Shown here in pieces: positions 1 to 64,000 of a stretch of DNA of 64,000 bases (positions are counted from its first letter, which is position 1; each line of letters opens with the position of its first letter). The stretch spans positions 306,489 through 370,488 of the forward strand of contig OZ241963.1 of assembly GCA_965204115.1 (NCBI GenBank). Reading direction: 5' to 3'. This DNA comes from Minisyncoccota bacterium (GTDB lineage: Bacteria; Patescibacteriota; Minisyncoccia; Phycocordibacterales; JABAAK01). Both the position numbers and the translations under genes were made by a program. Under the pieces are notes generated by a model. That model saw nothing but the letters and a program-made list of their open reading frames with translations, was not told the DNA's origin and made no database searches.

Positions 1-1211
1 GGTATGCCGTACTTGAATGCCTGTAAATAGAACCCGAACTCTTTTTCCGGCTCTATGTCCGGCAGCTTTTCTTTTATTTTTCGTATCAATTCATCATACT
101 CGTGTACCCGCTGCCCTCCGCTGGTTATTTCTACCCCGCGAAAGAGGAGATCAAAGCTTTTCGTATACCCCGGATCGTCCGCATCATCGTAGGTGTACCA
201 CGGTCGCTTTTCGGTCGGGTAGTGGGTGACGAATATGCAGTCGGATCCGTGCTCTTTCAGTGCGTACTCGCATAATTGCCGCTCGTGCTCCGGCGACAGG
301 TCCGGCTCGCCGACGCAGTCGTCTCCGAATTCTTTTTTAATTATCTCCTGCGCCTCAACCAACTTCACTATTGGAAACGGCTTTTCGGGGAATGTCGGCA
401 GCGTCGCCCCTAACACCTCAATTTCCCGCTTTGCTTTCTCCGCCACGGTGGCAACCATGTGCCGCACAACTCCCTCCAGCATACTGGTCACATCAGTGTG
501 GTCAGTGATGTATCCCATCTCAAAATCCATACTGGTGTACTCGTTCAAATGCCGTGAGGTGCTGTGCTTCTCCGCGCGAAACACATTCCCGATACAAAAT
601 GCCCGCTCAAATACACCGACCATTATCTGCTTATACAACTGCGGACTCGTCGCCAGTGACGCTTTTATATCAAAATAATCAACCGGGAACACTTCCGCGC
701 CGCCCTCCGCATCACCCCCGACAATCTTCGGTGCCTGGAATTCAACAAACCCCTGTGAAGTCAGGTAGTCACGAAACCCCTGCGCGATTAGTGCCTGCAC
801 CCGAAACACCGCACGGTCATCCGCTCGGCGCAAAGTCAGCGGACGATAATCAAACCGCGTATCCAGATTCAAATCCGCCATCTCTAAATCAAACGGCAAT
901 TCCTGCGCCTGCGCCAACACTTCTAATCCATCAACCACAAATTCAATATCTCCATTCAGCCCCTCGGTACGATTCTTCTCCGGTCGCTCCTGCGCCTTCC
1001 CCGTTATCCGCAGCACACTCTCCGGCGACAACTTCTGCGCTTCTGCGAACATGCTATGTGACCCCGGCATAAAACACTGCACTGACCCTGTCCGATCATA
1101 TAAATCAATAAATAGCAGTTTCCCATGATCCCGCACCGCCGCAATTTTTCCGCTGATGCACACCCCCTGCTCCTTATGATCGCTAAGTTTTTCTATTAAA
1201 TGTCGCTCCAT
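1..1211 (-). CDS. aspS: aspartyl-tRNA synthetase, class IIb archaeal/short type; C-terminal end runs off the window start
   Basis: Minus-strand translation from ATG (rc of 1209-1211) reads MERHLIEKLSDHKEQGVCISGKIAAVRDHGKLLFIDLYDRTG, an OB-fold anticodon-binding N-terminus. The C-terminal part shows class II motif 3 region FGFYLQAFKYGIP and GGQRVH. Not in the ORF track because it is open at the window edge. Confidence 0.8.
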   Translation of the reverse strand, partial: MERHLIEKLSDHKEQGVCISGKIAAVRDHGKLLFIDLYDRTGSVQCFMPGSHSMFAEAQKLSPESVLRITGKAQERPEKNRTEGLNGDIEFVVDGLEVLAQAQELPFDLEMADLNLDTRFDYRPLTLRRADDRAVFRVQALIAQGFRDYLTSQGFVEFQAPKIVGGDAEGGAEVFPVDYFDIKASLATSPQLYKQIMVGVFERAFCIGNVFRAEKHSTSRHLNEYTSMDFEMGYITDHTDVTSMLEGVVRHMVATVAEKAKREIEVLGATLPTFPEKPFPIVKLVEAQEIIKKEFGDDCVGEPDLSPEHERQLCEYALKEHGSDCIFVTHYPTEKRPWYTYDDADDPGYTKSFDLLFRGVEITSGGQRVHEYDELIRKIKEKLPDIEPEKEFGFYLQAFKYGI

Positions 1212-1332
1212 AACACAAATAATATACCTTTATAATGATAGGATTAGTATACCACACCCCTCTGTGCTGACAGCACAGCAATGAGCTGTATACAAACCCC
1301 TTCCTCTTGTAAAAATACAAGTATTTTCTACT

Positions 1333-1352
1333 TGCGGAGAGGGAGGGATTCG
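1333..1352. repeat. 20-bp direct repeat copying the 3' end of tRNA-Ser (tgcggagagggagggattcg)
   Basis: Identical 20-mer at 1333-1352 and 1559-1578; the second copy is the 3' acceptor/T-arm end of the tRNA-Ser gene. Confidence 0.8.
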
Positions 1353-1560
1353 GCGTCGAGTTTCTAAGCTCGCTATCGCTCGCTAAGAACTCCCTGCCCG
1401 GGCTCGGCGACAATTTCGCTCCACTGCGTTCCGCGAAATCGTAGACCGCCTGCGCCTTTCGAATCCCAACGCAATGCGAAATACTATTCGCATTGCTCCC
1501 TACTCGCAGTGCAAATTCAATTGCACTGCTCCTGCCCAGGCTCAGCGACAACTCTAACTG

Positions 1561-1649
1561 CGGAGAGGGAGGGATTCGAACCCTCGGTGCGGGGTGAACC
1601 GCACACTCGTACTCCAAACGAGCGCCTTCGACCACTCAGCCACCTCTCC
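1561..1649 (-). tRNA. tRNA-Ser (anticodon GGA)
   Basis: The reverse complement gives GGAGAGGTGGCTGAGTGGTCGAAGGCGCTCGTTTGGAGTACGAG...GGTTCGAATCCCTCCCTCTCCG. It has a 7-bp acceptor stem, an anticodon stem CTCGT/ACGAG with loop TTGGAGT (anticodon GGA), a long variable arm GTGCGG-TTCACC-CCGCAC, and a T-arm GAGGG-TTCGAAT-CCCTC. No CCA is encoded. Confidence 0.85.
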
Positions 1650-1692
1650 TATACCTACACCATACCACAGGACAAGTGTCGGCTGATAGTAT

Positions 1693-2088
1693 TTAATCAA
1701 AGTCAATGACTTCCTCTTTTTTTCCGCTGTTTTGCCGGTCAAGGTAGCTTTGCAGGATGATTGCTGCCGCCTCGGCATCAGTGCCTTTTCCGAGCCGCTC
1801 TGCTGCCTGTGTGGAGAATTGCTCCGGCTCAAACACCACCTTTACCTGCTCCCGCAGTGCTTTGGCGATTTTTTGCACTTCTTTCATAATCGGGTTATCC
1901 GCACCGTCCAGATCAACCGACTCACCAAATACCGCTGTTTCAATGTTGCGTTCGGCGAGGAGTGCTAATAGGTATTCGGTACACTCTTTTCGTTCTATCA
2001 CTGTGAGCGGGAATGCCATTGATCCGCCATCGTCAGACACTGCCACCCCCACTCGTTCTTGTCCTACATCAATACCGAGGCACTTCAT
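1693..2088 (-). CDS. ruvX: YqgF/RuvX putative Holliday junction resolvase / pre-16S rRNA nuclease
   Basis: N-terminus MKCLGIDVGQERVGVAVSD is typical of the YqgF family; 131 aa. Confidence 0.8.
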   Translation of the reverse strand: MKCLGIDVGQERVGVAVSDDGGSMAFPLTVIERKECTEYLLALLAERNIETAVFGESVDLDGADNPIMKEVQKIAKALREQVKVVFEPEQFSTQAAERLGKGTDAEAAAIILQSYLDRQNSGKKEEVIDFD

Positions 2089-2105
2089 ACACTCTGGTTG
2101 CGTTC

Positions 2106-2714
2106 TTAACCTTTGCTTGAGACCCTTCTGCGGTAGAAATCAGCCAAAAAGATTCCCTGCGTGAACTGGAGCGCAGGAATACCGATTATAACGAGGCACA
2201 TCACAGCAAAAATCAAGGCAAGCGCTATTGACTTCAGTATAGTGATAAGATAGTCACCGATGTGTGTAAATACCGGTTTTAGAACCTTAACATCAAATGA
2301 TGCAGCGACGGTCTCATGCTGCATAAAGTTTATCATAAGTATCGGAAATACAAAAATCATCAGTATCGCAGTGATGACACCTCCGGCAGTTCCCAGATAT
2401 GCTAGTGCAAGGTAGATGATAGAAATCACAATCATCAGCGGAATAATCTTCAGAAACATAAAAAAGCCGAGCTTTAGATTCTTGCCAAAATGAAACTTCG
2501 GTAGCTGCCTATATTCACCTCTAATAAATTTTTGTGTAATCCATACGCCGTACCCATATATTGCAAATGATCCGACAATCGGTACGAATACCCATAAGAT
2601 ATTAAATATGCGGGAAAATTTTCTGAAAGGATAGGTAAATGCCTGCCCAAAATGAATTTTCTCCGCTGCTGTGCTACCGGAGGTGTTTTGATATTGTTGC
2701 GTGTCCATGTTCAT
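2106..2714 (-). CDS. hypothetical polytopic membrane protein
   Basis: 202 aa with about 5 hydrophobic helices. An extended -10 TGGTATACT lies upstream at 2747-2755 (minus). Confidence 0.5.
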   Translation of the reverse strand: MNMDTQQYQNTSGSTAAEKIHFGQAFTYPFRKFSRIFNILWVFVPIVGSFAIYGYGVWITQKFIRGEYRQLPKFHFGKNLKLGFFMFLKIIPLMIVISIIYLALAYLGTAGGVITAILMIFVFPILMINFMQHETVAASFDVKVLKPVFTHIGDYLITILKSIALALIFAVMCLVIIGIPALQFTQGIFLADFYRRRVSSKG

Positions 2715-2885
2715 AAAGGAGTAGTTATAGTATTAATACATTGAGAGTATACCATAACAATTCCCGTTGTAAGACACACTCATACTAATCCACATAATCC
2801 ACTATCATAGCCGGAAAAATAGCGTTATTCTGCTAAAAATCAGCACTATACTACTATAAGAATCTAATGCAAGGAGAGTATTGCG

Positions 2886-3287
2886 ATGAAAGTTGAAAGG
2901 CGCGATGGCGTACTGATGAATTGTGGGAATCAGGTTGAGCTGGTGCTTATATCTATTACCGATATCGATGAAATTGGCGAAGATTCGTTTGCAGGAGATT
3001 TTTTTAAGGAGATTGAAGAAATCTCTTTTAAAGAGTCTGTAAGTATAGTGCTGCTGCACATTAGATCAAGCAATGGTGAGGCTGCTTTCATAACAGCGCT
3101 GGCACTTGATAGGATTCAGGTATATGCAAAGAAGTGCGGGAGGCATGACATTTGCGTGTGTCTTCACAGACCAAGCGCACAAGAATTCAGGAGTGCGAAT
3201 TACTGGACAAAGAGTTTCAGTATTTCCTATGAAAAAATATGCCTGAGAGAAGGAGTGCTTGCGGATGTTGTCGCAGTAAGCGGCTAA
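2886..3287 (+). CDS. hypothetical small protein, possibly STAS-like
   Basis: 133-aa ORF preceded by AAGGAGAG 8-9 nt upstream of ATG, which is rare in this window. Weak resemblance to SpoIIAA/STAS (VLLHI..SNGEAAFITALAL..IQVYAKKCG). Confidence 0.3.
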   Translation: MKVERRDGVLMNCGNQVELVLISITDIDEIGEDSFAGDFFKEIEEISFKESVSIVLLHIRSSNGEAAFITALALDRIQVYAKKCGRHDICVCLHRPSAQEFRSANYWTKSFSISYEKICLREGVLADVVAVSG

Positions 3288-3387
3288 ATTAGCAATGTTC
3301 CATACCTTACAATAAAAACCTTGTCAAACTAACCGTTGGCAGGGTTTTCATTTTGATTAGGTCACTGTGCTCCGCATCAAAACTATG

Positions 3388-4257
3388 CTATTCTCCCCCT
3401 TTGTTTGCAATAGATTGGAATGCTTTCAGGATTTCAACCGGGATAGCGAAGATGACGGTATTTGACTGATCGGAACTGAGGTCGTTGAGGGAATGGAGGG
3501 TGCGGAGGTGCAGCGATCCCTCTGACGCGGCAAGGATGGACGCGGCATCTGCGAGATTTTTTGAGGCAATTTTCTCACCCTCTGCCTTGATAATGACAGC
3601 GCGGCGCTCCCGCTCTGCTTCTGCCTCTCTCGCAAGAGTGCGCTTCATATCAGCCGGTAACTCAATGTGTTTCAAATCAACCGACTGCACTTTCACTCCC
3701 CATTTATCAGATGCGACATCAACAATTTTTTGTATCCGTTGCGACACCTCATCCCGCTTGGTCAGCAGCTCATCCAGCGTCACTTCGCCGACCACATCCC
3801 GCATCGTTGTCTGCGCTAATTGTGAAGTTGCCCGCGCGAAGTTCTCAACCTTCAGCACCGCCTTTTCAGCTGATTCAATATAAAAATACAGCACCGCGTT
3901 CACATTGATACTCACATTATCTTTCGTGATACAATCCTGATCCGGCACATCCACCACCTTGATACGCATATCAATAACGGTCATCTGCTGCACCCCGGGA
4001 AACACCCATCGCAGACCGGGTTGTCGCATGCCGGTATACTTTCCAAAAGTCAGTACCACCCCATTTTCATATTGATTAATGATATGCAATCCATACAGCA
4101 AAAAAGCAGTCAGTATTGCCGCCAGTACGCCGGCAACTTCGTTGGACAGCAGGCTGATTAGCAGGTAGGCAATTCCGGCACCAACTACTACAAATACCTG
4201 CCGTACAATCGCGGACTTTGCCACTTCCATACTTTGCTCTATTTCACTATCATTCAT
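3388..4257 (-). CDS. SPFH/band 7 (stomatin/prohibitin-like) membrane protein
   Basis: An N-terminal TM helix, then an SPFH core (VVLTFGKYTGMRQPGLRWVFPGVQQMTVIDMRIKVVDVP...) and a coiled-coil (REAEAERERRAVIIKAEGEKIASKN). The longest ORF extends to 4278; the likely start is MNDSEI at 4257. Confidence 0.8.
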   Translation of the reverse strand: MNDSEIEQSMEVAKSAIVRQVFVVVGAGIAYLLISLLSNEVAGVLAAILTAFLLYGLHIINQYENGVVLTFGKYTGMRQPGLRWVFPGVQQMTVIDMRIKVVDVPDQDCITKDNVSINVNAVLYFYIESAEKAVLKVENFARATSQLAQTTMRDVVGEVTLDELLTKRDEVSQRIQKIVDVASDKWGVKVQSVDLKHIELPADMKRTLAREAEAERERRAVIIKAEGEKIASKNLADAASILAASEGSLHLRTLHSLNDLSSDQSNTVIFAIPVEILKAFQSIANKGGE

Positions 4258-4295
4258 TGCTCTTAGTGTATCACACAATACATCTCACCGCCCTC

Positions 4296-5288
4296 CTACA
4301 ATACCCCAAGTATTTGTTTTACCTTTGTCAGCCGCTTAGTGAAGAGGGTGTCTAGTTTTTTTCGGTCGTGTGCCAGTATTTTTTCAAGATATTTTGTATC
4401 GTTGCTGATTTTTTCATATGTTTCCCGTGCGTCTTTGAAGTATGTGAGGTATTGCTCCGCCAGCAATTCTTTCAGTTCTTTGTAGGTGATGTCTCCCTTG
4501 CTGCAGCGATTGACCACCGTACCGTATTCCTCGCGGGGCATTATTTTTTCAAGATATGTGCACGGCAGACAGGTTTCCACATTGATCGGTTCGCCCTTTG
4601 GTGTTGAGTCGGTAACAATACTCATTATTCGTTTGCGCAGCTCTGCCTCATCGGCAAAAATCGGCAGCGTGTTCCCTTTTGACTTGCTCATCTTCTCGCC
4701 GTCTAAACCGGGGATGACTGCAACCTCTTTCTGTATCTGTTCCTGAGGTTCCGTAAAGCACACTTCACGCGCGGTGTGGTTAAATTTACGTGCCATCTCT
4801 CGTGCCATCTCCACATGCTGCGCCTGATCCTGCCCTACCGGCACCACCTCAGCGTCGGCAATTAAAATATCCGCCGCCATGAGCGCAGGGTACAGAAATA
4901 CTCCCAATCCGACATTCTGCTTTTCCTGCGCCGCATCCTTATACGCGTGCCCGATGGTCAAAAAATTATGTTTCAGCATACACGCAATGATCCACATCAA
5001 CTCGGTTACCTGCGGAAAATCCGATTGCCGATATACCATTGACTTTTTTGGATCTATCCCCAGTGCGATGCTTGCTGCGAGTAAGTGCCGGCTGTTTTTT
5101 GATCGCTCTGCGGCACTTTGCGGCGCCTGCTCATCACTTAAGTCTGTCAATGCATGCAGATCAGCGATGAAAAAATACAATTCGCCGGCATCCTGTGCCT
5201 CTACCATTTGCCGTACTGCGCCGAAATAGTTCCCTATATGCAAATCTCCCGTCGGCTGCAGCCCTGTCAAAATCCGTTTTTTAGCCAT
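4296..5288 (-). CDS. trpS: tryptophanyl-tRNA synthetase
   Basis: TGLQPTGDLHIGNY (HIGH region) and KMSKS motif; 330 aa. Confidence 0.9.
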   Translation of the reverse strand: MAKKRILTGLQPTGDLHIGNYFGAVRQMVEAQDAGELYFFIADLHALTDLSDEQAPQSAAERSKNSRHLLAASIALGIDPKKSMVYRQSDFPQVTELMWIIACMLKHNFLTIGHAYKDAAQEKQNVGLGVFLYPALMAADILIADAEVVPVGQDQAQHVEMAREMARKFNHTAREVCFTEPQEQIQKEVAVIPGLDGEKMSKSKGNTLPIFADEAELRKRIMSIVTDSTPKGEPINVETCLPCTYLEKIMPREEYGTVVNRCSKGDITYKELKELLAEQYLTYFKDARETYEKISNDTKYLEKILAHDRKKLDTLFTKRLTKVKQILGVL

Positions 5289-5297
5289 AGTGTACTC

Positions 5298-5306
5298 AGT
5301 ATACCA
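5298..5306 (-). promoter_or_regulatory. extended -10 promoter element TGGTATACT, 9 nt upstream of the trpS ATG (leaderless-type)
   Basis: Minus strand reads GGTGGTATACTGAGTACACTATG. The same motif and spacing recur at many starts in the window. Confidence 0.45.
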
Positions 5307-5313
5307 CCTTCAG

Positions 5314-7644
5314 TTACCTAATCCTCAGCACTTCCTCTGCGACATAGGCACCCTCTTCGGTGTTGGCGATTGCGCGGATGGTAACTTCTCGTTCGTTTTT
5401 GTCCAGTAACTTACTCGGGTCAAAGCTGAGCAGCGGGAGGTGTGATGATCCAATGAGGATGCTGTTGACATAGAATTCGTACTGGACATTTCGCACCGGC
5501 AACTTTGACAGGACGATAGTGGTGATCTCATCCAGATAGACGGTTGACCGAGGTGCTTTGATGGAAAAGTTTTTTTCAGTGTTTCCTCCGTTGAAGTCGT
5601 AATCGCCCTCTATCTCATTTTCCTCCAGCCAATTCTGCACGCCGTATTCCCAATACTCGTATTGCGGATCCTCTAAAGGATCATGCGGGCTTTGTGTCGG
5701 TCTGTCTCGCCGGATGTAATGCAGTATTGTGTGTGGGTCATCGGCGTCTATCCTGCCGAGTACTATTTCCGGAGACAGTTCCGGCGGAATAGTATTTCGT
5801 GTAAAGTATGACCCCGGCTCTCCATATTGCCCGGATACTGTTGTAACTATCTGCCTGAGTAGTGGCGCGAGATAAAACCCTGCAGCGTTGTTTTCCAGCG
5901 GTGTGTTATCCGAATTACCCGCCCATATCAGTACGACAATATCGGGAGAATATCCGACTATCCAAATATCACGAGAGTTGTTTGTTGTTCCGGTTTTCAC
6001 CGCGGTCGGCGGGTCGGTTATGTACATCGCTGAACCTCTGCCAAACACCGGCGCTCGCGCATCATCATCAAAGAGCATGTCGGTGATGTCTTGTGCTACA
6101 TTTCGTGCTAATACTCGCTTTTCTGCTTCCTTTTCTCCGTACTTCCATACATACGGCACCAGCACACCTTCGTTTGCAAATACACCATACGCCTGTGCCA
6201 TCTCCAGTGGTGATACTTCCGCACCGCCGAGCACTAAGCTTAGTCCATAGTGATTTTGTCCGTGTATCAGCGAGGTGATACCCATTTTCTTTGCCTGCCG
6301 AATCACCTCCGGCACATCCGCGAGATATAGTACCTTCACGGCCGGCACATTGATAGATTGCGCGAGCGCGTTCCGCAGTGATATCGGCCCGACAAAATTC
6401 CCGGTGTAGTTAATGGGTGAGTAACAGCCGCTTTTGGTGCTTTCAAACTGATCTTTTTCACAGAATGCGGTAAACTGTGTCGGCACATCGTATACAATTG
6501 TCCGCGGTGTGAGCCCTTTCTCAATCGCCTTGGCGTACGCTATCGGCTTGAACGTTGATCCCGGCTGCCGAAGCGAGGTGATGATGTTCACCCGCCCATC
6601 CACGGTATTGTCAAAAAAGTCCCGTGACCCGACCATAGAAAGAATCTCACCTGTTTTTGCTGAAAGCACAACGGACGCTATGTTGCTAACCTCAAACTGC
6701 TCTTCCAGATTTGTTTCTATAAATTCCCGCATCATCTTCTCAACCTCCTCCTGCAGTGCGACATCAATAGTTGTCTTGATCTGCTGCCCTTCAATATTTT
6801 TTAGTCCGGCACCATGCTCTTTCTCTAACTGCTCTTTTACGAAGAACACAAAATGCGGCGCGCGAATAGAAAAAGTGTCTTGGCTCTGAAAGTATACCTC
6901 CTCCGCCCGTGCCGCGCGATACTCATCCCTTGTTATGAGGTTGTGTCTCAGCATTAATTGTAGCACCTGATTTTTCCGCGCTTCAAGTGCTTTTCTGTTC
7001 CGCCCGTACGGCGAGTAGTAGGTCGGCGCTTTTGGAATTGCCGCGAGGTATGCTGACTCCGCAATCGTCAGCTCGCTCGCCTTTTTCCCGTAGAATGATT
7101 TGCTCGCTTCTGCCACTCCATAGGAGACACCGCCGTAGGATATGGTGTTGAGGTACATTTCAAGAATCTCCTCTTTCCCCAGCTGTTGCTCCAGTTTTAT
7201 CGCCAGCAGAAACTCTTTCATCTTTCGCTCTATCTTTTTCTCGGTGGTAAGAAACACATTTTTAACTACCTGCTGCGTGATCGTTGACCCACCCTGACTA
7301 AAGGACAGTGTGCGGATATTGTTGATGAGTGCGCGCAAAAACGCGTCAATACGAATGCCGTTATGCTCAAAAAACAGGTGGTCCTCTATTGCGATGGTCG
7401 CCTCAATCACATGCTCTGATATTTCCCCGTACGGCACAAAAGTCCGCTTCTCGTTAACAGAAAAATCAAACAAGAATTCGTCGTTCCGGTCGGTGAGTAT
7501 GACGGACTGCTTAGACGCGACATTGCGTATATCCACACCGGGCAATGGAGTAAATGTGTAGAATAGTGTTACATACCCCGCAGTAAAAAATGCCGCCGAC
7601 AGCGACAGGAGAGCGACATTTTTAATAGTGAGAAACTTTTTCAC
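5314..7644 (-). CDS. class A penicillin-binding protein (bifunctional transglycosylase/transpeptidase, PBP1A-like)
   Basis: An N-terminal TM anchor, a GT51 motif region (EDHLFFEHNGIRIDAFLRALINN, GGSTITQQVVKN), and a transpeptidase domain with STFKP and KTGT motifs. Confidence 0.9.
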   Translation of the reverse strand: MKKFLTIKNVALLSLSAAFFTAGYVTLFYTFTPLPGVDIRNVASKQSVILTDRNDEFLFDFSVNEKRTFVPYGEISEHVIEATIAIEDHLFFEHNGIRIDAFLRALINNIRTLSFSQGGSTITQQVVKNVFLTTEKKIERKMKEFLLAIKLEQQLGKEEILEMYLNTISYGGVSYGVAEASKSFYGKKASELTIAESAYLAAIPKAPTYYSPYGRNRKALEARKNQVLQLMLRHNLITRDEYRAARAEEVYFQSQDTFSIRAPHFVFFVKEQLEKEHGAGLKNIEGQQIKTTIDVALQEEVEKMMREFIETNLEEQFEVSNIASVVLSAKTGEILSMVGSRDFFDNTVDGRVNIITSLRQPGSTFKPIAYAKAIEKGLTPRTIVYDVPTQFTAFCEKDQFESTKSGCYSPINYTGNFVGPISLRNALAQSINVPAVKVLYLADVPEVIRQAKKMGITSLIHGQNHYGLSLVLGGAEVSPLEMAQAYGVFANEGVLVPYVWKYGEKEAEKRVLARNVAQDITDMLFDDDARAPVFGRGSAMYITDPPTAVKTGTTNNSRDIWIVGYSPDIVVLIWAGNSDNTPLENNAAGFYLAPLLRQIVTTVSGQYGEPGSYFTRNTIPPELSPEIVLGRIDADDPHTILHYIRRDRPTQSPHDPLEDPQYEYWEYGVQNWLEENEIEGDYDFNGGNTEKNFSIKAPRSTVYLDEITTIVLSKLPVRNVQYEFYVNSILIGSSHLPLLSFDPSKLLDKNEREVTIRAIANTEEGAYVAEEVLRIR

Positions 7645-7665
7645 AATACTAACAGGATACTCTAT

Positions 7666-8154
7666 TTATGACTGATGGGAAAGCAGTGGTGCGGATACGA
7701 GATGGGTAATGCCGACGGCGATAGCGTCATACTCATCATCGTGCCGCTTCTTGTGATCGAGAGCAATTAGTCGCGGCACCATGCGGATCATGTCTTGCTT
7801 GCCGGCATTGCCATTGCCGGTAATCGCACTTTTCACCTGATTCGGCGTGTATTCAGCGACTGACAAATTGCACTCTTTAGCCGTGTAGATGCATACTCCG
7901 CGAACCTCTGCTGTTTGCAGGGCGGTTTTCTTATTTTTCGCAAAAAATAGCCGCTCTATTGCCATGCAGTCCGGCTGATAGGTTTGTATGATGTTTTGCT
8001 CCCGGTCACCGACCTGCGTTAACCGCTCCTCAAACAGCAAATCTTTCTCTGTCTCAAAACACTCTGAAAATAACAGATTGGTTTTCCCACCTTCTTTTGT
8101 CAACACGGCAAAGCCAATGCGTCCGTATCCTGGGTCTATGGCGAGTACCTTCAT
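7666..8154 (-). CDS. ruvC: crossover junction endodeoxyribonuclease RuvC
   Basis: MKVLAIDPGYGRIGFAVL N-terminus (RuvC catalytic Asp); 162 aa. Confidence 0.9.
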   Translation of the reverse strand: MKVLAIDPGYGRIGFAVLTKEGGKTNLLFSECFETEKDLLFEERLTQVGDREQNIIQTYQPDCMAIERLFFAKNKKTALQTAEVRGVCIYTAKECNLSVAEYTPNQVKSAITGNGNAGKQDMIRMVPRLIALDHKKRHDDEYDAIAVGITHLVSAPLLSHQS

Positions 8155-8155
8155 A

Positions 8156-8686
8156 CTATGCTCTGTTGGTGAGTATTTCCTGCGTGTCCTCCTGCTCTTC
8201 TAATGCGGCAACTAATGCATTCAGTTTTGCCATATCCTCCTCTGACAGTGGCACCGTAGTATTCGGCACAAGTTGCTCCCCCTGCTTTTCAAACACCCAT
8301 GCCGCTGACCCCGGCGTGCCGACAGTATACCCATTTTTCGTAACAATGTGCCGAATTTCTGCCGCCGTACGGTTCTTACTGTCCGTTAGGGTGTTGATCA
8401 GTATAGCGCACCCACCCGGACCATACATCTCATAGGTTATCGCCTCCAGTGACTCCGCGTCGCTTTCACTTCCCCGTGCGATTGCCCGATCAATATTTTG
8501 TGCCGGCATGTTTGCCGCTTTTGCCTGCTCAATCGCTGACTTTAATGAAGGACTGCTCCGATCCCCGCCACATTTCTTAGACTCAACCGTCAGCAGTTTT
8601 GCCAACTTACTAAACACCTTACTCTTCTGCGCATCAGTCCCCGCTTTCTTATGCTTAATTTTTGACCACTTATTATGCCCGGCCAT
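8156..8686 (-). CDS. yebC: YebC/PmpR family DNA-binding transcriptional regulator (short form)
   Basis: MAGHNKWSKIKHKKAGTDAQKSKVFSKLAK is the family signature. The -10 TATACT sits 9 nt upstream (8696-8704). Confidence 0.85.
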   Translation of the reverse strand: MAGHNKWSKIKHKKAGTDAQKSKVFSKLAKLLTVESKKCGGDRSSPSLKSAIEQAKAANMPAQNIDRAIARGSESDAESLEAITYEMYGPGGCAILINTLTDSKNRTAAEIRHIVTKNGYTVGTPGSAAWVFEKQGEQLVPNTTVPLSEEDMAKLNALVAALEEQEDTQEILTNRA

Positions 8687-8727
8687 AGTAGTATTAGTAT
8701 ACCAATAAAACCATTTTTTGTTAGAGT

Positions 8728-8800
8728 GATTGCAGGTAGGCGATGCCTTTCTCAGTGATGCTCCGTCCTCGCGGTGTTCGCTTTATAAATCCTGCTTGTA
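8728..8800 (-). pseudogene. diverged duplicate of the ruvB 3' end (encodes ...LLLQAGFIKRTPRGRSITEKGIAYLQSL*)
   Basis: The C-terminal 24 aa are 23/24 identical to the genuine RuvB C-terminus at 8971-9053, but about 17 of 24 codons differ at synonymous positions. It lies inside the 63-aa ORF 8721-8912. Confidence 0.6.
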
Positions 8801-8811
8801 GGAGCAAAGCA

Positions 8812-8919
8812 ACTAGTATGTTGCTTTGCGAGTAAGGTGCGACTGTCAAGTCGCACACTAAAATGACTAGTATGTTGCTTTGCGAGTAATGTGCGACTGT
8901 CAAGTCGCACACTAAAATG
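8812..8919. repeat. two tandem 54-bp direct repeats, each carrying the palindrome GTGCGACTGTCAAGTCGCAC
   Basis: Units 8812-8865 and 8866-8919 differ by 1 nt. A further palindrome GGTGTGCAATACAATGCACACC lies at 8942-8962. Confidence 0.85.
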
Positions 8920-8970
8920 AATTACATTTCTCTTCACGAGTAGGTGTGCATTGTATTGCACACCGCAGGT

Positions 8971-9957
8971 TCACAACGACTGCAGATAAGCAATACCCTT
9001 CTCAGTGATACTTCGTCCACGGGGCGTGCGTTTTAGGAATCCTGCTTGTATGAGAAAAGGTTCATGTACCTCCTCTACCGTACGAATGTCTTCAGAAAGC
9101 GTGGTGGCGAGAGCCTGGATGCCGACCGGGCCGCCATTGAATGCTTCATGGATGGTTTTGAGGACAATGCGGTCTTCGGCGGTGAGTCCGTGTTCGTCTA
9201 TATCGCGCTCAGAGAGCGCGTTTTGGACAATTTCGGAGGTGATGGCTGTGTTATATATCTGGGCGTAGTCCCGCACTCGCTTGAGAAGGTAGTTGGCGAT
9301 TCGGGGGGTATTGCGGGCGCGCTGGGCAATGACAGCCGCAGCTTGCTCCGGCATGGTTATGTCAAGTACTGCCGCGGACCGCAGTACAATTTGCGCGATT
9401 TCGTCTTCAGTGTAGGGAATCAGACGCATCACACCACCGGAAAATCGCGTGCGAAGCGGTGTTGAGAGTTTTCCGACTTGTGTTGTTGCCGCGATGATGA
9501 CAATCGGCGGGAGGTTGATCTCAACAGAGCGAGCGGTTGGACCCTTGCCGACAATGATAGAGATATTACCGCTCTCCATAATGGGGTACAGCACTTCTTC
9601 TATGTTTTTACTGAGCCGATGTATCTCATCTATGAACAGCACCCCGCCGTTCTCCATGGCTGATGCAAGCGATACAATGTCGCCTGCCCGCTCTATCATC
9701 GGTCCTGAGGTGGTGTGTACCGGCACCTCCAGTACTGAGCCGATGATGTACGCCAGTGTTGTCTTGCCGAGCCCTGCCGGGCCGTAGAGCAGGACATGTT
9801 CAGGCATCTGCCCCCGCTCTTTTGCTGCCTCTATGAGGATGTTCAGGTTTTTCTTTATCATCTCCTGTCCGATATACTCGTCCCACACTTTTGGACGCAA
9901 TAAGCTGTCCAGTGAGTGGTCTAATGGCTGTTTGCTTTCTACGGCAATGTCGTTCAT
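8971..9957 (-). CDS. ruvB: Holliday junction branch migration helicase RuvB
   Basis: AAA+ Walker A LYGPAGLGKTTLA, an IDEIHRL sensor and a winged-helix C-terminus; 328 aa. Confidence 0.95.
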   Translation of the reverse strand: MNDIAVESKQPLDHSLDSLLRPKVWDEYIGQEMIKKNLNILIEAAKERGQMPEHVLLYGPAGLGKTTLAYIIGSVLEVPVHTTSGPMIERAGDIVSLASAMENGGVLFIDEIHRLSKNIEEVLYPIMESGNISIIVGKGPTARSVEINLPPIVIIAATTQVGKLSTPLRTRFSGGVMRLIPYTEDEIAQIVLRSAAVLDITMPEQAAAVIAQRARNTPRIANYLLKRVRDYAQIYNTAITSEIVQNALSERDIDEHGLTAEDRIVLKTIHEAFNGGPVGIQALATTLSEDIRTVEEVHEPFLIQAGFLKRTPRGRSITEKGIAYLQSL

Positions 9958-9978
9958 ACTTCATTATTTATGCACTCT

Positions 9979-11658
9979 TCATATCACTACACCGATAACC
10001 CGCTCAATTTCTTCCAAAGAGGTGATGCCTTTCAGCACCTTCCAGAGTGCGTCATCCTCCATAAACGGAAGCCCCTGTTTCCGCACTTCTGCGCGCAGTG
10101 TGGCAACCCCGCTCTCTTCCCGAATCACCCGCTCTATCTCATCGTTCACCTCAAACACCTCAAACACACCGATTCGCTTTTTGTATCCGTCGTTGCATTC
10201 CTGGCACTGTGGTGATGCTTCGCTTGGTCTTTTGATAGCATTTAAATCAAACTCCTCTTTATACCGCTCCGGAAATCGTTCTATCATCTGTTGTATTTTT
10301 TCTTTTTGCTCGTTCGTTAGCGGATGCTGTTCTGAGCAGACGGGGCACAGCTGCCGCACCAGTCGCTGTGCGATGACGATATTAATCGCTCGTGAAAATG
10401 CCTGCGGATCCACCTCAAACTGCAATAGTCGCGGCAGCGCGCCGAGCGCGTCGTTTGTGTGCAGGGTTGAAAATACTAAGTGTCCTGTCAATGCCGCCTG
10501 TACCGCCACCTGCGCGACTTCGGCATCACGAACCTCACCGACCAGAATAACATCCGGATCCTGCCTGAGGATGGCCCGTAGCCCTGAAGCGAACGAGTAG
10601 TCCTTATCAATTTCCGTCTGCACAATCCCCTCAAGCCGATACTCAATCGGGTCTTCCAGCGTTACGGTCTTGATATGCTCCCCTTTTACCTCGTTTAAAA
10701 ATGAGTACAGTGTCGTTGTCTTCCCCGACCCGGTCGGCCCTGTGTTCAAAATCATTCCATTCGGTCGTTTAATATGTTTCATAAATACCTCAAGTACCAC
10801 CGGATGAATTCCCAGACGCTCAATGCTATGCAGCACATTTCTCGGATCAAGGAGTCGTATGACGAATGAGCCGCCCTCGTCCTCCGGTATCACAGATGAC
10901 CGCATGCTTAATGTTCTTTTCGGAAGGTGTACCACGAAACCACCGTCCTGTGCCCCCCTTGCGGTTATTTTCATACCGGAGACCAGCTTCATCCGCGTCA
11001 CCATTTGTTTGTACTCCAGTTCATTGAGTTCGGTCATGTCGGTCAGCACTCCGTCTATGCGATACCGTATCACACCGCCCTCCTGTGCCGGCTCAATGTG
11101 TATATCAGACGCGTTTACTGCAACTGCCGTTGCCACGACATACTCTATATTTTTTGACACCCGATGCGCTCGGCTCATTTTTTTGAGCTCACGCAGCACC
11201 TCTCGCACCGCTTCAACTGATTGGATGCTTTGTATTTTTTCTTCCAGTTCTTCATTCGTGATAGACAGTGTTCCCGGCGCAGTCGCGCTTGTGGTGATGA
11301 TGTCCTTGTAGTACATCCATATTTGCTTCAGTGTTTTGGTTGATGCGAGGGTTATGGTGTGCGAGTACCCTTTTTCTTCCAACATGCGGAGTATTTCCGC
11401 CAGTTTTTCATTATTCGGCTCATTCACCGCTACCGTCAGCACCCCCTTCAGCCGCTTATACACCGCCATCTTCCCCTCCCGCGCATCAACTTCTTTCACC
11501 AATTGCAGTGCGTCAGGATTCACCTGCACATCAGTGATGCGAATTGCGGGATATTGATACTTCTTAGAAAGGTAATCCATTAACCGCTCCTCTTCCTCTT
11601 CTCGGTGCTCCCGCAAATCTTTTTGAAATTCCTGCACTGGTGCATTAACGACAGTCAT
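9979..11658 (-). CDS. pilB: type IV pilus assembly ATPase PilB/GspE family
   Basis: A T2SSE N-terminal domain, Walker A NTGPTGSGKTTTLYS, the Asp/His boxes, and a C-terminal tetracysteine CPVC...CQEC. The longest ORF runs to 11745; the likely start is MTVVNA at 11658, with TATACT -10 7 nt upstream. Confidence 0.9.
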   Translation of the reverse strand: MTVVNAPVQEFQKDLREHREEEEERLMDYLSKKYQYPAIRITDVQVNPDALQLVKEVDAREGKMAVYKRLKGVLTVAVNEPNNEKLAEILRMLEEKGYSHTITLASTKTLKQIWMYYKDIITTSATAPGTLSITNEELEEKIQSIQSVEAVREVLRELKKMSRAHRVSKNIEYVVATAVAVNASDIHIEPAQEGGVIRYRIDGVLTDMTELNELEYKQMVTRMKLVSGMKITARGAQDGGFVVHLPKRTLSMRSSVIPEDEGGSFVIRLLDPRNVLHSIERLGIHPVVLEVFMKHIKRPNGMILNTGPTGSGKTTTLYSFLNEVKGEHIKTVTLEDPIEYRLEGIVQTEIDKDYSFASGLRAILRQDPDVILVGEVRDAEVAQVAVQAALTGHLVFSTLHTNDALGALPRLLQFEVDPQAFSRAINIVIAQRLVRQLCPVCSEQHPLTNEQKEKIQQMIERFPERYKEEFDLNAIKRPSEASPQCQECNDGYKKRIGVFEVFEVNDEIERVIREESGVATLRAEVRKQGLPFMEDDALWKVLKGITSLEEIERVIGVVI

Positions 11659-11726
11659 TGCTGTCAGTATAGCATACACGCCCGTGAGGGTAACAAAGTA
11701 CAATACCGTTTGCGGCGATGAGCGGT

Positions 11727-13052
11727 CTACAGCCGAAGCATCCAAAGTGCCATATCATACTTGTTCACAAAAAAGAGGAATTCTCCATCCGGGGTGAGCT
11801 GCGGGTGTATGACATCAAAGTTCGTGTTTCTGGAAAGTATTTGAATTTCTTCCTGATTAGGTGCGAGTAACAGATCCTTTTCTCCGGTTGCGGCGTTCAC
11901 TGACACGATTACATCGTCAAAGGTGATGTCCCCCTGATACCATGAATCGGGAAATACTGTGTCATAGCCGGAAACTGTTTCAATGGGGATGGATATCGGC
12001 GCGGCACAGACAAATATGCCGTTCGCCGCATCGCACTTCTCAGGTAGTGTGATCGGGAGATCAATGGTAATACTCCGATCCCGATTGGTGATAACTGCTT
12101 TTCCGGCAAAATTATCCGCCTTTGTTTCAAACAGCATAAAATATCCCGTTGTTGCGTCCATAAACGCAGACCCGCCGGATGCGAGAGATACAAACTGTTC
12201 ATTCGGCAGCACTCCCTTCGGGTCAACGAGGTAGATGAATCCCTTCATCATGTCGGTAATCGGTGTGTGGAGGGTGATACGCGGACTGTTGCCCCAGCGT
12301 GGCAACCATGAGGCGAAATCTGACCGCCATATTACCTGTGTTTTTGATGGATTTGCCACATCAACAACAACCCCGACGGATTTGCCGTCAATCATCTGCA
12401 GAAAAAAGAGGAGGTTTTTATTATTCGTAGCAACCCGAATATTATCCTCAAACCGCTGCACGCTCGGACCGGTGCCGGTTGTAGAAAATGGTACAAACGC
12501 TGATCGCACCACGGATTCATTATCGGCACTTTCATACAGCACCAGCACTTCACCGTTCTCAAACGGATACCCTTCAATAACCCGAGTAAATTCACCGCGC
12601 GCGGTCAGTGACAGTGAGTATGGGATGGTCTGTACCAGGTATCGATTCCCCCGCCCCTGCTCAATGACCTGTGCCTCCCATGCGTCTCCTTTTTTTTCAA
12701 TGCGATACCCCGCCGTCGGGCCTTTGAACAGCCGCACTAATCGCGGTATGTTTTCTTTGTCTTCAGTACCAGGGTCACTGGTATCAGATAGCGGAGCTGT
12801 GTATACCCGATCATCCCGCCCCTTTCCGTCACTATCATCGGAAACTGAAGGATTAAAAGGTATTTCATCCGGTCTTGACACCCCAAGATTGTCCAGACCA
12901 AGCGATGGCGCTGTCGGTGCCGGTGGCCCATCGGGTGGTGGCGCGGGTGCCGGCGGCTCTGCTGAAAGATATAGGTAGATACCCGCAAACAGCAGCGCAC
13001 AAAATACCAGAAAAATAATAATGGCGATGGTGAACCGTTTTGTAGGGGTCAT
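11727..13052 (-). CDS. hypothetical membrane-anchored secreted protein with Pro-rich linker and a beta-rich C-terminal domain
   Basis: Likely start is MTPTKRF at 13052 (TATACT -10 8 nt upstream). It has a signal-anchor (IAIIIFLVFCALLFAGIYLYL), a PAPAPPPDGPPAPTAP linker and a C-terminal domain. Confidence 0.5.
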   Translation of the reverse strand: MTPTKRFTIAIIIFLVFCALLFAGIYLYLSAEPPAPAPPPDGPPAPTAPSLGLDNLGVSRPDEIPFNPSVSDDSDGKGRDDRVYTAPLSDTSDPGTEDKENIPRLVRLFKGPTAGYRIEKKGDAWEAQVIEQGRGNRYLVQTIPYSLSLTARGEFTRVIEGYPFENGEVLVLYESADNESVVRSAFVPFSTTGTGPSVQRFEDNIRVATNNKNLLFFLQMIDGKSVGVVVDVANPSKTQVIWRSDFASWLPRWGNSPRITLHTPITDMMKGFIYLVDPKGVLPNEQFVSLASGGSAFMDATTGYFMLFETKADNFAGKAVITNRDRSITIDLPITLPEKCDAANGIFVCAAPISIPIETVSGYDTVFPDSWYQGDITFDDVIVSVNAATGEKDLLLAPNQEEIQILSRNTNFDVIHPQLTPDGEFLFFVNKYDMALWMLRL

Positions 13053-13303
13053 ATATAGGTAGTATACTCCACTAGAGAATGTCTTTGCCATTCCTTATTG
13101 GTCTCTTGGATAACACCACTCCTCCAGTTCATCCTCGTTAATTGCTGGTGTGATGCAAAAAGCAGGCAAGGGGCCTTTTTCAAAGTACAGCACCGCTTCA
13201 GTGCCGGTATTAGTGTTCATCCAGTTAGTTCTTGTTGTTGTGCTATCAAGCGTTTTTCTTGTTTCGTGTTTAGAATCCACGCTGCCCCTGGTGATAGTGA
13301 GCC

Positions 13304-15409
13304 TTAATGGCTTCTTGGCTGTAGACTCGACTGGATGGGTACCCCAGCCGGTACAGATGTACCCTGTTTCACTTCATCGCGTGCTGAACCTCTGGTATTT
13401 TCATCGGGGCAGCCTATGACTGGCGGTGCAACGCTAGAAAGTTTTCCGCTATTCTCGTTTCCCTCTCGCAACACCAGGAAACACGCTGTTTCTCCTCTGA
13501 GCGGTTCTTTACATTGGCCAGTCTTTTTACCCTTCTCATTCACCAGCACCAGCATGGGGGTTATTCGAAAAATATCGTTGTGGTTGACTTCCCCAATTTT
13601 GACAACCCAGGGACCCGCTGTGCTGTCCGTTATTTTGAATGTAACCTTTTTGCCATTACCTGTTGAACTATACACTCCTTTACTGGTTGTGCAATCAGAT
13701 GAATCTTTTTTCGTACAATATTGGACCTTTCCACTGTCAATATGGTAGCCGGTTACAATTCCTTCAACACTGCTGAAGATGCGACCGGGGTTTTGAATGG
13801 CTGGAAAATCGATGGTAATAAATTCACCGTTCTGATTGCGAGTAATCCCTTGAGCAACAGTTATATTGCCGCTGAGTTTTACTTTTTCTTTTCCTAAGGT
13901 AATGCAGTCATCAGCATCAAATTTAGGCTTATGCCTCCATGGCTTCCCGCGCCAAAATTTTACCACCTTCCCTGGATCCTTTTCATCTTTCTTCACCACA
14001 ATAGATACGATAGGAAAGACAGCGATAATGTCTGAATTTTTTATTGTCGCCTTTATCTTTGTCTGTGGTTCGCTTGTGCACTTCCTGACGCCGACCAAAC
14101 TATCACCTCCTTCCGACTGGTCTCTGATCTTGTCAAATGCCCTATCCTCTCCTTCCTCGGACACCTTTACCTCTCCGCCAAAATCTGAATATAAAATCTG
14201 ATAATGGTACTGTAGCGGGACAGTGGTGGAATAGGGTCCCTGCTGCAGTGACTGCCTCACACTTTCTACTTGCCCTTTGAAATTATCTTCAATATCAGGG
14301 CATGCACTTATGGTTAGGAGTCCTGTCTCTTTATCGTAGTTGACGGCCTTATCCGGGACGGAAAGATTGGCTGTAACCAGGTTGTTACCTTGCCCGACTT
14401 CCCGCAGCTGGGTGATTGTTTTGAATAGTTGCGGACGGAGGAGTGAAGGGTCAATAAAGTCAAGGATAATCCATGAGAGGAGCAGGATGATGGTGCCGAT
14501 GGCGGCTGCCACCACTCTCTTTTTTGCATCGGAGAAACCCGAGACATTTCCGGTGAACTCGGCGTAGATCATTTGGGTGCCGTGTACGGCAAGCATTACT
14601 ACCATCAAAATTCCGGAAACGGTGAAAATGACACGGAAGAACCGGGTGAAAAATTTTTGAATTAAGCCGCTTACCGCTTCCTGATTGGCATCAGTTGTAT
14701 TAATTCTTTCTGCGCCCCAAATACTGCTGTAGAGATTGAGTATTGTCGGGCTTCCTTTTGTGATGCTCTTACTTGTGGTTGTTGACGCTGTTTCATCATC
14801 GTCGTCGCTGTCATCTCCATTGGCGGATTGAGCGTTTGTAGCAAGGCCATTATGTATGTCTTGTGTAATATCTCTTGTTATGAATTGTATATTTTTACTT
14901 CCCGCCGCTTCTTTGTATCCGACATAGACACAGAGCGTGTGTATTTTTTCCTCAGGATTGTTAATGCTATAAGGAGCAAAAAGGTTGCTTGTTGGTGTTA
15001 TAGATATTGTTGCTGCTGCAGGGTTAAATGCTTCAAAAAGTATGTTGTCAAAAAAATCTGGGTCATTGTTCTCTTCTTCTATTCTTACAAATTCCTCCTT
15101 ATACGCCTCAGCACCCTTTAGGACGAGGCCGTCATCACCGCATTCAACATCAGAACTCCCCGCTACAAATCCATAGCCCCAGTAGTATGTATATGTCAAA
15201 TCATCCTGAGAAACGAGGCTGCGAAGATCAGAAAACCGTGTATTTACTACATATTCATACGTACCTGGATCTTCTCGTTTTTCTCCTGCGGATATAAAAG
15301 TAGGGCGACCCAGATTCGCCTGTGCAAACAACACGCCGCCCATTAATCCGCAGATACTACAGACGAAAAGTAAACTGAATATCAGATTGTTGTAAATCTT
15401 TGTTTTCAT
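13304..15409 (-). CDS. large envelope protein with a signal peptide, Asp-rich segment and a central two-helix membrane hairpin (TrbC/VirB2-like topology)
   Basis: Likely start is MKTKIYNNLIFSLLFVCSICGLMGGVLFAQA at 15409. The hairpin is FFRVIFTVSGILMVVMLAVHGTQMIYA-loop(GFSDAKKRVVAAA)-IGTIILLLSWIILDFI, followed by a ~390-aa C-terminal domain. Confidence 0.5.
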   Translation of the reverse strand: MKTKIYNNLIFSLLFVCSICGLMGGVLFAQANLGRPTFISAGEKREDPGTYEYVVNTRFSDLRSLVSQDDLTYTYYWGYGFVAGSSDVECGDDGLVLKGAEAYKEEFVRIEEENNDPDFFDNILFEAFNPAAATISITPTSNLFAPYSINNPEEKIHTLCVYVGYKEAAGSKNIQFITRDITQDIHNGLATNAQSANGDDSDDDDETASTTTSKSITKGSPTILNLYSSIWGAERINTTDANQEAVSGLIQKFFTRFFRVIFTVSGILMVVMLAVHGTQMIYAEFTGNVSGFSDAKKRVVAAAIGTIILLLSWIILDFIDPSLLRPQLFKTITQLREVGQGNNLVTANLSVPDKAVNYDKETGLLTISACPDIEDNFKGQVESVRQSLQQGPYSTTVPLQYHYQILYSDFGGEVKVSEEGEDRAFDKIRDQSEGGDSLVGVRKCTSEPQTKIKATIKNSDIIAVFPIVSIVVKKDEKDPGKVVKFWRGKPWRHKPKFDADDCITLGKEKVKLSGNITVAQGITRNQNGEFITIDFPAIQNPGRIFSSVEGIVTGYHIDSGKVQYCTKKDSSDCTTSKGVYSSTGNGKKVTFKITDSTAGPWVVKIGEVNHNDIFRITPMLVLVNEKGKKTGQCKEPLRGETACFLVLREGNENSGKLSSVAPPVIGCPDENTRGSARDEVKQGTSVPAGVPIQSSLQPRSH

Positions 15410-16358
15410 TTTGAGCAAATACACGAACAGGTATCTCGGCACCTTCCCCGCGGACAGAAATATCAAGCTTTCTGCCCTCCTTGAGGTGGCTTGCCTCGTT
15501 GTTCACAAACCATTTATATTGTATCGCATTTTTTTCAAAATCGGACTGACTGAAGTAAAACGGGTACACCGAAGCCGTCACTTCCTCGCTGCCGGGCGAA
15601 AGATATTCAGAAAAAACCCGATCCCGCGAGAGTCCGTATAGGAGTGTGTGAGGATACACCAGCAGCCGCGGCTCAACAATAGGCACATTGGTTACTTTTT
15701 CAAAAGAGACCCTGCCACTGCTGATGAGCGTTGCCTCTACCCGCACGATAATATAGCGGTTGAGGTAGCTCCCTCCTTTTTCATACACTACGCTGCTTGC
15801 CGCCGGACCACGCTCGTCGTGGTAGCGCGATTCAATCATCCAGCGGAATGAAAAATCTTTTTCGGTGTAAATAATACCGCTCTGATCAATATACTGCACC
15901 TTTGCTGAAAGCTTTATCGGTGTCTGTGGTCCCGCTAGCCGGTGCCCTCGATACAGCGGCGTGACAACCGAGTCCGCCTCCCAGAGAATATCAAAAACAA
16001 CCGGTCGTATCCATCGGGAAATATTGGCAAATCGCCGCTGCCCCTGTGAATCAAAGTACTGTATCCGCGCAACAACCTGTTTCGGCACGCTACCGGCAAT
16101 TTCAGTAATCTTCGTCTTGTTTGTATATGCCGCCTGTTCAATACCGTCAATCTGCCAGATAATTGAATGGATACTGGAGACAAACGACTGGTTAGAGCGA
16201 ATGGTGAAATCAACATACTCGCCCGGCGACGGGTAGGGTTCACTCACCGATATCTCATACGCGCTGTAGCTCCCCTGCTCTTGCCCGAATACTATGGGAG
16301 TCAGTAAAAAACCCGCTAACAAAACAGCATAGAGCCAAAAAAGAAATGCAATCCGCAT
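15357..16358 (-). CDS. hypothetical secreted protein
   Basis: 333 aa with an N-terminal signal peptide (MRIAFLFWLYAVLLAGFLLTPIVFGQ). TATACT -10 lies 8 nt upstream (16367-16374). Confidence 0.5.
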   Translation of the reverse strand: MRIAFLFWLYAVLLAGFLLTPIVFGQEQGSYSAYEISVSEPYPSPGEYVDFTIRSNQSFVSSIHSIIWQIDGIEQAAYTNKTKITEIAGSVPKQVVARIQYFDSQGQRRFANISRWIRPVVFDILWEADSVVTPLYRGHRLAGPQTPIKLSAKVQYIDQSGIIYTEKDFSFRWMIESRYHDERGPAASSVVYEKGGSYLNRYIIVRVEATLISSGRVSFEKVTNVPIVEPRLLVYPHTLLYGLSRDRVFSEYLSPGSEEVTASVYPFYFSQSDFEKNAIQYKWFVNNEASHLKEGRKLDISVRGEGAEIPVRVFAQNENKDLQQSDIQFTFRL

Positions 16359-16391
16359 ACAGATGTAGTATACCCCGTAAAATTACAGAAA

Positions 16392-17132
16392 CTACAGGAA
16401 TTTTTGCAAAAACTCCGGTGGTCCCACTGCGCTGAAGAATGACAGATCGCCGACGAGGAAAAATATACCGAGCGCGATGAAGAGTAGCCCGCCGATGACG
16501 CGCATGGTCGGTAGGAATTTTGGTATCTCCTGCAGCCGTTCCGCTGCTTTGGTGTAGAGCAGTGCGAGGATGGTGAGCGGCAGCATAATGCCGAGTGCAA
16601 ACGCGAACAGTAGGAGCATTCCGGTGAGCGCTGATCCGGAACTTGCCGCCAAGGTCAACACTCCGCCAAGCACCGGACCGATACATGGCGACCACCCTGC
16701 CGCGAATATCGCGCCGATGAGGAAAATGCCCCACCATGAGTGCACCGGCAGCATTTTCGGTATCGGAAATGATTTATTACCAAGCAATCTTTCCGGCAGC
16801 GGCACTGCGCGCAGTAACACTAATCCGACCATGATAAAGAAAATTGCGCCGATAATCACCAGTATTGGTTTTGCTTGATTAAACAGTGCCACGGTTCTGC
16901 TAAACTGCCCGAACAAGCCGGCAACACCGCCGAATAAGGCGTATGTTGTCGCAAATCCGGAAAAAAACCAGCTCGTTGTTGTGAGGGTGTACGGAATGTT
17001 GTTGCTGTCCTCGTCGCCGATGATGAGTGCGATATATCCCAGCACCATCGGATAAGTACACGGCAGAAAGACGGTGATAATCCCCGCCAATATAGTTACG
17101 GAAAAACTTATAATGGACAGCTGTTCTATCAT
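16392..17132 (-). CDS. ccdA: cytochrome c-type biogenesis / thiol-disulfide transfer membrane protein CcdA (DsbD family)
   Basis: Six TM helices with the two conserved Cys motifs FLPCTYP and WSPCIGPVLG. Confidence 0.85.
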   Translation of the reverse strand: MIEQLSIISFSVTILAGIITVFLPCTYPMVLGYIALIIGDEDSNNIPYTLTTTSWFFSGFATTYALFGGVAGLFGQFSRTVALFNQAKPILVIIGAIFFIMVGLVLLRAVPLPERLLGNKSFPIPKMLPVHSWWGIFLIGAIFAAGWSPCIGPVLGGVLTLAASSGSALTGMLLLFAFALGIMLPLTILALLYTKAAERLQEIPKFLPTMRVIGGLLFIALGIFFLVGDLSFFSAVGPPEFLQKFL

Positions 17133-17842
17133 TGTACTTCTTGCAGGAGGCCCCGCACCTGCTCCAATGGCAATGCGCCCGGTATGGAGCGCACCGCTTT
17201 GGTCTTTTTGTTGACCAGGAATGATCCCGGTGTGCCGTTGACCCCCATTTTCTGTGCATCGTTCATATGCTGCTCCACGAGCTGCTGCTGCTTACTGCCT
17301 GCCGCAACACATGCGTCTATTTGCGCATCAGAGAGGCCGTTTTCTCGTCCCAGTGCTTTATAGGTTTCAAGACTTAGTGCGGTTGCGGTGAATACGCCGT
17401 CTGTGTATGTCCAGAATGCGTCGTTCCCCTTGTGGGTCTTCACACATTCACCAATGGCAGCGCCGTCTTTTGCGGTCACATGAAATGGCAGCGGTAGGTG
17501 CCGGTACACCCACATAACTTCCCCACTGTCCACCAACGCCTGCACCGTCGGGTGGAATCGCTTACAAAATCCACATTCATAATCAGAGTACTCAACCAGT
17601 AGTACATCCCCGCTTCCGCGTGTTGCATCGTTATTTCGTACGGTCAGTATGTTAAGGTCCGGCGTGATCGGTGGCGGTCCCGGCGGCACTTCTCCCGCCG
17701 GCGGGTTGCCCTGTGGCTGTACCGCCACAGTTCCGCTTTTTCCGTGTATCATTCCGGCATAGAAAATTGCCGCTATGGCAATGAGGACCGCAAGTGCGGT
17801 GATCATGTTGTTTGTTTGATTACTGTTTTTTTCTGTACTCAT
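17129..17842 (-). CDS. membrane-anchored DsbA-like thioredoxin-fold thiol:disulfide oxidoreductase (CXXC = CGFC)
   Basis: A TM anchor and a DsbA/COG1651-like core (VLLVEYSDYECGFCKRFHP). It overlaps the ccdA start by 4 nt, which suggests an operon. Confidence 0.8.
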   Translation of the reverse strand: MSTEKNSNQTNNMITALAVLIAIAAIFYAGMIHGKSGTVAVQPQGNPPAGEVPPGPPPITPDLNILTVRNNDATRGSGDVLLVEYSDYECGFCKRFHPTVQALVDSGEVMWVYRHLPLPFHVTAKDGAAIGECVKTHKGNDAFWTYTDGVFTATALSLETYKALGRENGLSDAQIDACVAAGSKQQQLVEQHMNDAQKMGVNGTPGSFLVNKKTKAVRSIPGALPLEQVRGLLQEVQ

Positions 17843-17907
17843 AGTGTTTTATTGTTTTTTGTAATTATTAAACTGATTATGGTTATAGCATACCATACTT
17901 TACTTCA

Positions 17908-18615
17908 TTATGGTTTTGCTTTTTCTACCAACACCTTTACCCGCTGCAAAAACTTGCTGTATTCATTCGCGTACGAGATGCCAATCGGTCGGTCTTTATA
18001 TACTACCACAATATACGGTGTTCCGCGGGAACCCAGCCGCCATCCCTCGTTACTGTCCCGCTCTACCCGACTCCGCACCCGCTTATCCGTTGAGATACAT
18101 TCCTGAAATTGCCGCGCGTCTGTCCCCAATGCCGCTGCCTTATTCGCCAGTGCTTTTGCATCGTTGATATCTCGCTGATTTTCATACACATACTGAATAA
18201 ACGAGAAGAATGCTTCCTCGCCGGTATGTTTCGCCACACACTCGGCGGCAACCGCCGCTTCAAATGCGGCGCCTTTTTTCTGCGGATATAGGTGCCGCGA
18301 CACCACCAGCACCCCCTCTTCGTCGACGATCTTTTTAAAGCTCTCCCGCATTGCCGCGCACATAATACAGCTTAAATCTGAATACTCAATCAGCACCACT
18401 TCCGCGTCAATATCACCCTGGGTGTGGTCAATAGACCGCACATCGGTCATGCCGATTACGGTGTGCTGTGAGTCAACCACCCCGATACCTGCTGCAATAT
18501 GTTTCAGGACCCGCACCATCGGATGTTCCACATACAACAGTACCCCCGCTACCATCACCACCGCCACACACACCACCACTATCCGCCGTACATTCATTTG
18601 TCGCACATTCTGCAT
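17908..18615 (-). CDS. second membrane-anchored DsbA-like thiol:disulfide oxidoreductase (CXXC = CIMC)
   Basis: VVLIEYSDLSCIMCAAM motif. Likely start is MQNVRQ at 18615, with TATACT -10 8 nt upstream at 18624-18629. Confidence 0.7.
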   Translation of the reverse strand: MQNVRQMNVRRIVVVCVAVVMVAGVLLYVEHPMVRVLKHIAAGIGVVDSQHTVIGMTDVRSIDHTQGDIDAEVVLIEYSDLSCIMCAAMRESFKKIVDEEGVLVVSRHLYPQKKGAAFEAAVAAECVAKHTGEEAFFSFIQYVYENQRDINDAKALANKAAALGTDARQFQECISTDKRVRSRVERDSNEGWRLGSRGTPYIVVVYKDRPIGISYANEYSKFLQRVKVLVEKAKP

Positions 18616-18798
18616 ATGCTTACAGTATATCGCTATCTGGGAGCTCTGTACTTGGTATCTGCCACAGCCACCGCACGACAAGGGATGATGATTGAGGAGA
18701 TATGAGGCAGATACTACGGCTTTTTAATAGAGGGCAATTTGAGCTGCTGAATACCCTGTAAAATGGTAAAAACCTTGATTTTACTGCCTTTCTTGGGG

Positions 18799-18827
18799 TT
18801 GACATATTGCTCCATAAATGATATAAT
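18799..18827 (+). promoter_or_regulatory. consensus sigma70-type promoter TTGACA-17nt-TATAAT
   Basis: TTGACA at 18799-18804, a 17-nt spacer, TATAAT at 18822-18827. Predicted TSS is about 18834, upstream of the protease gene. Confidence 0.6.
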
Positions 18828-18897
18828 ACATATAAGTTACGGTGCCGGGGAGGGGCATGATGCATCTAACTACATTACACCATACATACACCATATT

Positions 18898-19965
18898 ATG
18901 ATTACCACATATTCTGATTACCACACAAAGAGAAAAATTACTACGGGGCGACTGATATACCTACTTACCACTCTGGGCGTTGTTTTGCTTGTATTCCTGT
19001 TCTCAGTTGGCTACCGAGCAGTAACCGCTTACACCCAGTCCCTGCACGAACAAATTGAGGGTATTAAAACACAGCACCAAGATGAGATTGACACCCTGAT
19101 GGAGCAGCAAAAAGCGGCTGTTGAGGCAGCAGAGGAAGCGAAATGGGTTGCTACGAAAGAGGCACAAGTAGTGAAGGCGGCTATGGAGCGCGCACAAAGA
19201 GAGGTGAAAGCAGCTGCTATCACCCCTATTTCGACCGACACCAGTGTTGGCAGCAGCACAGACCTCACGGCAGCAGAGATCGAGCGATTGTCTCGTTCAA
19301 TTGTAGAAATTAAGTGTAGTCGTATGGCCGGTTCCGGCTTCCTGTTCAGAATACCGAATAAGTCTGGTGGTGTACGAAATGCCGTATTTACCAACAACCA
19401 CACTATTGAGAAGGATATGCGTGCCGGAACGCCGTCGTGTTATGTGGATAATGACTTTTTCCCGACCGCAGCACCTACTGGAGTTATTGACATCAGACCG
19501 GATAAGGATAAGATGACAGTGTTTAACCATTATGCTGACTTTGTGGCAGCAGACCTGCACTTGTTGCACGGCGATGACCGAAAGAAGCTTGACGAAAGGT
19601 ACCGCGCGGGAGAAAGGTACCTTAGCCAGCTCGATTTCTTTTCTTTGGACACGATGCCATTGTGTCCGGCCGACCACCCTACAGGGAGTGTTGTATATGC
19701 GATGGGATACCCAACATACTCACGAGGAAACATTGTCGTAGTGAAGAACAGCATTATCGGAAAAGACAACATGATCAAAAACCTTCCTCATGATGACTAT
19801 CTCACATCAGCAAGTATCGATTCTGGGATGTCCGGTGGAGCAGCTTTTTCTAAAACAAAGAACGGAGAAATCTGCCTGCTCGGCATAAACACCTGGGTAC
19901 TCAAAGGCACCTACGAAAATGTCGGTGTTATCCAGAACATCCACAACATCATGTACTCGAAATAA
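18898..19965 (+). CDS. membrane-anchored trypsin-like (S1/chymotrypsin fold) serine protease
   Basis: A TM anchor and a coiled-coil region, then a protease domain with GDSGGP-like SIDSGMSGGAAF and His region FTNNHTI. The longest ORF starts at 18763; the likely start is MITTYSDYH at 18898. Confidence 0.7.
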   Translation: MITTYSDYHTKRKITTGRLIYLLTTLGVVLLVFLFSVGYRAVTAYTQSLHEQIEGIKTQHQDEIDTLMEQQKAAVEAAEEAKWVATKEAQVVKAAMERAQREVKAAAITPISTDTSVGSSTDLTAAEIERLSRSIVEIKCSRMAGSGFLFRIPNKSGGVRNAVFTNNHTIEKDMRAGTPSCYVDNDFFPTAAPTGVIDIRPDKDKMTVFNHYADFVAADLHLLHGDDRKKLDERYRAGERYLSQLDFFSLDTMPLCPADHPTGSVVYAMGYPTYSRGNIVVVKNSIIGKDNMIKNLPHDDYLTSASIDSGMSGGAAFSKTKNGEICLLGINTWVLKGTYENVGVIQNIHNIMYSK

Positions 19966-19986
19966 GCATTTAGCTTTTCGGCAGAA

Positions 19987-20030
19987 AACAACACCACGCC
20001 CACTATAGGGCGCGGTGTTGTTTTTATTCG
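19987..20030. terminator. bidirectional rho-independent terminator between the protease gene and pilM
   Basis: A 15-bp stem AACAACACCACGCCC/GGGCGCGGTGTTGTT (1 mismatch) with loop ACTATA, followed by TTTTT on the + strand and a U-rich run on the minus strand. Confidence 0.6.
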
Positions 20031-20068
20031 TACTCTAATACTTTTTTCATCTCTTTCCTCAACCGTTA

Positions 20069-21184
20069 CTACCCCTCCAATGCCCGTAGAGCAGCGCCGA
20101 CGGCGACGGAGAATTCTGATCCGCTTTCTTTGAGGGTTTCGCTGAGGAGGGCAGGATGCCGCAGCCGTGAAAAAGGGTTTGCTATCTCAACACTGTTTTT
20201 TGTTTTTGCCTTCACCTCTTCCAGAAGTCCTTTCATAGATGCGCCGCCGCCGGTGAGTACAATCTTAGAGATGGATTGACGGTATCGCTGCTCAAAATCA
20301 ACAATCGCGTTGTTTGCTTCCGTGAAAATCTCATCAATAACTAATGACATCGCATGGCGGACTTCCTTGTCCTCTATGGTAAAGCCGAATTCCCGCTTTT
20401 TGTGTTCTGCCTCTTTGAATGATATGTCTTCCGCGCGCGCTATTGCCTGCGATATATTCTGCCCTCCTTGGTTTACGAAAAATGATCGAAGAATAATGCC
20501 GTGTTCAACGACATATAGTTTTGTGGATCGCGCCCCTATGTCGATGATGATGACCGGAAGCCCGCCATCATACACCGAGGAACGAAGTGTGCTGAATATC
20601 TCAATTTCAAAGTATTGGGTGTTTAGGGCAGTTTTCCCCAGAATGTTTTTATGTTTGATAAGTTCGTGGTTGTGAATGGCGATGAGGAGCACTTTTCGTT
20701 TTTCACTCTGTGCGATAGGTGCAATGTCATCCTCAAAAATAGGCGCGTCATCCCGTCTCAAGAGTGCCTGTGGCACTACAAACCAGTCCAGCGATACATC
20801 TTCCAATGGTACCGGGATGTATCGCTTTGCCTCAAAAGGAATGGTTTGCGCTATTTTCTCATCGGAGAGTGCCGGCACTTCAATGAGTGATATCAAGCTG
20901 GAGTGAAATGGTATGGAAACACACGCCAGCGATGCGGTTATCTTTGCTTCTTGCAGCAGCGCCGCTAATACCGTGTGCAGCACTTCTTCACCGGCGTTTG
21001 CGTGCTGTCCAATCTCAGTATCCTCCACATAGGGTCCGATTGCCAATGATCCGTAGGTCTCTAAGACGGCAACCCCTTTTTCCTGCCGCACTTGTACCAC
21101 TTTCACTGCGGATGACCCGATGTCTATCCCGACAACACTGTGCTTGCCCCTCTTTAAAAACGAAAAAACTCGTGGTATTGGCAT
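20069..21184 (-). CDS. pilM: type IV pilus assembly protein PilM (actin-like ATPase)
   Basis: VGIDIGSSAVKVVQV phosphate-1 motif, IIDIGARSTKLYVV and LTGGGA motifs; 371 aa. Confidence 0.85.
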   Translation of the reverse strand: MPIPRVFSFLKRGKHSVVGIDIGSSAVKVVQVRQEKGVAVLETYGSLAIGPYVEDTEIGQHANAGEEVLHTVLAALLQEAKITASLACVSIPFHSSLISLIEVPALSDEKIAQTIPFEAKRYIPVPLEDVSLDWFVVPQALLRRDDAPIFEDDIAPIAQSEKRKVLLIAIHNHELIKHKNILGKTALNTQYFEIEIFSTLRSSVYDGGLPVIIIDIGARSTKLYVVEHGIILRSFFVNQGGQNISQAIARAEDISFKEAEHKKREFGFTIEDKEVRHAMSLVIDEIFTEANNAIVDFEQRYRQSISKIVLTGGGASMKGLLEEVKAKTKNSVEIANPFSRLRHPALLSETLKESGSEFSVAVGAALRALEG

Positions 21185-21219
21185 TGTATTAAAAGTATTT
21201 AGGTATAGTATACAGTATA

Positions 21220-21879
21220 ATGACGGTAAAAAATTGGTTTATTGATTTTTTGGCAGCGCTATTGGAGGCGGCATTTCCGAAAAAGAAGCACAGTGTCGCT
21301 GCACAAAAACAGGGCGCTGAGGTCATTACCCGCCGGATACGGCCGACCCATCGGCGGGGACATCTTACCTTCCTGCCATATCGCGATAGTGCGGTGAAAC
21401 ACTTTTTATACGCCATAAAGTATGAACGGCACCGTGAGAGCATTACTTTGGCAGCGGATATTTTTCGGGATGCTCTGTATGAGGCAGTGCAGGAGGAGGA
21501 GACGATACATGCCATGCGTTATGCTCTCTGCACCGTGCCGGCAACATCAGAGCGGAGCGCGCACGACGGCTATAATCACCTGCACACCATCCTTGATGTG
21601 CTGTATACCCATACGCCAAATACTGAGCCCTCTCCGGAAGATAAAAGAAATCTGCTCACCTGGAATCGATCGGTCAGCAGACAAAGCTCCCTGAAAAACC
21701 GGCCGGAACGGTACCGCAATGTCAACGGCGCAATGGCTGTTACTGAGCAAATCCATCCCAATACTATCTACTTTGTTATAGATGACATTACCACTACCGG
21801 TGCCACCCTCACCGAAGCTCGCCGAACGCTCACTGCAAACGGCGCACATACGGTTATTACCCTTGCCCTCGCACATTAG
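21220..21879 (+). CDS. comFC: ComF family protein (phosphoribosyltransferase domain, ComFC-like)
   Basis: C-terminal PRTase motif FVIDDITTTGATLTEA; 219 aa. Promoter is divergent from pilM. Confidence 0.75.
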   Translation: MTVKNWFIDFLAALLEAAFPKKKHSVAAQKQGAEVITRRIRPTHRRGHLTFLPYRDSAVKHFLYAIKYERHRESITLAADIFRDALYEAVQEEETIHAMRYALCTVPATSERSAHDGYNHLHTILDVLYTHTPNTEPSPEDKRNLLTWNRSVSRQSSLKNRPERYRNVNGAMAVTEQIHPNTIYFVIDDITTTGATLTEARRTLTANGAHTVITLALAH

Positions 21880-21897
21880 GTACCGACAACATGCACC

Positions 21898-23790
21898 TTA
21901 CCGTACTTCATACCCACCCTGCCCTAATGTCTCATATACACCGTCCATCTGCTTGTTCACTGTTGCATCATCAAGGGTTTCAGTGTTTGATTGGAACACC
22001 AGGCGGAATGCGTATGACTGCCGACCATCTTTCTCGAATGCATCAAATACATTGACCTGCTGCAAATATTCTCCGCCGCTCTTTCGCAAAAGTGCTTCCG
22101 TTTTCTTTGCGTCAGCGCCTTCCGGCACAAACACTGCCACATCCCGCAAGATGAACGGATACTTAGATGGCGGCACATACTGTACCCTGTGTATTGATGC
22201 TGTTTCTCCGGCAGCGTGACGCACCTGCGTCGCCTCCAGCGGCACTTCCCATACCCCGTCCTCAAAACCGCCTGCGATGTCCAGCACTTGCTTCACCTCC
22301 TTTTCAATAGCCGCCATATCCGCCTTTCCTCGCCCTAATGTTTCCCGAGCGCCGAGCGCAAGATGGGTCTTCTCCCCTTTTTTGGTAAATACATTCCCGA
22401 TTTCTGCAACTCGTACCGCATCCAGCCCTAATAATTCTCCGTTGTAGGCGTTCTGTTCTAGCGCCTTCTCTACCCCCGGTCGTAACGATGACCGCAGGCA
22501 CCCTTTATCTTTAGCCACCGGACGCGCAACACATACAGTGTCCTTTGCACGAAACGAGGAGGTCATCACTTCAGAAAACCCGATACCCTGTAATGCCCGC
22601 AATACCGAAATCCGTTTCATCAGCATGTCAGTATTCGCCGACACAAGCCGGTTGCGCGTCCGCATGAACAAGGAACGCAGCTTGCCGCCCGTGGGTGGAA
22701 TACTTGGGACTGAATCATATCCGAGTATCCGCCCTATCTCCTCAATCATGTCATATTCATCCCGCACATCCGGTCGCTCGATCGGTATTGACACAGTGAA
22801 TTGTTCCTGAGAATCGTTTTTGCGCGTAAATTCCAGTCGTTGTAATGCATCGGCAATTTCTTTCTGAGTGTAAGCGGTGCCGAGCAATGTGTTCACCCCG
22901 ACAACTGAGACCTTCACTTCTTCCTGCTTTTTCAATGAAACTCTTTGATCGTCAAATGAATCAACAGTAGAGCCGTGCTGCCCGAACAACTCTGCGACAC
23001 GGTGTGCAGTATAATCAATGAGCTCCGGCGGGAACCCTTGTGAAAAACGCAATGCGGCATCAGATATAAGTCCTACTCGCCGCATTGTTCGCCGTACACT
23101 TACATTGTTAAACGAAGCGATCTCTATGTACACTTCCTTCGTGTCCTCATCCACCCTTGTTTCCTCACCTCCTTTCACACCCGCAAGTGCGATAGAGCGA
23201 TCATTCTTCGCATCTGTTATCACCACATCATCCTCCCGCAGCGCCACCTCTTCTCCGCCAAGTATTACCAATTGTTCATCAGCTTTTGCCTGCCGCACGC
23301 CGAACTGCCCCGACACTTTCCGCGCGTCAAATGCGTGTATCGGTTGCCCGATATCAAATAAAATATAGTTTGACAAATCAACAATCGGATGAATACACCG
23401 CTGCCCGACTGCCTCAAGATGTTTCTGTATTTTTGCAGGTGTCTCAGCGAGTGCTATATTCGTGACTTTCAGTATGGTGTACCGATCGCATTTCTCTGTT
23501 TGTATATATTCCGCCGCGTTGTTGAATGAAAACTGCTCCTGAAAATATCGCCGCTTGAGCGGTAATGAAAATATTGCTGCGATTTCTTTTGCGATGCCGT
23601 AGTGCGCGAGACAGTCAGCAGACCGATTCGGCAGGATGTCCAGTTCATACACCGTATCACCACCCTCCATAGAGCACACTTCTTCAATTTCAAATGAGTG
23701 CTTCAGTAGCCCCTCACTCACCGCCTCGGGTGCAGGCAGCGGTTTATCAAAAAAACTTTGTAGCCATTGATGGCTGTATACACCTTTCAT
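21898..23790 (-). CDS. pheT: phenylalanyl-tRNA synthetase beta subunit (short form lacking the N-terminal tRNA-binding domain)
   Basis: B3/4 domain, B5 domain and C-terminal FDX-ACB-like region; 630 aa; immediately downstream of pheS. Confidence 0.9.
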   Translation of the reverse strand: MKGVYSHQWLQSFFDKPLPAPEAVSEGLLKHSFEIEEVCSMEGGDTVYELDILPNRSADCLAHYGIAKEIAAIFSLPLKRRYFQEQFSFNNAAEYIQTEKCDRYTILKVTNIALAETPAKIQKHLEAVGQRCIHPIVDLSNYILFDIGQPIHAFDARKVSGQFGVRQAKADEQLVILGGEEVALREDDVVITDAKNDRSIALAGVKGGEETRVDEDTKEVYIEIASFNNVSVRRTMRRVGLISDAALRFSQGFPPELIDYTAHRVAELFGQHGSTVDSFDDQRVSLKKQEEVKVSVVGVNTLLGTAYTQKEIADALQRLEFTRKNDSQEQFTVSIPIERPDVRDEYDMIEEIGRILGYDSVPSIPPTGGKLRSLFMRTRNRLVSANTDMLMKRISVLRALQGIGFSEVMTSSFRAKDTVCVARPVAKDKGCLRSSLRPGVEKALEQNAYNGELLGLDAVRVAEIGNVFTKKGEKTHLALGARETLGRGKADMAAIEKEVKQVLDIAGGFEDGVWEVPLEATQVRHAAGETASIHRVQYVPPSKYPFILRDVAVFVPEGADAKKTEALLRKSGGEYLQQVNVFDAFEKDGRQSYAFRLVFQSNTETLDDATVNKQMDGVYETLGQGGYEVR

Positions 23791-23792
23791 AA

Positions 23793-24500
23793 TTAAAACT
23801 GAGTAACTAGTCGCAGATCACCGTTGTAGAGCAGGCGAATGTCGCTGATGCGATGCCGCAACATTGCGATGCGATCCACCCCCATTCCGAACGCAAAACC
23901 ACGATACTTGCCGGAATCAATACCCACCCGCGCAAGCACTTGCCGATGTACCATACCGCACCCTAACACCTCAAGCCATTTCTCATCGCTCTCCCGCTTC
24001 ATATCCACCTCTAAGCTCGGCTCCGTAAACGGAAAGAAGCTCGGCCGATACCGCACCTGCACGACATCACCGAACAGTCGCCGCAGCAGTGTGTCAAGTA
24101 TCCCTTTCATATCCGCCAAGGTTGCGTCTTCAGTAACACACAACCCCTCTATCTGATGAAACTGCACCTCATGGGTTGCGTCAGTCGCCTCGTTCCGAAA
24201 TACTTTCCCCGGCACCACCACCCGCACCGGTGGTTTATGTTTCTCCATATACCGCACCTGCACCGGTGAGGTGTGTGTCCTCATTAATTTCTCTTTTTCA
24301 CCTTTGATCCAGAAGGTGTCGTGCATTTCCCGCGCAGGATGTTCCTCAGGGATATTCAGCGCCTCAAAATTATAGTACGCCGTCTCTAATTCCGGTCCGG
24401 AAGCAACTTGATATCCAAATTCCCGAAAAATACCCACAATCTCCCCCATTATTGCTGAAATTGGGTGCATGCTCCCCTGCTTCTCCTGCCCGCTCTTCAT
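23793..24500 (-). CDS. pheS: phenylalanyl-tRNA synthetase alpha subunit (short form)
   Basis: Class II motifs: FRNEATDATHEVQFHQIEGL and GFAFGMGVDRIAML. The longest ORF runs to 24542; the likely start is MKSGQEK at 24500, with TATACT -10 8 nt upstream. Confidence 0.9.
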   Translation of the reverse strand: MKSGQEKQGSMHPISAIMGEIVGIFREFGYQVASGPELETAYYNFEALNIPEEHPAREMHDTFWIKGEKEKLMRTHTSPVQVRYMEKHKPPVRVVVPGKVFRNEATDATHEVQFHQIEGLCVTEDATLADMKGILDTLLRRLFGDVVQVRYRPSFFPFTEPSLEVDMKRESDEKWLEVLGCGMVHRQVLARVGIDSGKYRGFAFGMGVDRIAMLRHRISDIRLLYNGDLRLVTQF

Positions 24501-24553
24501 TGGTACACAGTATATCACACTCGCTTTGGACAACTGTGGCACTATACTCTCTA

Positions 24554-25021
24554 ATGGTGCTTATTCTCTTAGAAAACATCCGTAGCATGCTTAATGTCGG
24601 CGGTGTATTTAGAATTGCCGATGCGGTTGGATCTGAAAAGATATTGCTTGTCGGGTATACACCGGCACCGATAGACAGGATGGGCCGGGAAAATATGAAA
24701 CTTGCTAAAACTGCGCTTGGCGCGGAGCGATCTGTCTTGTGGCAGCGGTACGAAACCACCCCTGATGCGCTTGCCGCACATCCGGAGCATAGTCCGATAG
24801 TTGTGGAACAAACACCAACGGCGATACCATACACTGAGCACAGGGTGTCGCGCAATTCTTTGTACATTTTTGGCAGTGAGACAGACGGTGTGCAGTCGGA
24901 GACACTGGGCACTATTGCCACCCACATTCACCTCCCGATGCACGGAATGAAAGAATCACTTAATGTGACTACCGCAGCTGCGGTCATTCTGTACCACCAC
25001 CTTTTCGCTGCGCAGGTATAG
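24554..25021 (+). CDS. SpoU/TrmH family RNA 2'-O-methyltransferase
   Basis: SPOUT motifs ENIRSMLNVGGVFRIADAVG and LNVTTAAAVILY. The ORF starts at 24452 overlapping pheS; the likely start is MVLILLENIRS at 24554, with TATACT 5 nt upstream. Confidence 0.75.
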   Translation: MVLILLENIRSMLNVGGVFRIADAVGSEKILLVGYTPAPIDRMGRENMKLAKTALGAERSVLWQRYETTPDALAAHPEHSPIVVEQTPTAIPYTEHRVSRNSLYIFGSETDGVQSETLGTIATHIHLPMHGMKESLNVTTAAAVILYHHLFAAQV

Positions 25022-25024
25022 TGC

Positions 25025-26410
25025 TTATTCACCGTATCGCACGGTAACGGTTATCTTTTTCTCGTTTGCTGGCAATGTGTTGCGCCATGCAGGGAATATG
25101 GTTGGTGTTTTGTGCTGTATCACTTGCGGGTATTCATTCGTAAGGATGTCGGCAACCTCTTTGCGGTTTTTTCTGACGATGTCGCTCGTGAGCAGTTCCG
25201 TGTCAATATCCCAGGATAGCTTTGCCGTTCCGCTCAGGCGGAAACTGAACTCTGTTGAAGAGATAATTTCAAACTCATCACTTTTTTCAAGACTCATAGA
25301 TAAATCTTTTGCTTCAATGCGCGCCGGTGGCACCGTTTGTACCGGTGATGATGTGTATTTTGCCAGTAGTGCCGCAAGCTCCGTTTCTCGGAATGATATT
25401 GCATAGAGTTCCCCTTTTTCACAAATCATTTGATCTTCACACCCTTCATCTTTCTTCGTTAGCGACTCAAACTCAATAAATATTCCCTCTTCAAACACTA
25501 CCCGCTCAGACAGTGAATTGTTTGCCACTGACTGTGCTAACATATCCCGCACCTCTTTTTCTATGTTTCGGCGCAGGTGTTCCCGTATTTTTGCCGCCTC
25601 AGTCGGATCAGGGATGAAGTTCTCGCCACTGGATCCTCCGATAATTTTTTCGGTAGTGATTGCGTGGGAATCAGCAAATCCTTTATATTTTGCAAGACCG
25701 GGAATGGAGAGTCGAGTGCCTTTATTCGGCAAATTAAAGTCGTCGCCGAAATTGTCTGCCTCTATTTTTACCTCTTTACTGCCCGGTACAAATTTGCCGT
25801 TTACCGTTTTACCGCCCGGGATAACATGTGTTCCGATAAGCCGATACATCTTGCCGTTTTCGGACTGCAGCCTCGTGCGGTTGATGAGTGGATCTAAGCT
25901 TTCGCCGGAAGGGTTAGTGTTATACAGTATAACGGTCCCGGTTGCTCGTGTGTTTTGCAGCTCCCAGGTCCCTTTTTCTATTGGTGCCGTTTGTGTGGCT
26001 TCAAACACGCCGAGTCGGGAGTATGAGATATCTTTTGACTGTGCCGGCTCACGCACTGCATTGAATACGCCGTCCACAGAAACCTCAGCGGTTGAGAGCG
26101 TCAAGTCCAGTGTCGCTGTCGCAAATACTGTCGTTAAGAGAAATAGCACAGTTATCGCAACGAGGGTGAAGAAGACCGCCGCCTTTTTTCCGATGCCGGA
26201 TTTTTGCTTTCGCCTCATTTGCCTCTGCGTACCCTGCCTGCCGATACTCCGCCTTCTTACTGTTTTTACTGACTGCCGCTTCTTTGCGCCGGTTCGTTTT
26301 TGTGCTCCACGCAGATTTGACCGCTCAATGGAGCGGAGATTTTTACCTCCTTCTGCTTCATCACTCTCTTCGGATGGTTGTATTTCTTCATTCATCTCCT
26401 CTTCTTCCAT
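25025..26410 (-). CDS. hypothetical membrane-anchored protein with a basic cytoplasmic N-terminus
   Basis: 461 aa: an acidic then Arg/Lys-rich N-terminus, one TM (AAVFFTLVAITVLFLLTTVFA) and a large extracytoplasmic domain. Extended -10 TGGTATAAT lies 11 nt upstream. Confidence 0.5.
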   Translation of the reverse strand: MEEEEMNEEIQPSEESDEAEGGKNLRSIERSNLRGAQKRTGAKKRQSVKTVRRRSIGRQGTQRQMRRKQKSGIGKKAAVFFTLVAITVLFLLTTVFATATLDLTLSTAEVSVDGVFNAVREPAQSKDISYSRLGVFEATQTAPIEKGTWELQNTRATGTVILYNTNPSGESLDPLINRTRLQSENGKMYRLIGTHVIPGGKTVNGKFVPGSKEVKIEADNFGDDFNLPNKGTRLSIPGLAKYKGFADSHAITTEKIIGGSSGENFIPDPTEAAKIREHLRRNIEKEVRDMLAQSVANNSLSERVVFEEGIFIEFESLTKKDEGCEDQMICEKGELYAISFRETELAALLAKYTSSPVQTVPPARIEAKDLSMSLEKSDEFEIISSTEFSFRLSGTAKLSWDIDTELLTSDIVRKNRKEVADILTNEYPQVIQHKTPTIFPAWRNTLPANEKKITVTVRYGE

Positions 26411-26515
26411 AGATGTCTTTTATTATACCACTATACTAGTCCCCAAAAATCTGCCTGTGGAATACAGCAAAGAATGAGTCGTCGCTGCAAAAAACCCAAC
26501 AAAACGGGCTGTTTA

Positions 26516-28633
26516 CTATATATCTAGGGTGGCGTAGGTTGCGTTTTCCTGTATAAATGCCTTTCGTGGGGCGACTTCGCTACCCATCAGCATATCAAAG
26601 GTTCTGTCAGCGTTTTCAGCATCCTCTATAGACACCCGCTTCAGTACTCGGTTTTCAACATTCATCGTGGTGTCGCGCAGCTCTTCAAAATTCATTTCGC
26701 CCAATCCTTTGTACCGCTGTACCGTCACACCTGCTATCTTTGCTTCGTCTTCGCTGATGTCGGCTTTTTTCTTGCTCGCCGCTTTTGTGGTCTTTTTCTT
26801 CGTGAACTCTTCCAGCACTGCATCCCGTTCTTGATCTGAATATACATACCGCATGTCCTTCCCTTTCGCCACCTTGTATAACGGTGGTTGTGCAAAATAG
26901 ACATTACCGCTCTCAATAAGCCGCTTGAAGTGGCGGAAAAAGAGGGTTAAGAGGAGTGTGCGGATGTGTGCTCCGTCAACATCGGCATCGGTCGCGATGA
27001 TGATCTTATCGTAGCGCAATTTTTCTATATCAAATGAATCGCCGATGGAGGTTCCCAGGGCGATGGCAAGTGCTTTTATCTCCTCTGATGCCATCATCCG
27101 GTCTATACGCACCCGCTCTACATTCAGTATTTTTCCGCGCAACGGCAACACCGCTTGTGTCTTCCTGTCTCTCCCCTGTTTTGCGGTGCCGCCTGCCGAT
27201 TCTCCCTCCACAATGAAAAGCTCGGAATCCGCGCGGTTTCGTGATTGGCAGTCCGCCAGTTTGCCGGGCAGGGTCATGCCGTCAAACGCGCCTTTTCGCA
27301 GAATACTGTCCTTTACTGCGCGCGCCGCTTTTCGCGCTTGTAATGCTAATGACACCTTGGTGACGATGTTTCGCGCGTCAGCAGGGTGTTCTTCTAAAAA
27401 TGTTTTAAATGCTTTATTGAAAGCACTTTGTACTGCCGATCGCGCCTCTACGCTTCCGAGTTTTGCTTTCGTTTGTCCCTCAAATTGAATTTCCGGCAGT
27501 TTGACTGAAACAATAGCCGTGATGCCTTCCAGTGCATCATCAGCGGTAAAGTTATCAGCATCTTTGGTGAGATTCTTATCCTTCGCATAGGTGTTGACAA
27601 CTCTGGTCAGCGCGGTTTTGAAGCCGGTCACATGAGTCCCGCCTTCGGTGTTCGGGATGGTGTTTCCGAAGGCAAACAGGCGCGGGGATATGTCGTCTAC
27701 ATACTGTAAAGCAATCTCTACTCCCACATCACCGACCTGCTCCTCGGTGTAAAAAATGTTCTGATGGATGGGCTTTTGTCGGTTGTTGTGGTACCGCACG
27801 AACGAGGTGAGACCGCTGTCATAGAAAAATGAATAGGTCGGCGCTTCCGGCAGTTCCGCATGCACAAAGAGGGAATCCTCCAGGATGTTTTTTGTTTCTG
27901 CCTGCCTTGCGTCAACGATTCGGATGTGCAATGATTTTACCAAAAACGCTTGGTTGCGCATATGGTCTTTGATGCGCTTTATGTCAAACACTTCGCCGTT
28001 AAATTCAGTGGTGGTGAAAACGGACGGGTCTGCGCGAAACTGCACCACGGTTCCCTTTCTGTCTGTGGAGCCGATTTTTTTTACCTTTGCAGTCGGCTTG
28101 CCGAGGTGGTACTCCTGTTGAAATAATGTTTTTTCCCGGTGTACCCGCACCAACACCTCGGTTGATAGGGCGTTGACAACTGATACTCCGACACCGTGCA
28201 GTCCGCCTGATACCTTGTATCCGCCATCTCCGAATTTTCCTCCTGCGTGTAGGGTAGTCATGATGGTTTCAAGCGCGGATACTTTTGTCTTTGGATGGAT
28301 GTCGGTCGGGATACCCCGTCCATTGTCCGCCACCCGCACCACATCGTCAGGTAGGAGGGTGATTTCAATCTCATTCGCATGCCCCGCCATCGCCTCATCC
28401 CGCGAGTTATCAAATACTTCCCAGATGAGGTGATAGAGTCCGTCAATCCCGGTTGTTCCGATGTACATTCCGGGTCGACGGCGCACTGCCTCAAGCCCTT
28501 CGAGGACCGTGATGTCGCTGGCACTGTAGCTGCTGTCCTGCACGGTCGCCTTACTCGCTGCTTTTGCTGTCGATTTTTTAGCGGCTTTTTTAACAGATTT
28601 TTTCTTGACTGTTTTCTTCTTCGGCTTCGGCAT
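26516..28633 (-). CDS. gyrB: DNA gyrase subunit B with Lys-rich N-terminal extension
   Basis: GHKL ATPase region (LYHLIWEVFDNSRDEAMAG), the TOPRIM EGESAGG motif and PLRGKILNVE. Likely start is MPKPKKK at 28633, with TGGTATACT 9 nt upstream. Confidence 0.9.
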   Translation of the reverse strand: MPKPKKKTVKKKSVKKAAKKSTAKAASKATVQDSSYSASDITVLEGLEAVRRRPGMYIGTTGIDGLYHLIWEVFDNSRDEAMAGHANEIEITLLPDDVVRVADNGRGIPTDIHPKTKVSALETIMTTLHAGGKFGDGGYKVSGGLHGVGVSVVNALSTEVLVRVHREKTLFQQEYHLGKPTAKVKKIGSTDRKGTVVQFRADPSVFTTTEFNGEVFDIKRIKDHMRNQAFLVKSLHIRIVDARQAETKNILEDSLFVHAELPEAPTYSFFYDSGLTSFVRYHNNRQKPIHQNIFYTEEQVGDVGVEIALQYVDDISPRLFAFGNTIPNTEGGTHVTGFKTALTRVVNTYAKDKNLTKDADNFTADDALEGITAIVSVKLPEIQFEGQTKAKLGSVEARSAVQSAFNKAFKTFLEEHPADARNIVTKVSLALQARKAARAVKDSILRKGAFDGMTLPGKLADCQSRNRADSELFIVEGESAGGTAKQGRDRKTQAVLPLRGKILNVERVRIDRMMASEEIKALAIALGTSIGDSFDIEKLRYDKIIIATDADVDGAHIRTLLLTLFFRHFKRLIESGNVYFAQPPLYKVAKGKDMRYVYSDQERDAVLEEFTKKKTTKAASKKKADISEDEAKIAGVTVQRYKGLGEMNFEELRDTTMNVENRVLKRVSIEDAENADRTFDMLMGSEVAPRKAFIQENATYATLDI

Positions 28634-28663
28634 ATATAGGGGAGTATACCACACCTTTATGGC

Positions 28664-29398
28664 CTATGCGTCCAGATAAACCTCTACAATTTCGCTGGAT
28701 ACCGCGTCGTCCTCATAGAACTGCGGATGATGGCGCACCGGCTCAGCGGTTGCGGTGCCCTGGTCCCTGTTCGCATCTCCGTACACCGGATCTGGCTGTC
28801 CACCCGCAAATCCTGAACCAATCGGCTCGTTTTTCTCGGTACCCGCATCTATAATTTCTGTTACGACACTCCCCCGCTGCAGATCGCCGCTTTCTGCGTT
28901 GAAGAGCGGATGACCGTTCAGCCACACAACGCCGTCGTTCGTCTCAAGAATCATTGCCATATAGCTGATAACGATGGCATTAGCGCCGCTTCGGTATTCT
29001 TTTTTGTCGATAATTGAGCGAGGAATAGTTATGTACTGCGTTACTCCCGACGGAATTTCTTCAACGACAAGCACCTCAGCTACATCAGAGTTGTCCCGCA
29101 ATAAAGAGATGACTTCAGACGGATCACCGGTCTCAGCGAGCGGCTCATACCCCTCGGGCAGCTCTACACCCAAGAAATTCATAGAAAAATCATTGTTATG
29201 CAATACCAATACACCCGGGGCGATGGTATATTCGGAAGTGTTCGTAAACTGAATAGTTGGGTTCGTTGCTGTCTCTTCACTGACAGGGGCATCAATCCGG
29301 GATGATGGCGTGAGGTCCGCCACAACTTTTACCAGCACACCGATCACAGTGATAGCCCCGACAATGATGATAAAGATAATCCATTTATTCATATACAC
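28664..29398 (-). CDS. hypothetical signal-anchored extracytoplasmic protein
   Basis: 244 aa with an N-terminal TM (WIIFIIIVGAITVIGVLV). Confidence 0.45.
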   Translation of the reverse strand: MYMNKWIIFIIIVGAITVIGVLVKVVADLTPSSRIDAPVSEETATNPTIQFTNTSEYTIAPGVLVLHNNDFSMNFLGVELPEGYEPLAETGDPSEVISLLRDNSDVAEVLVVEEIPSGVTQYITIPRSIIDKKEYRSGANAIVISYMAMILETNDGVVWLNGHPLFNAESGDLQRGSVVTEIIDAGTEKNEPIGSGFAGGQPDPVYGDANRDQGTATAEPVRHHPQFYEDDAVSSEIVEVYLDA

Positions 29399-29487
29399 GA
29401 TTAAAGAACATTATTAATTGATTAGTGTCAGTATACCATACCAACAAACGCAGCATCTTATCCACAGGCATCAACCTCCTATAAGTG

Positions 29488-30747
29488 TCAGCTAATTCGC
29501 TCCTTTGTTTTTCGGCAAACATCCAGGATGACATGGACAATGATGAGGGCACCGGTGCCGCTGATTGCGAAGATAAAAGTTCCCGCAGTTGAGCCGGTTA
29601 TAACATAGGGCAGCGCAGCTACGGCAACCAAAAACACCGCGGCGTAAAAGAGGATGTGTTTCAGCACCTTGTTGAAGTATGCTTCGGTCTCCTCGCCCGG
29701 ACGCACGCCGGGTATGAATGCCCCTTGATTTTGAAGATTCTCAGCAATTTTTTTGGTATTGAAGACAATCGGTGCGTGAAAGTAAGTGAAGAAGAGGGTG
29801 AGGAGTGCCACCGGTATTGCGTAGTGGAAGCCGTTTGCCAGTAGTCCGTCTATGTGTGCGCCGACTGACTGTATCGCGCCCCACCCGTCAAGTCCGCCAA
29901 GAAACTTAAAACCGTACTGGAGGAACGCCATCACCGTCAGTGCGAAAATAATTGACAACACGCCGACCGGGTTCACCTTGATTGGGATGTAAGTTTTTGC
30001 CCGTCGTTCGCCGGATCCATACCCAATACCGTATCGAGCATAGGTGATCGGTATCGGTCGGTCAGCCTCATTCATCCAAACAGCAACCATGCAGCCGATG
30101 AGGATACCAATCGCACCAAGCACATAGTTAGTAATTAGTGATGGCGAGTAGGTTGTTACCATTTGTGTTATGAGTGTCGGAATATTCACCACAATACCGG
30201 CAAATATGATGAAGGAGATTCCGTTCCCGACACCGAATTCGGTGATTAGTTCTCCGATCCACATTGTCAGCACTGTACCGGCAACGATAAACAACACGCT
30301 CAGGGCAAGGTCAGGGATGGGTAGATTGGTAATCGCGCCCTGCGCCTGGAGGTAGTACAGGATACCGACCGCATTAATCGTTGCCACCGGTACGGTGACG
30401 ATTCGGGTCCATTGTCCGATTTTCTTCCGACCGATTTCTCCCTCTTCGTTGTAGAGTGAATGTATCTTAGGAGAGATGACGGTCAATAACTGCACGACGA
30501 TTGAAACGGTAATGTATGGAAACACGCCGAGCATGGCAATGGAAAAATTTGATAATCCGCCGCCGGAGAAGATATTAAACGCGCCGAGGATTTGATTTTG
30601 GTAGAGAAGCGCGCTGATAGTTGATTGGTCTATTTGCGGTATCGGGACTGACGCTATCATGCGAAACACTGCCAGCCCGATAATCACTGCGGCATACCGC
30701 TTCAGCAGTACCGGATCAGAGAAAAAAGCTTTGAGTCCTTTAAACAT
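29488..30747 (-). CDS. secY: preprotein translocase subunit SecY
   Basis: Ten TM helices and SecY signature regions. Likely start is MFKGLKAFF at 30747, which avoids overlap with rplO. Confidence 0.9.
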   Translation of the reverse strand: MFKGLKAFFSDPVLLKRYAAVIIGLAVFRMIASVPIPQIDQSTISALLYQNQILGAFNIFSGGGLSNFSIAMLGVFPYITVSIVVQLLTVISPKIHSLYNEEGEIGRKKIGQWTRIVTVPVATINAVGILYYLQAQGAITNLPIPDLALSVLFIVAGTVLTMWIGELITEFGVGNGISFIIFAGIVVNIPTLITQMVTTYSPSLITNYVLGAIGILIGCMVAVWMNEADRPIPITYARYGIGYGSGERRAKTYIPIKVNPVGVLSIIFALTVMAFLQYGFKFLGGLDGWGAIQSVGAHIDGLLANGFHYAIPVALLTLFFTYFHAPIVFNTKKIAENLQNQGAFIPGVRPGEETEAYFNKVLKHILFYAAVFLVAVAALPYVITGSTAGTFIFAISGTGALIIVHVILDVCRKTKERIS

Positions 30748-30754
30748 ATAGTGC

Positions 30755-31192
30755 CTACTGTATTGTACCACCCGCAGCCTCTATCTTTTGCTTCGCCCCT
30801 GCTGATGTGCTGCATTTTTTAATGGAGAGCGGCATGGTGATATCTCCGCGAGCAATTATTTTTACTGACGGCACACGCCCTTTTACCTTTGTCGTGATAC
30901 CCCTGTCGGCCAGCACTTTCGGGGTGATAATGCTTTTTTCCTGAAAATGTTTTTCCAGCATTTCTAAGGTGACGCTCCGCACAGCATCCCTGTTCCGCAC
31001 ACCACGAGCGCGGTTTTTATTGTGTCCTCGCCGCTTCGGTATGCGCGCCAACTCATCCCGCAGTGCCGGACGAATGCGCCTCCCTGCTCGTGATCGCTGT
31101 CCCTTGTTCCCGCGACCGGATTTCGCGCCGCGGGCACCGCCGCGTCCTATTTTTTTCTTTTTCTTGTTTTTTGTTGAGAGTTCGTGAAGCAT
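30755..31192 (-). CDS. rplO: 50S ribosomal protein L15
   Basis: MLHELSTKNKKKKKIGRGGARGAKSGRGNKGQRSRAG matches the L15 N-terminus (MKLHEL...GRGHKGQ). Confidence 0.85.
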   Translation of the reverse strand: MLHELSTKNKKKKKIGRGGARGAKSGRGNKGQRSRAGRRIRPALRDELARIPKRRGHNKNRARGVRNRDAVRSVTLEMLEKHFQEKSIITPKVLADRGITTKVKGRVPSVKIIARGDITMPLSIKKCSTSAGAKQKIEAAGGTIQ

Positions 31193-31209
31193 ATATCTTT
31201 TTGTAGGTT

Positions 31210-31878
31210 TTATTCGCTCATCATCGCGAACGCTTTCAGCGTTGCGCGGGCGTTGTTGAGATGGCATTTGCTGCGGGACTGTATCTTCGCGTTTATGCGC
31301 TCTACCCCCGCGAGGTCAGCGATGATTCGCACCGCGCCACCGGCAACGAATCCCTGGCTCGGACGGATGTGCACCACTGACGCGCAATATTTACCAATCG
31401 CTTCGCTCGGGATACTTTTTTCATCGGTCACCTGCACCGTCACCATATTTTTCTGCGCTTGATTTCTCGCCTTTTCCATAGCGGCAGCCATATCAATCCC
31501 CTTGCCGGTACCGACACCGACCTTCCCCTTTCGATTACCGACCGCTACTGCCACACTCAAGCTGAACCGCCGCCCTCCGGCAACCACTCGAGACACACGC
31601 CGCGCGGACAGCACTCGTGTATCAAATTCTGATTTTGGTTTGTCGGTGCCGCGTCTTTTGTTAAATCGCCCGAATGCCGATTGGCGTTTTTTTCCTCTGC
31701 CGCCTCTGTCGTTGCTGCCACCCCTTCTTTGTCCCCTTCGGTCGCCGCCTCTGCCGCCCTGCTGCTGTCCGTTGCCGTTCTGCGGTCTTTGTGCCTCTTT
31801 TTGTCCGTTCGCATCGCCCCCATTTTTCGCTGCGAGTTTTGCATTCTGTTGTGGTGCTTTTTCTGTGTGTTCTTCCAT
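31210..31878 (-). CDS. rpsE: 30S ribosomal protein S5 with a Gly/Arg/Gln-rich N-terminal extension
   Basis: An S5 dsRBD and C-terminal domain (RVSRVVAGGRRFSLSVAVAVGNRKGKVGVGTGKG). Confidence 0.9.
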   Translation of the reverse strand: MEEHTEKAPQQNAKLAAKNGGDANGQKEAQRPQNGNGQQQGGRGGDRRGQRRGGSNDRGGRGKKRQSAFGRFNKRRGTDKPKSEFDTRVLSARRVSRVVAGGRRFSLSVAVAVGNRKGKVGVGTGKGIDMAAAMEKARNQAQKNMVTVQVTDEKSIPSEAIGKYCASVVHIRPSQGFVAGGAVRIIADLAGVERINAKIQSRSKCHLNNARATLKAFAMMSE

Positions 31879-31888
31879 AGGTACTATA

Positions 31889-32239
31889 TTAAAATTCTAA
31901 CCCCCCTTCCCGCGCTGCGTCAGCAAAAGTTTTTACTGAGCCGGCGTACATAAAGCCGCCCCGATCAAACACCACCTTGCTGATTTTTTTATCTTTCGCC
32001 TGTTTTGCAATGGTGGTGCCCAGCTGCTTAGCGCCTTCTTGCGTGCTGCCACCGCCTCCTTTGAGGGAGGAGACCCCGACGAGCGTGTTCCCCGCGGTGT
32101 CATCAATGAGCTGCGCGTATATATGCTTGTTTGATCGGAAGAATGCGAGCCGCGGCTTTTCCGGAGTGCCAAAAACCCGCGAACGGATTCTTCGGTGCCG
32201 TTGCATCCTCTTGAGTGCTTTTTTTGCTGTCTTTTTCAT
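31889..32239 (-). CDS. rplR: 50S ribosomal protein L18
   Basis: [34 protein letters not shown] signature. Confidence 0.9.
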
Positions 32240-32257
32240 ATTATTATTGTTTGTATA

Positions 32258-32803
32258 CTATGCCGCTGCCGCTTCTGCTTTCTTCCCCTGCTTTCTGCGG
32301 ACCACCTCGCCGACATACCGCACGCCCTTATCCTTATATGGATCCGGCTTTTTAACCCGTCGCACCTTTGCGGCGAATTGTCCGACCTTTTCCTTATCGA
32401 AACCTTCAATAGTTATAGTAACATCCTGTACGCTTACCTGCAAACCCTCCGGCACATCAAATACCACCGGATGGGAAAAGCCGACATGCAGCATCAACTG
32501 TGTCCCTTGCATCTCAACCCGGTATCCGATACCCCGCACCTCCAGCTCTTTTTTGTACCCTTCGGTCACACCAATAATCATATTTTTCGCGTGTGATGCG
32601 TAGGTACCCCAGAGACCGCTTGCCAGCCGGGTTTTTGCCTTTTTCTCCGCCGTCAGCTCTTTGTTTGCGACCGTAAAGGTAACCTCGTCCCGAATTTGTC
32701 TCGTTAATTCACCTTTCGGTCCTTTTACCGTCAGCATGCTGTCTTGAAATGACACTTCCACGCCGTCCGGTATTGCTATTTTTTGTGATCCTATTCTTGA
32801 CAT
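32258..32803 (-). CDS. rplF: 50S ribosomal protein L6
   Basis: MSRIGSQKIAIPDGVEV...LTVKGPKGEL. The start is taken at the internal Met so that it abuts rpsH. Confidence 0.9.
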   Translation of the reverse strand: MSRIGSQKIAIPDGVEVSFQDSMLTVKGPKGELTRQIRDEVTFTVANKELTAEKKAKTRLASGLWGTYASHAKNMIIGVTEGYKKELEVRGIGYRVEMQGTQLMLHVGFSHPVVFDVPEGLQVSVQDVTITIEGFDKEKVGQFAAKVRRVKKPDPYKDKGVRYVGEVVRRKQGKKAEAAAA

Positions 32804-32804
32804 A

Positions 32805-33206
32805 TTACCAAATTGAAAAAAGTGCCTCGCCACCGGTATGCCCCTTGCGTGCTTCATCGCCGGTGAGTATCCCCTTCGGCGTTGAGAGGAATAGTGTGCC
32901 GTGGCCGCTTCGGATCGGATGAATATCCTGCACGCCGAAGTAGACCCGCCGTCCCGGCTTTGAAATTCGTTTCACATCACGCACCTTGTGCTTGCCGTCT
33001 TCATGGTAGGCGAGGGTGATTATCAGCTCTTTTTTCGTGCCGTGTCCCTGCGTTTCCACATTTTCAATGTAGCTTGCGGTACGCAATTTTTGCGCTATAC
33101 TGTTCCTTTTTTTGGAATACGGTACCTCAATCTTTTCTTTGCGCACCATGCCGGCGTTTTTAATCCGAATGATGAGATCCGCGATGCTGTCTGTTACCAT
33201 TACCAT
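32805..33206 (-). CDS. rpsH: 30S ribosomal protein S8
   Basis: [25 protein letters not shown] signature. Confidence 0.9.
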
Positions 33207-33469
33207 GATGATTTCTTTAGTCCGGGTATATACCCTTTTTGTGCCTGCTCCCGCACGCATATCCGTGACAGACCGAACGCGCGAATGTACCCGCGTGGCC
33301 GTCCGGTGATAAAGCAGCGATTACGAATGCGTACCGGCGAGGCGTTTCTCGGCAGTTTTTGCAGTCCTTCCCAGTCGCCCGCCGCTTTTAGTGCTGCCCG
33401 CTTTTTCGCGTATTTTTCTGCTAATCGCACCCTTTTTTGGTTGCGTGCTATCAGTGATTTTCTTGCCAT
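33200..33469 (-). CDS. rpsN: 30S ribosomal protein S14 (long form)
   Basis: [28 protein letters not shown]...[26 protein letters not shown]. Confidence 0.9.
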
Positions 33470-33651
33470 ATGTATTTCTTACACGAAGCAATATCACACA
33501 CCATTATCTTTGTCCAGCCCTTTTGCGGAACAAAGAAAACCCTGCGGATTAACTCCGTTGGGAGCAGTATAGCATACTTTTTATACAGGATATGTGCTTT
33601 TATGTGTTTTGCTCCTGAGTAAGCATTTCTTGAAAGATGTGGTCAGGACTC

Positions 33652-36600
33652 TTAATTATTGCTGTAAACAGAAAAATGATCATCGTAATTGCCAAGGAGC
33701 GCATTACTCTCCATTCCTGGTATGCCTTTGATGTGGTCTACAACATCGCTATTTCTTGTTTCGAACACGGCTCGTAACCCGGCATTGCCGGCTTCTTCAA
33801 TGAATGTTTTTACCTTCCTTTTGAATGCTTCTTTTTCGGTGTCTGTAAGATTCTTATAGATGACGGGGCTTCCATTTTTTCTAAAAGCAATGTCAACGCA
33901 GGTGCCGGTATAGTGACAGTTGTTGCTATGTGGTCGTGTCGGCGGCCATGCTTCAGTTACTATCCATGTAAAATCTTCAATATTTTTTTTGAGACTGCTT
34001 TGTAATTTTCCTGCGAAACCGCTAACTACTTTATTGCTCTCAGCCTCTTTGAGCAAACCTGATGGGAGGTCGTTGCAGTTATTACAACTACAGTTCAGGC
34101 CTGATTTTCTTCTACTTCTCCGTCTTAGATGCCCTTCACATACTGCAATCTCTGCATCTTGTTCGCCCTCTTGTGGTCCTGCGTTGCCGCCCCTGTTATC
34201 ATCAGCCGGTGATTGACCGGAGGTTCTTCCTGGTGCCGGCTCCATATCATCCACAGGAGGCAGTTCTGCTTCGTTCCACTGGAACGGATTGCCCAAGTTG
34301 TAGCCGATGATATTAAATCCTGCGTTGACGATGAGGTAGGCACTGAGGATGAATATCAGCCCGAAGAGTATCGCTCTGAGTGCGTCCTTCACTTTCTTTC
34401 GCGCTTCCTGATCGCCTCCTTTTACGAACACATTAATTGCTAATACTGCCCCTCGGTAGAAAATGAGTATTCCCGCGCCGGTGATTGCAAGCCATAGCAG
34501 GAGTTTCATTATATTATTCGCTAATTCAAATAGGTGCTCTATACCACAATCATTTCCTTCCCCAAAACTGCAATTTACGATGAGGTTTGACTCTTCTACC
34601 TGATCATTACTGGTAATACTCACGGAATAACTACTGCTGGCAGTGGGGCTTCTACCGCTAACTGAACAGGTAATTGAGCCGGACGACTCAGGTGTGTCGT
34701 CATCAGTGGTTTTCATGGTAAAAGAGCCGGTGGTGTCCCTTTGGGTGGAGAATGAGAGCGGCGTAGCACCCCACGCGCCTCTTTCTTTGCAAGAGACCGT
34801 GAAACCCTCTTCTGTCGCATCTTGCCGCCGAGTAATAGTCCACTTAATACTTTCTCCCTCGGAAATACGAGCGTTATCTGCCTCTATGGTAAAAGGAGGC
34901 GGATTGGCGGGAGATGATAAGCGTGGATCGGGTGGTGCGTTGCCGCCATCATCACCGTTCCCGTTGTCGCCATTACCATTGCCGCCATTGCCACTGTCTG
35001 TCGTTGTTGTCGTAGAATCTACAGTACCGTCTTCATTAACGGTGGTACGATGTGTTTGTTCAATCTCATTTGAGAAATCGTCAGTTGTTCTCACAACAAC
35101 TTCCAGATTGGTTTCTCGGTCCGGGTCTACGGCATTAGGGATGGTTATACTCCAAGCGCCAGTTTCCGAATCAGCAGTAACAATGCTGAGATCTTCACTC
35201 AACGGTATGGTGGCTTCATTGCTTGTTACGGAAACAGCGGCAACCGTTGAGCCGGGTTCCGCCGTGCCGGATATGGTGGCCGACGGGGCGGCAGGGGCTC
35301 CTCCGACAGAAAATCTGATACCTCTGTTATAGGTGGTGTCTATGGTCACATAGTACTCCGCCTTCTCATAGTCAGTATTAGTATCATCTTTTCTGGAGGC
35401 GAAACAGAAAGTGTATCCGTTATCAGTCGCCGCACCAAGAGTGACCGGAGAGCCTTCTGTGTAGGTATTTTCCAATCTATCCCATACATAAATATCGGAA
35501 CCGCAAGGTTGATTTTTATATATTTTCTGCATCCGCCACGAAGTCTCTCCACGAGGATAATTATCAGTTGCGCGGAAAGTTATTGATTGTACACGACTCC
35601 CACGATTATTTTCCATCCCTGCAGGATTTGTCTCTTTATCAAAAGTTATGACAACCGGTCTATCGTCTAAAGCCCCTCCTTCTTGACGGTCACCCCAAAA
35701 GCAAATTGCCGTACTCCCTCCATACCCGCGGCATTGATATGAATTACTTGTGCCACGGGGAGGTGACTGCGCACAACGACAGCCACCAGGCGCACACTTA
35801 CCATTGAATACACTTCCTGCGCTACAGCCCTCACAAGTTCCGGAATTATTTCCACCGTTCTTTCCCTCACAATACCACGCGGCAAAAGTTCCTAAGTTTT
35901 GCCGGCAAAAACAAGCCCATGTAGCGGATGCGGTTGATGCGCTTATTTCAGTGCCGGCGACACACCTTGTTTGAAATGTGCCGCATTTGCCATCCACTAC
36001 ATTTTTTACTGTAACTGTTATTGTTCCACTTTTTCCTTGTGGGTCCTCATTGCATTGATCGTGAATGGGATTTCCACCCTCTCTCGGAGTGTCAGTGATC
36101 TCCCCGGTACAGAAATACGCTGAAAAATTTATAGTATATATATCTTCATCTTTTGTGTCTTCCGCAACCTCAGGAGCATTTGTTATTCTGATCATCTTAT
36201 CATTGGCTCCCTCCCGGGATTCATAGGTAATCCCTTCTGGGGCTTCTATCTCTATCCGCTTCATATATGCCCCTTCCTTGTTTGCGCCGGTAAAACAACT
36301 TTCATAAATATCCAACCAGGCACTTTCTTCCTGAAGTTCTTTCACTTCAAGCTCACAATCACCTGATCTATATTCCACGCTTCCCTCATACTCATTCTTA
36401 AAGATCATCCCTAACAATGTTTCACCATCGTTGCTGCTTTTGTTGTTAGGGTCACACGATAAATCATTGTCAATTTGTTCCGGTGTCTTTTCCCACCAAT
36501 CAATTTTCACAAAATCAGGCAAATCCCGCTTAAGTGTTTTGTTGATCTTGTCATTTTTAGGGTTTTGATAAAATATCCTGTATATTGCAAATTTTCCAAC

Positions 36601-36936
36601 ACCTGCAGGGTCATCCAAACCGCCGCCGTCTCTGTCTTTGACATGCTCCACCGTAAACCAATTGTTCTCAAGATTTTGATTTGGCTGTACCTCAGAGCAG
36701 TCAATACTATTAAATGGGATTTCAATTATTTTATTATTAATTTGAGATTCGCCGTTGACCGACTCAAAGTTCTTTTCAAAGGACCACTCACTTGTTGTGG
36801 TAAATACCTCGGGCCATGTCTCAGGACGAATTATTACCCCTTGTTTACCTTGCCCATACAGATTTACGGAAAAAAGGAATAAGAGGGATGGGACGATGAT
36901 AAAAACACCCAAAAGTGTCAATATATATATGCGCAT
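33652..36936 (-). CDS. giant (~1094 aa) secreted cysteine-rich surface protein with a C-terminal two-helix membrane hairpin and a putative LAS/M15-like peptidase domain
   Basis: Likely start is MRIYILTLLGVFIIVPSLLF (ATG 36934-36936, TATACT -10 9 nt upstream). It has a Cys-rich module, a GNGGNGNGDNGNG low-complexity stretch, the hairpin LLLWLAITGAGILIFYRGAVLAINVF-KGGDQEARKKVKDALRA-ILFGLIFILSAYLIVNAGF, and a C-terminal domain with HYTGTCVD (HxxGxxxD) and later DH motifs. Confidence 0.6.
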   Translation of the reverse strand: MRIYILTLLGVFIIVPSLLFLFSVNLYGQGKQGVIIRPETWPEVFTTTSEWSFEKNFESVNGESQINNKIIEIPFNSIDCSEVQPNQNLENNWFTVEHVKDRDGGGLDDPAGVGKFAIYRIFYQNPKNDKINKTLKRDLPDFVKIDWWEKTPEQIDNDLSCDPNNKSSNDGETLLGMIFKNEYEGSVEYRSGDCELEVKELQEESAWLDIYESCFTGANKEGAYMKRIEIEAPEGITYESREGANDKMIRITNAPEVAEDTKDEDIYTINFSAYFCTGEITDTPREGGNPIHDQCNEDPQGKSGTITVTVKNVVDGKCGTFQTRCVAGTEISASTASATWACFCRQNLGTFAAWYCEGKNGGNNSGTCEGCSAGSVFNGKCAPGGCRCAQSPPRGTSNSYQCRGYGGSTAICFWGDRQEGGALDDRPVVITFDKETNPAGMENNRGSRVQSITFRATDNYPRGETSWRMQKIYKNQPCGSDIYVWDRLENTYTEGSPVTLGAATDNGYTFCFASRKDDTNTDYEKAEYYVTIDTTYNRGIRFSVGGAPAAPSATISGTAEPGSTVAAVSVTSNEATIPLSEDLSIVTADSETGAWSITIPNAVDPDRETNLEVVVRTTDDFSNEIEQTHRTTVNEDGTVDSTTTTTDSGNGGNGNGDNGNGDDGGNAPPDPRLSSPANPPPFTIEADNARISEGESIKWTITRRQDATEEGFTVSCKERGAWGATPLSFSTQRDTTGSFTMKTTDDDTPESSGSITCSVSGRSPTASSSYSVSITSNDQVEESNLIVNCSFGEGNDCGIEHLFELANNIMKLLLWLAITGAGILIFYRGAVLAINVFVKGGDQEARKKVKDALRAILFGLIFILSAYLIVNAGFNIIGYNLGNPFQWNEAELPPVDDMEPAPGRTSGQSPADDNRGGNAGPQEGEQDAEIAVCEGHLRRRSRRKSGLNCSCNNCNDLPSGLLKEAESNKVVSGFAGKLQSSLKKNIEDFTWIVTEAWPPTRPHSNNCHYTGTCVDIAFRKNGSPVIYKNLTDTEKEAFKRKVKTFIEEAGNAGLRAVFETRNSDVVDHIKGIPGMESNALLGNYDDHFSVYSNN

Positions 36937-37002
36937 ACTATTGTCAGTATACTGCACGAAACATACTTGTAGTGCCTATGCGGCTGTGCTATCATATATC
37001 CT

Positions 37003-37575
37003 ATGATACTCACCGATCAACAAATAGCCCCGATAGAGGTTTCTGCGCGTCGTGCGGCTGGTTTTAGTGTGGGCGATACCGTGCGTGTGCATCAAAAAAT
37101 CACTGAAAAGGATAAGACGCGTATACAGGTTTTTGAAGGCACCGTTATCGCTCGCAAGCACGGCACCGAGCCGGGAGCGACATTCACCGTCCGCCGTGTC
37201 GGTACCGACGGCATTGCCGTGGAAAAGATATTCCCGCTCTACACTCCCGTCATAGATCGCATAGAGGTTGTCCAAAAGGTCAAAACCCGCCGAGCAAAAT
37301 TGTATTTCCTTCGTGGCAAAACGCCAAAACAAATTCGTGAAAAATTGCGCAATACTATGGCGGCTATAAAAGAAACGGTAGCCCCTGAGGCGCAACAGCA
37401 GGAGCAGAAGAAAGAAGAAATGGAACAACAGCCTGAAGCACAGCAGGATGAGCAAACAAAACAGGAGGAACAGCCGGAAACGGCGGCACCGGAGACACAG
37501 TCCGACCCGGCACCACAATCAGACGACACACCGCAGCCGGAAGCATCTTCAAAACCTGACAATGCTGCTGAATAA
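37003..37575 (+). CDS. rplS: 50S ribosomal protein L19 with an acidic Gln/Glu-rich C-terminal extension
   Basis: GDTVRVHQKITEKDKTRIQVFEGTVIARKHG...FTVRRV signature. Confidence 0.9.
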   Translation: MILTDQQIAPIEVSARRAAGFSVGDTVRVHQKITEKDKTRIQVFEGTVIARKHGTEPGATFTVRRVGTDGIAVEKIFPLYTPVIDRIEVVQKVKTRRAKLYFLRGKTPKQIREKLRNTMAAIKETVAPEAQQQEQKKEEMEQQPEAQQDEQTKQEEQPETAAPETQSDPAPQSDDTPQPEASSKPDNAAE

Positions 37576-37578
37576 GTG

Positions 37579-38544
37579 TTATGTATTACGAATGAACGCC
37601 TCTACGGTCCGTTCGACATCAGCAGCGGTTTTAGCTTCTTCCATAAGTTTCATACGAAGTTCTTTAGCGCCGGCGAAACCTTCTATGTACGCCTTATAGT
37701 GCTTCTTCATCAAGTTAAATGATTTCATCGGGAGTTTTTGTTCAAAGAGTTTGGTGTGTTCAACCGCCACGCGCAGCCGCTCTGCAATTGGCAAAGTATC
37801 CCGGGAGACCGTTTTACTGAAAAGCCACGGGTTGCCGAAGATACCACGCCCGATCATAATACCGTCACAGCCACTCTCCTGTGCTTTCTGTTCGCCGTCT
37901 GCCCTGTCCAGCACATCACCATTACCGATCACCAGCGTCTTTGGTGCGAGCGTGTCACGCAGTGCGACAATGCGATTCATTGCTTCCCAGCGTGCCGGCA
38001 CTTTTGACATCTCTTTCCTGGTGCGCAGGTGCATAGACAGGGCGACAATGCCGGTCTGCAGGAGCGTCGGCACCCAAGTGTCAATCTCATCCTTGTTGTA
38101 GCCCATTCTGGTTTTTACCGACACCGGCAGTCCGGTTTCCATTGCCGCCTCTATAACTGCAACTGCTGTTTCGGGGTTTCTGATCATATCACACCCGCAC
38201 CCTTGCTTTTCAATCTTTCGATCAGGACAACCCATATTGATATCCAGTCCGTCAAAGCCGAGTTCTTTGGCCAGCATGCCTGCTGTATACATATTTTTCG
38301 GATTACTGGTAAATAGTTGCGCGACAATCGGCCGTTGATCTTCTTCAAACAGCAGGTCAATCTGCAGTGACTCCCTTCCGGGTGAGCATAGTCCGTCAGC
38401 GGAGACAAACTCCGTCCAAAATACATCCGGCTTACCATACTTTGCGAACATAGCCCGAAATGAGACATCCGTCACATCCGCCATCGGCGCAAGCGCAAAA
38501 AAGGGTCGTGGCAATGCCTGCCAAAAAGAATCACTTTTTTTCAT
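37579..38544 (-). CDS. dus: tRNA-dihydrouridine synthase
   Basis: FFALAPMADVTDVSFR N-terminus and a TIM-barrel Dus family. Likely start is MKKSDSF at 38544. Confidence 0.8.
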   Translation of the reverse strand: MKKSDSFWQALPRPFFALAPMADVTDVSFRAMFAKYGKPDVFWTEFVSADGLCSPGRESLQIDLLFEEDQRPIVAQLFTSNPKNMYTAGMLAKELGFDGLDINMGCPDRKIEKQGCGCDMIRNPETAVAVIEAAMETGLPVSVKTRMGYNKDEIDTWVPTLLQTGIVALSMHLRTRKEMSKVPARWEAMNRIVALRDTLAPKTLVIGNGDVLDRADGEQKAQESGCDGIMIGRGIFGNPWLFSKTVSRDTLPIAERLRVAVEHTKLFEQKLPMKSFNLMKKHYKAYIEGFAGAKELRMKLMEEAKTAADVERTVEAFIRNT

Positions 38545-39349
38545 ATAGCATACTGAGAGGGTTTCGCACATCAACAGATACAATCTTTGCCTGCTTTTTC
38601 GGGTCGGAAAACACCTCCTCAAAGATGATGTGGAGCGCGCGTGTTGTGTCGTACAGCGCTTCACTGCTGTCAAGCCAGACACCGATACCATTTTCAAGCT
38701 TTATGTGTGCCACCCGCGTGTCCCGTCGCAGTGAAACGGTTTTAACTAAGAAACCGCCGCTTTCAAGGTAGCGTACGATTTCCGGTATTTTTTGAAAATC
38801 GGTCACCGCTGATTCATCGCCGCCAAATACCTGCTCGCCGAGGCGCAATGAATCAGCGACAACGATTGCAGTGCCGACCAGTATATCCGTTTCCATAAAT
38901 GCCACACCCTTGGTGTCGATGACGAGACACCGGGTATTGGCACAGTGCGTGCCGAACGACTCTCTCTTTTTTGCAATAATGCGCCACTTGTTTAAAAAAT
39001 CTGATTCTACCGTGATGGCATCTGCCTGTAGAAATGTTGCCCGCAAGAGATTTTCAAATTTCTGCTTATTAAAAAAATACCGTGTTTTTCCCGGCACGCC
39101 GTACTCCCGATCACTGAGTATGTTTTTTGCGTATGCGAGCATGCCGGCTTGTACTGTCTGATCCACATCAGATTCCGGCGCTATATAAATTGATCGTACT
39201 GAAGAGAACGGCAGGTGCAGCGCGATTACTGTGACAACAGTAACAATACTCCCCGTTAAGACAATACGAATAACGAGCCGAAACAGTCGCCTTGTTGACC
39301 GTCGCAAAAACCAAACCCGCACCCGACTTTTCAAACCCCTTTTCCTCAT
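38531..39349 (-). CDS. hypothetical membrane-anchored protein, possibly FtsQ/DivIB-like
   Basis: A basic N-terminus, one TM (IRIVLTGSIVTVVTVIAL) and a periplasmic-type domain. The POTRA-like assignment is only inferred. Confidence 0.35.
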   Translation of the reverse strand: MRKRGLKSRVRVWFLRRSTRRLFRLVIRIVLTGSIVTVVTVIALHLPFSSVRSIYIAPESDVDQTVQAGMLAYAKNILSDREYGVPGKTRYFFNKQKFENLLRATFLQADAITVESDFLNKWRIIAKKRESFGTHCANTRCLVIDTKGVAFMETDILVGTAIVVADSLRLGEQVFGGDESAVTDFQKIPEIVRYLESGGFLVKTVSLRRDTRVAHIKLENGIGVWLDSSEALYDTTRALHIIFEEVFSDPKKQAKIVSVDVRNPLSMLYEKK

Positions 39350-39435
39350 TACTTACAGGGTACAGCAAATCCCCGAACACTCCAATAGTGTCGGATGAAT
39401 TTTGAGATGTTGTGATCTCGGCATCTGTATGTGTG

Positions 39436-41514
39436 CTATGGTGTGGACGGCTTGCTTTCCCAGAATTCTACCCCGTGCAGACGCACTAAATCTAAGCCCG
39501 CCGCCGGTCCGGTTGTTGCCGGAAGGTGGTATCGTTCTACATAATCTTCGTCGCCGCATATGGTAGTTAGTTCGTTACCGCTGTACTGTTTCTTTGCAGA
39601 GGTTGTCGGCTCCAATAGATATATTTCATCAATATAACCATTGATGAGTGAGGTTCCGATTGCAGCCACGATTTCTTTGGTCGGGTGTTTTTCAGAAAGG
39701 TGTTTAAAGGTAACCTGCCTGCCATCCTCTATGACTGCGTCGCAAAGTATTCGCCGCTCGCTCGTTTCTCCGGTATTCTTGTGTACCGATATCGCCGTTG
39801 CAGTGTCGCCCTGTTGGACGCCGCTGAAGTACACCAACTGCCCTTCTTTGTTGATGGCAATAGGGAAATTTCTGAAATGCAGGTGGTCAGTGAGTGGTGA
39901 GGTGCCGGCTGTTGGGATGGTGGTTGGCGTGGTGTCAGTTATGCTGTCAATGACACAGAGGTCGGTACCGTCATCACATATTGAGGTGTACTTGTTCAGT
40001 CCGTTACCGTATGCGAAGATGCCGCCGCGGGCAACTGTGTCACTTCGTTTCAGCTTTGATGCTCCTTGACCGATTGACACTAAGTGTCTGCCGGTAGCAT
40101 CTTGATACCAGAGTGAGACCGTGTTATTGATAACCTGCAGCGCATCAAGAAATCTGAACAGTACCGGGCGGGTAATATCGCTCGGCGTTATGCTTATGCC
40201 ATTTTCCTTATCCGGATCAGGGTGCAGCTGTCGGCAACGATTACTTTGTGTATTGCTTGGCATATACCTAAATTCACTACATCCGCCAATAATATCAACT
40301 AAAGAGATGGAGGAACCCGCGCTGAATAGGCGAGCGGTTCTGGTTCCGGCTTTATCTCTATAGAACAGCAGTATCTGATCGTCGTCTGTCGCTATATTTC
40401 GTATTGTCTCCTTATTGGTACCGCCCGTTACGATACGATCAGCGCGAGCATCGTCAACCCTGTGCAGCGCACCGTTGTACGATCGTGTGTACAGATACCC
40501 GCCGGCAGGATGGATGGACACCACGCCTTGCGGATCATTTGCGCAAAAGCGGCAAGTTGAATATCCATCCTCACCTAACACTCGGACAACGGCATTTTGT
40601 ATATCAAGTGATTTTTTTTCTACCGGATTCCTGCTGCCAACCATGCCGGTTGCGGCCAGTGCGTCATCTATTACTGCTTCCGGAATGTGGAAGACCAGTC
40701 CGTTGTCTCCCAGTATGTACAGTCCGTCGCTGGTGAATTCAGCTGCGACTATTCCGGCACTTTCTTCACAAAAACTGTCTAAGAAAACGTTCCCCACTCT
40801 ATCCCGACACACGATGTCGGCTTCTTTTGGATTATTGGTTGGTGTCTCCCCATCCTTCTTGAGGTATTCTGCTCTTCCTGATTCATCTACTCTCGGGCCA
40901 TAGGCGAAATTGTATATGACGGCAGCGTTTTCATTTTCGGAAGTTGCGACAAAGGTGTTTAACACATTCTGGCTCGGGTCAAGTATGCGGCTGGTAATTT
41001 GTGTTTTGAATGAAACATTTTCCGTATTGTCGGCAACAGTGTACTCCGCATCAATCCGTGCCTGCACCCTAGGTTGCTTTGCCGCGTCATTTTCCAGTTC
41101 AAATGAAAGATTTGTTACTGAAACAGCGTTGTCGGTAAACGGCACCCATTTATCAGAGGTGCCGCACACCTTCGGATTCGGATCAAACAGTTTCGTTGCC
41201 CGTTTCACCTGCTTGTTCGCACTGTCGTACCATATTTTTACCTGCTTACCCAGCTGGTCTCTAAAGGTCAAACACTGACATACATTATTCACTGTTTGTC
41301 CGCACGCATAATCATGGCCGAAATAGGTTTCTCGTGACAATTCAGCAAACAAAAACCGAACAGTTTCTAACGCCACCCGCTCATCCTGTGCCCGTACCTG
41401 ATTCCCAATAAATACGGTAAAAAAACTCAGGAGGGCTGTTATTACAATACTCGCCAACCCGATAGCAACAATCAACTCAATAAGTGTAAAACCCTTTGTG
41501 GAAGAAGACCTCAT
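39436..41514 (-). CDS. large type IV pilin-like protein (prepilin N-terminus plus ~650-aa extracellular domain)
   Basis: MRSSSTKGFTLIELIVAIGLASIVITALLSF is a class III signal with a G|FTLIE prepilin peptidase site and a conserved Glu5. Confidence 0.7.
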   Translation of the reverse strand: MRSSSTKGFTLIELIVAIGLASIVITALLSFFTVFIGNQVRAQDERVALETVRFLFAELSRETYFGHDYACGQTVNNVCQCLTFRDQLGKQVKIWYDSANKQVKRATKLFDPNPKVCGTSDKWVPFTDNAVSVTNLSFELENDAAKQPRVQARIDAEYTVADNTENVSFKTQITSRILDPSQNVLNTFVATSENENAAVIYNFAYGPRVDESGRAEYLKKDGETPTNNPKEADIVCRDRVGNVFLDSFCEESAGIVAAEFTSDGLYILGDNGLVFHIPEAVIDDALAATGMVGSRNPVEKKSLDIQNAVVRVLGEDGYSTCRFCANDPQGVVSIHPAGGYLYTRSYNGALHRVDDARADRIVTGGTNKETIRNIATDDDQILLFYRDKAGTRTARLFSAGSSISLVDIIGGCSEFRYMPSNTQSNRCRQLHPDPDKENGISITPSDITRPVLFRFLDALQVINNTVSLWYQDATGRHLVSIGQGASKLKRSDTVARGGIFAYGNGLNKYTSICDDGTDLCVIDSITDTTPTTIPTAGTSPLTDHLHFRNFPIAINKEGQLVYFSGVQQGDTATAISVHKNTGETSERRILCDAVIEDGRQVTFKHLSEKHPTKEIVAAIGTSLINGYIDEIYLLEPTTSAKKQYSGNELTTICGDEDYVERYHLPATTGPAAGLDLVRLHGVEFWESKPSTP

Positions 41515-41598
41515 GCTTTTATAGTATCATCCCGCTGTGCGTTCATATGGCAGTGTATAGGTGCTGCGCATAGCGCGTGTGATGAAGGCATTTCGCGC

Positions 41599-43146
41599 TT
41601 ATTCCATTGGAGGTGTGCGGTAGGTGACCGCTTCCAGTATGTGGTCGGGGAGTATGTCCGTGCTTTCCGCTAGGTCAGCGATTGTTCTTGCGCATTTGAC
41701 GGTGCGGTGGTAGCCGCGGGGTGAGAGTAAGAGCTTTGTTGCGGCTGCCTGGAGCGTGGATACCGACTCAGGCGGCATGGTGAGGTGACTTTCAATAATA
41801 CGCGCATTGGCTTCACTGTTCAGGTGTATGTCGGTGTCAGTATATCGATGTGTTTGTGCTTCTCGCGCTTTGCGTATTGCTGTTTTAATAGCATCAGTTT
41901 GCTTGGTGTCCTGCGGCACCTGTTTTTGCTCCAACTCGTCAAACCCGCTTGCCTCTACAGAGACCCACACATCAATGCGATCAGTGATTGGTCCGGTGAG
42001 TTTCCTGCGGTATGCTGCCTTTGCGGGTGGTGAGCAGGAGCATAGCTTGTCAGTGCCGGTGTTGCCGCATGGGCAGAGGTTGAAAGCGACCGCCAGAATG
42101 CACGATGCTGGGAATCTGACTGAGCCACTTGTCCTGGTGACGGTTATGGCGTGCTCTTCAAGCGGCTCCCGCAGTGACTCAATAACGCGCCGGTCAAATT
42201 CGGGAAATTCATCTAAAAACAGCACGCCGCGATGCGCGAGCGATATTTCTCCCGGACGCAGTGTTGCGCTCCCGCCGGTAATTGACGCGTATGAGGAGGT
42301 GTGATGTGGGTTACGGAATGGAGGCGTGCTAATCGGCGCGGTAGTGCCGATGTGCGCTATGGAGTGCAGAGCGGTCACCTCAACACACTCTTCCTTGGTG
42401 AGTGGCGGCAGGACACTGATGAGTGCTTTTGCCATAAGGGTTTTGCCGGTGCCGGGCGGTCCATAGAGAGCAATATTATGTCCGCCCGCACCCGCAACGG
42501 CGAGTGCCCGCTTCACGCTCTCCTGCCCTTTTATGTGTTCAAAGCCAACTGGGCTATCTGTAGAGCTGCTGGGGGTGTATGCCGGGAGTATCGGCGCTAT
42601 AGTTGCTTCAGATTGCAGGTGTGCAATGAGTGCCTGCAATGATTCACACGGGATGATCGTTACGCCGTCAATGAGCGCTGCCTCATTAGTGTTGCTGGCA
42701 GGAATGTATACCTCTCTAAATCCGTCTTTCTTCGCATGCTGTAGGATTGGTAAAATACCCTGTGCCGGCTGTATGCTGCCGTCCAGTGCAAGCTCGCCGA
42801 CAAAGAGTTTTTTCTCCGGATTAAAATTGACCTCTTTAAGAGCCAACAGATAGGTGAGCGCTATCGGCACATCGAATAAGGTGCCGGTTTTTTTGAGGTC
42901 GCCCGGTGCCAATGATATGACAATTTTGTGATTCTGCCGCTTCGGTGCTGTAAGTCCTGAATTTTTTATAGCTGCGGATACCCGCTCTCTTGCCTCGTCA
43001 ATCGCCTTGTCCGGCAGCCCAATGATGGAAAATGTGTGCAGACCGGGGGAGATGTCCGCCTCAACCCGTACGGTCTGTGCCAACAATGATTTTCGTTGGG
43101 CACTATAGGTGTATGCATGGAGGGTGCTGTGGGTGTTCGTCTTCAC
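41599..43146 (-). CDS. comM: YifB/ComM family Mg-chelatase-like AAA+ ATPase
   Basis: A Lon-like N-terminal domain and Walker A GHNIALYGPPGTGKTLMAKAL, with a C-terminal ChlI domain. It starts with GTG. Confidence 0.85.
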   Translation of the reverse strand: MKTNTHSTLHAYTYSAQRKSLLAQTVRVEADISPGLHTFSIIGLPDKAIDEARERVSAAIKNSGLTAPKRQNHKIVISLAPGDLKKTGTLFDVPIALTYLLALKEVNFNPEKKLFVGELALDGSIQPAQGILPILQHAKKDGFREVYIPASNTNEAALIDGVTIIPCESLQALIAHLQSEATIAPILPAYTPSSSTDSPVGFEHIKGQESVKRALAVAGAGGHNIALYGPPGTGKTLMAKALISVLPPLTKEECVEVTALHSIAHIGTTAPISTPPFRNPHHTSSYASITGGSATLRPGEISLAHRGVLFLDEFPEFDRRVIESLREPLEEHAITVTRTSGSVRFPASCILAVAFNLCPCGNTGTDKLCSCSPPAKAAYRRKLTGPITDRIDVWVSVEASGFDELEQKQVPQDTKQTDAIKTAIRKAREAQTHRYTDTDIHLNSEANARIIESHLTMPPESVSTLQAAATKLLLSPRGYHRTVKCARTIADLAESTDILPDHILEAVTYRTPPME

Positions 43147-43210
43147 ACACTTATATAGTACAAGGATATTTTAAAACTGATGGTGCGGTGTGCACCATTG
43201 CACTTCTTGC

Positions 43211-45040
43211 TCACAAGGTATTTGCAGCGCGAATTCGCGCGTTTATGGACGGAATGGCCGAGGCGTCTCCGACAACGAACACTAAAATAGATCGACCGAA
43301 GAAGTAGTAGAGGATTTCTTTCTGGCTTGATGGATGTCGTACTACACGAACATCCTGATTATCAATAACACGGGATTCTGTTGTGACATTATTAACATTG
43401 ACCTGACTGAACACACCCGGAAAGACTGTGGAAAAGGCATTGATTGCATTTTTCTCCCAGTTGCGCATCCAGACAAAAGCGTCACCATACCTCCTTACCG
43501 AAGCGATGAGTATGCCGCTTGCATTGCTCTGTGTTTCATATTTTCCGACAAAGTAGTAGCTGTCAAAAGCATTTTGCAGACCGGACGGGAAGCTCAGGCG
43601 GAATGAGCGGGAGAAGTCCCGAAAGCTAATTTGTGATTCCTTTTCATTGATTACCTCGTAAGGCACATACTTCGTTACTGCATCCTGCTCACCATCTTGT
43701 TCGATGATAGATTGCCAAGTGTCCGATGGTATTATTGCCTCTGCCGTGTTCACAAACACCTGTTTTTCACTGCTTAGGATATCGGGCACCGGCAGTACAT
43801 CAGTTATTGTGTTGTCAGTAGCCGACTCTTCGGCGGGAGTCAGCGCGAGAAATAGGATAAAAAAGATAAGTCCGGCAAGGAGGAAAAAAATAATAGCGAA
43901 CAGCAGTATGTTTTGCCGCTGCAGAGGTTTGTTCGATATTTGCCCGTCGGGTGTGACAGCATATGACCGCACATCTCGAGCCCGCAATCCCATCTCTTGT
44001 AATTTTTCCTTTTTCCTTTTAAAATTCTTCCACGCATCTTTGATGGTTTCTTTTTCAACTGACTCCTGCTGTTTTTGCTGCATTACCTCCCGCTCTTTTT
44101 GTGTAAAGACATTTTCCGGGAGATTCTTACCGCGCAGACGCGCGAAGATTCCTCCCTTTTCTTTTTTCTGTTCTTCCGGCTCTTGTGCGGGCTGTTCTAT
44201 TTTCTTGTTCAGTTCGGATTGCTTTGACGATTGTTCTTGTGGTACTTCTTTTTTTGCCGCTTGGTCATGCACTGACTGCATATATGCAGCCGCGCCTGAG
44301 AGTGTGCGTGTTATATTTTTCTGATCAACGGACTGCTCATCAGTAGTGATGTCATTATCCGAAGTGGTGATATTATTATCCAATTTTACGGACTGCTCAT
44401 CAGTAGTACTATTACTATTCGCTTCTGCTGCATCACTCTGCTGCTGCTTCTGCTTTTTCTGTGTGAAGTTTTTATACTTATCCCGCAGCACCGCCGACTC
44501 TTTCATAATATCTTTAGCGTTTTGACGATACTCTTCCTGTGCCATTCTCTTCTCCTCTGTCTCTTTCGCCAGTATGGTACGCAATTCAGCACCACCCTTT
44601 GTTTGCGCGATTTGCTTTGTGTCGTGGTGGTAGGTTCGCAGCACCGGTATTATGTATTTCCCTTTCTTCTCTTTGTTCGGCGCTGTTTCTGCCGAGGTCT
44701 TTTTTGCAGATGATTTTTTGTTACTCACCTTTTTTTCCGCACCTTTTTTTCCGGAAGTATTATTCCCGCCGTCCCGCACAAACTCTCCTGCTGTATCAAC
44801 ACCAAAAGCATCAAGGGACGCAAGGTCAACATCGCCCTGACCAACACTGCCCTCGTCGGAAGCTTTTTTTTCATTCTTAGGCGCTCTGCCTTTTTGTGCC
44901 AAAGGTACCGTACCCGCGTCGCCTCTCAAAGCACCTTCTGTACTCTCTTGCGCGGTATCTTCCCCCTTGCCCCGCAAAACGGGTGCATCATTCCCTGTCT
45001 CCTTTATGTCATCAGGTCTCTTTTTTTCATCTTGTGCCAT
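43211..45040 (-). CDS. hypothetical bitopic membrane protein with a Lys/Glu-rich N-terminal region
   Basis: 609 aa: a cytoplasmic low-complexity region with TDEQSV repeats, a TM (ILLFAIIFFLLAGLIFFILFLAL) and a ~215-aa external domain. Confidence 0.45.
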   Translation of the reverse strand: MAQDEKKRPDDIKETGNDAPVLRGKGEDTAQESTEGALRGDAGTVPLAQKGRAPKNEKKASDEGSVGQGDVDLASLDAFGVDTAGEFVRDGGNNTSGKKGAEKKVSNKKSSAKKTSAETAPNKEKKGKYIIPVLRTYHHDTKQIAQTKGGAELRTILAKETEEKRMAQEEYRQNAKDIMKESAVLRDKYKNFTQKKQKQQQSDAAEANSNSTTDEQSVKLDNNITTSDNDITTDEQSVDQKNITRTLSGAAAYMQSVHDQAAKKEVPQEQSSKQSELNKKIEQPAQEPEEQKKEKGGIFARLRGKNLPENVFTQKEREVMQQKQQESVEKETIKDAWKNFKRKKEKLQEMGLRARDVRSYAVTPDGQISNKPLQRQNILLFAIIFFLLAGLIFFILFLALTPAEESATDNTITDVLPVPDILSSEKQVFVNTAEAIIPSDTWQSIIEQDGEQDAVTKYVPYEVINEKESQISFRDFSRSFRLSFPSGLQNAFDSYYFVGKYETQSNASGILIASVRRYGDAFVWMRNWEKNAINAFSTVFPGVFSQVNVNNVTTESRVIDNQDVRVVRHPSSQKEILYYFFGRSILVFVVGDASAIPSINARIRAANTL

Positions 45041-45094
45041 ACACTATATGTATGATACCGTGCGTTTGCAGAATGTGCCGGTATAAGGATGTTA

Positions 45095-47314
45095 CTATCT
45101 CCTTTCTTTTTTTCCTCTGTTTCCAAAAAATCCTCTCCCTTTTCCTCTGTTTCTGCCTCTATCGCCGTCTCTGCGTTGCCGTCTGTCGCGAGAGTGTGCA
45201 TTCGCTGGCGGAGCATCTTTGATCTTGTCATCAAAAAATGCAGGGTCTCGGTCTTTAACGCTGAGAGCAATGCGTCCGTCGGGGCGGACTTCTTTAACGA
45301 CAACCGGCACTACATCACCGGGGGAGACAACGCTGTCAACCGTGTCTATGCGTTGCGGAGAAAATTCAGAGACATGGATCATGCCATCCTTGCTGGGAGA
45401 AAGTTCTGCGAATGCGCCGAAGTCGGTGATGTTTTTGATGACTGCGTTGTCAACAGTGTCACCGACTTCAAATGTGCGGGTCATGTCGTGTATTGTCTGT
45501 ATGGCGGAGGCAACTGCCTCTTTGCTGCCACTCACTGAGACCATGCCGTCATCCTCGATATCAATGCTTTCAACGCCGGTGTCAACGCGAAGCTGCTTGA
45601 TGGTTTTGCCGCCGGTGCCGATGATCATGCCGATGTACTCAGGGTCGATGGTGATGGTTTCTATGTGTGGCGCATAGGAGGACAGCGACGCTCGTGGTTC
45701 GGGCAACTCCTGGGTTATAGTTTCTAAAATGTGGAGCCGTGCCGCCTTCCCTTTTTCTAATGCCTCGGCAAGAATGGCAGGTGAGATTCCCTCAATCTTG
45801 ACATCCATCTGTATCGCGGTGATGCCATTTTTTGTGCCGGCGACTTTGAAGTCCATAGCACCGTGATGATCTTCCGGACCCTGTATGTCGGTGAGCAGGA
45901 CATACTTGTCGCCCTGCTGCATCAAGCCGATGGCGATGCCGGCAACCGGTGCAACAATCGGTACGCCGCCGTCCATGAGCGCGAGAGTGGATGCACAGAC
46001 CGATCCCATAGAGGTTGAGCCGTTGGATGCGAAACACTCAGATACCAGCCGCATTGTGTAGGGAAAGTCGTCCGGTGACGGCAGTACATTGCGCAACGCC
46101 TTTTCGGCAAGTGCGCCGTGTCCGATTTCCCGTCGTTTCGGACTGCCGATTCGTCCGACCTCGCCGGTTGAGTACGGTGGAAAGTTATAATGATGCATAA
46201 ACCGCTCATCGGTCTCAGGGTCTTCAATAGTGTTCAGGGAGAGGGCGTCGCCCGGGCTTCCGAGTGTTAGGGCGGTGAATACATGCGTGCCGCCGCGGTA
46301 GAAGATGCCGGTGCCGTGCAGGCGGGCAGACATACGACCTGCCTGCGCATAGAGCGGTCGCACCTCATCCATCCCCCGCCCGTCAGCGCGCCGATTGTTT
46401 TCAACCGCCTCACGATGCACCAAATCATCAACCATATCTTCAAAGTAGCCGTCAACGATCTTTTTATCGTCTGTAACCCCCTTTTCCTCAAGCAACTGCC
46501 GCCACTCTTCCTGTACCGCCCCCATACTTCCTCCAGAAGAAAACATTGCCTGTTCTATTTTTGGACGAATGACGGTGTCAAAGATGCCCTTCGCCTCATC
46601 GGATAGCGCGGCGGCAGCTATTTCCTTCTTCTCCCGCCCAATTTCAGAGATCACTTCCTGCTGAAACTTTTGGAGGTCGGCGAGGATACCCATTGCCTGT
46701 TCGCTGACCTGCGTAACCTGTTCTTCCGCGACCTCTTTCCCTTCCATCTCTATCATCGTGATTTTATCCGACTTACCGCAGAGCAGAATGTGGTCGGTAA
46801 GATCCTTTGCTTCCTCAAAATTAGTGAATGGTTGCCAGCCATCTGCACCTTGTGAAAATCGCACCGCGGATACCGGTCCGTCCCACGGGATGGACGAAGT
46901 GCCGAGTGCGAGTGATGCACCGATAACGCCGAGTACATCAGGGTTGTATGAACCGAGTGATAGTACCATCGTTACAACCTGCACCTCGTTGTGCAGCGCT
47001 TTCGGGAAGAGCGGCCGTATCGTTCGATCTATGATCCGCGCGTTCAATACCGCCTCTTGCGATGGCCGCCCTTCTCGCCGCACAAATCGGCTTCCCAATA
47101 TCGCGCCGACTGAATAAAATCGCTCCTCAAACTCAACAGAGAGCGGGAAGTAGTCCTGTGATGCTTCCTGCTCTGACATTGTTGCCGACACAAACACGAC
47201 CGTATCTCCCGCCTCAACGAACACAGATCCTCCCGCATTCTCGGCGAGGTCGGTGAATGTCGCCGTTATCGTCACATCGTTAATAGTGGTAGTAAATGAA
47301 TTTTTTTGTTGCAT
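45095..47314 (-). CDS. pnp: polynucleotide phosphorylase with an Arg/Gly-rich C-terminal tail
   Basis: Two RNase PH domains, KH and S1 domains. TATACT -10 lies 9 nt upstream. Confidence 0.95.
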   Translation of the reverse strand: MQQKNSFTTTINDVTITATFTDLAENAGGSVFVEAGDTVVFVSATMSEQEASQDYFPLSVEFEERFYSVGAILGSRFVRREGRPSQEAVLNARIIDRTIRPLFPKALHNEVQVVTMVLSLGSYNPDVLGVIGASLALGTSSIPWDGPVSAVRFSQGADGWQPFTNFEEAKDLTDHILLCGKSDKITMIEMEGKEVAEEQVTQVSEQAMGILADLQKFQQEVISEIGREKKEIAAAALSDEAKGIFDTVIRPKIEQAMFSSGGSMGAVQEEWRQLLEEKGVTDDKKIVDGYFEDMVDDLVHREAVENNRRADGRGMDEVRPLYAQAGRMSARLHGTGIFYRGGTHVFTALTLGSPGDALSLNTIEDPETDERFMHHYNFPPYSTGEVGRIGSPKRREIGHGALAEKALRNVLPSPDDFPYTMRLVSECFASNGSTSMGSVCASTLALMDGGVPIVAPVAGIAIGLMQQGDKYVLLTDIQGPEDHHGAMDFKVAGTKNGITAIQMDVKIEGISPAILAEALEKGKAARLHILETITQELPEPRASLSSYAPHIETITIDPEYIGMIIGTGGKTIKQLRVDTGVESIDIEDDGMVSVSGSKEAVASAIQTIHDMTRTFEVGDTVDNAVIKNITDFGAFAELSPSKDGMIHVSEFSPQRIDTVDSVVSPGDVVPVVVKEVRPDGRIALSVKDRDPAFFDDKIKDAPPANAHSRDRRQRRDGDRGRNRGKGRGFFGNRGKKERR

Positions 47315-47332
47315 ATGTGTAATAGTATACCG

Positions 47333-47839
47333 TTAACGAGTGCGGATGAGATATTTTTTGGAGGCGCATAAATCCACAAAGTCGTCAGCTGCTTCCTGTA
47401 ACTTTTGCGAGCAGGTTTTGCTGAATGCGACCACCTCAACCTGACAGCCGAATTTTTTCACATATTCCAATGCCGGCACAAAGTCTCCGTCGCCGGAAAC
47501 CAATGCGATAACATCCAGCTTCGGGGCTAAGCTGATCATATCAACCGCAAGTCCGACATCCCAATCCGCCTTTTTTGCATTATCTTTAAAAACCTGCAGC
47601 TCCTTGCTTTTGGTTTCTATTCCCATGTTCACCAATGCTTCCAGAAAGGCCGTTTCATCGCCGGACTCGGTGTGTATGACATATGCGATCGCGCGGATAA
47701 GGGTACGGTCAACGACGATGTTTTTGACGACCGCTTCAAAGTTCACGCGGGCATTGTATAGATTTTTCGCGCTGTGGTATAGATTTTGCACATCCAAAAA
47801 AATACCAACCCGCTGATTTTTGTGTTTAATGATTACCAT
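47333..47839 (-). CDS. NYN domain (LabA/YacP-like) protein
   Basis: VGIFLDVQNLY, DVGLAVDM and LVSGDGDF motifs. Confidence 0.8.
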   Translation of the reverse strand: MVIIKHKNQRVGIFLDVQNLYHSAKNLYNARVNFEAVVKNIVVDRTLIRAIAYVIHTESGDETAFLEALVNMGIETKSKELQVFKDNAKKADWDVGLAVDMISLAPKLDVIALVSGDGDFVPALEYVKKFGCQVEVVAFSKTCSQKLQEAADDFVDLCASKKYLIRTR

Positions 47840-47987
47840 AATAAATAAAAGTAATTAAATAATAAGTACAGAGAACGCAGTTGTTACAAAAGAATACAAA
47901 TAGTTTGAAAAATAAAAACAACTCGATGCTCTCATATCGGTGATAGTATAAAACTTTTTATGATTGCTGACTGATAAAACTTTCCGC

Positions 47988-48254
47988 TTACTTTCGTAAA
48001 CCGAGCTTCTCAACAACGGTCTCGTACAGCTCAGAATTCTTCTCTCTTAGATAAGAGAGATGCTTACGCCGCCGCTCTACAAGCCGAACAAGCCCACGAC
48101 GAGAATGTTTGTCCTTGTGGTTGTTTTTCAGATGCTCGTTCAACTGCTGTATACGGTTTGATACTATAGCGACCTGCACGGCTGATGATCCGGTGTCTGA
48201 TGCGTGCATCCGCCCTGCTTCAATTTGTTTCTGCTTTTCTTCTTTTGTAAGCAT
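47988..48254 (-). CDS. rpsO: 30S ribosomal protein S15
   Basis: MLTKEEKQKQIEAGRMHASDTGSSAVQVAI...HSRRGLVRLVERRRKHLSYL. Confidence 0.9.
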   Translation of the reverse strand: MLTKEEKQKQIEAGRMHASDTGSSAVQVAIVSNRIQQLNEHLKNNHKDKHSRRGLVRLVERRRKHLSYLREKNSELYETVVEKLGLRK

Positions 48255-48291
48255 ATATATAGTATACACACTGAATGAGCGCCCTGCAATA

Positions 48292-48325
48292 GGGTAAAAG
48301 AAAAGCCGCGGCTGGAAGCCGCGGC
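48292..48325 (-). terminator. rho-independent terminator downstream of the 48336-49007 gene
   Basis: An 8-bp GC stem GCCGCGGC-TGGAA-GCCGCGGC followed on the minus strand by UUUUCUUUU. Confidence 0.65.
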
Positions 48326-48335
48326 ATACCTATCG

Positions 48336-49007
48336 TTAGTATCGGGGTGTGTCCGAAAGATCGTCAATGGACATTTTGACCTCAAACCACACTTTAGAGT
48401 CCTGTGTGGTTGTATTAGCCAGTGCCCCCAGAGTGAACCTGTAGATATTGATCTCCTTGGAGATCTTCCCCACTAAGGTGGGGTTTTCACTTGCCCAAAG
48501 ATCAACATCTATAGTGCAAGATATTGCCTCCGTTGAGAGGCCCAGCCCCATTAGGAAGTGAGATCTATCAAGGTGGTTAAAGTTATAGCCACCGATAACG
48601 CTCCCTTCTACTGTTGGGATCAATATCCTTGAGAGCCGTAACTTTGTTGACAGATCTTCCAGCCCTGCGTCTTCCTCCCCTGCGATCTGGAGATAATTTT
48701 CCATCTCCACACCCACTTCAGGAAAGTTTCTTTGGAGTAGGTTGGAAATCAGGAGGCTTTGACTTGACCCCTCACCGTCGTAGTCAATGTTGCCCACTAG
48801 ATCAACCCCTCCAGAGAATAGGGTTAAGAACGCCTCTTCCCTCACCTGAAACCCAAAACTTGTCTGCATTGACTCATCCCGTTTTTTGGTCGGGAATTGC
48901 GGATGCACAGGACTTGAGCTCGCCCTAACCCCTACACCCACTTCAGCTGCCCATACTTGGGTTCCTAAAAGGCATAACCCCACTAGTGTCGCTATTATTC
49001 GTCTCAT
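48336..49007 (-). CDS. hypothetical secreted protein
   Basis: 223 aa with a signal peptide MRRIIATLVGLCLLGTQVWA. Confidence 0.5.
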   Translation of the reverse strand: MRRIIATLVGLCLLGTQVWAAEVGVGVRASSSPVHPQFPTKKRDESMQTSFGFQVREEAFLTLFSGGVDLVGNIDYDGEGSSQSLLISNLLQRNFPEVGVEMENYLQIAGEEDAGLEDLSTKLRLSRILIPTVEGSVIGGYNFNHLDRSHFLMGLGLSTEAISCTIDVDLWASENPTLVGKISKEINIYRFTLGALANTTTQDSKVWFEVKMSIDDLSDTPRY

Positions 49008-49129
49008 CTCTCTTTCCCCCTTATGAGATCATGAGTCCATAAAAATATAACTTGTATGAATAGTACCATACAGCGTGTTTTTGGTCAAATTGACGGTCTT
49101 TTGGTGTAGTAGCGGTATATACTGATACT

Positions 49130-49999
49130 GTGAAGTTTAATCAGGCAAAGCACTTATTTTTAGAGCATATTGAGTTGGGGCTCGGGCGGTCATTGAAAAC
49201 TGTTGAAAATTATGACCGTTATTTAAATCAATTTGCCAACCTGACCGGCGTAAAAACGATCGGCCAGATAACCGAGCCGGTGGTGCACACCTTTCGTCTC
49301 AAGCTTAATCGAAAAGGCAGCCTCAAAAAAACAACCCAAAATTACTACCTCATTGCCTTGCGGATGTTTCTGAAATATCTGGAAACTACCGGCAAACAAT
49401 CTCTCTCGCCGAACACTGTGGTGCTGGCAAAAACCGGCAGTCGAGAGATAGATGTGATTACTACCGATGAGTTGAGGCGGCTGTTTGACGCTACGGACGG
49501 CGGGAAAATACAAGATTTCCGTGACCGTGCGATTATTGAGACCCTCTTCTCAACCGGATTGCGTGTCTCAGAGCTGATAATGCTTCCGCGGGACATTGAC
49601 CTGACAGCGAAAGAAGTAGCCGTCCGTGGCAAAGGCGAAAAAGTGCGTGTGGTCTTTTTTTCTGACCCGGCAATAGAAGCGATCCATATCTACCAAAAGA
49701 AACGAAAAGATATGTCCCCCGCTCTCTTTGCTGGGGAGCGGAGTAAAGGACATCTCACCGCCCGCACCATAGAGCGTATTATTGCAAACCGCGCTCGGCA
49801 GGCCGGCATCTCAAAAAAAGTAACGCCGCACATCCTCCGTCACATGTTTGCCACTACCCTTCTTTCAAACGGTGCGGACATTCGTGCTGTTCAGGAGATG
49901 CTCGGGCACAGTAATATTGCCACCACCCAGGTTTACACGCACATCACTAACAAGCAGCTGAAAGAGGTGCATAAACATTTTCTCCAGAAGCCAAAATAA
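49130..49999 (+). CDS. tyrosine site-specific recombinase (XerC/XerD family)
   Basis: An N-terminal SAM-like domain, then the catalytic R...HxxR...Y region (HILRHMFATTLLSNGADIRAVQEMLGHSNIATTQVYTHI). Confidence 0.85.
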   Translation: MKFNQAKHLFLEHIELGLGRSLKTVENYDRYLNQFANLTGVKTIGQITEPVVHTFRLKLNRKGSLKKTTQNYYLIALRMFLKYLETTGKQSLSPNTVVLAKTGSREIDVITTDELRRLFDATDGGKIQDFRDRAIIETLFSTGLRVSELIMLPRDIDLTAKEVAVRGKGEKVRVVFFSDPAIEAIHIYQKKRKDMSPALFAGERSKGHLTARTIERIIANRARQAGISKKVTPHILRHMFATTLLSNGADIRAVQEMLGHSNIATTQVYTHITNKQLKEVHKHFLQKPK

Positions 50000-50002
50000 A
50001 AG

Positions 50003-50030
50003 GGCAAAAATCAAAAGTGATTTTTGCCCC
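50003..50030 (+). terminator. stem-loop immediately after the recombinase stop codon
   Basis: GGGCAAAAATCA-AAAG-TGATTTTTGCCC is a perfect 12-bp stem with a weak U tract (CUU). Confidence 0.4.
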
Positions 50031-50241
50031 TTGCGCTGTGCAGTTTGATAATACTGCTGAAATCCCCGCTGCATATGCGAGCGCAGGGAGAACATACCGA
50101 GTCCAGAAACTCTCTATACTCCTCATCTGTCGCGGAGTATAAAAAGTTAGACAGGAGATTGCCGATGGTGGACTTGGTGGCAATTTCCTTGTGTAAAAAA
50201 TCTTCCACAAAATCTCGGAATTCGCCGTAACTTCGGTCCAT
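50011..50241 (-). CDS. hypothetical small protein (76 aa)
   Basis: ORF only, with no recognizable motif; the C-terminus overlaps the hairpin. Confidence 0.2.
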   Translation of the reverse strand: MDRSYGEFRDFVEDFLHKEIATKSTIGNLLSNFLYSATDEEYREFLDSVCSPCARICSGDFSSIIKLHSARGKNHF

Positions 50242-50254
50242 TATGAAAACCTCC

Positions 50255-50458
50255 TTATAAGTTCAGAAGTTCAGAAATTTTCTCGTCTTCCTCCCTTGCG
50301 GGGAGGCTGTAAAGTATATCAAGTGCAATAAAGGCCCCATAATCTTCTTGATCCATACTGTAGAGGCGCTGAAAGAAATCTTCATCAGATATAGGGTCTT
50401 TTATCCCACAGAAGAGCTCTTCCGCTATGTGTGTCCGAAACAATGCAAAGTGGTTCAT
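50255..50458 (-). CDS. hypothetical small acidic protein (67 aa)
   Basis: ORF only; directly upstream of and co-oriented with the 76-aa ORF. Confidence 0.2.
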   Translation of the reverse strand: MNHFALFRTHIAEELFCGIKDPISDEDFFQRLYSMDQEDYGAFIALDILYSLPAREEDEKISELLNL

Positions 50459-50511
50459 GTATAACCCTCCTTACACCTGAGTATACCACGGACGGGGTGT
50501 ATACTGCAACT

Positions 50512-51306
50512 ATGAGGATATATTCTTGGAATGTGAACGGGTTGCGGGCAGTGCACAACAAAGGCGCGCTCGCGCAGTTTATTACAAAAGAAGATCCTGA
50601 TGTTATTCTTTTTCAGGAGATCAAGGCGAGAGAAGAGCAGTTGCCGGAAGGGTTACAGGATCCGAATTACATTCATTTCTACAATTCAGCGGAAAAAGCC
50701 GGCTATTCCGGCACGGCGGCTTGGGTACACACCCGTAACAAAAAAAAATTCAAAGATTTTTCAAAAGGGATGCCCAAATGGAAGGATACTGAAGGGCGTA
50801 TTGTGCAGTGTGAATTTGCCGACAAAAAAATCCTTATCACGGTCTATGTCCCGAACGGCGGCAAATCAGATGAGGCGTATCAGGAGAAACTACAATTCCT
50901 TGCCACCCTTGCTGCATACGCTAAAAAATTGCAGAAAGACGGCTATCAAGTCATCATCGGCGGTGATTTCAATGTCGCCCGCAGTGAGCTTGACCTCGCG
51001 AAGCCGGAAAAACACCGCGACCACACCCACTTTAACCCCGAAGTCCGCGCTGCTATGGAAAAATTCATCACTGTAGAGCTTGTAGACACCTACCGCTCCC
51101 GCAATCCGGATGAAGCAGGTGCCTACACCTACTGGGATAACTTCAGCTTCTCCCTCCCTCGCGGTACGAAGCCCCGCGATGTCAACGAAGGGTGGCGGCT
51201 TGATTACCTCCTTGCAGACCCGACCACTGACAAGAATATCAAACAGGCGGTCATTCATCAAAATATCTTCGGCTCTGACCATTGCCCGATTTCTGTGACA
51301 CTTTAA
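50512..51306 (+). CDS. xth: exodeoxyribonuclease III (ExoIII/APE1 family AP endonuclease)
   Basis: MRIYSWNVNGLRA, DVILFQEIK and FGSDHCPISV motifs. The longest ORF starts at 50431. Confidence 0.85.
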   Translation: MRIYSWNVNGLRAVHNKGALAQFITKEDPDVILFQEIKAREEQLPEGLQDPNYIHFYNSAEKAGYSGTAAWVHTRNKKKFKDFSKGMPKWKDTEGRIVQCEFADKKILITVYVPNGGKSDEAYQEKLQFLATLAAYAKKLQKDGYQVIIGGDFNVARSELDLAKPEKHRDHTHFNPEVRAAMEKFITVELVDTYRSRNPDEAGAYTYWDNFSFSLPRGTKPRDVNEGWRLDYLLADPTTDKNIKQAVIHQNIFGSDHCPISVTL

Positions 51307-51323
51307 TAGTTGTCAGAATTATT

Positions 51324-52064
51324 TTACTTGAGATATACCGTGATTGTATCAACATAGCGCTCCCTATCCTCAATATCAGATTGATTTACCCAATACTCTT
51401 GTGTAACAACTGCCTCTTCGGTTTCTCCTATAATTCTTTTTCTCCAGCCACGCAGCCCCGCAATGCTGCCTTCGCCATACAACCGAGCATCATCAAACTC
51501 CAGATCACCTTCTTTTTCTGACAAGGATTTGATCTCTAAATAATCATCAGTCCAACCCTCTGATGCCGTTGGGTATCCTGTGAACTGAAGTGCTCTGAGT
51601 ACCCTTTCATCCTCATGTATCAACTCTTTTTTAATTGTTATTTGTTCGGGCGTTACGCCGTCCACCACAATAAATTCATCTTGAGGGGGGTATCTGTCAT
51701 AGTCATCATAATTGTGTCGGAAATCACTTTCATTGTAGAATTCCTCATGCTTATTAATAAGTGTACACGGCTCCCCTTTATGTATTACAAGTATTTTTGA
51801 TATGGCAACATCCTTGCCGACATACCCTCCTGAATCTTTACTGCCATACCAATCTTTCTCAGGATTATTTGTAATAATCTCCGATTTTTCACTCTTTAAT
51901 TCTTCTAAAGATATTACCGGAATATTCATTCCTTCAAATTGAAAATACTCTTTTTCTTTTTCCTGCTTATTCCCTCCGCTTTCCATAGCACTGCCGTGCC
52001 TACTTGGTCGTCTTTCTCTTCTCCTTTGCCGTGGTGGTCGTGAAATTTTACCTTCAATATTCAT
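51324..52064 (-). CDS. hypothetical protein with an Arg-rich N-terminus; AT-rich gene
   Basis: 246 aa with no TM, an N-terminal RPPRQRRRERRPSR, and visibly lower GC than its neighbours. Confidence 0.45.
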   Translation of the reverse strand: MNIEGKISRPPRQRRRERRPSRHGSAMESGGNKQEKEKEYFQFEGMNIPVISLEELKSEKSEIITNNPEKDWYGSKDSGGYVGKDVAISKILVIHKGEPCTLINKHEEFYNESDFRHNYDDYDRYPPQDEFIVVDGVTPEQITIKKELIHEDERVLRALQFTGYPTASEGWTDDYLEIKSLSEKEGDLEFDDARLYGEGSIAGLRGWRKRIIGETEEAVVTQEYWVNQSDIEDRERYVDTITVYLK

Positions 52065-52110
52065 GTGATAGATAGTGTGTGTTTATATTTCTCTACTGCC
52101 TATATATATT

Positions 52111-52142
52111 ATTTTACCCCCCCCCCCTCGATTTTTTGTCAA
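52111..52142 (-). promoter_or_regulatory. putative phase-variable promoter: TTGACA, a spacer containing poly-G(11), then TAAAAT
   Basis: Minus strand reads TTGACAaaaaatcgaGGGGGGGGGGGTAAAAT, with the C11 run at 52117-52127 on the plus strand. The spacer is 20 nt now and would be 17 nt with G8. Confidence 0.5.
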
Positions 52143-52162
52143 TCTTTTCCACAAAACTTCTT

Positions 52163-53947
52163 TTATCGTTTCTGTATCACCTTGAGGAAAGTGTCGTGCG
52201 ATACGGTCACCCGTCCGGCTGCGCCCATTTTTTGTTTTCCTTTCTTTTGCTTTTCGCGGAGTTTCATTTTTCGGGTGATGTCACCGCCGTAGAGTTTTGC
52301 CGTTACATCTTTGCGGAGAGCGGAGAGGGTTTTTGAGGCGACAATGCGTCCGTCCATTTTTGCCTGTATTTTTATCGCAAACAGTGCTCGAGGTATAGTT
52401 TCGTATAAGATGTTCACTAATTCCCGCGCTTCCCGCTCGCCACGGGTTCGGGACACAATACTCGCGAACGCCGGAAACTCTTCTTCGGCGAGGAGGATGT
52501 CCAGTCGGGTCACCTGTGCATCTCGCTGCCCGATTCTTTTGTATGATAATGACGCGTACCCCGAACTTACACTTTTTAGCTTGTCAAAAAATTGCCGCAT
52601 CATTTCCCGCAGTGGCATCTCACCCTGTACAATACATCGATGGTTTTTAAAATCGTTGACCCGCAACACAAACCCCTCATACTCTCCAACCAGTTGCGAT
52701 ACCGCTGATACCTGTTCCGCCGGCGCGATGATGTCCACTGCTACCCACGGTTCAGTAACTGACTCTATCTCGTGCTTATCAGGAAACTTAGACGGTGTTG
52801 CGATCACTGCTGTCTCACCGTTCTTTTTAGTGACCGTGAAATCGGTGCTCGGCGCGGTAACCACCAGCTCTATCCCCGCCTGCCGGCGTGCTCGTTCAGT
52901 AATAATCTCAAAATGCAGCATTCCCAAAAAACCACACCGAAACCCCTTCCCGAGTGCTGTTGATCGCTCCTCTTCGTAGGTGAATGCCGCGTCTACCAGC
53001 CGCATTTCCTGCAAGGTGTGGTGGAGGGTGTTGTAGTCGTTCGCGTCCTGCGGATAGAGCGACACCCAGATGACCGGCGCTACCTCTTGGTATCCCGGGA
53101 ACGGTGCTGCGCTTGACCGCGCGCGAGTAATGGTATCACCAACAACTGCGATGCCGGGCTCTTTAATGCCCGTTGTGAAGTAGCCGATCATCCCTTCATC
53201 TATCGTTTCGGCAGACACCATATCCGGCTTGCATACGCCGACGTCCTTCAGTGTAAATGCGGTGTCTATTCCCTGCAGCATCAATCGCTCACCTTTTTTA
53301 AAGGAACCGCCGAACACTCGCGCGAATGCGTTGATGCCGGTGTGGTTGGTGTAGGAAAAGTCAAATACCAAAGCACGGGCATCTTTTTCGGTGTCTTTTC
53401 GCGGTGCGGGGAATTTTTTTATAATCTCCTGCAGTAACGCCTCCACCCCTTCGCCTGTTTTTCCTGAGACCAACAGCACTTCTTCCGGATCGCAGTCCAG
53501 CAAATCCGCAACCTCAAGTGATACCTCGTCTGTACGCGCATGGTTCATATCTATCTTTGTCAGCACCGGAAGGATGACCAAATCCAACTCCTGCGCCATC
53601 TCCAGCACTGACAAAGTTTGTGCCTGCACCCCCTGACTCGCGTCAACCAGCAGTAGCACCCCTTCCACCGCCCGCAGTGATCGCGAAACTTCGTATGAAA
53701 AATCTATGTGTCCCGGCGTGTCGATGATGTTCAGCGTATACGATACGCTATCCTGCTGATACTGAATGGACACCGGCTGCATCTTGATGGTGATTCCCCG
53801 CTCCCGCTCAATATCCATCCTGTCCAGCACCTGCTCCTGCATTTTTCTCTTTTCTATTGTTTCGGTGTATTCAAGCAGCCGGTCGGCAAGGGTTGACTTC
53901 CCGTGATCCACGTGCGCAATGATTGAAAAATTTCTTATGGTTTCCAT
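52163..53947 (-). CDS. lepA: translation elongation factor 4 (LepA)
   Basis: IRNFSIIAHVDHGKSTLADRL G1 motif and a LepA C-terminal domain; 594 aa. Confidence 0.95.
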   Translation of the reverse strand: METIRNFSIIAHVDHGKSTLADRLLEYTETIEKRKMQEQVLDRMDIERERGITIKMQPVSIQYQQDSVSYTLNIIDTPGHIDFSYEVSRSLRAVEGVLLLVDASQGVQAQTLSVLEMAQELDLVILPVLTKIDMNHARTDEVSLEVADLLDCDPEEVLLVSGKTGEGVEALLQEIIKKFPAPRKDTEKDARALVFDFSYTNHTGINAFARVFGGSFKKGERLMLQGIDTAFTLKDVGVCKPDMVSAETIDEGMIGYFTTGIKEPGIAVVGDTITRARSSAAPFPGYQEVAPVIWVSLYPQDANDYNTLHHTLQEMRLVDAAFTYEEERSTALGKGFRCGFLGMLHFEIITERARRQAGIELVVTAPSTDFTVTKKNGETAVIATPSKFPDKHEIESVTEPWVAVDIIAPAEQVSAVSQLVGEYEGFVLRVNDFKNHRCIVQGEMPLREMMRQFFDKLKSVSSGYASLSYKRIGQRDAQVTRLDILLAEEEFPAFASIVSRTRGEREARELVNILYETIPRALFAIKIQAKMDGRIVASKTLSALRKDVTAKLYGGDITRKMKLREKQKKGKQKMGAAGRVTVSHDTFLKVIQKR

Positions 53948-55578
53948 ACGCGATTGATAATCTGCACTGCCCTCTTTTTCAGTATCTCACTCTCAGGGTT
54001 TTTGAGAATACGCAGCGTTATATACCACACTATTGCTCCGACAATGCTCATACCTCCGATAGCAATAATACCGTTAACGGAGTTGAATTGCACATCTTTG
54101 AATAGGAGCGCGTTTGCTGTTATTGTTGCTATTGCTAATGCCGTAATAGCAATGATGTTCTGTGTAAACGCCTGAAGTAGCGGCCTGAGGTTCTGCTGTA
54201 TGCGGCGCAGCAGTATGGTTGCTATTGTTATTGCCGCGAATATTTCCGGTATGACAATGAGTAGTGCCGTGATGAAAAGGATGCCGTATGCGGCAGATTC
54301 CAGTCCGGTTATTTGCTGCACCATTGCAGCAGCATTTGGGTTTTGCTGTATAAACGGCACAACCGTGTAAATTAATATAATTTCAAACGCAGAAAGCGTG
54401 AAGAAAATAAGACACACTGCGAGCGCGCGACCGCAGGCATAGAGTGCCTGCGCGCAGATGGTTAAGATACTCATGGTTAATGCGCTGATAATAAGCACCC
54501 CGACAATAACGGCGGTTATTGCTGTTGTCTCTGCGGTGAAAGATCCGGTCTCAAAGAGTAAACTGATGAGTGGCTCCCGTAAAATGAATACAAACGCGAT
54601 GATGGGGAGGATGAAGAAGAATAGCCGCCGCAATGCGGTTTCAACCACTGAACGAAATGCAGGCATATCATTCTTGGTGAAGTATGTTACTAATATCGGA
54701 AATGTTGCGACTGAATATGCTATACCGACGAGACCGGTTGGTACTGCTTTTAAACTCTCAGCAAAGTGGTAGATACTGAGCGCGCCCTCGGAGATACCCG
54801 CCACCACACTGAAAATGAGGATGTGTGTGATGGTGTATGACAGAAGCGCTGATGCGCGGGGTATTGACATCTTCACCGCTCGCCAGCATTCCCGCACAGT
54901 GTCTCTTGTCGGAGCAAGGTGCGGCAGGAGGTTGTTGTGTAGCAGTGTGGGTATTTGTATACCGACATTCAGTATTATCCCAAGCAGCACCCCGAACGCG
55001 AGTCCTACAGTTCCGAACACCGGATACAGCACAATAACACCGACGATAATACCGACATTATAGAGCAGTGCCAGTAATGAGTAGAGGAAGAATTTTCGCT
55101 TAAGTTGCAGTATCGCGGTGAAAAAGCTTGATATCGCAAAGAGTGATGCCTGAATGAGATACATCCTGCTGAACAGCACAAAAGTTTGAAACCCTTCCGG
55201 TGAAAAGTCGTCAAACAGCCACTCCCCAAGAGACGGTATGGCGAAAAAGAGTATGGTACTGCCTAATACCAAAAAGAGCACTAAAAAATAGAACGAGGTG
55301 TTCACAAACTTTTTCAATACTGCATCCCCCTGTCTCATCTTCTCTTCAAACATCGGCAGCAAGGCATAGACCGAAATAAATGCTGTCGCTATCATAAATA
55401 GCACATCCGGTATCCGAAAACTCGCCACATAAATGTCCAGCAGCTCACTCGCCCCGAAATAGTGCGCGAATGTTCTTTGTCGCAAAAACGATAGCACATA
55501 TCCGATTACGCTCACGCCGCCCAGTATTAGGGCGATTGTATGCACATTGGTGTGCGACTTATTCAACAACTTCCGCAT
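53935..55578 (-). CDS. murJ: lipid II flippase MurJ/MviN
   Basis: 14 TM helices and an N-terminal LSFLRQRTFAHYFGASELLDIYVASFRIPD MurJ signature. Confidence 0.85.
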   Translation of the reverse strand: MRKLLNKSHTNVHTIALILGGVSVIGYVLSFLRQRTFAHYFGASELLDIYVASFRIPDVLFMIATAFISVYALLPMFEEKMRQGDAVLKKFVNTSFYFLVLFLVLGSTILFFAIPSLGEWLFDDFSPEGFQTFVLFSRMYLIQASLFAISSFFTAILQLKRKFFLYSLLALLYNVGIIVGVIVLYPVFGTVGLAFGVLLGIILNVGIQIPTLLHNNLLPHLAPTRDTVRECWRAVKMSIPRASALLSYTITHILIFSVVAGISEGALSIYHFAESLKAVPTGLVGIAYSVATFPILVTYFTKNDMPAFRSVVETALRRLFFFILPIIAFVFILREPLISLLFETGSFTAETTAITAVIVGVLIISALTMSILTICAQALYACGRALAVCLIFFTLSAFEIILIYTVVPFIQQNPNAAAMVQQITGLESAAYGILFITALLIVIPEIFAAITIATILLRRIQQNLRPLLQAFTQNIIAITALAIATITANALLFKDVQFNSVNGIIAIGGMSIVGAIVWYITLRILKNPESEILKKRAVQIINRVWKP

Positions 55579-55626
55579 AGGTAAACAAGTGTTAGTATAC
55601 CACCCTTTCTGCTACCTCCGTCTTTT

Positions 55627-55673
55627 GGGTCAATGAAAACAGGTGCCTATTCGGCACCTGTTTTCATTGACCC
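55627..55673. other. perfect 21-bp stem-loop (GGGTCAATGAAAACAGGTGCC / GGCACCTGTTTTCATTGACCC)
   Basis: It lies between the rnpB 3' end and the murJ promoter, with no U tract on either strand. Confidence 0.7.
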
Positions 55674-56013
55674 AAACGATAAGCCGGATTCTGTGTCCGC
55701 GCTTTGCGCGGATGGCAATCATTTATCTTGGCACACCGTTACCGGTGCGCTCTGTGCGGCACTCCGTGACATCGCTGCCTCGGCACGGCCTTGCACCCGG
55801 GTAGGAATTTAGCCGTTTCACCGCCGTGTCGCCACGGCGCTCACCTCAAAGAGGTGCCTTCACTTCTCAGATCAGGCGTCACTGCTCGCATCCCTCGGTT
55901 TTCACCGGACGGGCGTTACCCGCTACCTTGCTCCGCCTCAAGAGAGACGGGAGTGTCCGGACTTTCCTCTCGCACCACGCATAGCGCGCAGTACGAGCGA
56001 TTACCTATCTGGG
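55671..56013 (-). ncRNA. rnpB: RNase P RNA (bacterial type A)
   Basis: The minus strand has GAGGAAAGTCCGGACACTCC (P4 5' strand), GGTAACGCC, and the 3' ACAGAATCCGGCTTATCG (P4 3' strand). The 340-nt region has no ORF. An extended -10 TGGTATACT sits at 56021-56029. Confidence 0.8.
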
Positions 56014-56052
56014 TACAGATAGTATACCAAAAATAGCATGTTCTCGCCACTG

Positions 56053-56529
56053 TTACTTGAGTGTAACAGTATCTCCGATATGTATCCGCCCTTTCGTATA
56101 TCCCGCAGGAACCTCAAGGACATATCGTGCCGGAGTTGGCGAGGTGAACACTTCTGGGTAGGTGTTCGGTGCCACGGATTTCTCAATGTGCACTACCTTC
56201 ATCGCCGCATCAATCCAAATGATGTCTATCGGAAACCGCATATCCTTCATCCAAATCCCGTGTGTGTCGTCGGTGTCAAATATAAAGAGCATACCCCGAC
56301 CCTCTGCGAGTGATGGTCGGTGTGAAAGTCCGGTGATTTTCTGCTCTGCTGTTTGCGCTATTTCAACCTGCAGCACAGCGGCACCCACAGTCAGTGCATT
56401 CTCTTCAAGCCCGCTATTCGCCACCCCTGTGTTGTTTTCTTTATGCTGCTGTGTAGCCATATTTATCCCTATGCTTACTATGATAGCCCCAAGGATACAG
56501 CCAAAAATTATCTTATTCTTTTGCTCCAT
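56053..56529 (-). CDS. DUF192 domain protein
   Basis: LAEGRGMLFIFDTDDTHGIWMKDMRFPIDIIWID is typical of DUF192/COG1430; it has an N-terminal TM. Confidence 0.7.
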   Translation of the reverse strand: MEQKNKIIFGCILGAIIVSIGINMATQQHKENNTGVANSGLEENALTVGAAVLQVEIAQTAEQKITGLSHRPSLAEGRGMLFIFDTDDTHGIWMKDMRFPIDIIWIDAAMKVVHIEKSVAPNTYPEVFTSPTPARYVLEVPAGYTKGRIHIGDTVTLK

Positions 56530-56920
56530 CTTTTTCTCGCTTGTTCAGTGATAATGCGCAGGAGTTAATGCAGTATCGCTGTCCGGTCGGTGTATCCGGT
56601 GCATCTTCAAACACATGCCCTAAATGTGCGCCGCACTTTCTGCACGATACCTCCGTTCGCACCATACCCTGCGACTCGTCTTTTGACAGCCGCAATGTGT
56701 CCGTGCCTGTCGTATCATAAAAACTCGGCCACCCCGTTTTTGAATCAAACTTTGTCTCTGAATCAAACAATGCTGTTCCGCATACTGCGCAATGGTACAT
56801 GCCGTCATCTTTCGTCTTGTAGTACTCCCCGCTAAATGGCGGCTCCGTTGCCCCTTCTTGCGTTACCGCATATGCCTCTTCTGATAATTGCTCTCGCAAT
56901 GCCTCTTTGTCTGTGTCCAT
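56513..56920 (-). CDS. msrB: peptide-methionine (R)-S-oxide reductase MsrB
   Basis: CAVCGTALF...CRKCGAHLGHVF zinc-binding CxxC pairs and the catalytic RYCINS. Confidence 0.9.
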   Translation of the reverse strand: MDTDKEALREQLSEEAYAVTQEGATEPPFSGEYYKTKDDGMYHCAVCGTALFDSETKFDSKTGWPSFYDTTGTDTLRLSKDESQGMVRTEVSCRKCGAHLGHVFEDAPDTPTGQRYCINSCALSLNKREKDGAKE

Positions 56921-56943
56921 ATACCGTTTACTATACCATCACT

Positions 56944-58524
56944 TTACCGCAGCACCCGCTTCAGTCGTCCGATCATTTTTTCCGCTCGCTTCTGTGCTTC
57001 CTGTATGTATTTCTCAACGCTTGCTATCTTTTGCACGGTGCCGTTGGCGACTTCATAGCAGGAGCCGATTTCTAATTCCTCAAGGAACCAGCGGTTGTGG
57101 GAGACGAGGAGGACGATGCCCGTGTATTTTTTCAGCATCTCTTTAAGGGCGGTTACTGCTTCCATATCCAGGTGGTTAGTCGGCTCGTCCAGCAGCAGTA
57201 CATTGACCCCGAGCGTGATAAAAACAGCGAAGAGCAGCCGCGCGCGCATCCCCGACGACAGCCCGCCGACTTTTTGCTGCATCGCCTGTTCACCGAGCCC
57301 CGCTTTTTTTAACATATATATTGCCTCTTCATTACCTTTGTTGGTTTGTGCGATAAAAAAATCTATTGCCTTTTCATTCCTGTCCGCCCGCTCGTGCTGT
57401 TGCAGCATATCACCCAATACAACTCCCTCTGTTTTGGTGACCGCTCCGCTCAGTGGCGGCAGTATCCCGGTTATTGTTTTTAAGACCGTACTCTTTCCTT
57501 CACCGTTCATCCCCATCAGGCACAGCCGATCCCCCATCTTTATCGTCAAGGAAGTCGGCCCTATACTAACGCCGTCCTGATAGCCGGCGACCGCCTCATC
57601 TAACACAATCTCAATATCTCCCTCCGTCTGTCGCGCCTCCAGCTCAAGGGTAAATGGCTCTTCTTCAAACGGCTTTTCAACGGTCTCCATCCTCTTAATG
57701 CGCCGCTTCATTACTTTCGCCCGCCGTTGACTCGCTGATGCCTTGTCCATACCTGCTCGCGCAATATACTTATCACTGTCAGACAGCTCAAGGGTATCCC
57801 CTTTTTCAACCTGCTTCGCTGCTGCCTGACTGGATGCCTCAAGCCGCTTCACCTCTTCTTGGTGCCGTGTATACTCTTTCATCTGTCGGTCAAACTCTTT
57901 CTTTTTGCGTTCTAAATAATCGCCATAGGTGCCCCGCTCCATACTGAGTGAGCCATCTTTCAGCTCAAACACCCGATTTGTCACCGTGTTTAAAAATACC
58001 AGGTCGTGTGAGATCACGAGCATCGCCTTTTTTGCTGTCGCAAGAAATGACTCCAGCCAGAGCAGTGCCGGAATATCCAGATTATTGGTCGGCTCATCCA
58101 GCAGCAATATGTCAGACGGTTTTAACAGGAATTTGGCGAGTAGTATCTTCGTCTGCTGCCCGCCGCTCATCTCAGACAACTTCTGCGCGGCAACTTGCTG
58201 CGACACCCCCAGCCCTTCTAGTACCGGGAAAAAATGATGCGGCTGCAGATCAGTGCCGTCCTGTATATACTCTATGCCCGTCTGATCAGTGTTTTCTGCG
58301 GCAACCTCCTGCGGCAAATATGACACTGTTCGGCCGCTTGTCATCTTTACCTCCCCACTGTCTGCCTCCTCAAGCCCTGCGATTATTTTCATCAGCGTGC
58401 TTTTTCCCGCTCCATTTCTTCCTACCAATGCAACTTTATGCCCTTCATCAAGGGTAAACGATATATCACTAAAAACCTGCTCCCCGCCGAACCGTTTCTC
58501 AATTTCCCGTACCGATAGTAACAT
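56944..58524 (-). CDS. ABC-F family ATPase (tandem ABC domains, no TM domain)
   Basis: Walker A GRNGAGKST and GMNGEGKST, and signature LSGGQQ / LSSGMRARL; 526 aa. Confidence 0.85.
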   Translation of the reverse strand: MLLSVREIEKRFGGEQVFSDISFTLDEGHKVALVGRNGAGKSTLMKIIAGLEEADSGEVKMTSGRTVSYLPQEVAAENTDQTGIEYIQDGTDLQPHHFFPVLEGLGVSQQVAAQKLSEMSGGQQTKILLAKFLLKPSDILLLDEPTNNLDIPALLWLESFLATAKKAMLVISHDLVFLNTVTNRVFELKDGSLSMERGTYGDYLERKKKEFDRQMKEYTRHQEEVKRLEASSQAAAKQVEKGDTLELSDSDKYIARAGMDKASASQRRAKVMKRRIKRMETVEKPFEEEPFTLELEARQTEGDIEIVLDEAVAGYQDGVSIGPTSLTIKMGDRLCLMGMNGEGKSTVLKTITGILPPLSGAVTKTEGVVLGDMLQQHERADRNEKAIDFFIAQTNKGNEEAIYMLKKAGLGEQAMQQKVGGLSSGMRARLLFAVFITLGVNVLLLDEPTNHLDMEAVTALKEMLKKYTGIVLLVSHNRWFLEELEIGSCYEVANGTVQKIASVEKYIQEAQKRAEKMIGRLKRVLR

Positions 58525-58583
58525 AGTATGTACTATACCATTTTGAAATGACCATTCTTCATTACCAAATTACCGACTAAAAC

Positions 58584-61500
58584 CTAAATAACCGGCTCAA
58601 TGACAATAGGGTGCATGATGTCTCCCCCTATGGTATAGGTGGGGAGTTCGGTGAGCTTGAAGGAAATGCCCGCTTGTTTACCGAGGTTGTCCAGCTGTTT
58701 TTTGATGATGGGGTAGGAGGTGGTGTCTCTGGCTTTGGCGTAAATGGGAATAGGATTGCCGGTGTCAAGGTAATGCTGCTTGTAGAGGTCAGCGAATGTT
58801 TTGAGAAGTCGTCCCCCTGCCATTCTGTTAGAAGGGTTAGCAACAAAGTCGGCGATGTAAATACAAGGGGTGTTTTTGTAAGTGTCATCGTCAAGGTACT
58901 GATCGGTAATCTTCCCTTCGTAGGCAAGGAGGTATCCTTGCATTGTTTCAATATTGCTATCGTTAACAGCAGTGTATTTGACAGAGAGATTCGGTCGCTC
59001 TTTGGCTGCGTTGTTGATGTCTTTGGCGATGAGGGAATTTTCCATAGCGAAGAGTGATCCAACGAGTGATTCGTTATCGTGGTAGGCCTTACCTTCTAAG
59101 TAACCGACCTTGATGCTGTCTTGGTAGGTGAGAGGAGAAAGCCCTTTGGCGAAAGATACTGGTTGCTGTCGTTCAGCTGGATGCTCGGTAATATCTTTTT
59201 TAGCAAAAATGTCTTCTTGTTCAGCAAGGTTGAGAACATAGACCCCGTTTCTGTCGTTGTCTGTGTAACTAACGGGGGCTTGGGGAATATAGGTGTTCTG
59301 CTCTTTGGGAAGTCCGGTAAGGGCATCAGCATAGCCCATGCCAATAGGCACTTTCTCGGTGTTGAGTCCCTGCTCCTCGCTATACCGCTTCATATACTCG
59401 GTGAAGAAGTCACGGTATATGGCTTCTATGGTCTCTTCGTCTTTTTTGTAATTCGGTGCGACTTCTACATTGTCGCAGGTCAGGTAGGTGTCTGCGGTGG
59501 TGAGGACATCTTCGGGCAGGATGTCTTCCAAATGGGATCTGCTGTTGAGCTTGTCAATGATGTTCGGCACAGAGGTGTGGACATCCATATTTTTAGTGAC
59601 AACACTCTGAGCGATGGTGCGCGCGCTGCCATCTTCCTTAACTTGTCTGATGGCAAACTGTGTGGTGTTGGGGTTGAAGGTGTAGACGGTGTTCTTGCCG
59701 TCACCGAAGGGCATGCAGTTGGAGGTGTCATTGCCGGTGATAGCGCCGTTCGGATCATCTTTTCGGAATATCTGCGCGATGTACTCCTGTGTTTTTACCG
59801 GCGCTCGTGGTATACCGAAATCTTCATTGTAGAGGAACTCCTCCGCCTTCTTTTCAAGCTCGGCTATTTCTTCCGGGAAATCATTCCCTGCCAGGTAGTC
59901 ATTGACGGTGAAACCTTTTGCATCTAGGTCGCCCTTTTTGCGTTTTTGCTTCTGTTTTCCATTGTACGGTTTTAAGAGGGTGTTTATCTGGCTGAAGAGA
60001 AGTCCGGGGTTTTTCGCTTTACCGGGGATATTGTTTCTTCGTGAACCGAGTGCAGTATGGAGGGACTCTCTGAGAGATGCGGGCGGTGCTTCTCCTGCTA
60101 CTGGCACCGAGTATCTAATCTCTAAGGGGGTGAAAGTGGAGACCTCGTCCAACACCCCTTCCACGAGGGCATCTCTGAGATCTTCGTCAGCGAGGTCAAG
60201 GTTGAGGATGTGCATGTAGTTTGAGGACTTCTTGCGATTGTGGTCTTCCTGTTTGGTGTATGATGCATTTGCTGCAAAAAAGATTTCTGGGTTATTTATA
60301 AACTGCTCTACCCACTGCACATTAATCTTACTGTCTTTGTGGAAGAGTAGGGGTACTGCATAATTGTAGAGATCGTCCTTTCCTTCTTCTTTTATCTCTT
60401 TGAGTTTTGAAAGCGTCTTCGTTTTATCAATCATCTGCTGGAGTGCGCTGTATCGCTTAAGGTTGTTCCATGAGGCAAACACCGCTTCCGGTGAGCTCAA
60501 TGTCTTTGCGAGATCTTGAAGCAGACCAATCTCCGCGTACTCCTTAGCTTTGCTCATCACCTCTGTAACATTATGATTCATTGTTTGTGCTATTTCATTA
60601 AGCAGGTGGTGTGCGGTGCCCTCGTTGTAGGTGGCATTGTCCGCTTGTACTTGTTGGAGGATGTTGTTGTAGAATACATTTTCGCTGAGTCCTGATGACT
60701 CATACAGGGTGAGTATTTTATTTCCGGCATGCACGGCATCATGAAAGGAGAGCCCCTCTCGCTCCTGAAAGGATATCATACGCTGATATCCGAACATTTC
60801 TGCCATTTGCACAAACCGGTCGGTCACAAAAGTGTGTTCGGTATTTCTCACCCCTTCTGTTTCCGTAAACATTTCTTTCCACTCATCCTCGCCCATGTCA
60901 TTAAATAGATGGTCAATGCCAGTGAAGGCGTCACGATACCACCATACAGTCAGCTTTTGTCCTCGCTCAATAAGTTTGGTGGCGATCTTGTCGTTAACCT
61001 CTTTAGAGTTGGAAAGGAATTCTGTAATTACCCGACCCTCCCCCGTCTCAATGAGATTGAGTATGACCCCTGTGCTAAACCCTGTGTCAGAGGTAGAAAA
61101 TATCTCCTCTACAACGTGAAGATTGCGCAACTGTCTTTTAGTATCATATGTATTAACGCCCCTAAATAGCAGATCCACGCATGTTTCTACCAGCACTTGC
61201 TGATAATCAGTGCTCATAGTGGCGTATTTAGGGAAACGAAAGTCCTGTATATACTTTTTCAAATGGTCACGGTTAAAATTTTTCTGATTGTTAAGGTATT
61301 GACACACACCCTCTGCCAGAGATTGAAGTGATTGTGTATCAGCGGCATAATCAACCTCCGGAAGAAAAGATTTCCAAGCATCATCCGGAAAAGCAAAGTT
61401 GTATTTGATATCAAATAGGTGCTCGAGGTGTATTGGGCGCATACTTGCTGCTATCTCTTCTTGCACTCTTTCCTGCAGTTTTTCAAAACCGGAATCACCA

Positions 61501-62780
61501 TATTTCGGAATTCTGTAGCATTCAAAAAAAACATCTACATATTCATCATTTTGTATTTTTTTAAAAATAACATCATCCACTTTCTTTCGTGTGCCTTCAG
61601 GCATGGCGGCATACTCATTGATGGCAGGAATATCATCTTCTGTAATAATGTTTTCAAGACGGACATCAAAGATTTTTGTTATGGCAACAATGCCCACAAA
61701 ATTAGTTCCGTTGAGCATGTCAATTAATTTCTCTCGTATTATTTGCCGGGAGAATGCATCAATTTCGCTATAGTCAGGGAGCGAAAGAATAGAAAAAATA
61801 TAGTGGGCATCTTCCCCTGCCTGCAGCGCGGTCAATATGGTGTTCAAGATATCTTTTTTATCTTCTGGATCAAGAGATTCGTATGCAAACTCTTTAAAAA
61901 CATCCTTAACGCTTAACGCTACGTTCCGCTCATTGGCACTCATTGGCTTCTGTATCCAATCCATCACCGATGCCTGCACTTCTTTGTCATTATTATAGTG
62001 ATCCGGGATATCAAAAAAATCCCTACTAAGCGGATGAATGAATGTTCGCGCAATCATCTCAATAGTTCTCACATTAACAGGGCATAGCGACGCCTTCATT
62101 TCCTCCACTATCATTGCCTGTAATTCTTCATCAGCATTCGGATACTCAGGAATAGAGAAATCACGGATCACTGAGTCAAGCCCGCTGACATTAGTATTGT
62201 CATACACGCCATTGCGCCATTTTGCACACCAGTGCCGAAAATATTGCAATAAAACATTTTTTTGTTCCGGCGAGGCATCAGCATACTTATAGGTGATGTC
62301 TGTGAAAGGGGTATCATGAACATAGCCAAGTTCATATCCCGCAGATTGTGCAGTGTCAAACTCTCCCGCTCGAAACATGTCGCGGAGGCGTTCCTGCACT
62401 TCTGCTCCACTCTTCTCTTCGTCGTGTAAAAAAATCCTTTCATACTCTGCCGATCTGTTAAGCGGCGTACCTCTTCTGACATAAAGACCGTCCTTTATGT
62501 CACCTGAATAATGATCAATGCGTGCGCGACCAATCGCTCTTAAAATTTCCCTTTGTAGTGGAGGAGAAGCAGCTGCAAATATACTTCCTTCTCCCTGTCG
62601 TACTTCTTGAAGGATTGGTGAAATTGTGCTTTCAATAGATTCCAGATCGTCATTCCGCAACGCCTGCATTAACGCACCTTCCCACTGTCGCACTTCCTGA
62701 ATAGCCCGTCGCCGTCGATCCATCTCGTTTCTTTCTTGCTTTGATGCTCTGTGTAAATTTTTAATTTTTTCTGGAGGCAT
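58584..62780 (-). CDS. giant (1398 aa) hypothetical soluble protein with internal ~150-aa repeats and a possible C-terminal GNAT-like domain
   Basis: No signal peptide or TM. A repeated [FY]x[IF]P[EK]Y...Q..V.EE signature occurs three times (DFSIPEYPNADEELQ, CYRIPKYGDSGFEKLQ, DFRFPKYATMSTDYQ). The C-terminal IADFVANPSNRMAGGRLLKTFADLY resembles acetyltransferase motif A. The region is AT-richer. Confidence 0.5.
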   Translation of the reverse strand: MPPEKIKNLHRASKQERNEMDRRRRAIQEVRQWEGALMQALRNDDLESIESTISPILQEVRQGEGSIFAAASPPLQREILRAIGRARIDHYSGDIKDGLYVRRGTPLNRSAEYERIFLHDEEKSGAEVQERLRDMFRAGEFDTAQSAGYELGYVHDTPFTDITYKYADASPEQKNVLLQYFRHWCAKWRNGVYDNTNVSGLDSVIRDFSIPEYPNADEELQAMIVEEMKASLCPVNVRTIEMIARTFIHPLSRDFFDIPDHYNNDKEVQASVMDWIQKPMSANERNVALSVKDVFKEFAYESLDPEDKKDILNTILTALQAGEDAHYIFSILSLPDYSEIDAFSRQIIREKLIDMLNGTNFVGIVAITKIFDVRLENIITEDDIPAINEYAAMPEGTRKKVDDVIFKKIQNDEYVDVFFECYRIPKYGDSGFEKLQERVQEEIAASMRPIHLEHLFDIKYNFAFPDDAWKSFLPEVDYAADTQSLQSLAEGVCQYLNNQKNFNRDHLKKYIQDFRFPKYATMSTDYQQVLVETCVDLLFRGVNTYDTKRQLRNLHVVEEIFSTSDTGFSTGVILNLIETGEGRVITEFLSNSKEVNDKIATKLIERGQKLTVWWYRDAFTGIDHLFNDMGEDEWKEMFTETEGVRNTEHTFVTDRFVQMAEMFGYQRMISFQEREGLSFHDAVHAGNKILTLYESSGLSENVFYNNILQQVQADNATYNEGTAHHLLNEIAQTMNHNVTEVMSKAKEYAEIGLLQDLAKTLSSPEAVFASWNNLKRYSALQQMIDKTKTLSKLKEIKEEGKDDLYNYAVPLLFHKDSKINVQWVEQFINNPEIFFAANASYTKQEDHNRKKSSNYMHILNLDLADEDLRDALVEGVLDEVSTFTPLEIRYSVPVAGEAPPASLRESLHTALGSRRNNIPGKAKNPGLLFSQINTLLKPYNGKQKQKRKKGDLDAKGFTVNDYLAGNDFPEEIAELEKKAEEFLYNEDFGIPRAPVKTQEYIAQIFRKDDPNGAITGNDTSNCMPFGDGKNTVYTFNPNTTQFAIRQVKEDGSARTIAQSVVTKNMDVHTSVPNIIDKLNSRSHLEDILPEDVLTTADTYLTCDNVEVAPNYKKDEETIEAIYRDFFTEYMKRYSEEQGLNTEKVPIGMGYADALTGLPKEQNTYIPQAPVSYTDNDRNGVYVLNLAEQEDIFAKKDITEHPAERQQPVSFAKGLSPLTYQDSIKVGYLEGKAYHDNESLVGSLFAMENSLIAKDINNAAKERPNLSVKYTAVNDSNIETMQGYLLAYEGKITDQYLDDDTYKNTPCIYIADFVANPSNRMAGGRLLKTFADLYKQHYLDTGNPIPIYAKARDTTSYPIIKKQLDNLGKQAGISFKLTELPTYTIGGDIMHPIVIEPVI

Positions 62781-62930
62781 ATCCTATGTGAACATAGTAC
62801 CCCGCTTTCCTGAAGTGTCTCGTATGCTGGTGGATTTATGTGCAGATACCCGCTCGAAAAAATGCTGATAAAAATTATACCGCCAACCCTTTGTTTTGGC
62901 GGTATAAAGCGTGTGGTGTAGATTGAAAAA

Positions 62931-63323
62931 TCAAGATACTGGTGCGCCGGCTTCGCGAAGTTTTTTGATTCCCCTCTTCCTTTCGTCCTCAGCGTCTTTA
63001 AGAGACCTGAAAGTGATCTCCTCCTTGAGTTTTATCATACCGAACACTCTGATCTTCCACATATCTCCGCGGTATCCCGCATACAGGAAATAGTGTGGCG
63101 TGATGACATCAAGATACACCCAAATGACCGGTGTATTGAATCTTTCTACAAATTCTTGCGCCTCTTCAAGTGACTCACACTCTTCTTCTATTTTGAAGCC
63201 GTTGAGGCACTCCAGATCGCTTTCTAAAAATACCTTTCCGCCATCTTTGTGGCGAAAAACCTTTATACCGTCCATACCTTCCTCCTTATTTTGGCTGTTT
63301 GGACTCTGGGCTATAGTATACAC
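62931..63323 (-). CDS. hypothetical small protein
   Basis: 130-aa ORF with no recognizable motif. Confidence 0.3.
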   Translation of the reverse strand: MYTIAQSPNSQNKEEGMDGIKVFRHKDGGKVFLESDLECLNGFKIEEECESLEEAQEFVERFNTPVIWVYLDVITPHYFLYAGYRGDMWKIRVFGMIKLKEEITFRSLKDAEDERKRGIKKLREAGAPVS

Positions 63324-63386
63324 TTTTGGGAAGTGGGTTTCTCAAAAGCACCCCGTCGGCAGTTTTTACGGTATTATGGCTAGTGT

Positions 63387-64000
63387 ATGAAACATCTTGT
63401 GATTGTGGAGTCACCGACAAAGGTGAAGACCATCAAGAAGTACCTCGGGAAGGATTATTCCGTTGTCGCGTCGGTCGGGCATATTCGTGATTTACCGAAA
63501 AGCGAGAAGGATGCGGTGGATATTGAGGATGGCTTTACACCGAAGTATGTTGTGAGCGCTGATAAAAAGAAGGTGGTGAACGATATCGTGAAGAAGGCAC
63601 AAGCCGCTGACCACATCATCCTTGCTACCGACCCCGACCGCGAAGGGGAGGCGATTGCGTGGCATATCCAGCAGGCGGCAAAGCTGAAGAGTCCTGATCG
63701 TATTGTTTTTAACGAGATCACCCAAGAGGCGGTACAGGAGGCGCTGGAGCATCCGCGCAAGATAGACCAGTCGTTGCGGAAGTCGCAGGAAGCCCGTCGG
63801 GTTTTGGATCGTCTGTTCGGCTACACCCTCAGTAAGCTCATCTGGACGAAGGTGCGCTATGGTCTCTCAGCCGGGCGCGTGCAATCGCCGGCTTTGCGCA
63901 TCTTGATGGAGCGGGAGCGGGAGATCAGAAAATTTAAGCCGGTCACCTATTGGGAGTTACAGAGTGTCTTTAAGCGCGATGACGGCACTGAACACATCGC
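63387..64000 (+). CDS. topA: DNA topoisomerase I (N-terminal part; continues beyond window)
   Basis: MKHLVIVESPTKVKTIKKYLGKDYSVVASVGHIRDLP is a TOPRIM N-terminus, and ILATDPDREGEAIAWH follows. It is open at the window end, so it is absent from the ORF track. Confidence 0.9.
   Translation, partial: MKHLVIVESPTKVKTIKKYLGKDYSVVASVGHIRDLPKSEKDAVDIEDGFTPKYVVSADKKKVVNDIVKKAQAADHIILATDPDREGEAIAWHIQQAAKLKSPDRIVFNEITQEAVQEALEHPRKIDQSLRKSQEARRVLDRLFGYTLSKLIWTKVRYGLSAGRVQSPALRILMEREREIRKFKPVTYWELQSVFKRDDGTEHI

Follow-up and report, generated by a model that had tools for sequence, protein, structure and literature searches.

Most transcription units of an ultrasmall CPR (Paceibacterota) bacterium have a promoter −10 box 5–11 bases before the start codon, and the mRNAs from such units probably lack a ribosome-binding site and nearly all of a leader. 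The window (the whole 64-kb stretch of DNA analysed) contains ~40 units, of which 25 are clear and 5 are weaker cases, a substantial fraction as in GeneMarkS-2 "group C" genomes and corresponding to about 63–75% of the transcription units. It is likely that the first cistrons of most units are leaderless or near-leaderless and are expressed from extended −10 sigma-70-type promoters that abut the start codon. The leaderless or near-leaderless reading had been put forward in an earlier note on this DNA and it is supported, with enrichment far above chance. Promoter-at-start layouts are familiar from actinobacteria and Deinococcus. The layout here is supported as a group C type of leaderless organization in a lineage for which no earlier report was found, and literature on leaderless transcription or Shine-Dalgarno (SD) use in CPR bacteria yielded no description of such an architecture.

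The sequence TATACTN{5,9}ATG occurs 16 times in the window, compared to 1.55±1.22 expected from 100 dinucleotide shuffles, none of which reached 16. The extended form TGGTATACT has nine copies (0.24 expected), all nine on the minus strand, which is the main coding strand. Of 57 TATACT copies, 13 have, 5–9 nt downstream, an ATG or GTG that starts a frame of 150 codons or more, against an all-hexamer background of 4.5% (p = 1e-6). The spacer histogram of TAYAnT relative to candidate starts peaks at 6–9 nt, where 22 of 53 genes fall, and drops to roughly one gene at each other position. The more relaxed TAnnnT at a spacer of 5–11 nt precedes 30 of 40 first-in-operon genes but only 3 of 15 operon-internal genes (Fisher p = 4e-4); for all ATGs the value is 194 of 2130 (9%), giving a binomial p = 2e-23 for first-gene enrichment. 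An EM motif search with random 8-mer seeds, applied to 35 nt of sequence ahead of every start, settled on GGTATACT; this run hit its site-fraction ceiling (lambda 0.95) and thus informs the consensus and motif position but not the fraction of genes. The gene set consists of codon-usage calls to which trmH, rpsN and a 76-aa ORF were added by hand, and about six of the boxes are weak (AATACT, TACCCT, TATGTT).

Exact TATACT boxes on the minus strand precede trpS (5286–5306; TGG-TATACT, 9 nt, ATG 5288), yebC (8684–8704; TGG-TATACT, 9 nt, ATG 8686), pilB (11656–11674; TGC-TATACT, 7 nt, ATG 11658), genes for a 441-aa protein (13050–13069; 8 nt, ATG 13052) and a 333-aa protein (16356–16375; GGG-TATACT, 8 nt, ATG 16358), DsbA-2 (18613–18632; 8 nt, ATG 18615), gyrB (28631–28651; TGG-TATACT, 9 nt, ATG 28633), a giant 1094-aa protein gene (36934–36954; 9 nt, ATG 36936), pnp (47312–47332; CGG-TATACT, 9 nt, ATG 47314) and rpsO (48252–48269; GTG-TATACT, 6 nt, ATG 48254). 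The divergent pair of pheS and a trmH-like gene (24498–24556) has TGA-TATACT 8 nt before pheS ATG 24500 on the minus strand and TATACT 5 nt before ATG 24554 on the plus strand. Two further plus-strand genes, a xerD-like recombinase (49115–49132; TATACT, 6 nt, GTG 49130) and xth (50497–50514; GTG-TATACT, 6 nt, ATG 50512), are similarly organized.

Variant boxes are present at the remaining sites. On the minus strand these are a class II aaRS gene (1209–1254; TATTAT, 7 nt, ATG 1211, with a second box, TGGTATACT, at 1254–1246), an SPFH protein gene (4255–4273; TGA-TACACT, 7 nt, ATG 4257), a 461-aa protein gene (26408–26430; TGG-TATAAT, 11 nt, ATG 26410), a 272-aa protein gene with a weak box (39347–39365; TACCCT, 7 nt, ATG 39349), a pilin-like 692-aa gene (41512–41529; TGA-TACTAT at 41526–41521, 6 nt, ATG 41514, or alternatively GATACT with a spacer of 8), a 609-aa protein gene (45038–45060; TATCAT, 11 nt, ATG 45040), msrB (56918–56938; TGG-TATAGT, 9 nt, ATG 56920) and an ABC-F gene (58522–58540; TGG-TATAGT, 7 nt, ATG 58524). 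On the plus strand they are rplS (36987–37005; TGC-TATCAT, 7 nt, ATG 37003) and topA (63369–63389; TATTAT, 9 nt, ATG 63387). A second divergent pair, 35 nt apart (21182–21222), comprises pilM (minus strand; AATACT, 9 nt, ATG 21184) and a 219-aa gene (plus strand; TATAGT, 10 nt, ATG 21220). All 14 sites to which the earlier note gave coordinates carry a −10-like hexamer 5–11 nt before the ATG on the coding strand, although the boxes of the 461-aa and ABC-F genes are TGGTATAAT and TGGTATAGT, respectively, rather than TATACT, and the site proposed for the pilin-like gene (41522–41527) is off by 1–2 nt. For comM, which had been named without coordinates, TACTAT is followed by 8 nt and GTG 43146 (43144–43163, minus strand).

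The start codons of roughly ten first genes were picked partly by the motif, which is circular, but a profile-verified subset is free of this circularity. Profile coordinates independently confirm ten to eleven first-gene starts, all with TAnnnT at a spacer of 6–9 nt. Position 1–3 of a full-length or N-terminal model falls at residue 1–8 in trpS (NF009207; residues 1–329 to profile 1–331), yebC (profile 1–139 on residues 1–137), the ABC-F gene (profile 1–492 at residues 1–484), pnp and rpsO (S15 profile 1–81 at residues 7–87 of 88), as well as in xth (profile position 2 at residue 5), the xerD-like gene, rplS (L19 profile 14–107 at residues 17–112), topA (Toprim profile position 2 at residue 4) and the pilin-like gene, whose start is fixed by an N_methyl motif at residues 6–29. 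The L013 gene calls likewise give 289 aa for the SPFH protein and, independently, 559 aa for PilB. The longest open reading frame is too long in at least eight genes of the window, and the proposal that the motif helps to pick the true start in such cases is borne out by three-genome alignments of DsbA-2, pheS, gyrB and the giant protein, in which conservation begins at the motif-predicted ATG and the region upstream shows divergence and frame-breaking indels.

The window, L001, L002 and L006 share the box and the ATG, at distances that agree to within 1–2 nt, while the flanking bases have diverged; the relatives used for this footprint have ~75% identical DNA. The gyrB box is present in L001 (spacer 9), L002 (8) and L006 (10). 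The DsbA-2 box, spacer length and ATG are kept in L001 and L002 with diverged upstream sequence, the same two relatives retain TATAAT and the 11-nt spacer of the 461-aa gene and TATCAT of rplS despite a varying spacer sequence, and the pilM/219-aa intergenic block is entirely conserved in both. The box of the 1094-aa gene is kept in L001, that of the 333-aa gene in L002 with a spacer of 9, and the weak box of the 272-aa gene is TACCAT in L002 at the same spacing. The same layout is seen in L001, L002, L003, L006 and L013. An out-of-sample check covered 9 kb outside the window (L013): the pattern holds for scpB, a holB-like gene and rmuC, another gene has a leader with AAGGAGG, and a further one is ambiguous.

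In line with the promoter reading of the earlier note, the motif is identified as a −10 element and not as a translation signal by its TGn form, its occurrence at RNA genes, its specificity for first genes and its position in leadered genes. A purine at the first discriminator base also speaks for a promoter. The consensus TGG-TAtACT is of the extended −10 class; the two TG positions upstream of the hexamer are T in 11 of 28 and G in 16 of 28 promoters, and box positions −1, −2 and −4 most often hold G. No −35 element was found at gaps of 15–19 nt, no column from −40 to −5 is conserved, and the best TTGACA matches score 1–4 out of 6. In the extended −10 promoters (TGnTATAAT) of E. coli and Gram-positives, a TG is found one base upstream of the hexamer and a −35 element can be dispensed with. 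Here TGG lies ahead of nine exact TATACT copies in similar fashion, but promoters of this class look like the default in this organism and sit at the start codon. RNase P RNA and two tRNAs also have the box 4–9 nt ahead of their 5′ ends, and since these genes are untranslated it is read as a promoter rather than a ribosome-binding site. The RNase P RNA promoter (56014–56029, minus strand) is TGGTATACT; the Rfam match starts from 56016, and the 7th nt downstream of the box, A 56014, opens the P1 helix and occupies the canonical transcription start site (TSS) position. A tRNA-Ser gene has TGG-TATGGT (TGGTATGGT; 1649–1667, minus strand) with a distance of 9 nt to its mature 5′ end (1649), and tRNA-Asp of L006 has TGCTACACT 8 nt before its mature end.

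SD cores have a flat histogram relative to start codons in the window, without a positional peak, in agreement with the proposal that they are generally absent; the list of exceptions, however, was incomplete and lacked the ORFs starting at 50458, 50241 and 63275 and one gene just outside the window, all with AAGGAGG. AAGGAG(G) is found in front of five small hypothetical ORFs, of which four lie in the window and one just beyond; in four cases it is the perfect AAGGAGG. This suggests that the anti-SD is retained in this organism; no rRNA genes are present in the window or in any other locus examined. These exceptions are organized as a promoter, a 25–35 nt leader and AAGGAG(G). They include a 133-aa ORF (2847–2888, plus strand; TATACT 2847–2852, AAGGAG, 9 nt, ATG 2886), a 67-aa ORF (50466–50488, minus strand; TGGTATACT at 50488–50480, AAGGAGG at 50472–50466, 7 nt, ATG 50458) with a 76-aa ORF as second cistron of its operon (50239–50256, minus strand; AAGGAGG at 50256–50250, 8 nt, ATG 50241), and a 114-aa ORF (63273–63323, minus strand; GTG-TATACT at 63320–63315, AAGGAGG at 63287–63281, 5 nt, ATG 63275). 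Other minus-strand genes have a leader of some length, including a 242-aa gene without an SD (29390–29438; TGGTATACT at 29438–29430, ~30-nt leader, ATG 29392), whose box is kept in L001 and L002, and murJ (55576–55602; TGGTATACT, 15 nt, ATG 55578) with a predicted short leader of ~8–9 nt.

The ribosomal-protein operon (33198–33574, minus strand) has TGC-TATACT at 33574–33566 and a ~90-nt leader before rpsN ATG 33469; the rpsN stop overlaps the rpsH start (TAATG 33202–33198) and the later cistrons lack an SD. Across the window, an SD core at 4–12 nt is absent from 14 internal genes, secY and six ribosomal-protein genes among them. The stop-to-start gaps of these 14 genes are −17, −13, −4, 1, 1, 1, 2, 7, 10, 17, 17, 18, 21 and 21 nt, all of them overlapping or within the ~25 nt associated with termination-reinitiation coupling. 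Because they are packed against the preceding stop and have no SD, the downstream cistrons are most likely translated through such coupling.

In the proposed mechanism, RNA polymerase would start on the start codon or 1–4 nt before it from an extended −10 promoter without a −35 element, and the first cistron would be expressed from an mRNA that is leaderless or nearly so and lacks an SD. Ribosomes would recognize the 5′-terminal AUG through the known leaderless pathway, either as 70S ribosomes or as 30S subunits with IF2 and fMet-tRNA, downstream cistrons would be expressed by reinitiation after the preceding stop codon, and a handful of small genes would use a promoter, a leader and AAGGAGG instead. 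Spacers of 5–11 nt predict leaders of 0–4 nt, for which the RNase P geometry is indirect support. The modal spacers of 8–9 nt exceed by ~2 nt the 6 nt that a +1 on the A of ATG would give, and they also exceed the RNase P geometry, and many transcripts may therefore carry 1–3 nt before the AUG.

A variant of this mechanism, which is rather unlikely, places the TSS at the canonical 7th nt downstream of the box, with a 1–4 nt leader ending in U (5′-N0-3-U-AUG) and initiation relying on a UAUG context shared with internal cistrons and not on a strictly 5′-terminal AUG. It is consistent with the 8–9 nt spacer peak, with the start of the RNase P P1 helix at position 7, and with the bases after the box, which are a pyrimidine at position 6 in 26 and a purine at position 7 in 22 of 37 promoters. 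Counting starts of every class, 35 of 51 have T at −1, compared to 26% before any ATG. As a TSS signature (pyrimidine −1, purine +1) this was rejected, because T is equally frequent at internal starts (11 of 14) and leaderless-type starts (19 of 28); the equality hints that position −1 is important for translation and so may be in the mRNA. Esposito et al. (2003) reportedly found that the initiator tRNA can base-pair, through its A37, with a U at −1. However, orthologue spacers vary by 1–2 nt (8, 9, 9 and 10 for gyrB), which a flexible TSS at a T-A step fits equally well, and genes with spacers of 5–6 nt (rpsO, xth, xerD-like, trmH-like) would be strictly leaderless regardless. The variant differs from initiation at or near a 5′-terminal AUG in degree and not in kind, and leaders of up to 5 nt are conventionally classed as leaderless.

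Two explanations that dispense with leaderless mRNAs fare worse. The hexamer lies at the usual distance of a ribosome-binding site from the start codon, an SD is missing, and some Parcubacteria have altered 16S 3′ tails (PMC9297842, PMC10783764), all of which could point to a ribosome-binding element other than an SD, or a translation enhancer, carried on a longer leader with its promoter elsewhere, as in the GeneMarkS-2 "group B" (Bacteroidetes-type). This is very improbable, as the box precedes untranslated RNA genes and has the TGn extension typical of −10 elements, and group B motifs precede all genes but the box precedes few internal cistrons. Moreover, in several leadered genes the box is 25–35 nt upstream of the ATG and a true SD lies in the interval, and divergent pairs 35–66 nt apart leave no space for other promoters outside coding sequence. 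That the pattern arises from chance matches in intergenic DNA, which is AT-richer than coding DNA, or from selecting some starts among several candidates to fit the motif, is scarcely credible given the excess over shuffled sequence, a spacer histogram sharply peaked inside the same upstream regions, and boxes that are present at all profile-verified starts and conserved in relatives. The AT-richer CPR loci L004, L005 and L007 (29–32% GC) yield only 0–1 cases.

Leaderless first cistrons with a promoter at the start codon resemble those of group C genomes such as Mycobacterium tuberculosis, Streptomyces, Corynebacterium and Deinococcus deserti, which have a Pribnow box ~6–10 nt from first-gene starts but not before operon-internal genes (PMC6028130). 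The spacer peak of 6–9 nt at first genes and the scarcity of the motif before internal genes correspond to this definition, as do the TAnnnT box a few nt upstream of first genes without a −35 consensus, start codons that are nearly always ATG or GTG, and the existence of a second, leadered gene class (PMC6028130). There are several differences. The present lineage is CPR/Paceibacterota and not Actinobacteria or Deinococcus-Thermus, and its GC content is ~49%, compared to code-11 group C genomes that are reported as almost all high-GC (bioRxiv 10.1101/2022.07.25.500264). The box here is stronger than that of group C, being a near-invariant TATACT and often TGGTATACT, the spacer mode is 8–9 nt and not 6–8, and the share of units exceeds the 25–50% reported for group C. 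In group C genomes, internal and leadered genes have SD-type ribosome-binding sites, but internal cistrons here lack an SD.

The "group D" archaea (Haloferax, Halobacterium, Sulfolobus) are similar in that a majority of units is leaderless (60–80%) and the promoter is fixed relative to the start codon, but their TATA/BRE lies ~22–26 nt upstream and serves an archaeal polymerase, unlike the bacterial −10 box at 5–11 nt. The Bacteroidetes-type group B, with Flavobacterium johnsoniae as an example (PMC6847099), also lacks an SD and depends on start-codon context, although its motif is on the leader before all genes and the one here is specific to first genes and RNA genes. Among Parcubacteria, Campbellbacteria, Wolfebacteria and Yanofskybacteria lack the CCUCC anti-SD and are reported to initiate independently of SD (PMC9297842, PMC10783764). 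Most genes here similarly have no SD signal, but five small ORFs keep AAGGAG(G), and the published accounts (PMC9297842, PMC10783764) concern the rRNA side and do not state what replaces the SD or how start codons are found, whereas a promoter-at-start layout is described here.

This layout provides a concrete, testable answer to how start codons are found in one clade of the CPR/Patescibacteria, a large and mostly uncultured portion of bacterial diversity with reduced ribosomes, and extends the list of leaderless-rich bacteria by a lineage beyond Actinobacteria and Deinococcus-Thermus. It can be used to fix start-codon annotation, predicts which gene finders mis-call starts in such genomes, and offers minimal promoter/expression cassettes (TGGTATACT, 6–9 nt, ATG) for emerging Patescibacteria genetic tools. 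A broader reading, put forward tentatively and with slightly less than even chances, is that a Paceibacterota clade (the window, L001, L002, L006 and probably L003) has near-total SD-independent expression, with two-thirds to three-quarters of units leaderless or with 1–3 nt leaders, internal reinitiation at U(−1)AUG, and the same promoter geometry for tRNAs and RNase P RNA, and that other CPR lineages (two low-GC Paceibacterota loci and Saccharibacteria) differ; the architecture is missing from four other CPR loci examined. If true, the broader reading would imply the highest leaderless share suggested for any bacterium, comparable to haloarchaea, and would supply the missing mRNA-side account of initiation in Parcubacteria with reduced ribosomes and an altered or lost anti-SD. 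The nearest relative of the window is a genome labelled Kaiserbacteria.

A -10-like hexamer is present on the coding strand 5–11 nt upstream of the ATG at every site for which the earlier note gave coordinates, within a window of ~49% GC that carries nearly all of its genes on the minus strand. TATACT, as claimed, is the box at most of these sites, and its exact extended form TGGTATACT at nine, but TGGTATAAT stands before the 461-aa gene and TGGTATAGT before the ABC-F gene. The pilin-like gene also has a box, plausibly TACTAT with a 6 nt spacer (hexamer to start codon), although it had been placed 1–2 nt away; comM has TACTAT, spacer 8, preceding a GTG. In four divergent pairs (21184/21220, 24500/24554, 36936/37003 and 50458/50512), whose start codons are separated by just 35–66 nt, both genes have a box of their own, a further sign that the box is a promoter. 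A further site at 47933–47950 (minus strand), where TATACT is followed after 9 nt by the ATG of a 26-codon ORF in the 148 nt gap between rpsO and an NYN-domain gene, represents either a small ORF expressed without a leader or a promoter followed by a ~100 nt leader.

This signal exceeds chance. TATACTN{5,9}ATG occurs 16 times versus 1.55±1.22 in dinucleotide shuffles, and TGGTATACT nine times versus 0.24 expected. Among all 4096 hexamers TATACT is the outlier (13/57 copies with an ATG or GTG within 4–12 nt downstream that opens at least 150 codons, versus 4.5%; p = 1e-6), and a randomly seeded EM motif search converges on GGTATACT. Upstream of the candidate starts in 53 ORFs, TAYAnT concentrates at spacers 6–9 (22 genes), other positions holding roughly one gene each; none of GGAG, GAGG and AGGA has a positional peak. 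Among curated starts, TAnnnT at spacer 5–11 precedes 30 of 40 first-in-operon starts versus 3 of 15 internal starts (Fisher p = 4e-4), the background over all ATGs being 9.1% (p = 2e-23).

Independent profile evidence indicates that the start codons are correctly placed. Full-length or N-terminal profiles start at residue 1–8 for trpS, yebC, the ABC-F gene and pnp, as do those for rpsO, xth, the xerD-like recombinase, rplS, the pilin N-methylation motif and topA, and all ten verified starts have a TAnnnT box at spacer 6–9. The same method confirms internal starts lacking a box at ruvX, ruvC, lepA and rpsH. The shorter starts previously proposed for DsbA-2, pheS, gyrB and the giant protein are backed by three-way alignments of start regions. 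Two genes encode shortened versions of conserved proteins: yebC (8156–8686; only 176 aa, matching profile positions 1–139 of 245) and pheS (23793–24500; 235 aa, lacking ~58 N-terminal profile positions).

The evidence points to the box being a promoter rather than a ribosome-binding site. It has a TGn extension and a purine at the first discriminator base, with no -35 consensus upstream, and it also precedes untranslated genes. Upstream of RNase P RNA (55664–56016) stands TGGTATACT, with its last base at 56021; the Rfam match begins at 56016 and the P1 helix at A 56014, the seventh nucleotide downstream of the box. TGGTATGGT is 9 nt upstream of the mature end of tRNA-Ser, and TGCTACACT 8 nt upstream of that of tRNA-Asp in L006, a Candidatus Paceibacterota locus. 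Internal cistrons are seldom preceded by a box, and leadered genes have the same box 25–35 nt upstream, with a Shine-Dalgarno (SD) sequence between it and the ATG.

RNA polymerase on the extended -10 element would start transcription 6–10 nt downstream, such that with spacers of 5–11 nt (mode 8–9) the transcript would begin on the A of AUG or at most ~4 nt before it. A near-zero leader is too short to hold an SD, and no SD is observed; translation of these mRNAs would follow the known leaderless route. The earlier observation is thus confirmed and its interpretation, leaderless or near-leaderless mRNAs, supported. A T at -1 was considered as a signature of the transcription start site and rejected, since it is enriched at leaderless-type (19/28), internal (11/14) and leadered (5/9) starts alike (total 35/51; e.g. 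5289, 8155, 8687, 23791 and 28634) over a background of 26% before any ATG. This general UAUG context might be an SD-independent initiation signal. The same enrichment, the spacer mode, and a tendency to pyrimidine at position 6 and purine at position 7 after the box leave room for a short leader of the form 5′-N0-3-U-AUG.

The claim that SDs are generally absent largely stands. None precedes the internal ruvX, PBP1A, ruvC, ruvB, dsbD, pheT, secY, rplO, rpsE, rplR, rplF, rpsH, lepA and DUF192 cistrons, which start -17 to +21 nt from the preceding stop (rpsN and rpsH overlap as UAAUG; TAATG, 33198–33202), a spacing that fits termination-reinitiation. A few genes have a leader but no SD: DUF4013, DsbA-1, the 242-aa gene, murJ (leader of ~8–9 nt) and the rpsN-secY ribosomal-protein operon. 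The operon's promoter TGCTATACT is followed by a leader of ~90 nt (promoter and leader within 33469–33574, minus strand), unusually long for this genome, that could contain an autoregulatory structure. Exceptions exceed those first listed, with AAGGAG(G) 5–9 nt upstream of the ATG at five small hypothetical ORFs (2886, 50458, 50241 and 63275, and one in L013, just beyond the window). Exact AAGGAGG occurs three times in the window versus ~0.03 by chance (our own estimate; 9-nt windows, 56 starts), and these ORFs strongly hint at a retained anti-SD. Two of the small proteins (67 aa and 76 aa, no Pfam match) form an operon at 50011–50488 (minus strand) with promoter TGGTATACT and a perfect AAGGAGG before each; it is flanked by the xerD-like recombinase gene and xth and may be an acquired module. 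The previously noted 'uORF' is an SD-like GGGAGG with a 13-codon ORF at ~18860, inside the 5′ part of a protease gene.

This arrangement agrees with how GeneMarkS-2 group C has been defined, namely by a Pribnow box ~6–10 nt upstream of first-gene starts (PMC6028130). Group C is reported mainly for Actinobacteria (90%) and Deinococcus-Thermus (97%), with 25–50% leaderless transcripts (PMC6028130), and its code-11 genomes are reported to be almost all high-GC (bioRxiv 10.1101/2022.07.25.500264). The window, however, belongs to a candidate phyla radiation (CPR) lineage of mid-range GC, its box is much stronger and near-invariant, its spacers run slightly longer, more of its units carry the box (~63–75%), and internal genes lack an SD. 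Anti-SD loss is reported in part of Parcubacteria, the replacement not being stated (PMC9297842; PMC10783764), with Campbellbacteria, Wolfebacteria and Yanofskybacteria listed as lacking it (PMC10783764). A non-exhaustive full-text literature search found no description of leaderless architecture in CPR; this is a known kind of organization in a lineage for which no report was found, although automated GeneMarkS-2 annotation may already model such starts silently. It bears on the open question of how CPR bacteria with reduced ribosomes initiate translation, and the box-at-start layout improves start-codon annotation.

The gyrB product matches L001 (labeled Candidatus Kaiserbacteria; 90% aa identity) and Candidatus Paceibacterota L002 (88%) and L006 (74%), and more remotely other CPR bacteria and actinobacteria. 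The order rpsE-rplO with no intervening uL30 gene (31192–31878), a hallmark of CPR, fits a CPR bacterium, uL30 being absent from CPR genomes (PMC9297842). L001 and L002 are syntenic with the window over 16–40 kb at 72–78% DNA identity. In three-way alignments the box and ATG are conserved islands with spacer length constant within 1–2 nt, whereas spacer sequence and upstream DNA have diverged, often with frame-breaking indels. Spacers are 9, 9, 8 and 10 for gyrB (TATACT; window, L001, L002 and L006), and across the window, L001 and L002 are 8 for DsbA-2 (TATACT), 11 for the 461-aa gene (TATAAT) and 7–8 for rplS (TATCAT). L013, a near-identical strain from an ENA metagenome, provides 9 kb outside the window as an out-of-sample test; scpB (TATACT, 10), holB-like (TATCAT, 7) and rmuC (TATACT, 8) have the pattern, another gene has a leader and AAGGAGG, and dprA is not clear-cut.

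The architecture is present in the window, L013, L001, L002, L006 and L003 (7–11 of 20–25 ORFs per 22 kb) and absent from the CPR loci L004, L005, L007 and L011 (0–3 of 13–18 ORFs) despite their higher AT content; it is thus a lineage-specific trait within CPR. L004 and L005 (low-GC Paceibacterota) have neither a box at starts nor an SD peak, and thus need a third mode of start recognition. Three high-GC actinobacterial loci also lack it by the AT-rich pattern used, which would detect their TAnnnT boxes poorly. L003 (CAZTEU010000002.1), whose gyrB is 57% identical to that of the window and whose starts have this layout, is titled 'uncultured Gammaproteobacteria', probably wrongly.

A 400-aa trypsin-like protease gene (18634–20067, plus strand) has no counterpart in L001 and L002, where DsbA-2 abuts pilM, and looks like a strain-specific insertion. 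Four large ORFs have no NCBIfam match (33652–36936, 1094 aa; 58584–62780, 1398 aa; 43211–45040, 609 aa; 25025–26410, 461 aa), nor have the two also scanned against Pfam a match there. Identity to L001 is only ~40% for the 1094-aa protein, against 70–90% for neighboring genes.

Follow-up and report, generated by a model that had tools for sequence, protein, structure and literature searches.

The ruvB gene in the DNA analysed here, a 64-kb stretch that we refer to as the window, ends in the scar of an insertion. Its terminal codons are present twice, as a tail that closes the reading frame (copy B) and as a displaced tail further downstream (copy A), with a short array of hairpins between them. 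The structural feature is real and belongs to an ordinary type of recombination scar. We give a probability of about 45% to the reading that it arose by one-sided illegitimate recombination at a hot spot between ruvB and yebC.

An insertion between ruvB and yebC

On the minus strand, the window carries in order a gene for a pilB-like ATPase, ruvB, a 284-bp gap, yebC, ruvC and a gene for a class A penicillin-binding protein (Table 1). Homologues of its RuvB reach 100% identity, the closest belonging to uncultured Patescibacteria, and the nearest named genomes by RuvB are Candidatus Kaiserbacteria (L007, 90%) and Paceibacterota (L008, 87%). For the YebC of the window, a query for an identical protein gave no entry. 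The host genome is a Kaiserbacteria-like member of the Patescibacteria. Type IV pilus genes are present in the window as well, namely those for the pilB-like ATPase and pilM.

Table 1 Features of the ruvB-yebC region, in window coordinates
Feature	Position	Strand	Basis and remarks
pilB-like ATPase	9979-11745	-	ORF list
ruvB, 328 aa	8971-9957	-	ends in copy B, TGA 8971-8973; NCBIfam RuvB equivalog, 411.8 bits
Copy B, in-frame surrogate ruvB tail, 26 codons + TGA	8971-9059	-	repeat search, alignment; goes with the insert
Degenerate unit, directly after the ruvB stop	8920-8970	-	TRF, 2.4 copies at 84%; RNA fold
54-bp hairpin unit, copy 2	8866-8919	-	palindrome 8891-8910
54-bp hairpin unit, copy 3	8812-8865	-	palindrome 8837-8856
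Terminal hairpin GCAAAGCAAC-N6-GTTGCTTTGC at the copy A junction	8804-8829	-	inverted repeat search; folds
Copy A, displaced ruvB tail, 26 codons + TAA (8721-8723)	8721-8809	-	repeat search, alignment; out of frame with ruvB
yebC promoter-like site CTAACA, 17 nt, TG-TATACT	8696-8724	-	promoter scan; predicted
yebC, 176 aa	8156-8686	-	first gene downstream of the insert; NCBIfam family match
ruvC	7666-8154	-	directly after yebC

We compared the ruvB neighbourhoods of twelve close relatives, whose RuvB proteins are 82-100% identical to that of the window. Six of them (L003, L007, L008, L087, L088 and L089) have an empty site, in which the ruvB stop codon lies 11-46 bp from yebC, and every one of these runs from the stop straight into the yebC promoter. 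In the window, it is copy A, together with the TAA-caaaaa...tatact sequence downstream of it, that is collinear with this empty site; specifically, the stretch TAA-caaaaa...tattgatatact-ATG of L003 matches the sequence after copy A. Copy A is thus collinear with the ancestral arrangement, and therefore copy B and the hairpins are the extra material. The original prediction, made from the letters of the window, had proposed an insertion scar at the ruvB terminus, and the six empty sites and the collinearity of copy A bear this out. The first hexamer of the predicted yebC promoter overlaps the stop codon of copy A, and its second box, GGTATACT, is conserved throughout the relatives, 12-14 nt ahead of the ATG of yebC.

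One independent assembly, L001, differs from the window by only 10 SNPs over 7 kb and shows the same architecture, with three 54-bp units in place of two, which makes an artefact of assembly improbable. A 21-nt patch of copy A (8775-8795) contains five of the 10 SNPs (Bonferroni P ~2e-8), and four of these five match the state of copy B. This patch suggests a conversion-like event in copy A and local recombination that is ongoing.

Two diverged tails, both shaped by purifying selection

The direct repeat pairs 8728-8809 with 8978-9059, at 82 nt, 79% identity and a spacing of 250. Read in frame, it reaches both stop codons, giving 26 codons per copy; copy B closes the ruvB reading frame and copy A sits 250 bp downstream of it. 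A duplication of the last 24 codons had been described, and the duplication and its spacing stand while the length does not. Over the 26 codons the copies differ at 19 nucleotides, of which 16 are synonymous third positions, and at two amino acids, one I/L codon inside the repeat and another I/L at the boundary codon. The near-identical peptides and the approximately 17 synonymous differences noted before are close to what we find, and the single conservative change has become two.

By the Nei-Gojobori method, pS between the copies is 0.77 and pN is 0.05. When the same number of random substitutions was simulated, the mean was 11.3 amino-acid changes and the minimum 5; two or fewer occurred in 0 of 100,000 trials. 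Both tails were under purifying selection. We attribute the almost exclusively synonymous divergence to both tails having been working ruvB ends in separate lineages until recently. Absence of the 54-bp unit elsewhere combined with random divergence had been named as the outcome that speaks against an insertion, and the second half of that pair does not hold, given the synonymous bias seen in none of the 100,000 simulations. Judging by the pS of 0.77 with a conserved peptide and by the raised divergence on both flanks, the incoming segment derives from a diverged relative, in line with the proposal that one tail came from a diverged lineage and that the gene was kept intact.

Which lineage contributed which copy was to be read from an alignment with the ruvB genes of relatives. 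That alignment confirmed the collinearity of copy A with the empty site but gave no lineage of origin, as neither the distances to relatives nor sliding identity polarises the event; only collinearity with the flanks does. Identical blocks of 13 nt (TACAAGCAGGATT, exactly at the left edge) and 11 nt (mid-repeat) interrupt the divergence between the copies, and their sizes are compatible with chance in conserved coding sequence.

We considered whether the end of ruvB was duplicated in place and then diverged. Both copies share a lineage-specific Lys (KRTPRGR) where other lineages have Glu, as such an origin would predict. However, an untranslated copy should gain mostly non-synonymous changes, and here 16 of 19 are synonymous, with peptide and stop codon intact. 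The copies are also further from each other (20/81) than either is from L003 (13 and 15 for the two copies), and what lies between them does not repeat the native sequence downstream. We therefore reject in-place duplication, on the synonymous bias and the distance matrix, as highly improbable.

The layout of a gene end, a hairpin and a second copy 250 bp away also resembles a diversity-generating retroelement, in which the gene end would be the variable repeat and the downstream copy its template. In this case the mismatch spectrum is decisive and refutes the reading, which retains next to no probability: mismatches fall on adenines at 8 of 20 positions if copy A is taken as the template and at 3 of 20 if copy B is, the changes are synonymous, which is the opposite of diversification, and the 56 window ORFs screened include no reverse transcriptase. 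Two genuine pairs of this kind, with a clear adenine-specific pattern, occur in a related CPR locus, L055, and bear little resemblance to the copies in the window.

A hairpin array found at a single locus

Two 54-bp units, 98% identical and each carrying the palindrome GTGCGACTGTCAAGTCGCAC, lie in tandem between the tails, as the predicted pair of 54-bp repeats with 20-bp palindromes had it. The third palindrome of that prediction corresponds to the hairpin of the degenerate unit, at 8943-8964, which reads GGTGTGCA-TTGTAT-TGCACACC (palindrome GGTGTGCATTGTATTGCACACC). A fourth hairpin, which abuts copy A, had been overlooked. The palindromes are laid out as 7-6-7 or 8-6-8, that is, with a 6-nt spacer, a geometry typical of tyrosine-recombinase core sites, and folding the gap as RNA gives four stable hairpins (z = -6.3). 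L090 has the start of the degenerate unit too, and L005 has a looser version of it. The terminal hairpin is retained in L006, where two compensatory pairs and one wobble change set it apart.

The insert has no terminal inverted repeats (the best end-to-end inverted match is 5/40) and no short target duplication, its flanking repeat being 82-89 nt long and diverged. A promoter and terminator scan predicted neither a promoter nor a U-tract terminator inside the array, Rfam returned nothing credible for it at gathering and E-value thresholds, and no tRNA- or tmRNA-like gene was found. A translated search of its two open frames against 5.8 billion proteins gave no match.

We searched for the unit elsewhere, as the original prediction had suggested for a possible MITE-like element. 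Pattern searches with mismatches found no other occurrence of the 54-bp unit or its palindrome in the 64-kb window, where 0 are expected by chance, and regex scans of related loci (95 sources, 1.5 Mb) found the unit at the ruvB-yebC site and nowhere else. An exact 20-mer scan of the JGI metagenomes returned three unrelated high-GC hits, which we take as chance; the same scan of IMG/VR returned no match, and a degenerate palindrome scan of IMG/VR gave seven chance hits inside phage genes and nothing related. Thus, we observe no dispersal of the unit in the window, the 1.5 Mb of related loci, the JGI metagenomes or IMG/VR. A dispersed repeat of the MITE or REP kind is rejected, since in the sequence searched the unit is confined to one locus and terminal inverted repeats and a short target duplication are both missing.

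The ruvB-yebC gap is a hot spot for insertion

The gap between ruvB and yebC is an insertion hot spot that varies between strains. In L002 it holds an orphan gene for a 444-aa protein on the opposite strand, with no match in Pfam, PADLOC, PHROG or the PDB. The insert of L004 encodes a 479-aa AAA_14/STAND-like protein that matches the PADLOC candidate system PDC-S01, and this NTPase gene is a candidate defence gene. L005 and L094 carry a gene for a 2037-aa surface protein together with one for a T4SS-pilin-like protein, and L006 has hairpin units with a 60-aa ORF. None of the inserts in L002, L004, L005/L094 and L006 includes a second ruvB tail, and no recombinase domain was found in the cargo of L002, L004, L005 or L006.

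Several of these inserts share sequence with the window. The terminal hairpin region is homologous to L006 over 35 nt (86%), and L004 and L005 have in common a palindromic module of approximately 100 nt ahead of unrelated cargo, which in L004 overlaps a perfect TTGACA-17-TATACT promoter. The 10-mer ATTTTAGTGT, with which each window unit starts, stands at the head of palindromes in the inserts of L004 and L005 as well. These similarities in sequence suggest that the hairpin array may be the remnant of a module located at the ruvB-proximal edge of gap inserts.

Divergence is raised around the gap. Among the four closest lineages, pS in the ruvB tail is 0.50-0.85, compared with 0.30-0.39 in the gene body, and the raised values include L002 versus L003, a pair without the duplication. 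The window and L003 are 83-87% identical over the final 300 nt of ruvB and over yebC, and mostly about 87-96% identical further out. L090 (RuvB 96%) has the same TGA and first hairpin up to the end of its contig: it differs from the window at three of 39 nt in the 3' half of copy B and at one of 25 nt after the TGA (together 4/64), against 10 differences in the 42 nt just upstream. The tail pS, the flank divergence, the L090 pattern and the SNP patch relative to L001 show the tails to be alleles of long standing that have evolved apart and continue to be reshuffled.

We also weighed the reading that the array is kept for a function in cis, such as termination or stabilisation of the ruvB transcript or a regulator binding site ahead of yebC-ruvC, with the tail duplication as a by-product of its arrival; this could hold together with a scar or with a mobile element. 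The folding of the gap RNA would fit such a function, as would that of the inserts in L006 (z = -4.2) and in a more distant relative, L027 (z = -7.3). Two double changes separate the terminal hairpin of the window from that of L006 and leave its pairing intact, L090 departs from the window at a single position in the first 25 nt of the insert even though pS in the ruvB body is 0.35, and the related palindromes of L004 overlap its perfect promoter. However, most relatives lack the array, the number of units differs between near-identical strains, and the array has neither a predicted promoter or U-tract terminator nor an Rfam family match. We regard a function in cis as distinctly unlikely.

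A second tail duplication in a distant relative

Every fetched locus was searched for a second RuvB tail, and one further case emerged. In L027 (CAZOAK010000004.1), whose RuvB is 55% identical to that of the window, an 81-nt tail at 10585-10665 recurs at 10819-10899 with 98% identity, and the two tails flank a strongly structured insert of 153 bp. The nearest relatives of L027 among the fetched loci, L011 and L022, are without a duplication. L027 belongs to a distant CPR genome, and its duplication arose independently of that in the window.

The two inserts resemble each other in places. That of L027 contains GCGACTT(N)ACAGTCGCA, which matches the window palindrome at 16 of 17 positions (alignment p ~0.007), and TACTCGCAA stands directly before the displaced tail in L027 as it does in the window. 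In the 1.5 Mb searched, the palindrome motif occurs in these inserts only, apart from the unrelated metagenome contigs L091-L093 that the 20-mer scan had pulled in. Masking the palindrome leaves a marginal resemblance between the window and L027 inserts (p 0.09), and the left edges of the two duplications lie 11 codons apart.

That a tail duplication recurs at this end of ruvB speaks for a site-specific process, and the main rival to a recombination scar is a miniature integrative element without proteins of its own, which would insert at the conserved 3' terminus of ruvB and keep the gene intact by bringing a surrogate tail with it. Crossover would take place in the 13-nt identity block, the hairpins would be putative sites for a recombinase or accessory proteins, and a recombinase encoded elsewhere would act in trans; as variants, the insert could be a cis-mobilisable remnant or could rely on the Xer recombinase of the host. 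Its flanking direct repeats are made of the end of the target gene and relatives have an empty site, as expected of such an element, and the tail-insert-tail structure of L027 has a near-identical palindrome. The position of the 13-nt block at the left edge and the recombinase-site-like geometry of the palindromes would fit by analogy. Copy B's 3' half and the start of the insert differ from L090 at 4 of 64 positions and the sequence upstream at 10 of 42, as if a module had spread horizontally. Tycheposons provide a precedent: in the integrated state they have the att motif of the host at one flank and that of the element at the other, and remnants that lack the integrase are described (10.1101/2020.12.28.424599).

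The search for an enzyme bears on this rival. Among the 56 window ORFs screened, none near the site encodes an integrase, transposase or reverse transcriptase, in agreement with the original prediction that no integrase is adjacent. The 250-bp insert holds no integrase-type ORF and its neighbours are housekeeping genes. The only recombinase in the screen is an XerA-like gene at 49130-49996, 40 kb from the site, and this single recombinase counts in favour of an element mobilised in trans; that Xer binds the window palindromes is pure conjecture. Against a miniature element, no integrase lies in or beside the insert in the window, L001, L027 or the other filled sites, and IMG/VR contains no phage or viral contig with a ruvB tail or with the palindrome in a related context. 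The other inserts at the site come without a tail duplication, the window and L027 disagree by 11 codons on the left boundary, their inserts are only marginally similar outside the palindrome, and the sequence searched holds no second copy. Taken together, we consider a miniature element possible but somewhat unlikely.

The more specific proposal that the window and L027 inserts represent an undescribed family is unlikely. Its members would be protein-less, built of hairpins and 150-300 bp long, would carry or regenerate a surrogate tail of ~80 nt, and would home to the conserved ruvB 3' terminus of Patescibacteria. They would owe their movement to an enzyme that acts in trans on GCGACTT..AGTCGC-type palindromes, either the single XerA-like recombinase of the host or another one. 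There is a modest chance that the feature marks a new ruvB-specific mini-element.

Origin of the scar

The favoured reading, one-sided illegitimate recombination, runs as follows. In this clade the default order is the ruvB stop, 11-46 bp and yebC, with several lineages carrying different inserts in the gap. Homologous recombination in the genes on either side would pass insert-bearing and empty alleles from one lineage to another, probably following the uptake of DNA. In the ancestor of the window, an empty and an insert-bearing allele would have recombined homologously at one end only, the other end being joined illegitimately at a microhomology of a few bases beside the terminal hairpin (...GCTCC/TACAAGCAGG..., the slash marking the junction). 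Homology-facilitated illegitimate recombination is the name of the process that we propose, as defined in PMC3240628. Its outcome would be two allelic tails in tandem, copy B (TGA) linked to the hairpins and copy A (TAA) linked to the yebC promoter, and the allele represented by copy A may have been the resident one. The difference in unit number from L001 is observed directly and would reflect slippage at the 54-bp unit, and short patches may still pass by gene conversion from one tail to the other or between copy A and ruvB alleles that arrive from outside.

A recombination scar of this kind accounts for the missing enzyme, for varied cargo without tail duplications, for the divergence on both flanks and for the distribution at a single locus. 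Several observations weigh against it. The right junction, ...GCTCC/TACAAGC, shares only CTC.T with ruvB at the homologous point and that of L027 reads ACTC/ACTC, so that the microhomology amounts to 1-4 nt and is indistinguishable from chance. L027 is a second duplication of the ruvB tail of nearly the same length, the 13-nt block sits at the left edge where an att core would be, and the hairpins have a geometry that is, by analogy, recombinase-core-like. DNA uptake is made conceivable by the pilus genes of the window, and natural competence is among the findings reported for cultured Saccharibacteria in PMC10187176 (the preprint of PMC10633639). On this basis, and by analogy, the lineage is plausibly transformable.

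Significance

The locus offers a view at base-pair level of how streamlined, uncultured Patescibacteria gain and lose material in a core recombination operon, ruvB-yebC-ruvC, with neither gene broken: ruvB remains complete through its surrogate tail, and the predicted yebC promoter persists with the displaced one. A strain-variable gap with candidate defence and surface-protein cargo would be useful for tracking strains and for finding accessory genes. What lends the scar itself mild interest is that a comparable event is seen again in a relative as distant as L027. If an element specific to the ruvB tail were behind this recurrence, it would be an unusually small site-specific mobile element, and it would open a way into the recombination enzymes of a phylum that has almost no genetics.

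Comparison with known systems

The array resembles REP/BIME and MITE-type palindromes in its short, stable tandem hairpins just after a stop codon and in its variable copy number, whereas those families have many dispersed copies and the unit described here has a single locus. With IMEX and pdif-type modules it shares the lack of a recombinase of its own, short palindromes with a 6-nt spacer and a host with a single XerA-like recombinase; in those modules, however, the site is that of chromosome dimer resolution, and here it lies inside ruvB.

Integrative elements at gene 3' ends and their integrase-less remnants, such as cis-mobilisable elements and the tycheposon remnants with partial tRNAs (10.1101/2020.12.28.424599), are similar in having repeats of the target gene end, one host and one incoming copy, an intact target gene, empty sites in relatives and a hot spot with varied cargo. 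The locus studied here departs from them in the lack of an integrase at filled sites, in its length of only 250 bp, in its protein-coding target, ruvB of Patescibacteria, and in repeats that are 79% rather than nearly 100% identical.

Compared with the scars of homology-facilitated illegitimate recombination (PMC3240628), the microhomology here is minimal, competence is something that we infer, and an 89-bp duplication takes the place of the usual insertion-deletion. The likeness lies in diverged DNA that would be anchored by homology on one side and by microhomology on the other, in the lack of a dedicated recombinase and in a site flanked by conserved core genes.

Sequence at the ruvB tail and in the hairpin array

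We compared the ruvB end in the window (8900-9057) with the ruvB 3' ends of three close relatives (L002, L003 and L090). In each close pair, whether or not it has the duplication, the last 26 codons are about twice as diverged at synonymous sites as the body of the gene. Within the window, the first hairpin (8943-8964) has a loop and 3' arm (ATACAATGCA) similar to the duplicated tail at its left edge (9045-9055; ATACAAGCA). In L027, a distant CPR genome with its own ruvB-tail duplication around a hairpin insert, the sequence at the tail's left edge (CCACGCGGGAG) likewise has a near-copy (CACCGCGGGAG) at the start of the insert. The likeness could be due to chance or could be a relic of a recombination site.

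Two of the three ruvB-sense frames run uninterrupted across the hairpin array (8721-8912 and 8752-8961, minus strand) because its unit is 54 nt, or 18 codons, long, and one of them (63 aa) continues in frame into the displaced ruvB tail. A search of 5.8 billion proteins found no homologues of either frame, and nothing points to a function.

Contents of the ruvB-yebC gap in relatives

Different genes occupy this gap in close relatives (table). The NTPase of L004 hits PDC-S01, a candidate defence system in PADLOC, at E 1e-32. There is a 9-bp overlap between the orphan gene of L002 and the ruvB stop, and sequence searches of Pfam, PADLOC, PHROG and PDB gave no match to the orphan protein. The inserts of L004 and L005 have a palindromic module in common, and the cargo genes behind it are unrelated between the two. 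In L004 there is a perfect TTGACA-17-TATACT promoter overlapping the module. The module itself resembles a portable operator/promoter.

Features in the window and in the loci of other genomes
Feature	Position	Setting
Module of ~100 nt, two palindromes (ATTTYAGTGT...ACACTRAAAT)	L004:~4845-4945; L005:~4060-4165	Precedes cargo genes
AAA_14/STAND-like NTPase, 479 aa	L004:4985-6424	ruvB-yebC hot spot of one relative
Ig-like/cohesin surface protein, 2037 aa, and T4SS-pilin-like protein, 323 aa	L094:11258-18372 (contig of L005)	ruvB-yebC gap
Orphan gene, 444 aa	L002:3979-5313, opposite strand	ruvB-yebC gap
Very large proteins, 720, 1101 and 1398 aa	Window 13307-15466, 33655-36957, 58587-62780	
DGR template/variable repeat pairs (n=2)	L055:7361-7496 / 7827-7962; 363-488 / 759-884	Distant CPR locus

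Other genes and repeats

YebC in the window (8156-8686) is only 176 aa long, as it is in all of the several close relatives with a complete YebC; it covers only the first ~137 of the 245 positions of the YebC/PmpR model and scores under its curated cut-off. A single tyrosine recombinase in the window (49130-49996) lies above the archaeal XerA equivalog cut-off (247 versus 220 bits) and under those for bacterial XerC and XerD. The three very large proteins have no domain match, or at most a weak one to T4SS_pilin; such proteins are typical of CPR surface and pilus dark matter.

Another locus, L060, carries perfect 55-nt direct repeats at two places (3101-3155 / 3256-3310 and 11782-11836 / 11937-11991), spaced 155 nt in both. 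In L055, each of the two repeat pairs lies at the 3' end of a minus-strand gene, and the downstream copy has AAC/AAT codons at sites that vary in the gene copy. These are classic DGR template/variable pairs.

Follow-up and report, generated by a model that had tools for sequence, protein, structure and literature searches.

The genes between pilB and pilM at positions 11,727-19,965 of the 64-kb window, i.e. the whole stretch of DNA that was analysed, are probably a composite in which a recent rearrangement within a single Kaiserbacteria-like subclade joined three independent units and moved a distal module of a type IV secretion system (T4SS) beside pilus and disulfide genes. The first unit, three consecutive genes here called C, B and A, would be the distal module of the chromosomal, conjugation-derived T4SS of Patescibacteria. 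The second, consisting of dsbA-like 2, dsbA-like 1 and ccdA, would be a general extracytoplasmic thiol-disulfide module, and the third an S1 protease that is anchored in the membrane, varies in occurrence and has a strong promoter to itself. The flanking genes pilB and pilM would derive from yet other blocks and be neighbours by rearrangement only. The organism is Kaiserbacteria-like (Parcubacteria/Paceibacteria) and not a member of the Saccharibacteria, which an earlier note on this DNA had named among the relatives to compare. The genes as described in that note are all present at or very near the coordinates it gave. Few machines have been shown to be indispensable to Patescibacteria living as epibionts, and the T4SS is one of them. 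A Saccharibacterium requires T4SS genes, those for pilins included, to grow as an epibiont (Wang et al. 2023, PMC10633639; PMC12857230).

C (15357..16358, minus strand), the first gene of the trio, encodes 333 amino acids with an N-terminal transmembrane (TM) or signal segment. It overlaps by 53 nt with B (13304..15409, minus strand), which encodes 701 aa from its MKTK start, the longest open reading frame (ORF) reaching 15466. The last gene, A (11727-13052, minus strand), encodes 441 aa from the second ATG, or 454 aa from the ATG at 13091. Neither C nor A matches a Pfam or NCBIfam model, and profile searches of both against the PDB sequences returned no relative. The structure prediction that had been proposed for the hypothetical proteins was carried out for A and C (AlphaFold pLDDT 83.2 and 86.3, respectively) and gave generic folds only. 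The model of C, a membrane-anchored or secreted protein, shows three beta-sandwiches resembling Ig/FN3 domains, and that of A a membrane-anchored beta-propeller, in which one N-terminal TM helix is followed by a disordered, Pro-rich linker. Foldseek searches of the PDB retrieved only generic Ig/FN3 arrays for C (6-14% identity) and only generic WD40, TolB and DPP-IV propellers for A (7-12% identity), with no T4SS or type IV pilus (T4P) component among the matches. Neither protein has homology to any named T4SS subunit, and a T4SS role is assigned to these folds through guilt by association.

The A family comprises 2350 cluster representatives in a profile search (E ≤ 1e-3), all of about 400-450 aa and including members from Ca. 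Taylorbacteria. The propeller of A carries an invariant Cys353/Cys362 pair. Both the A and the C family are widespread, unannotated and syntenic with a VirB2-like pilin, which singles them out as concrete candidates for those parts of the T4SS, spanning the envelope or in contact with the host, that are still missing; they may be new, as yet unnamed T4SS-linked families.

B is assigned, by its own sequence and those of its orthologues, to the T4SS pilin family PF18895 and not to the type IV pilins, and may represent a new kind of oversized, "decorated" pilin. It consists, in this order, of a signal peptide, an N-terminal ectodomain, a two-TM T4SS_pilin hairpin (aa 253-319) and a Cys-rich C-terminal ectodomain. 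The window protein itself scores 23.5 bits against PF18895, a little short of the gathering score of 26.6, and the family was detected in nine of ten B orthologues, four of which are above the gathering score (L013, 32.2; L012, 29.3; L008, 26.8; L006, 35.5; L numbers denote loci). A signal peptide and two TM helices were found in B and all ten orthologues (11/11), a layout read with a simple Kyte-Doolittle hydropathy window rather than a dedicated predictor. Like the VirB2/TrbC pilins (PF04956, PF18895), B combines a signal peptide with two hydrophobic helices further along that are joined by a short basic loop, both of its ends are predicted to lie outside the cell, and its gene is linked to virB4 in relatives. 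However, VirB2 is a processed protein of about 70-120 aa, whereas in B some 230 aa precede the hairpin and some 380 aa follow it, and its 701 aa set it apart from small pilins of about 100 aa. A further difference is that the ectodomains of B are essentially unalignable even in a close relative: the hairpin is 96% identical to that of the L013 orthologue and the ectodomains only 2-28%, even though the neighbouring genes of that relative are 88-98% identical.

The B orthologues range from 158 to 749 aa. B itself contains 12 Cys and its orthologues in window-type genomes 7-12, compared to two each in the minimal pilins of L003, L006, L001 and L014. In the proposed mechanism the signal peptide of B would be removed and the two-helix hairpin would reside in the membrane or be polymerised, with the two large, fast-evolving, Cys-rich ectodomains pointing away from the cell, presumably at the host. 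The pilin of several lineages reaches a length of 500-1100 aa and has hypervariable Cys-rich ectodomains, which may be a way to achieve host specificity. Outside the studied coordinates, the window encodes a second giant PF18895 protein (33652..36957, minus strand; 1101 aa, 30 Cys), with a score of 27.4 bits at aa 809-878. This protein follows the same design principle as B and has no T4SS gene beside it, and blastp reports no similarity between the two at E ≤ 1.

The trio order is kept across relatives, and the comparison supports the earlier view of the three hypothetical genes as a genuine and conserved module of the envelope. More distant relatives provide eight loci (L001, L002, L003, L005, L006, L012, L014 and L015) in which the trio is located directly downstream of genes for PrgI/VirB3 (PF12666), a TraC-like protein (PF26593), VirB4 (PF19044/DUF87/AAA_10) and a small ORF. 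The PrgI and TraC-like genes adjoin virB4, with the cluster beside yidC, in L001-L003, L005, L006 and L014; they also adjoin virB4 in L012, the contig of which ends before yidC, and the L015 locus begins at virB4 and shows yidC only. The VirB4 gene and the small ORF overlap by 4 nt in L003, L005, L006, L007 and L012 and are separated by a few bases in L001 and L014. C and A were confirmed as homologous across the virB4-linked loci, with an hhalign probability of 99-100% for the positional orthologues of C downstream of virB4 in L014 and L015 and with A-family members on the contigs of these two loci identified in the profile search, and the order VirB4-small ORF-C-B-A holds down to 68% VirB4 identity and about 30% A identity. 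In these loci yidC, rnpA, dnaA, dnaN, PBP, ruvC, yebC and ruvB lie between the trio and pilB. The order pilM-dsb-dsb-ccdA-C-B-A-pilB occurs only in the window and in relatives in which A is at least 76% identical (L013, L004/L009 and L008/L010), and in L012, where A is about 71% identical, the trio follows virB4.

Within the 64-kb window, a scan of ORFs of at least 150 aa found no VirB4, VirB3 or TrsD (no VirB4/AAA_10/P-loop_TraG match), nor does the window contain VirB3/PrgI and TrsD/TraC-like genes beside virB4 near dnaA/rnpA/yidC. The ATPase core (VirB3/PrgI, TrsD/TraC-like and VirB4) would be encoded elsewhere on the same chromosome. Such a separation is seen in the complete chromosome OY764332.1 (696,550 bp), where the VirB4 core (L007), adjoined by a Thioredoxin_4 gene, lies about 27 kb from the trio (L008). 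A protein 100% identical to window C was found by homology search on a 661,662-bp contig, and the VirB4 protein P0383 is likewise encoded on a 661,662-bp contig. For the genome of the window, the T4SS link is a putative one, by orthology and by the equal length of these contigs.

The T4SS loci described for Patescibacteria contain VirB3, TrsD, VirB4, VirB6 and PF18895 pilins near dnaA/rnpA (Quinonero-Coronel et al. 2025, PMC12102498). The clusters of the relatives resemble this MPF-FATA-like system (PMC12102498; PMC10633639) in that the trio forms the 3' end of a VirB3/PrgI, TrsD/TraC-like, VirB4 cluster, with large membrane proteins encoded upstream and a VirB2-like pilin of PF18895, beside yidC, rnpA, dnaA and dnaN, which is the context reported in PMC12102498, and with no relaxase or coupling protein near the cluster. 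In contrast, the locus in the window is split, the trio standing alone behind the dsb/ccdA operon and ahead of pilB, and its pilin has 701 aa with two ectodomains instead of being a small pilin or part of a tandem pilin array. Propeller, TolB or immunoglobulin partners of the A and C type are not named in the text of PMC12102498 or PMC10633639. C and A would be the membrane-anchored extracellular partners of the pilin and most likely scaffold or stabilise a structure that passes through the cell wall. A bolder proposal, quite possible yet short of probable, is that the Paceibacterial T4SS has in A and C two conserved structural subunits, as yet without a name, which, together with an oversized VirB2-like pilin whose hypervariable ectodomains determine contact with the host, form a new cell-wall-spanning surface structure in a monoderm; the module could be uncoupled genetically from the VirB4 core and would be co-transcribed here with a dedicated disulfide-folding unit.

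The second unit starts with DsbA-like 2 (17908..~18615, minus strand, longest ORF to 18681), which carries a CIMC motif and a TM helix and scores 71.1 bits against Thioredoxin_4. It is followed by its paralogue DsbA-like 1 (17129..17842, minus strand; about 30% identity), a CGFC protein anchored by a TM segment at residues 14-32 (Thioredoxin_4 57.6 bits, DSBA 43.3 bits). Orthologues of DsbA-like 2 have 215-235 aa. Both proteins are above the Thioredoxin_4 gathering score of 23.2 and contain cis-Pro (GTP) loops (VNGTPGS and SRGTPYI), so that domain, CxxC motif and cis-Pro loop, all read from sequence only, are those of DsbA-like oxidoreductases. ccdA (16392..17132, minus strand) encodes a CcdA-type thiol-disulfide membrane electron transporter (PF02683 DsbD_TM, 68.7 bits) with six hydrophobic segments, in which Cys25 and Cys150 are situated in PCxxP-like contexts. 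This combination of a DsbD_TM domain with two membrane Cys is typical of CcdA/DsbD proteins, and CcdA is 87-96% identical in L004, L008 and L013. These assignments, like that of the S1 protease, were already made in the earlier note and are borne out by Pfam scores above threshold and by the motifs. The translational coupling of DsbA-like 1 to ccdA that it proposed is likewise indicated by a 4-base ATGA overlap, which can be read directly in the sequence.

CcdA and the two DsbA-like proteins constitute an ordinary extracytoplasmic thiol-disulfide module. CcdA would pass electrons across the membrane to the translationally coupled thioredoxin-fold partner, and the module would form or repair the disulfides of Cys-rich surface proteins, probably serving many of them. 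Maturation of c-type cytochromes is not expected in these organisms, and the substrates must therefore be other envelope proteins. Candidates are B, A with its invariant Cys pair, the 1101-aa PF18895 protein and a 692-aa pilin-like protein of the window with 14 Cys. The module resembles the CcdA-ResA/StoA systems of Bacillus and CcdA/SdbB of Streptococcus gordonii (PMC7034828), in which a two-Cys CcdA/DsbD-type protein is encoded with membrane-anchored CxxC thioredoxin-fold proteins. However, the partners here are DsbA-like (Thioredoxin_4/DSBA) and not ResA/TlpA-like, and there are two paralogues with CGFC and CIMC motifs. A DsbB/VKOR partner was not found in the window, nor was there a tblastn match to the DsbB of L011.

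The trio has remained intact after leaving virB4 and is now probably co-transcribed with the dsb/ccdA genes ahead of it and with pilB behind it, since the gap between ccdA and C is only 33 nt, with no promoter-like or terminator-like site, and that between A and pilB 68 nt. This leaves room for a function independent of VirB4 or for a new coupling to the Dsb proteins or the type IV pilus. Thioredoxin-fold proteins are encoded within F-type T4SSs as well (TraF and TrbB), which is a precedent for the rather unlikely reading that the subclade recruited the Dsb/CcdA proteins specifically to fold the B ectodomains and the A Cys pair, with dsb-dsb-ccdA-C-B-A as one maturation-plus-substrate unit. 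The short ccdA-C gap is consistent with this reading, as are the size and Cys content of the window-type B compared to the minimal pilins, the invariant Cys353/Cys362 pair and the Thioredoxin_4 gene beside the separated VirB4 core in L007. However, a large Cys-rich B is also present in the virB4-linked loci L005 and L012, which have no adjacent dsb gene, and the many other Cys-rich secreted proteins of the window are equally possible substrates. Furthermore, DsbA-like 1 gives insignificant matches to the TraF and TrbB models (E only 0.04-0.05) and was rejected as a T4SS thioredoxin of this type.

It is improbable that the trio is a self-contained cassette for a surface adhesin or antigen, carried along beside T4SS genes and mechanistically unconnected with VirB4. 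Such a cassette could explain why the trio survives its separation from virB4, why the B ectodomains are hypervariable and adhesin-like, why A and C have generic extracellular folds and why the 1101-aa PF18895 protein stands apart from T4SS genes. However, it does not account for the retention of the VirB4-small ORF-C-B-A order at the low identities given above, nor for the conserved core of B being precisely the VirB2-like hairpin. In addition, PF18895 pilins are found near virB4 in 1135 assemblies (PMC12102498) and are essential in one cultured species (PMC10633639). Within the favoured T4SS reading, a pilus or adhesion role is inferred.

The flanking genes each belong to a block of their own. 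pilB (9979..11658, minus strand) encodes a PilB/GspE-type ATPase (T2SSE 339.5 bits, MshEN domain) and is the first gene of a pilB-ruvB-yebC-ruvC-PBP block that is conserved in L001-L008 and in the distant metagenome loci L016-L026. pilM (20069..21184, minus strand; PilM_2 129.8 bits) is divergently paired with comFC, a pair common to L004, L008, L011 and L013. In L011, from Kaiserbacteria, three small ORFs and then a different paralogue of pilB come after pilM, and dsb, ccdA and the trio are missing. The intervening genes are not linked to pilB/pilM in L001-L003, L005, L006, L011, L012, L014 and L015. The earlier note had named a lack of conservation in relatives as refuting its proposal, and the pilM-to-pilB neighbourhood as a whole is indeed not conserved beyond the closest relatives. 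As a negative control only, a JGI metagenome scan with a PilB alignment (relatives of ≤45% identity) yielded 80 distant pilB loci, 25 of them with pilM, and no homologue of ccdA or dsb lies within 10 kb in any of them. A GTDB genome scan with a PilM alignment gave three loci only, its peptide patterns being too specific. A 383-aa ORF upstream of pilB in L017 was rejected as a remote relative of the A family or PilM (hhalign probability ≤0.2%).

Dsb proteins can serve pilins, as the BdbDC oxidoreductases of Bacillus subtilis do, which are needed for the disulfide of the pseudopilin ComGC. The proposal of the earlier note that trio, Dsb proteins and protease form an uncharacterised surface or maturation system serving the type IV pilus/competence apparatus could further draw on the co-directional, closely spaced genes from dsbA-like 2 through pilB to PBP (window, L013, L004/L009 and L008/L010), on the 14 Cys of the 692-aa pilin-like protein and on T4P and T4SS both being essential in a cultured Saccharibacterium (PMC12857230), but it is very unlikely, with the pilB/pilM adjacency confined to the closest relatives, the trio following virB4 in the others, B assigned to PF18895, and both the pilM of L011 and the 80 distant pilB loci having no such neighbours. 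That note had also stated that pilC, pilT, pilN and pilO are missing from these positions, which agrees with the lack of any Pfam/NCBIfam match (E ≤ 0.1) of the trio, Dsb proteins, CcdA or protease to PilN, PilO, PilP, PilC, PilT or PilD. Tiny genomes can keep unrelated genes stably adjacent, as pilB with ruvB-yebC-ruvC-PBP shows, and in annotating such rearranged genomes, pilB/pilM adjacency in a single genome predicts function poorly.

The third unit is the S1 (Trypsin_2) serine protease (18898..19965, plus strand; PF13365, 31.0 bits, gathering score 27.6), with one TM helix, a coiled-coil spacer of about 100 aa and His213, Asp259 and Ser357 in the motifs NHT, DFVAA and GMSGG. The sigma-70 promoter at 18799..18827 (plus strand), TTGACA-17-TGaTATAAT, matches the consensus at 12/12 positions with an extended -10 element (TG), in agreement with the earlier note, but it falls inside the longest protease ORF, which begins at the ATG at 18763. 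For this reason the protease most likely starts at ATG 18898, the first in-frame ATG after the promoter, giving 355 aa. It is the only perfect promoter match of the region, in which promoter-like sites are not in excess (16 compared to 17.0 ± 4.1 in shuffles). With HtrA/DegP the protease shares the Trypsin_2 domain, the usual His-Asp-Ser order and an N-terminal membrane anchor, whereas it has no PDZ match, carries the coiled-coil spacer and is restricted to the closest relatives. Its scores against the HtrA models are low (DegS 20 bits, cut-off 423; DegP 13 bits, cut-off 416), and by sequence it is classed as S1-type and not as a canonical HtrA. The protease is absent at the corresponding position in L004 and L008 and is a lineage-variable insert that the window shares with its closest relative, L013, alone, where the orthologue is 81% identical and is accompanied by an extra 287-aa gene.

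The trio of envelope genes in this region comprises C (15357-16358; Ig-like, 333 aa), B (13304-15409; pilin-like, 701 aa) and A (11727-13052; beta-propeller, 441 aa), all on the minus strand. Transcription on this strand proceeds from dsbA-like 2 (17908-~18615, CIMC motif; Thioredoxin_4, 71.1 bits) and dsbA-like 1 (17129-17842, CGFC motif; Thioredoxin_4, 57.6 bits) through ccdA (16392-17132; DsbD_TM, 68.7 bits), C, B and A to pilB (9979-11658), followed by ruvB, yebC, ruvC and a class A PBP gene. The gene pilM (20069-21184) is likewise on the minus strand, and a plus-strand S1 protease gene (Trypsin_2, 31.0 bits) lies between dsbA-like 2 and pilM. Pfam and NCBIfam confirm PilB, PilM, ComFC, CcdA, both DsbA-like proteins and the protease as the earlier note had described them. 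Homologues are named Candidatus Kaiserbacteria or Paceibacterota, which places the organism among Parcubacteria-type CPR bacteria and not with the Saccharibacteria. None of three further large minus-strand ORFs (58584-62780, 43211-45040 and 25025-26410; 1398, 609 and 461 aa) has a Pfam match. The earlier note had read the trio, CcdA, the DsbA-like proteins and the protease as a surface or maturation system accompanying the type IV pilus and competence apparatus. The observation is confirmed, but the interpretation holds only in part: the best description of the region is that a pilin module of the known Patescibacterial T4SS has been relocated to a site between two unrelated pilus-gene blocks, where it is joined to a variable protease and an ordinary thiol-disulfide operon.

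B is the sole member of the trio with a curated family match in Pfam or NCBIfam. Its residues 253-319 match PF18895 (T4SS_pilin) with 23.5 bits, just below the gathering score of 26.6. In the protein, the signal peptide is followed by ~230 aa of N-terminal ectodomain, then by the two-helix hairpin and finally by ~380 aa of C-terminal ectodomain; the total number of Cys is 12. The ten positional orthologues of B range in length from 158 to 749 aa, yet all retain the signal peptide and the two-TM hairpin, and nine match PF18895; the gathering score is exceeded by four of these, among them the one in L013, the locus of the closest relative (32.2 bits). Together, the family matches and the retained layout argue that B is a VirB2-like pilin core bearing variable decorations. 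No other gene of the neighbourhood evolves nearly as fast: B is 51% identical to its L013 counterpart (10950-12899) over the alignable part, compared to 88-98% for the neighbouring genes. Within this pair, identity is 96% in the hairpin but falls to 6-28% in the N-terminal domain and to 2-20% in the distal C-terminal domain. At the sequence level, the divergence of the ectodomains suggests diversifying selection or domain swapping, and its very high rate is consistent with a host-contact or antigenic surface. A second giant PF18895 protein is encoded at 33652-36957 (minus strand; 1101 aa, 30 Cys), with the hairpin (aa 809-878) near the C-terminal end and a score of 27.4 bits, above the gathering score. 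It shows no similarity to B in blastp at E<=1, and no T4SS genes lie beside it.

In the AlphaFold model of A (pLDDT 83), a TM helix at the N-terminus is connected by a disordered Pro-rich linker to a beta-propeller, in which the Cys353/Cys362 pair is invariant. C is modeled (pLDDT 86) as three Ig/FN3-like sandwiches behind a hydrophobic N-terminal helix. Foldseek returned only generic structural neighbours for both proteins, which for A are WD40, TolB and DPP-IV propellers at 7-12% identity, and no sequence relatives of either profile were found in the PDB. A profile search with A covering 1.84 billion cluster representatives gave 2350 matches at E<=1e-3, of which 1499 reached E<=1e-10; most are 400-450 aa long and spanning the whole propeller; one cluster of this family originates from Ca. 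Taylorbacteria.

The trio occurs in two arrangements. In arrangement 1, genes for two large proteins are followed by PrgI/VirB3 (PF12666), a TraC-like protein (PF26593), VirB4 (PF19044/DUF87/AAA_10), a small ORF of 122-179 aa (missing in L015) and C-B-A, and the locus continues on the opposite strand with yidC and rnpA, then dnaA and dnaN, then PBP-ruvC-yebC-ruvB-pilB. Among the relatives' loci, this order is found in L001/L002, L003, L005 and L006 (A 40-58% identical to the window), in L012 (~71%) and in the more distant L014 and L015 (VirB4 68-71%, A ~30%), where homology of C is recognized with an hhalign probability of 99-100%. Arrangement 2, that of the window, reads pheT-comFC-pilM-[protease]-dsb2-dsb1-ccdA-C-B-A-pilB-ruvB-yebC-ruvC-PBP. 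Outside the window, it recurs only in L013 (A 88% identical; protease and one extra gene present), L004/L009 (78%, without the protease) and L008/L010 (76%, without the protease). In L008, the pheT product (751-3072; L010 6816-9134) carries an inserted NlpC/P60 domain recognized by Pfam, alongside a ~390-nt gap in the tblastn match with the window PheT.

Arrangement 1 corresponds exactly, in gene set and dnaA/dnaN/rnpA context, to the Patescibacterial T4SS (Quinonero-Coronel et al. 2025, PMC12102498). That study described a VirB4 clade that is specific to Patescibacteria and related to the MPF-FATA conjugation systems of monoderms, with VirB3/PrgI, TrsD, VirB6 and PF18895/VirB2-like pilin genes frequent near virB4, a relaxase usually lacking, and the Paceibacteria loci sited near dnaA, dnaN and rnpA (PMC12102498). 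Epibiotic growth of Southlakia epibionticum is reported to require T4SS genes, including those of the pilin array (Wang et al. 2023, PMC10633639; 2025 review, PMC12857230). As the terms propeller, TolB and immunoglobulin are absent from the text of PMC12102498, and propeller from that of PMC10633639, the Ig-like and propeller partners appear undescribed in these two primary T4SS papers. What is new is modest but genuine: two families that are widespread, linked to the T4SS and still without a name, decorated VirB2-like pilins that are oversized, and a T4SS locus that is split. The CPR VirB4 is unusually conserved, sharing 64-69% identity with proteins labelled Campbellbacteria, Paceibacterota or Parcubacteria; all 8000 scored candidates of the homologue search fell below E=1e-60.

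The split is directly visible in the complete relative chromosome OY764332.1 (696,550 bp), where the PrgI-TraC-like-VirB4-188-aa core (L007) lies ~27 kb from the trio (L008). If the genome of the window shares this geometry, the core would fall beyond the 64-kb window. VirB4 protein P0383 is encoded on a contig of 661,662 bp, and a protein 100% identical to the window C is also found on a 661,662-bp contig, which indicates, short of proof, that the window's genome keeps its VirB4 core elsewhere. Equal contig sizes, as fingerprint evidence only, also place an A homologue and a VirB4 together on several other short contigs (18-36 kb). About 4 kb from the separated core, L007 contains seven paralogous ORFs in tandem (15602-20530; ~210 aa, 66-82% mutually identical) without hydrophobic N-termini, Pfam matches or a homologue in the window.

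Direct sequence reading confirmed the ATGA overlap between dsb1 (dsbA-like 1) and ccdA, and 33 nt separate ccdA from C. Since this gap contains no promoter-like or terminator-like sites, the trio is probably transcribed from the dsb operon in the window subclade. The main alternative is that this dsb/ccdA-trio coupling has functional meaning. No DsbB was found in the window by tblastn with the DsbB of L011, a locus of another Kaiserbacteria genome. In L007, a Thioredoxin_4 (DsbA-like) gene (12413-13150, minus strand; 27% identical to dsb1) directly follows the separated core. The protease exceeds the Trypsin_2 gathering score (27.6), has one TM helix and contains the motifs NHT, DFVAA and GMSGG in His-Asp-Ser order. 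The consensus sigma70 promoter ascribed to it earlier is a perfect match (TTGACA-17-TGaTATAAT, 18799-18827), but because it sits within the longest ORF (18763 onward), the start was corrected, probably to ATG 18898. This leaves a 282-bp divergent control region common to the protease and dsbA-like 2.

For the relocated pilin module, we propose that B would be inserted via Sec/YidC and its signal peptide then removed, after which the hairpin may stay in the membrane or polymerise as VirB2 does, with the ectodomains predicted to point outward. A and C would each be tethered by one N-terminal helix, A additionally on its Pro-rich stalk, and could plausibly serve as scaffolds or as partners that span the cell wall. 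Disulfides of the abundant Cys-rich surface proteins, as candidate substrates, are most likely formed or isomerised by the Dsb module, with CcdA probably giving electrons to its translationally coupled partner, DsbA-like 1.

The block pilB-ruvB-yebC-ruvC-class A PBP is kept in L001-L008 and in the distant metagenome loci L016-L026, with PilB down to ~41% identity, and is an example of long-lived adjacency without obvious functional link, while comFC-pilM forms a separate conserved divergent pair. In 80 distant pilB loci, 25 of which also have pilM, no homologues of ccdA, dsb1, dsb2, C or virB4 occur within 10 kb. Given the two arrangements and the separate blocks of pilB and pilM, the trio adjoining these genes is a recent lineage-specific rearrangement, and their adjacency is not evidence for the pilus-associated system proposed earlier. 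At the L011 pilM locus (PilM 68% identical), which lacks dsbA, ccdA and the trio, three small ORFs come after pilM, and then a different pilB paralogue, truB and a DsbB-family gene (15652-16209, minus strand).
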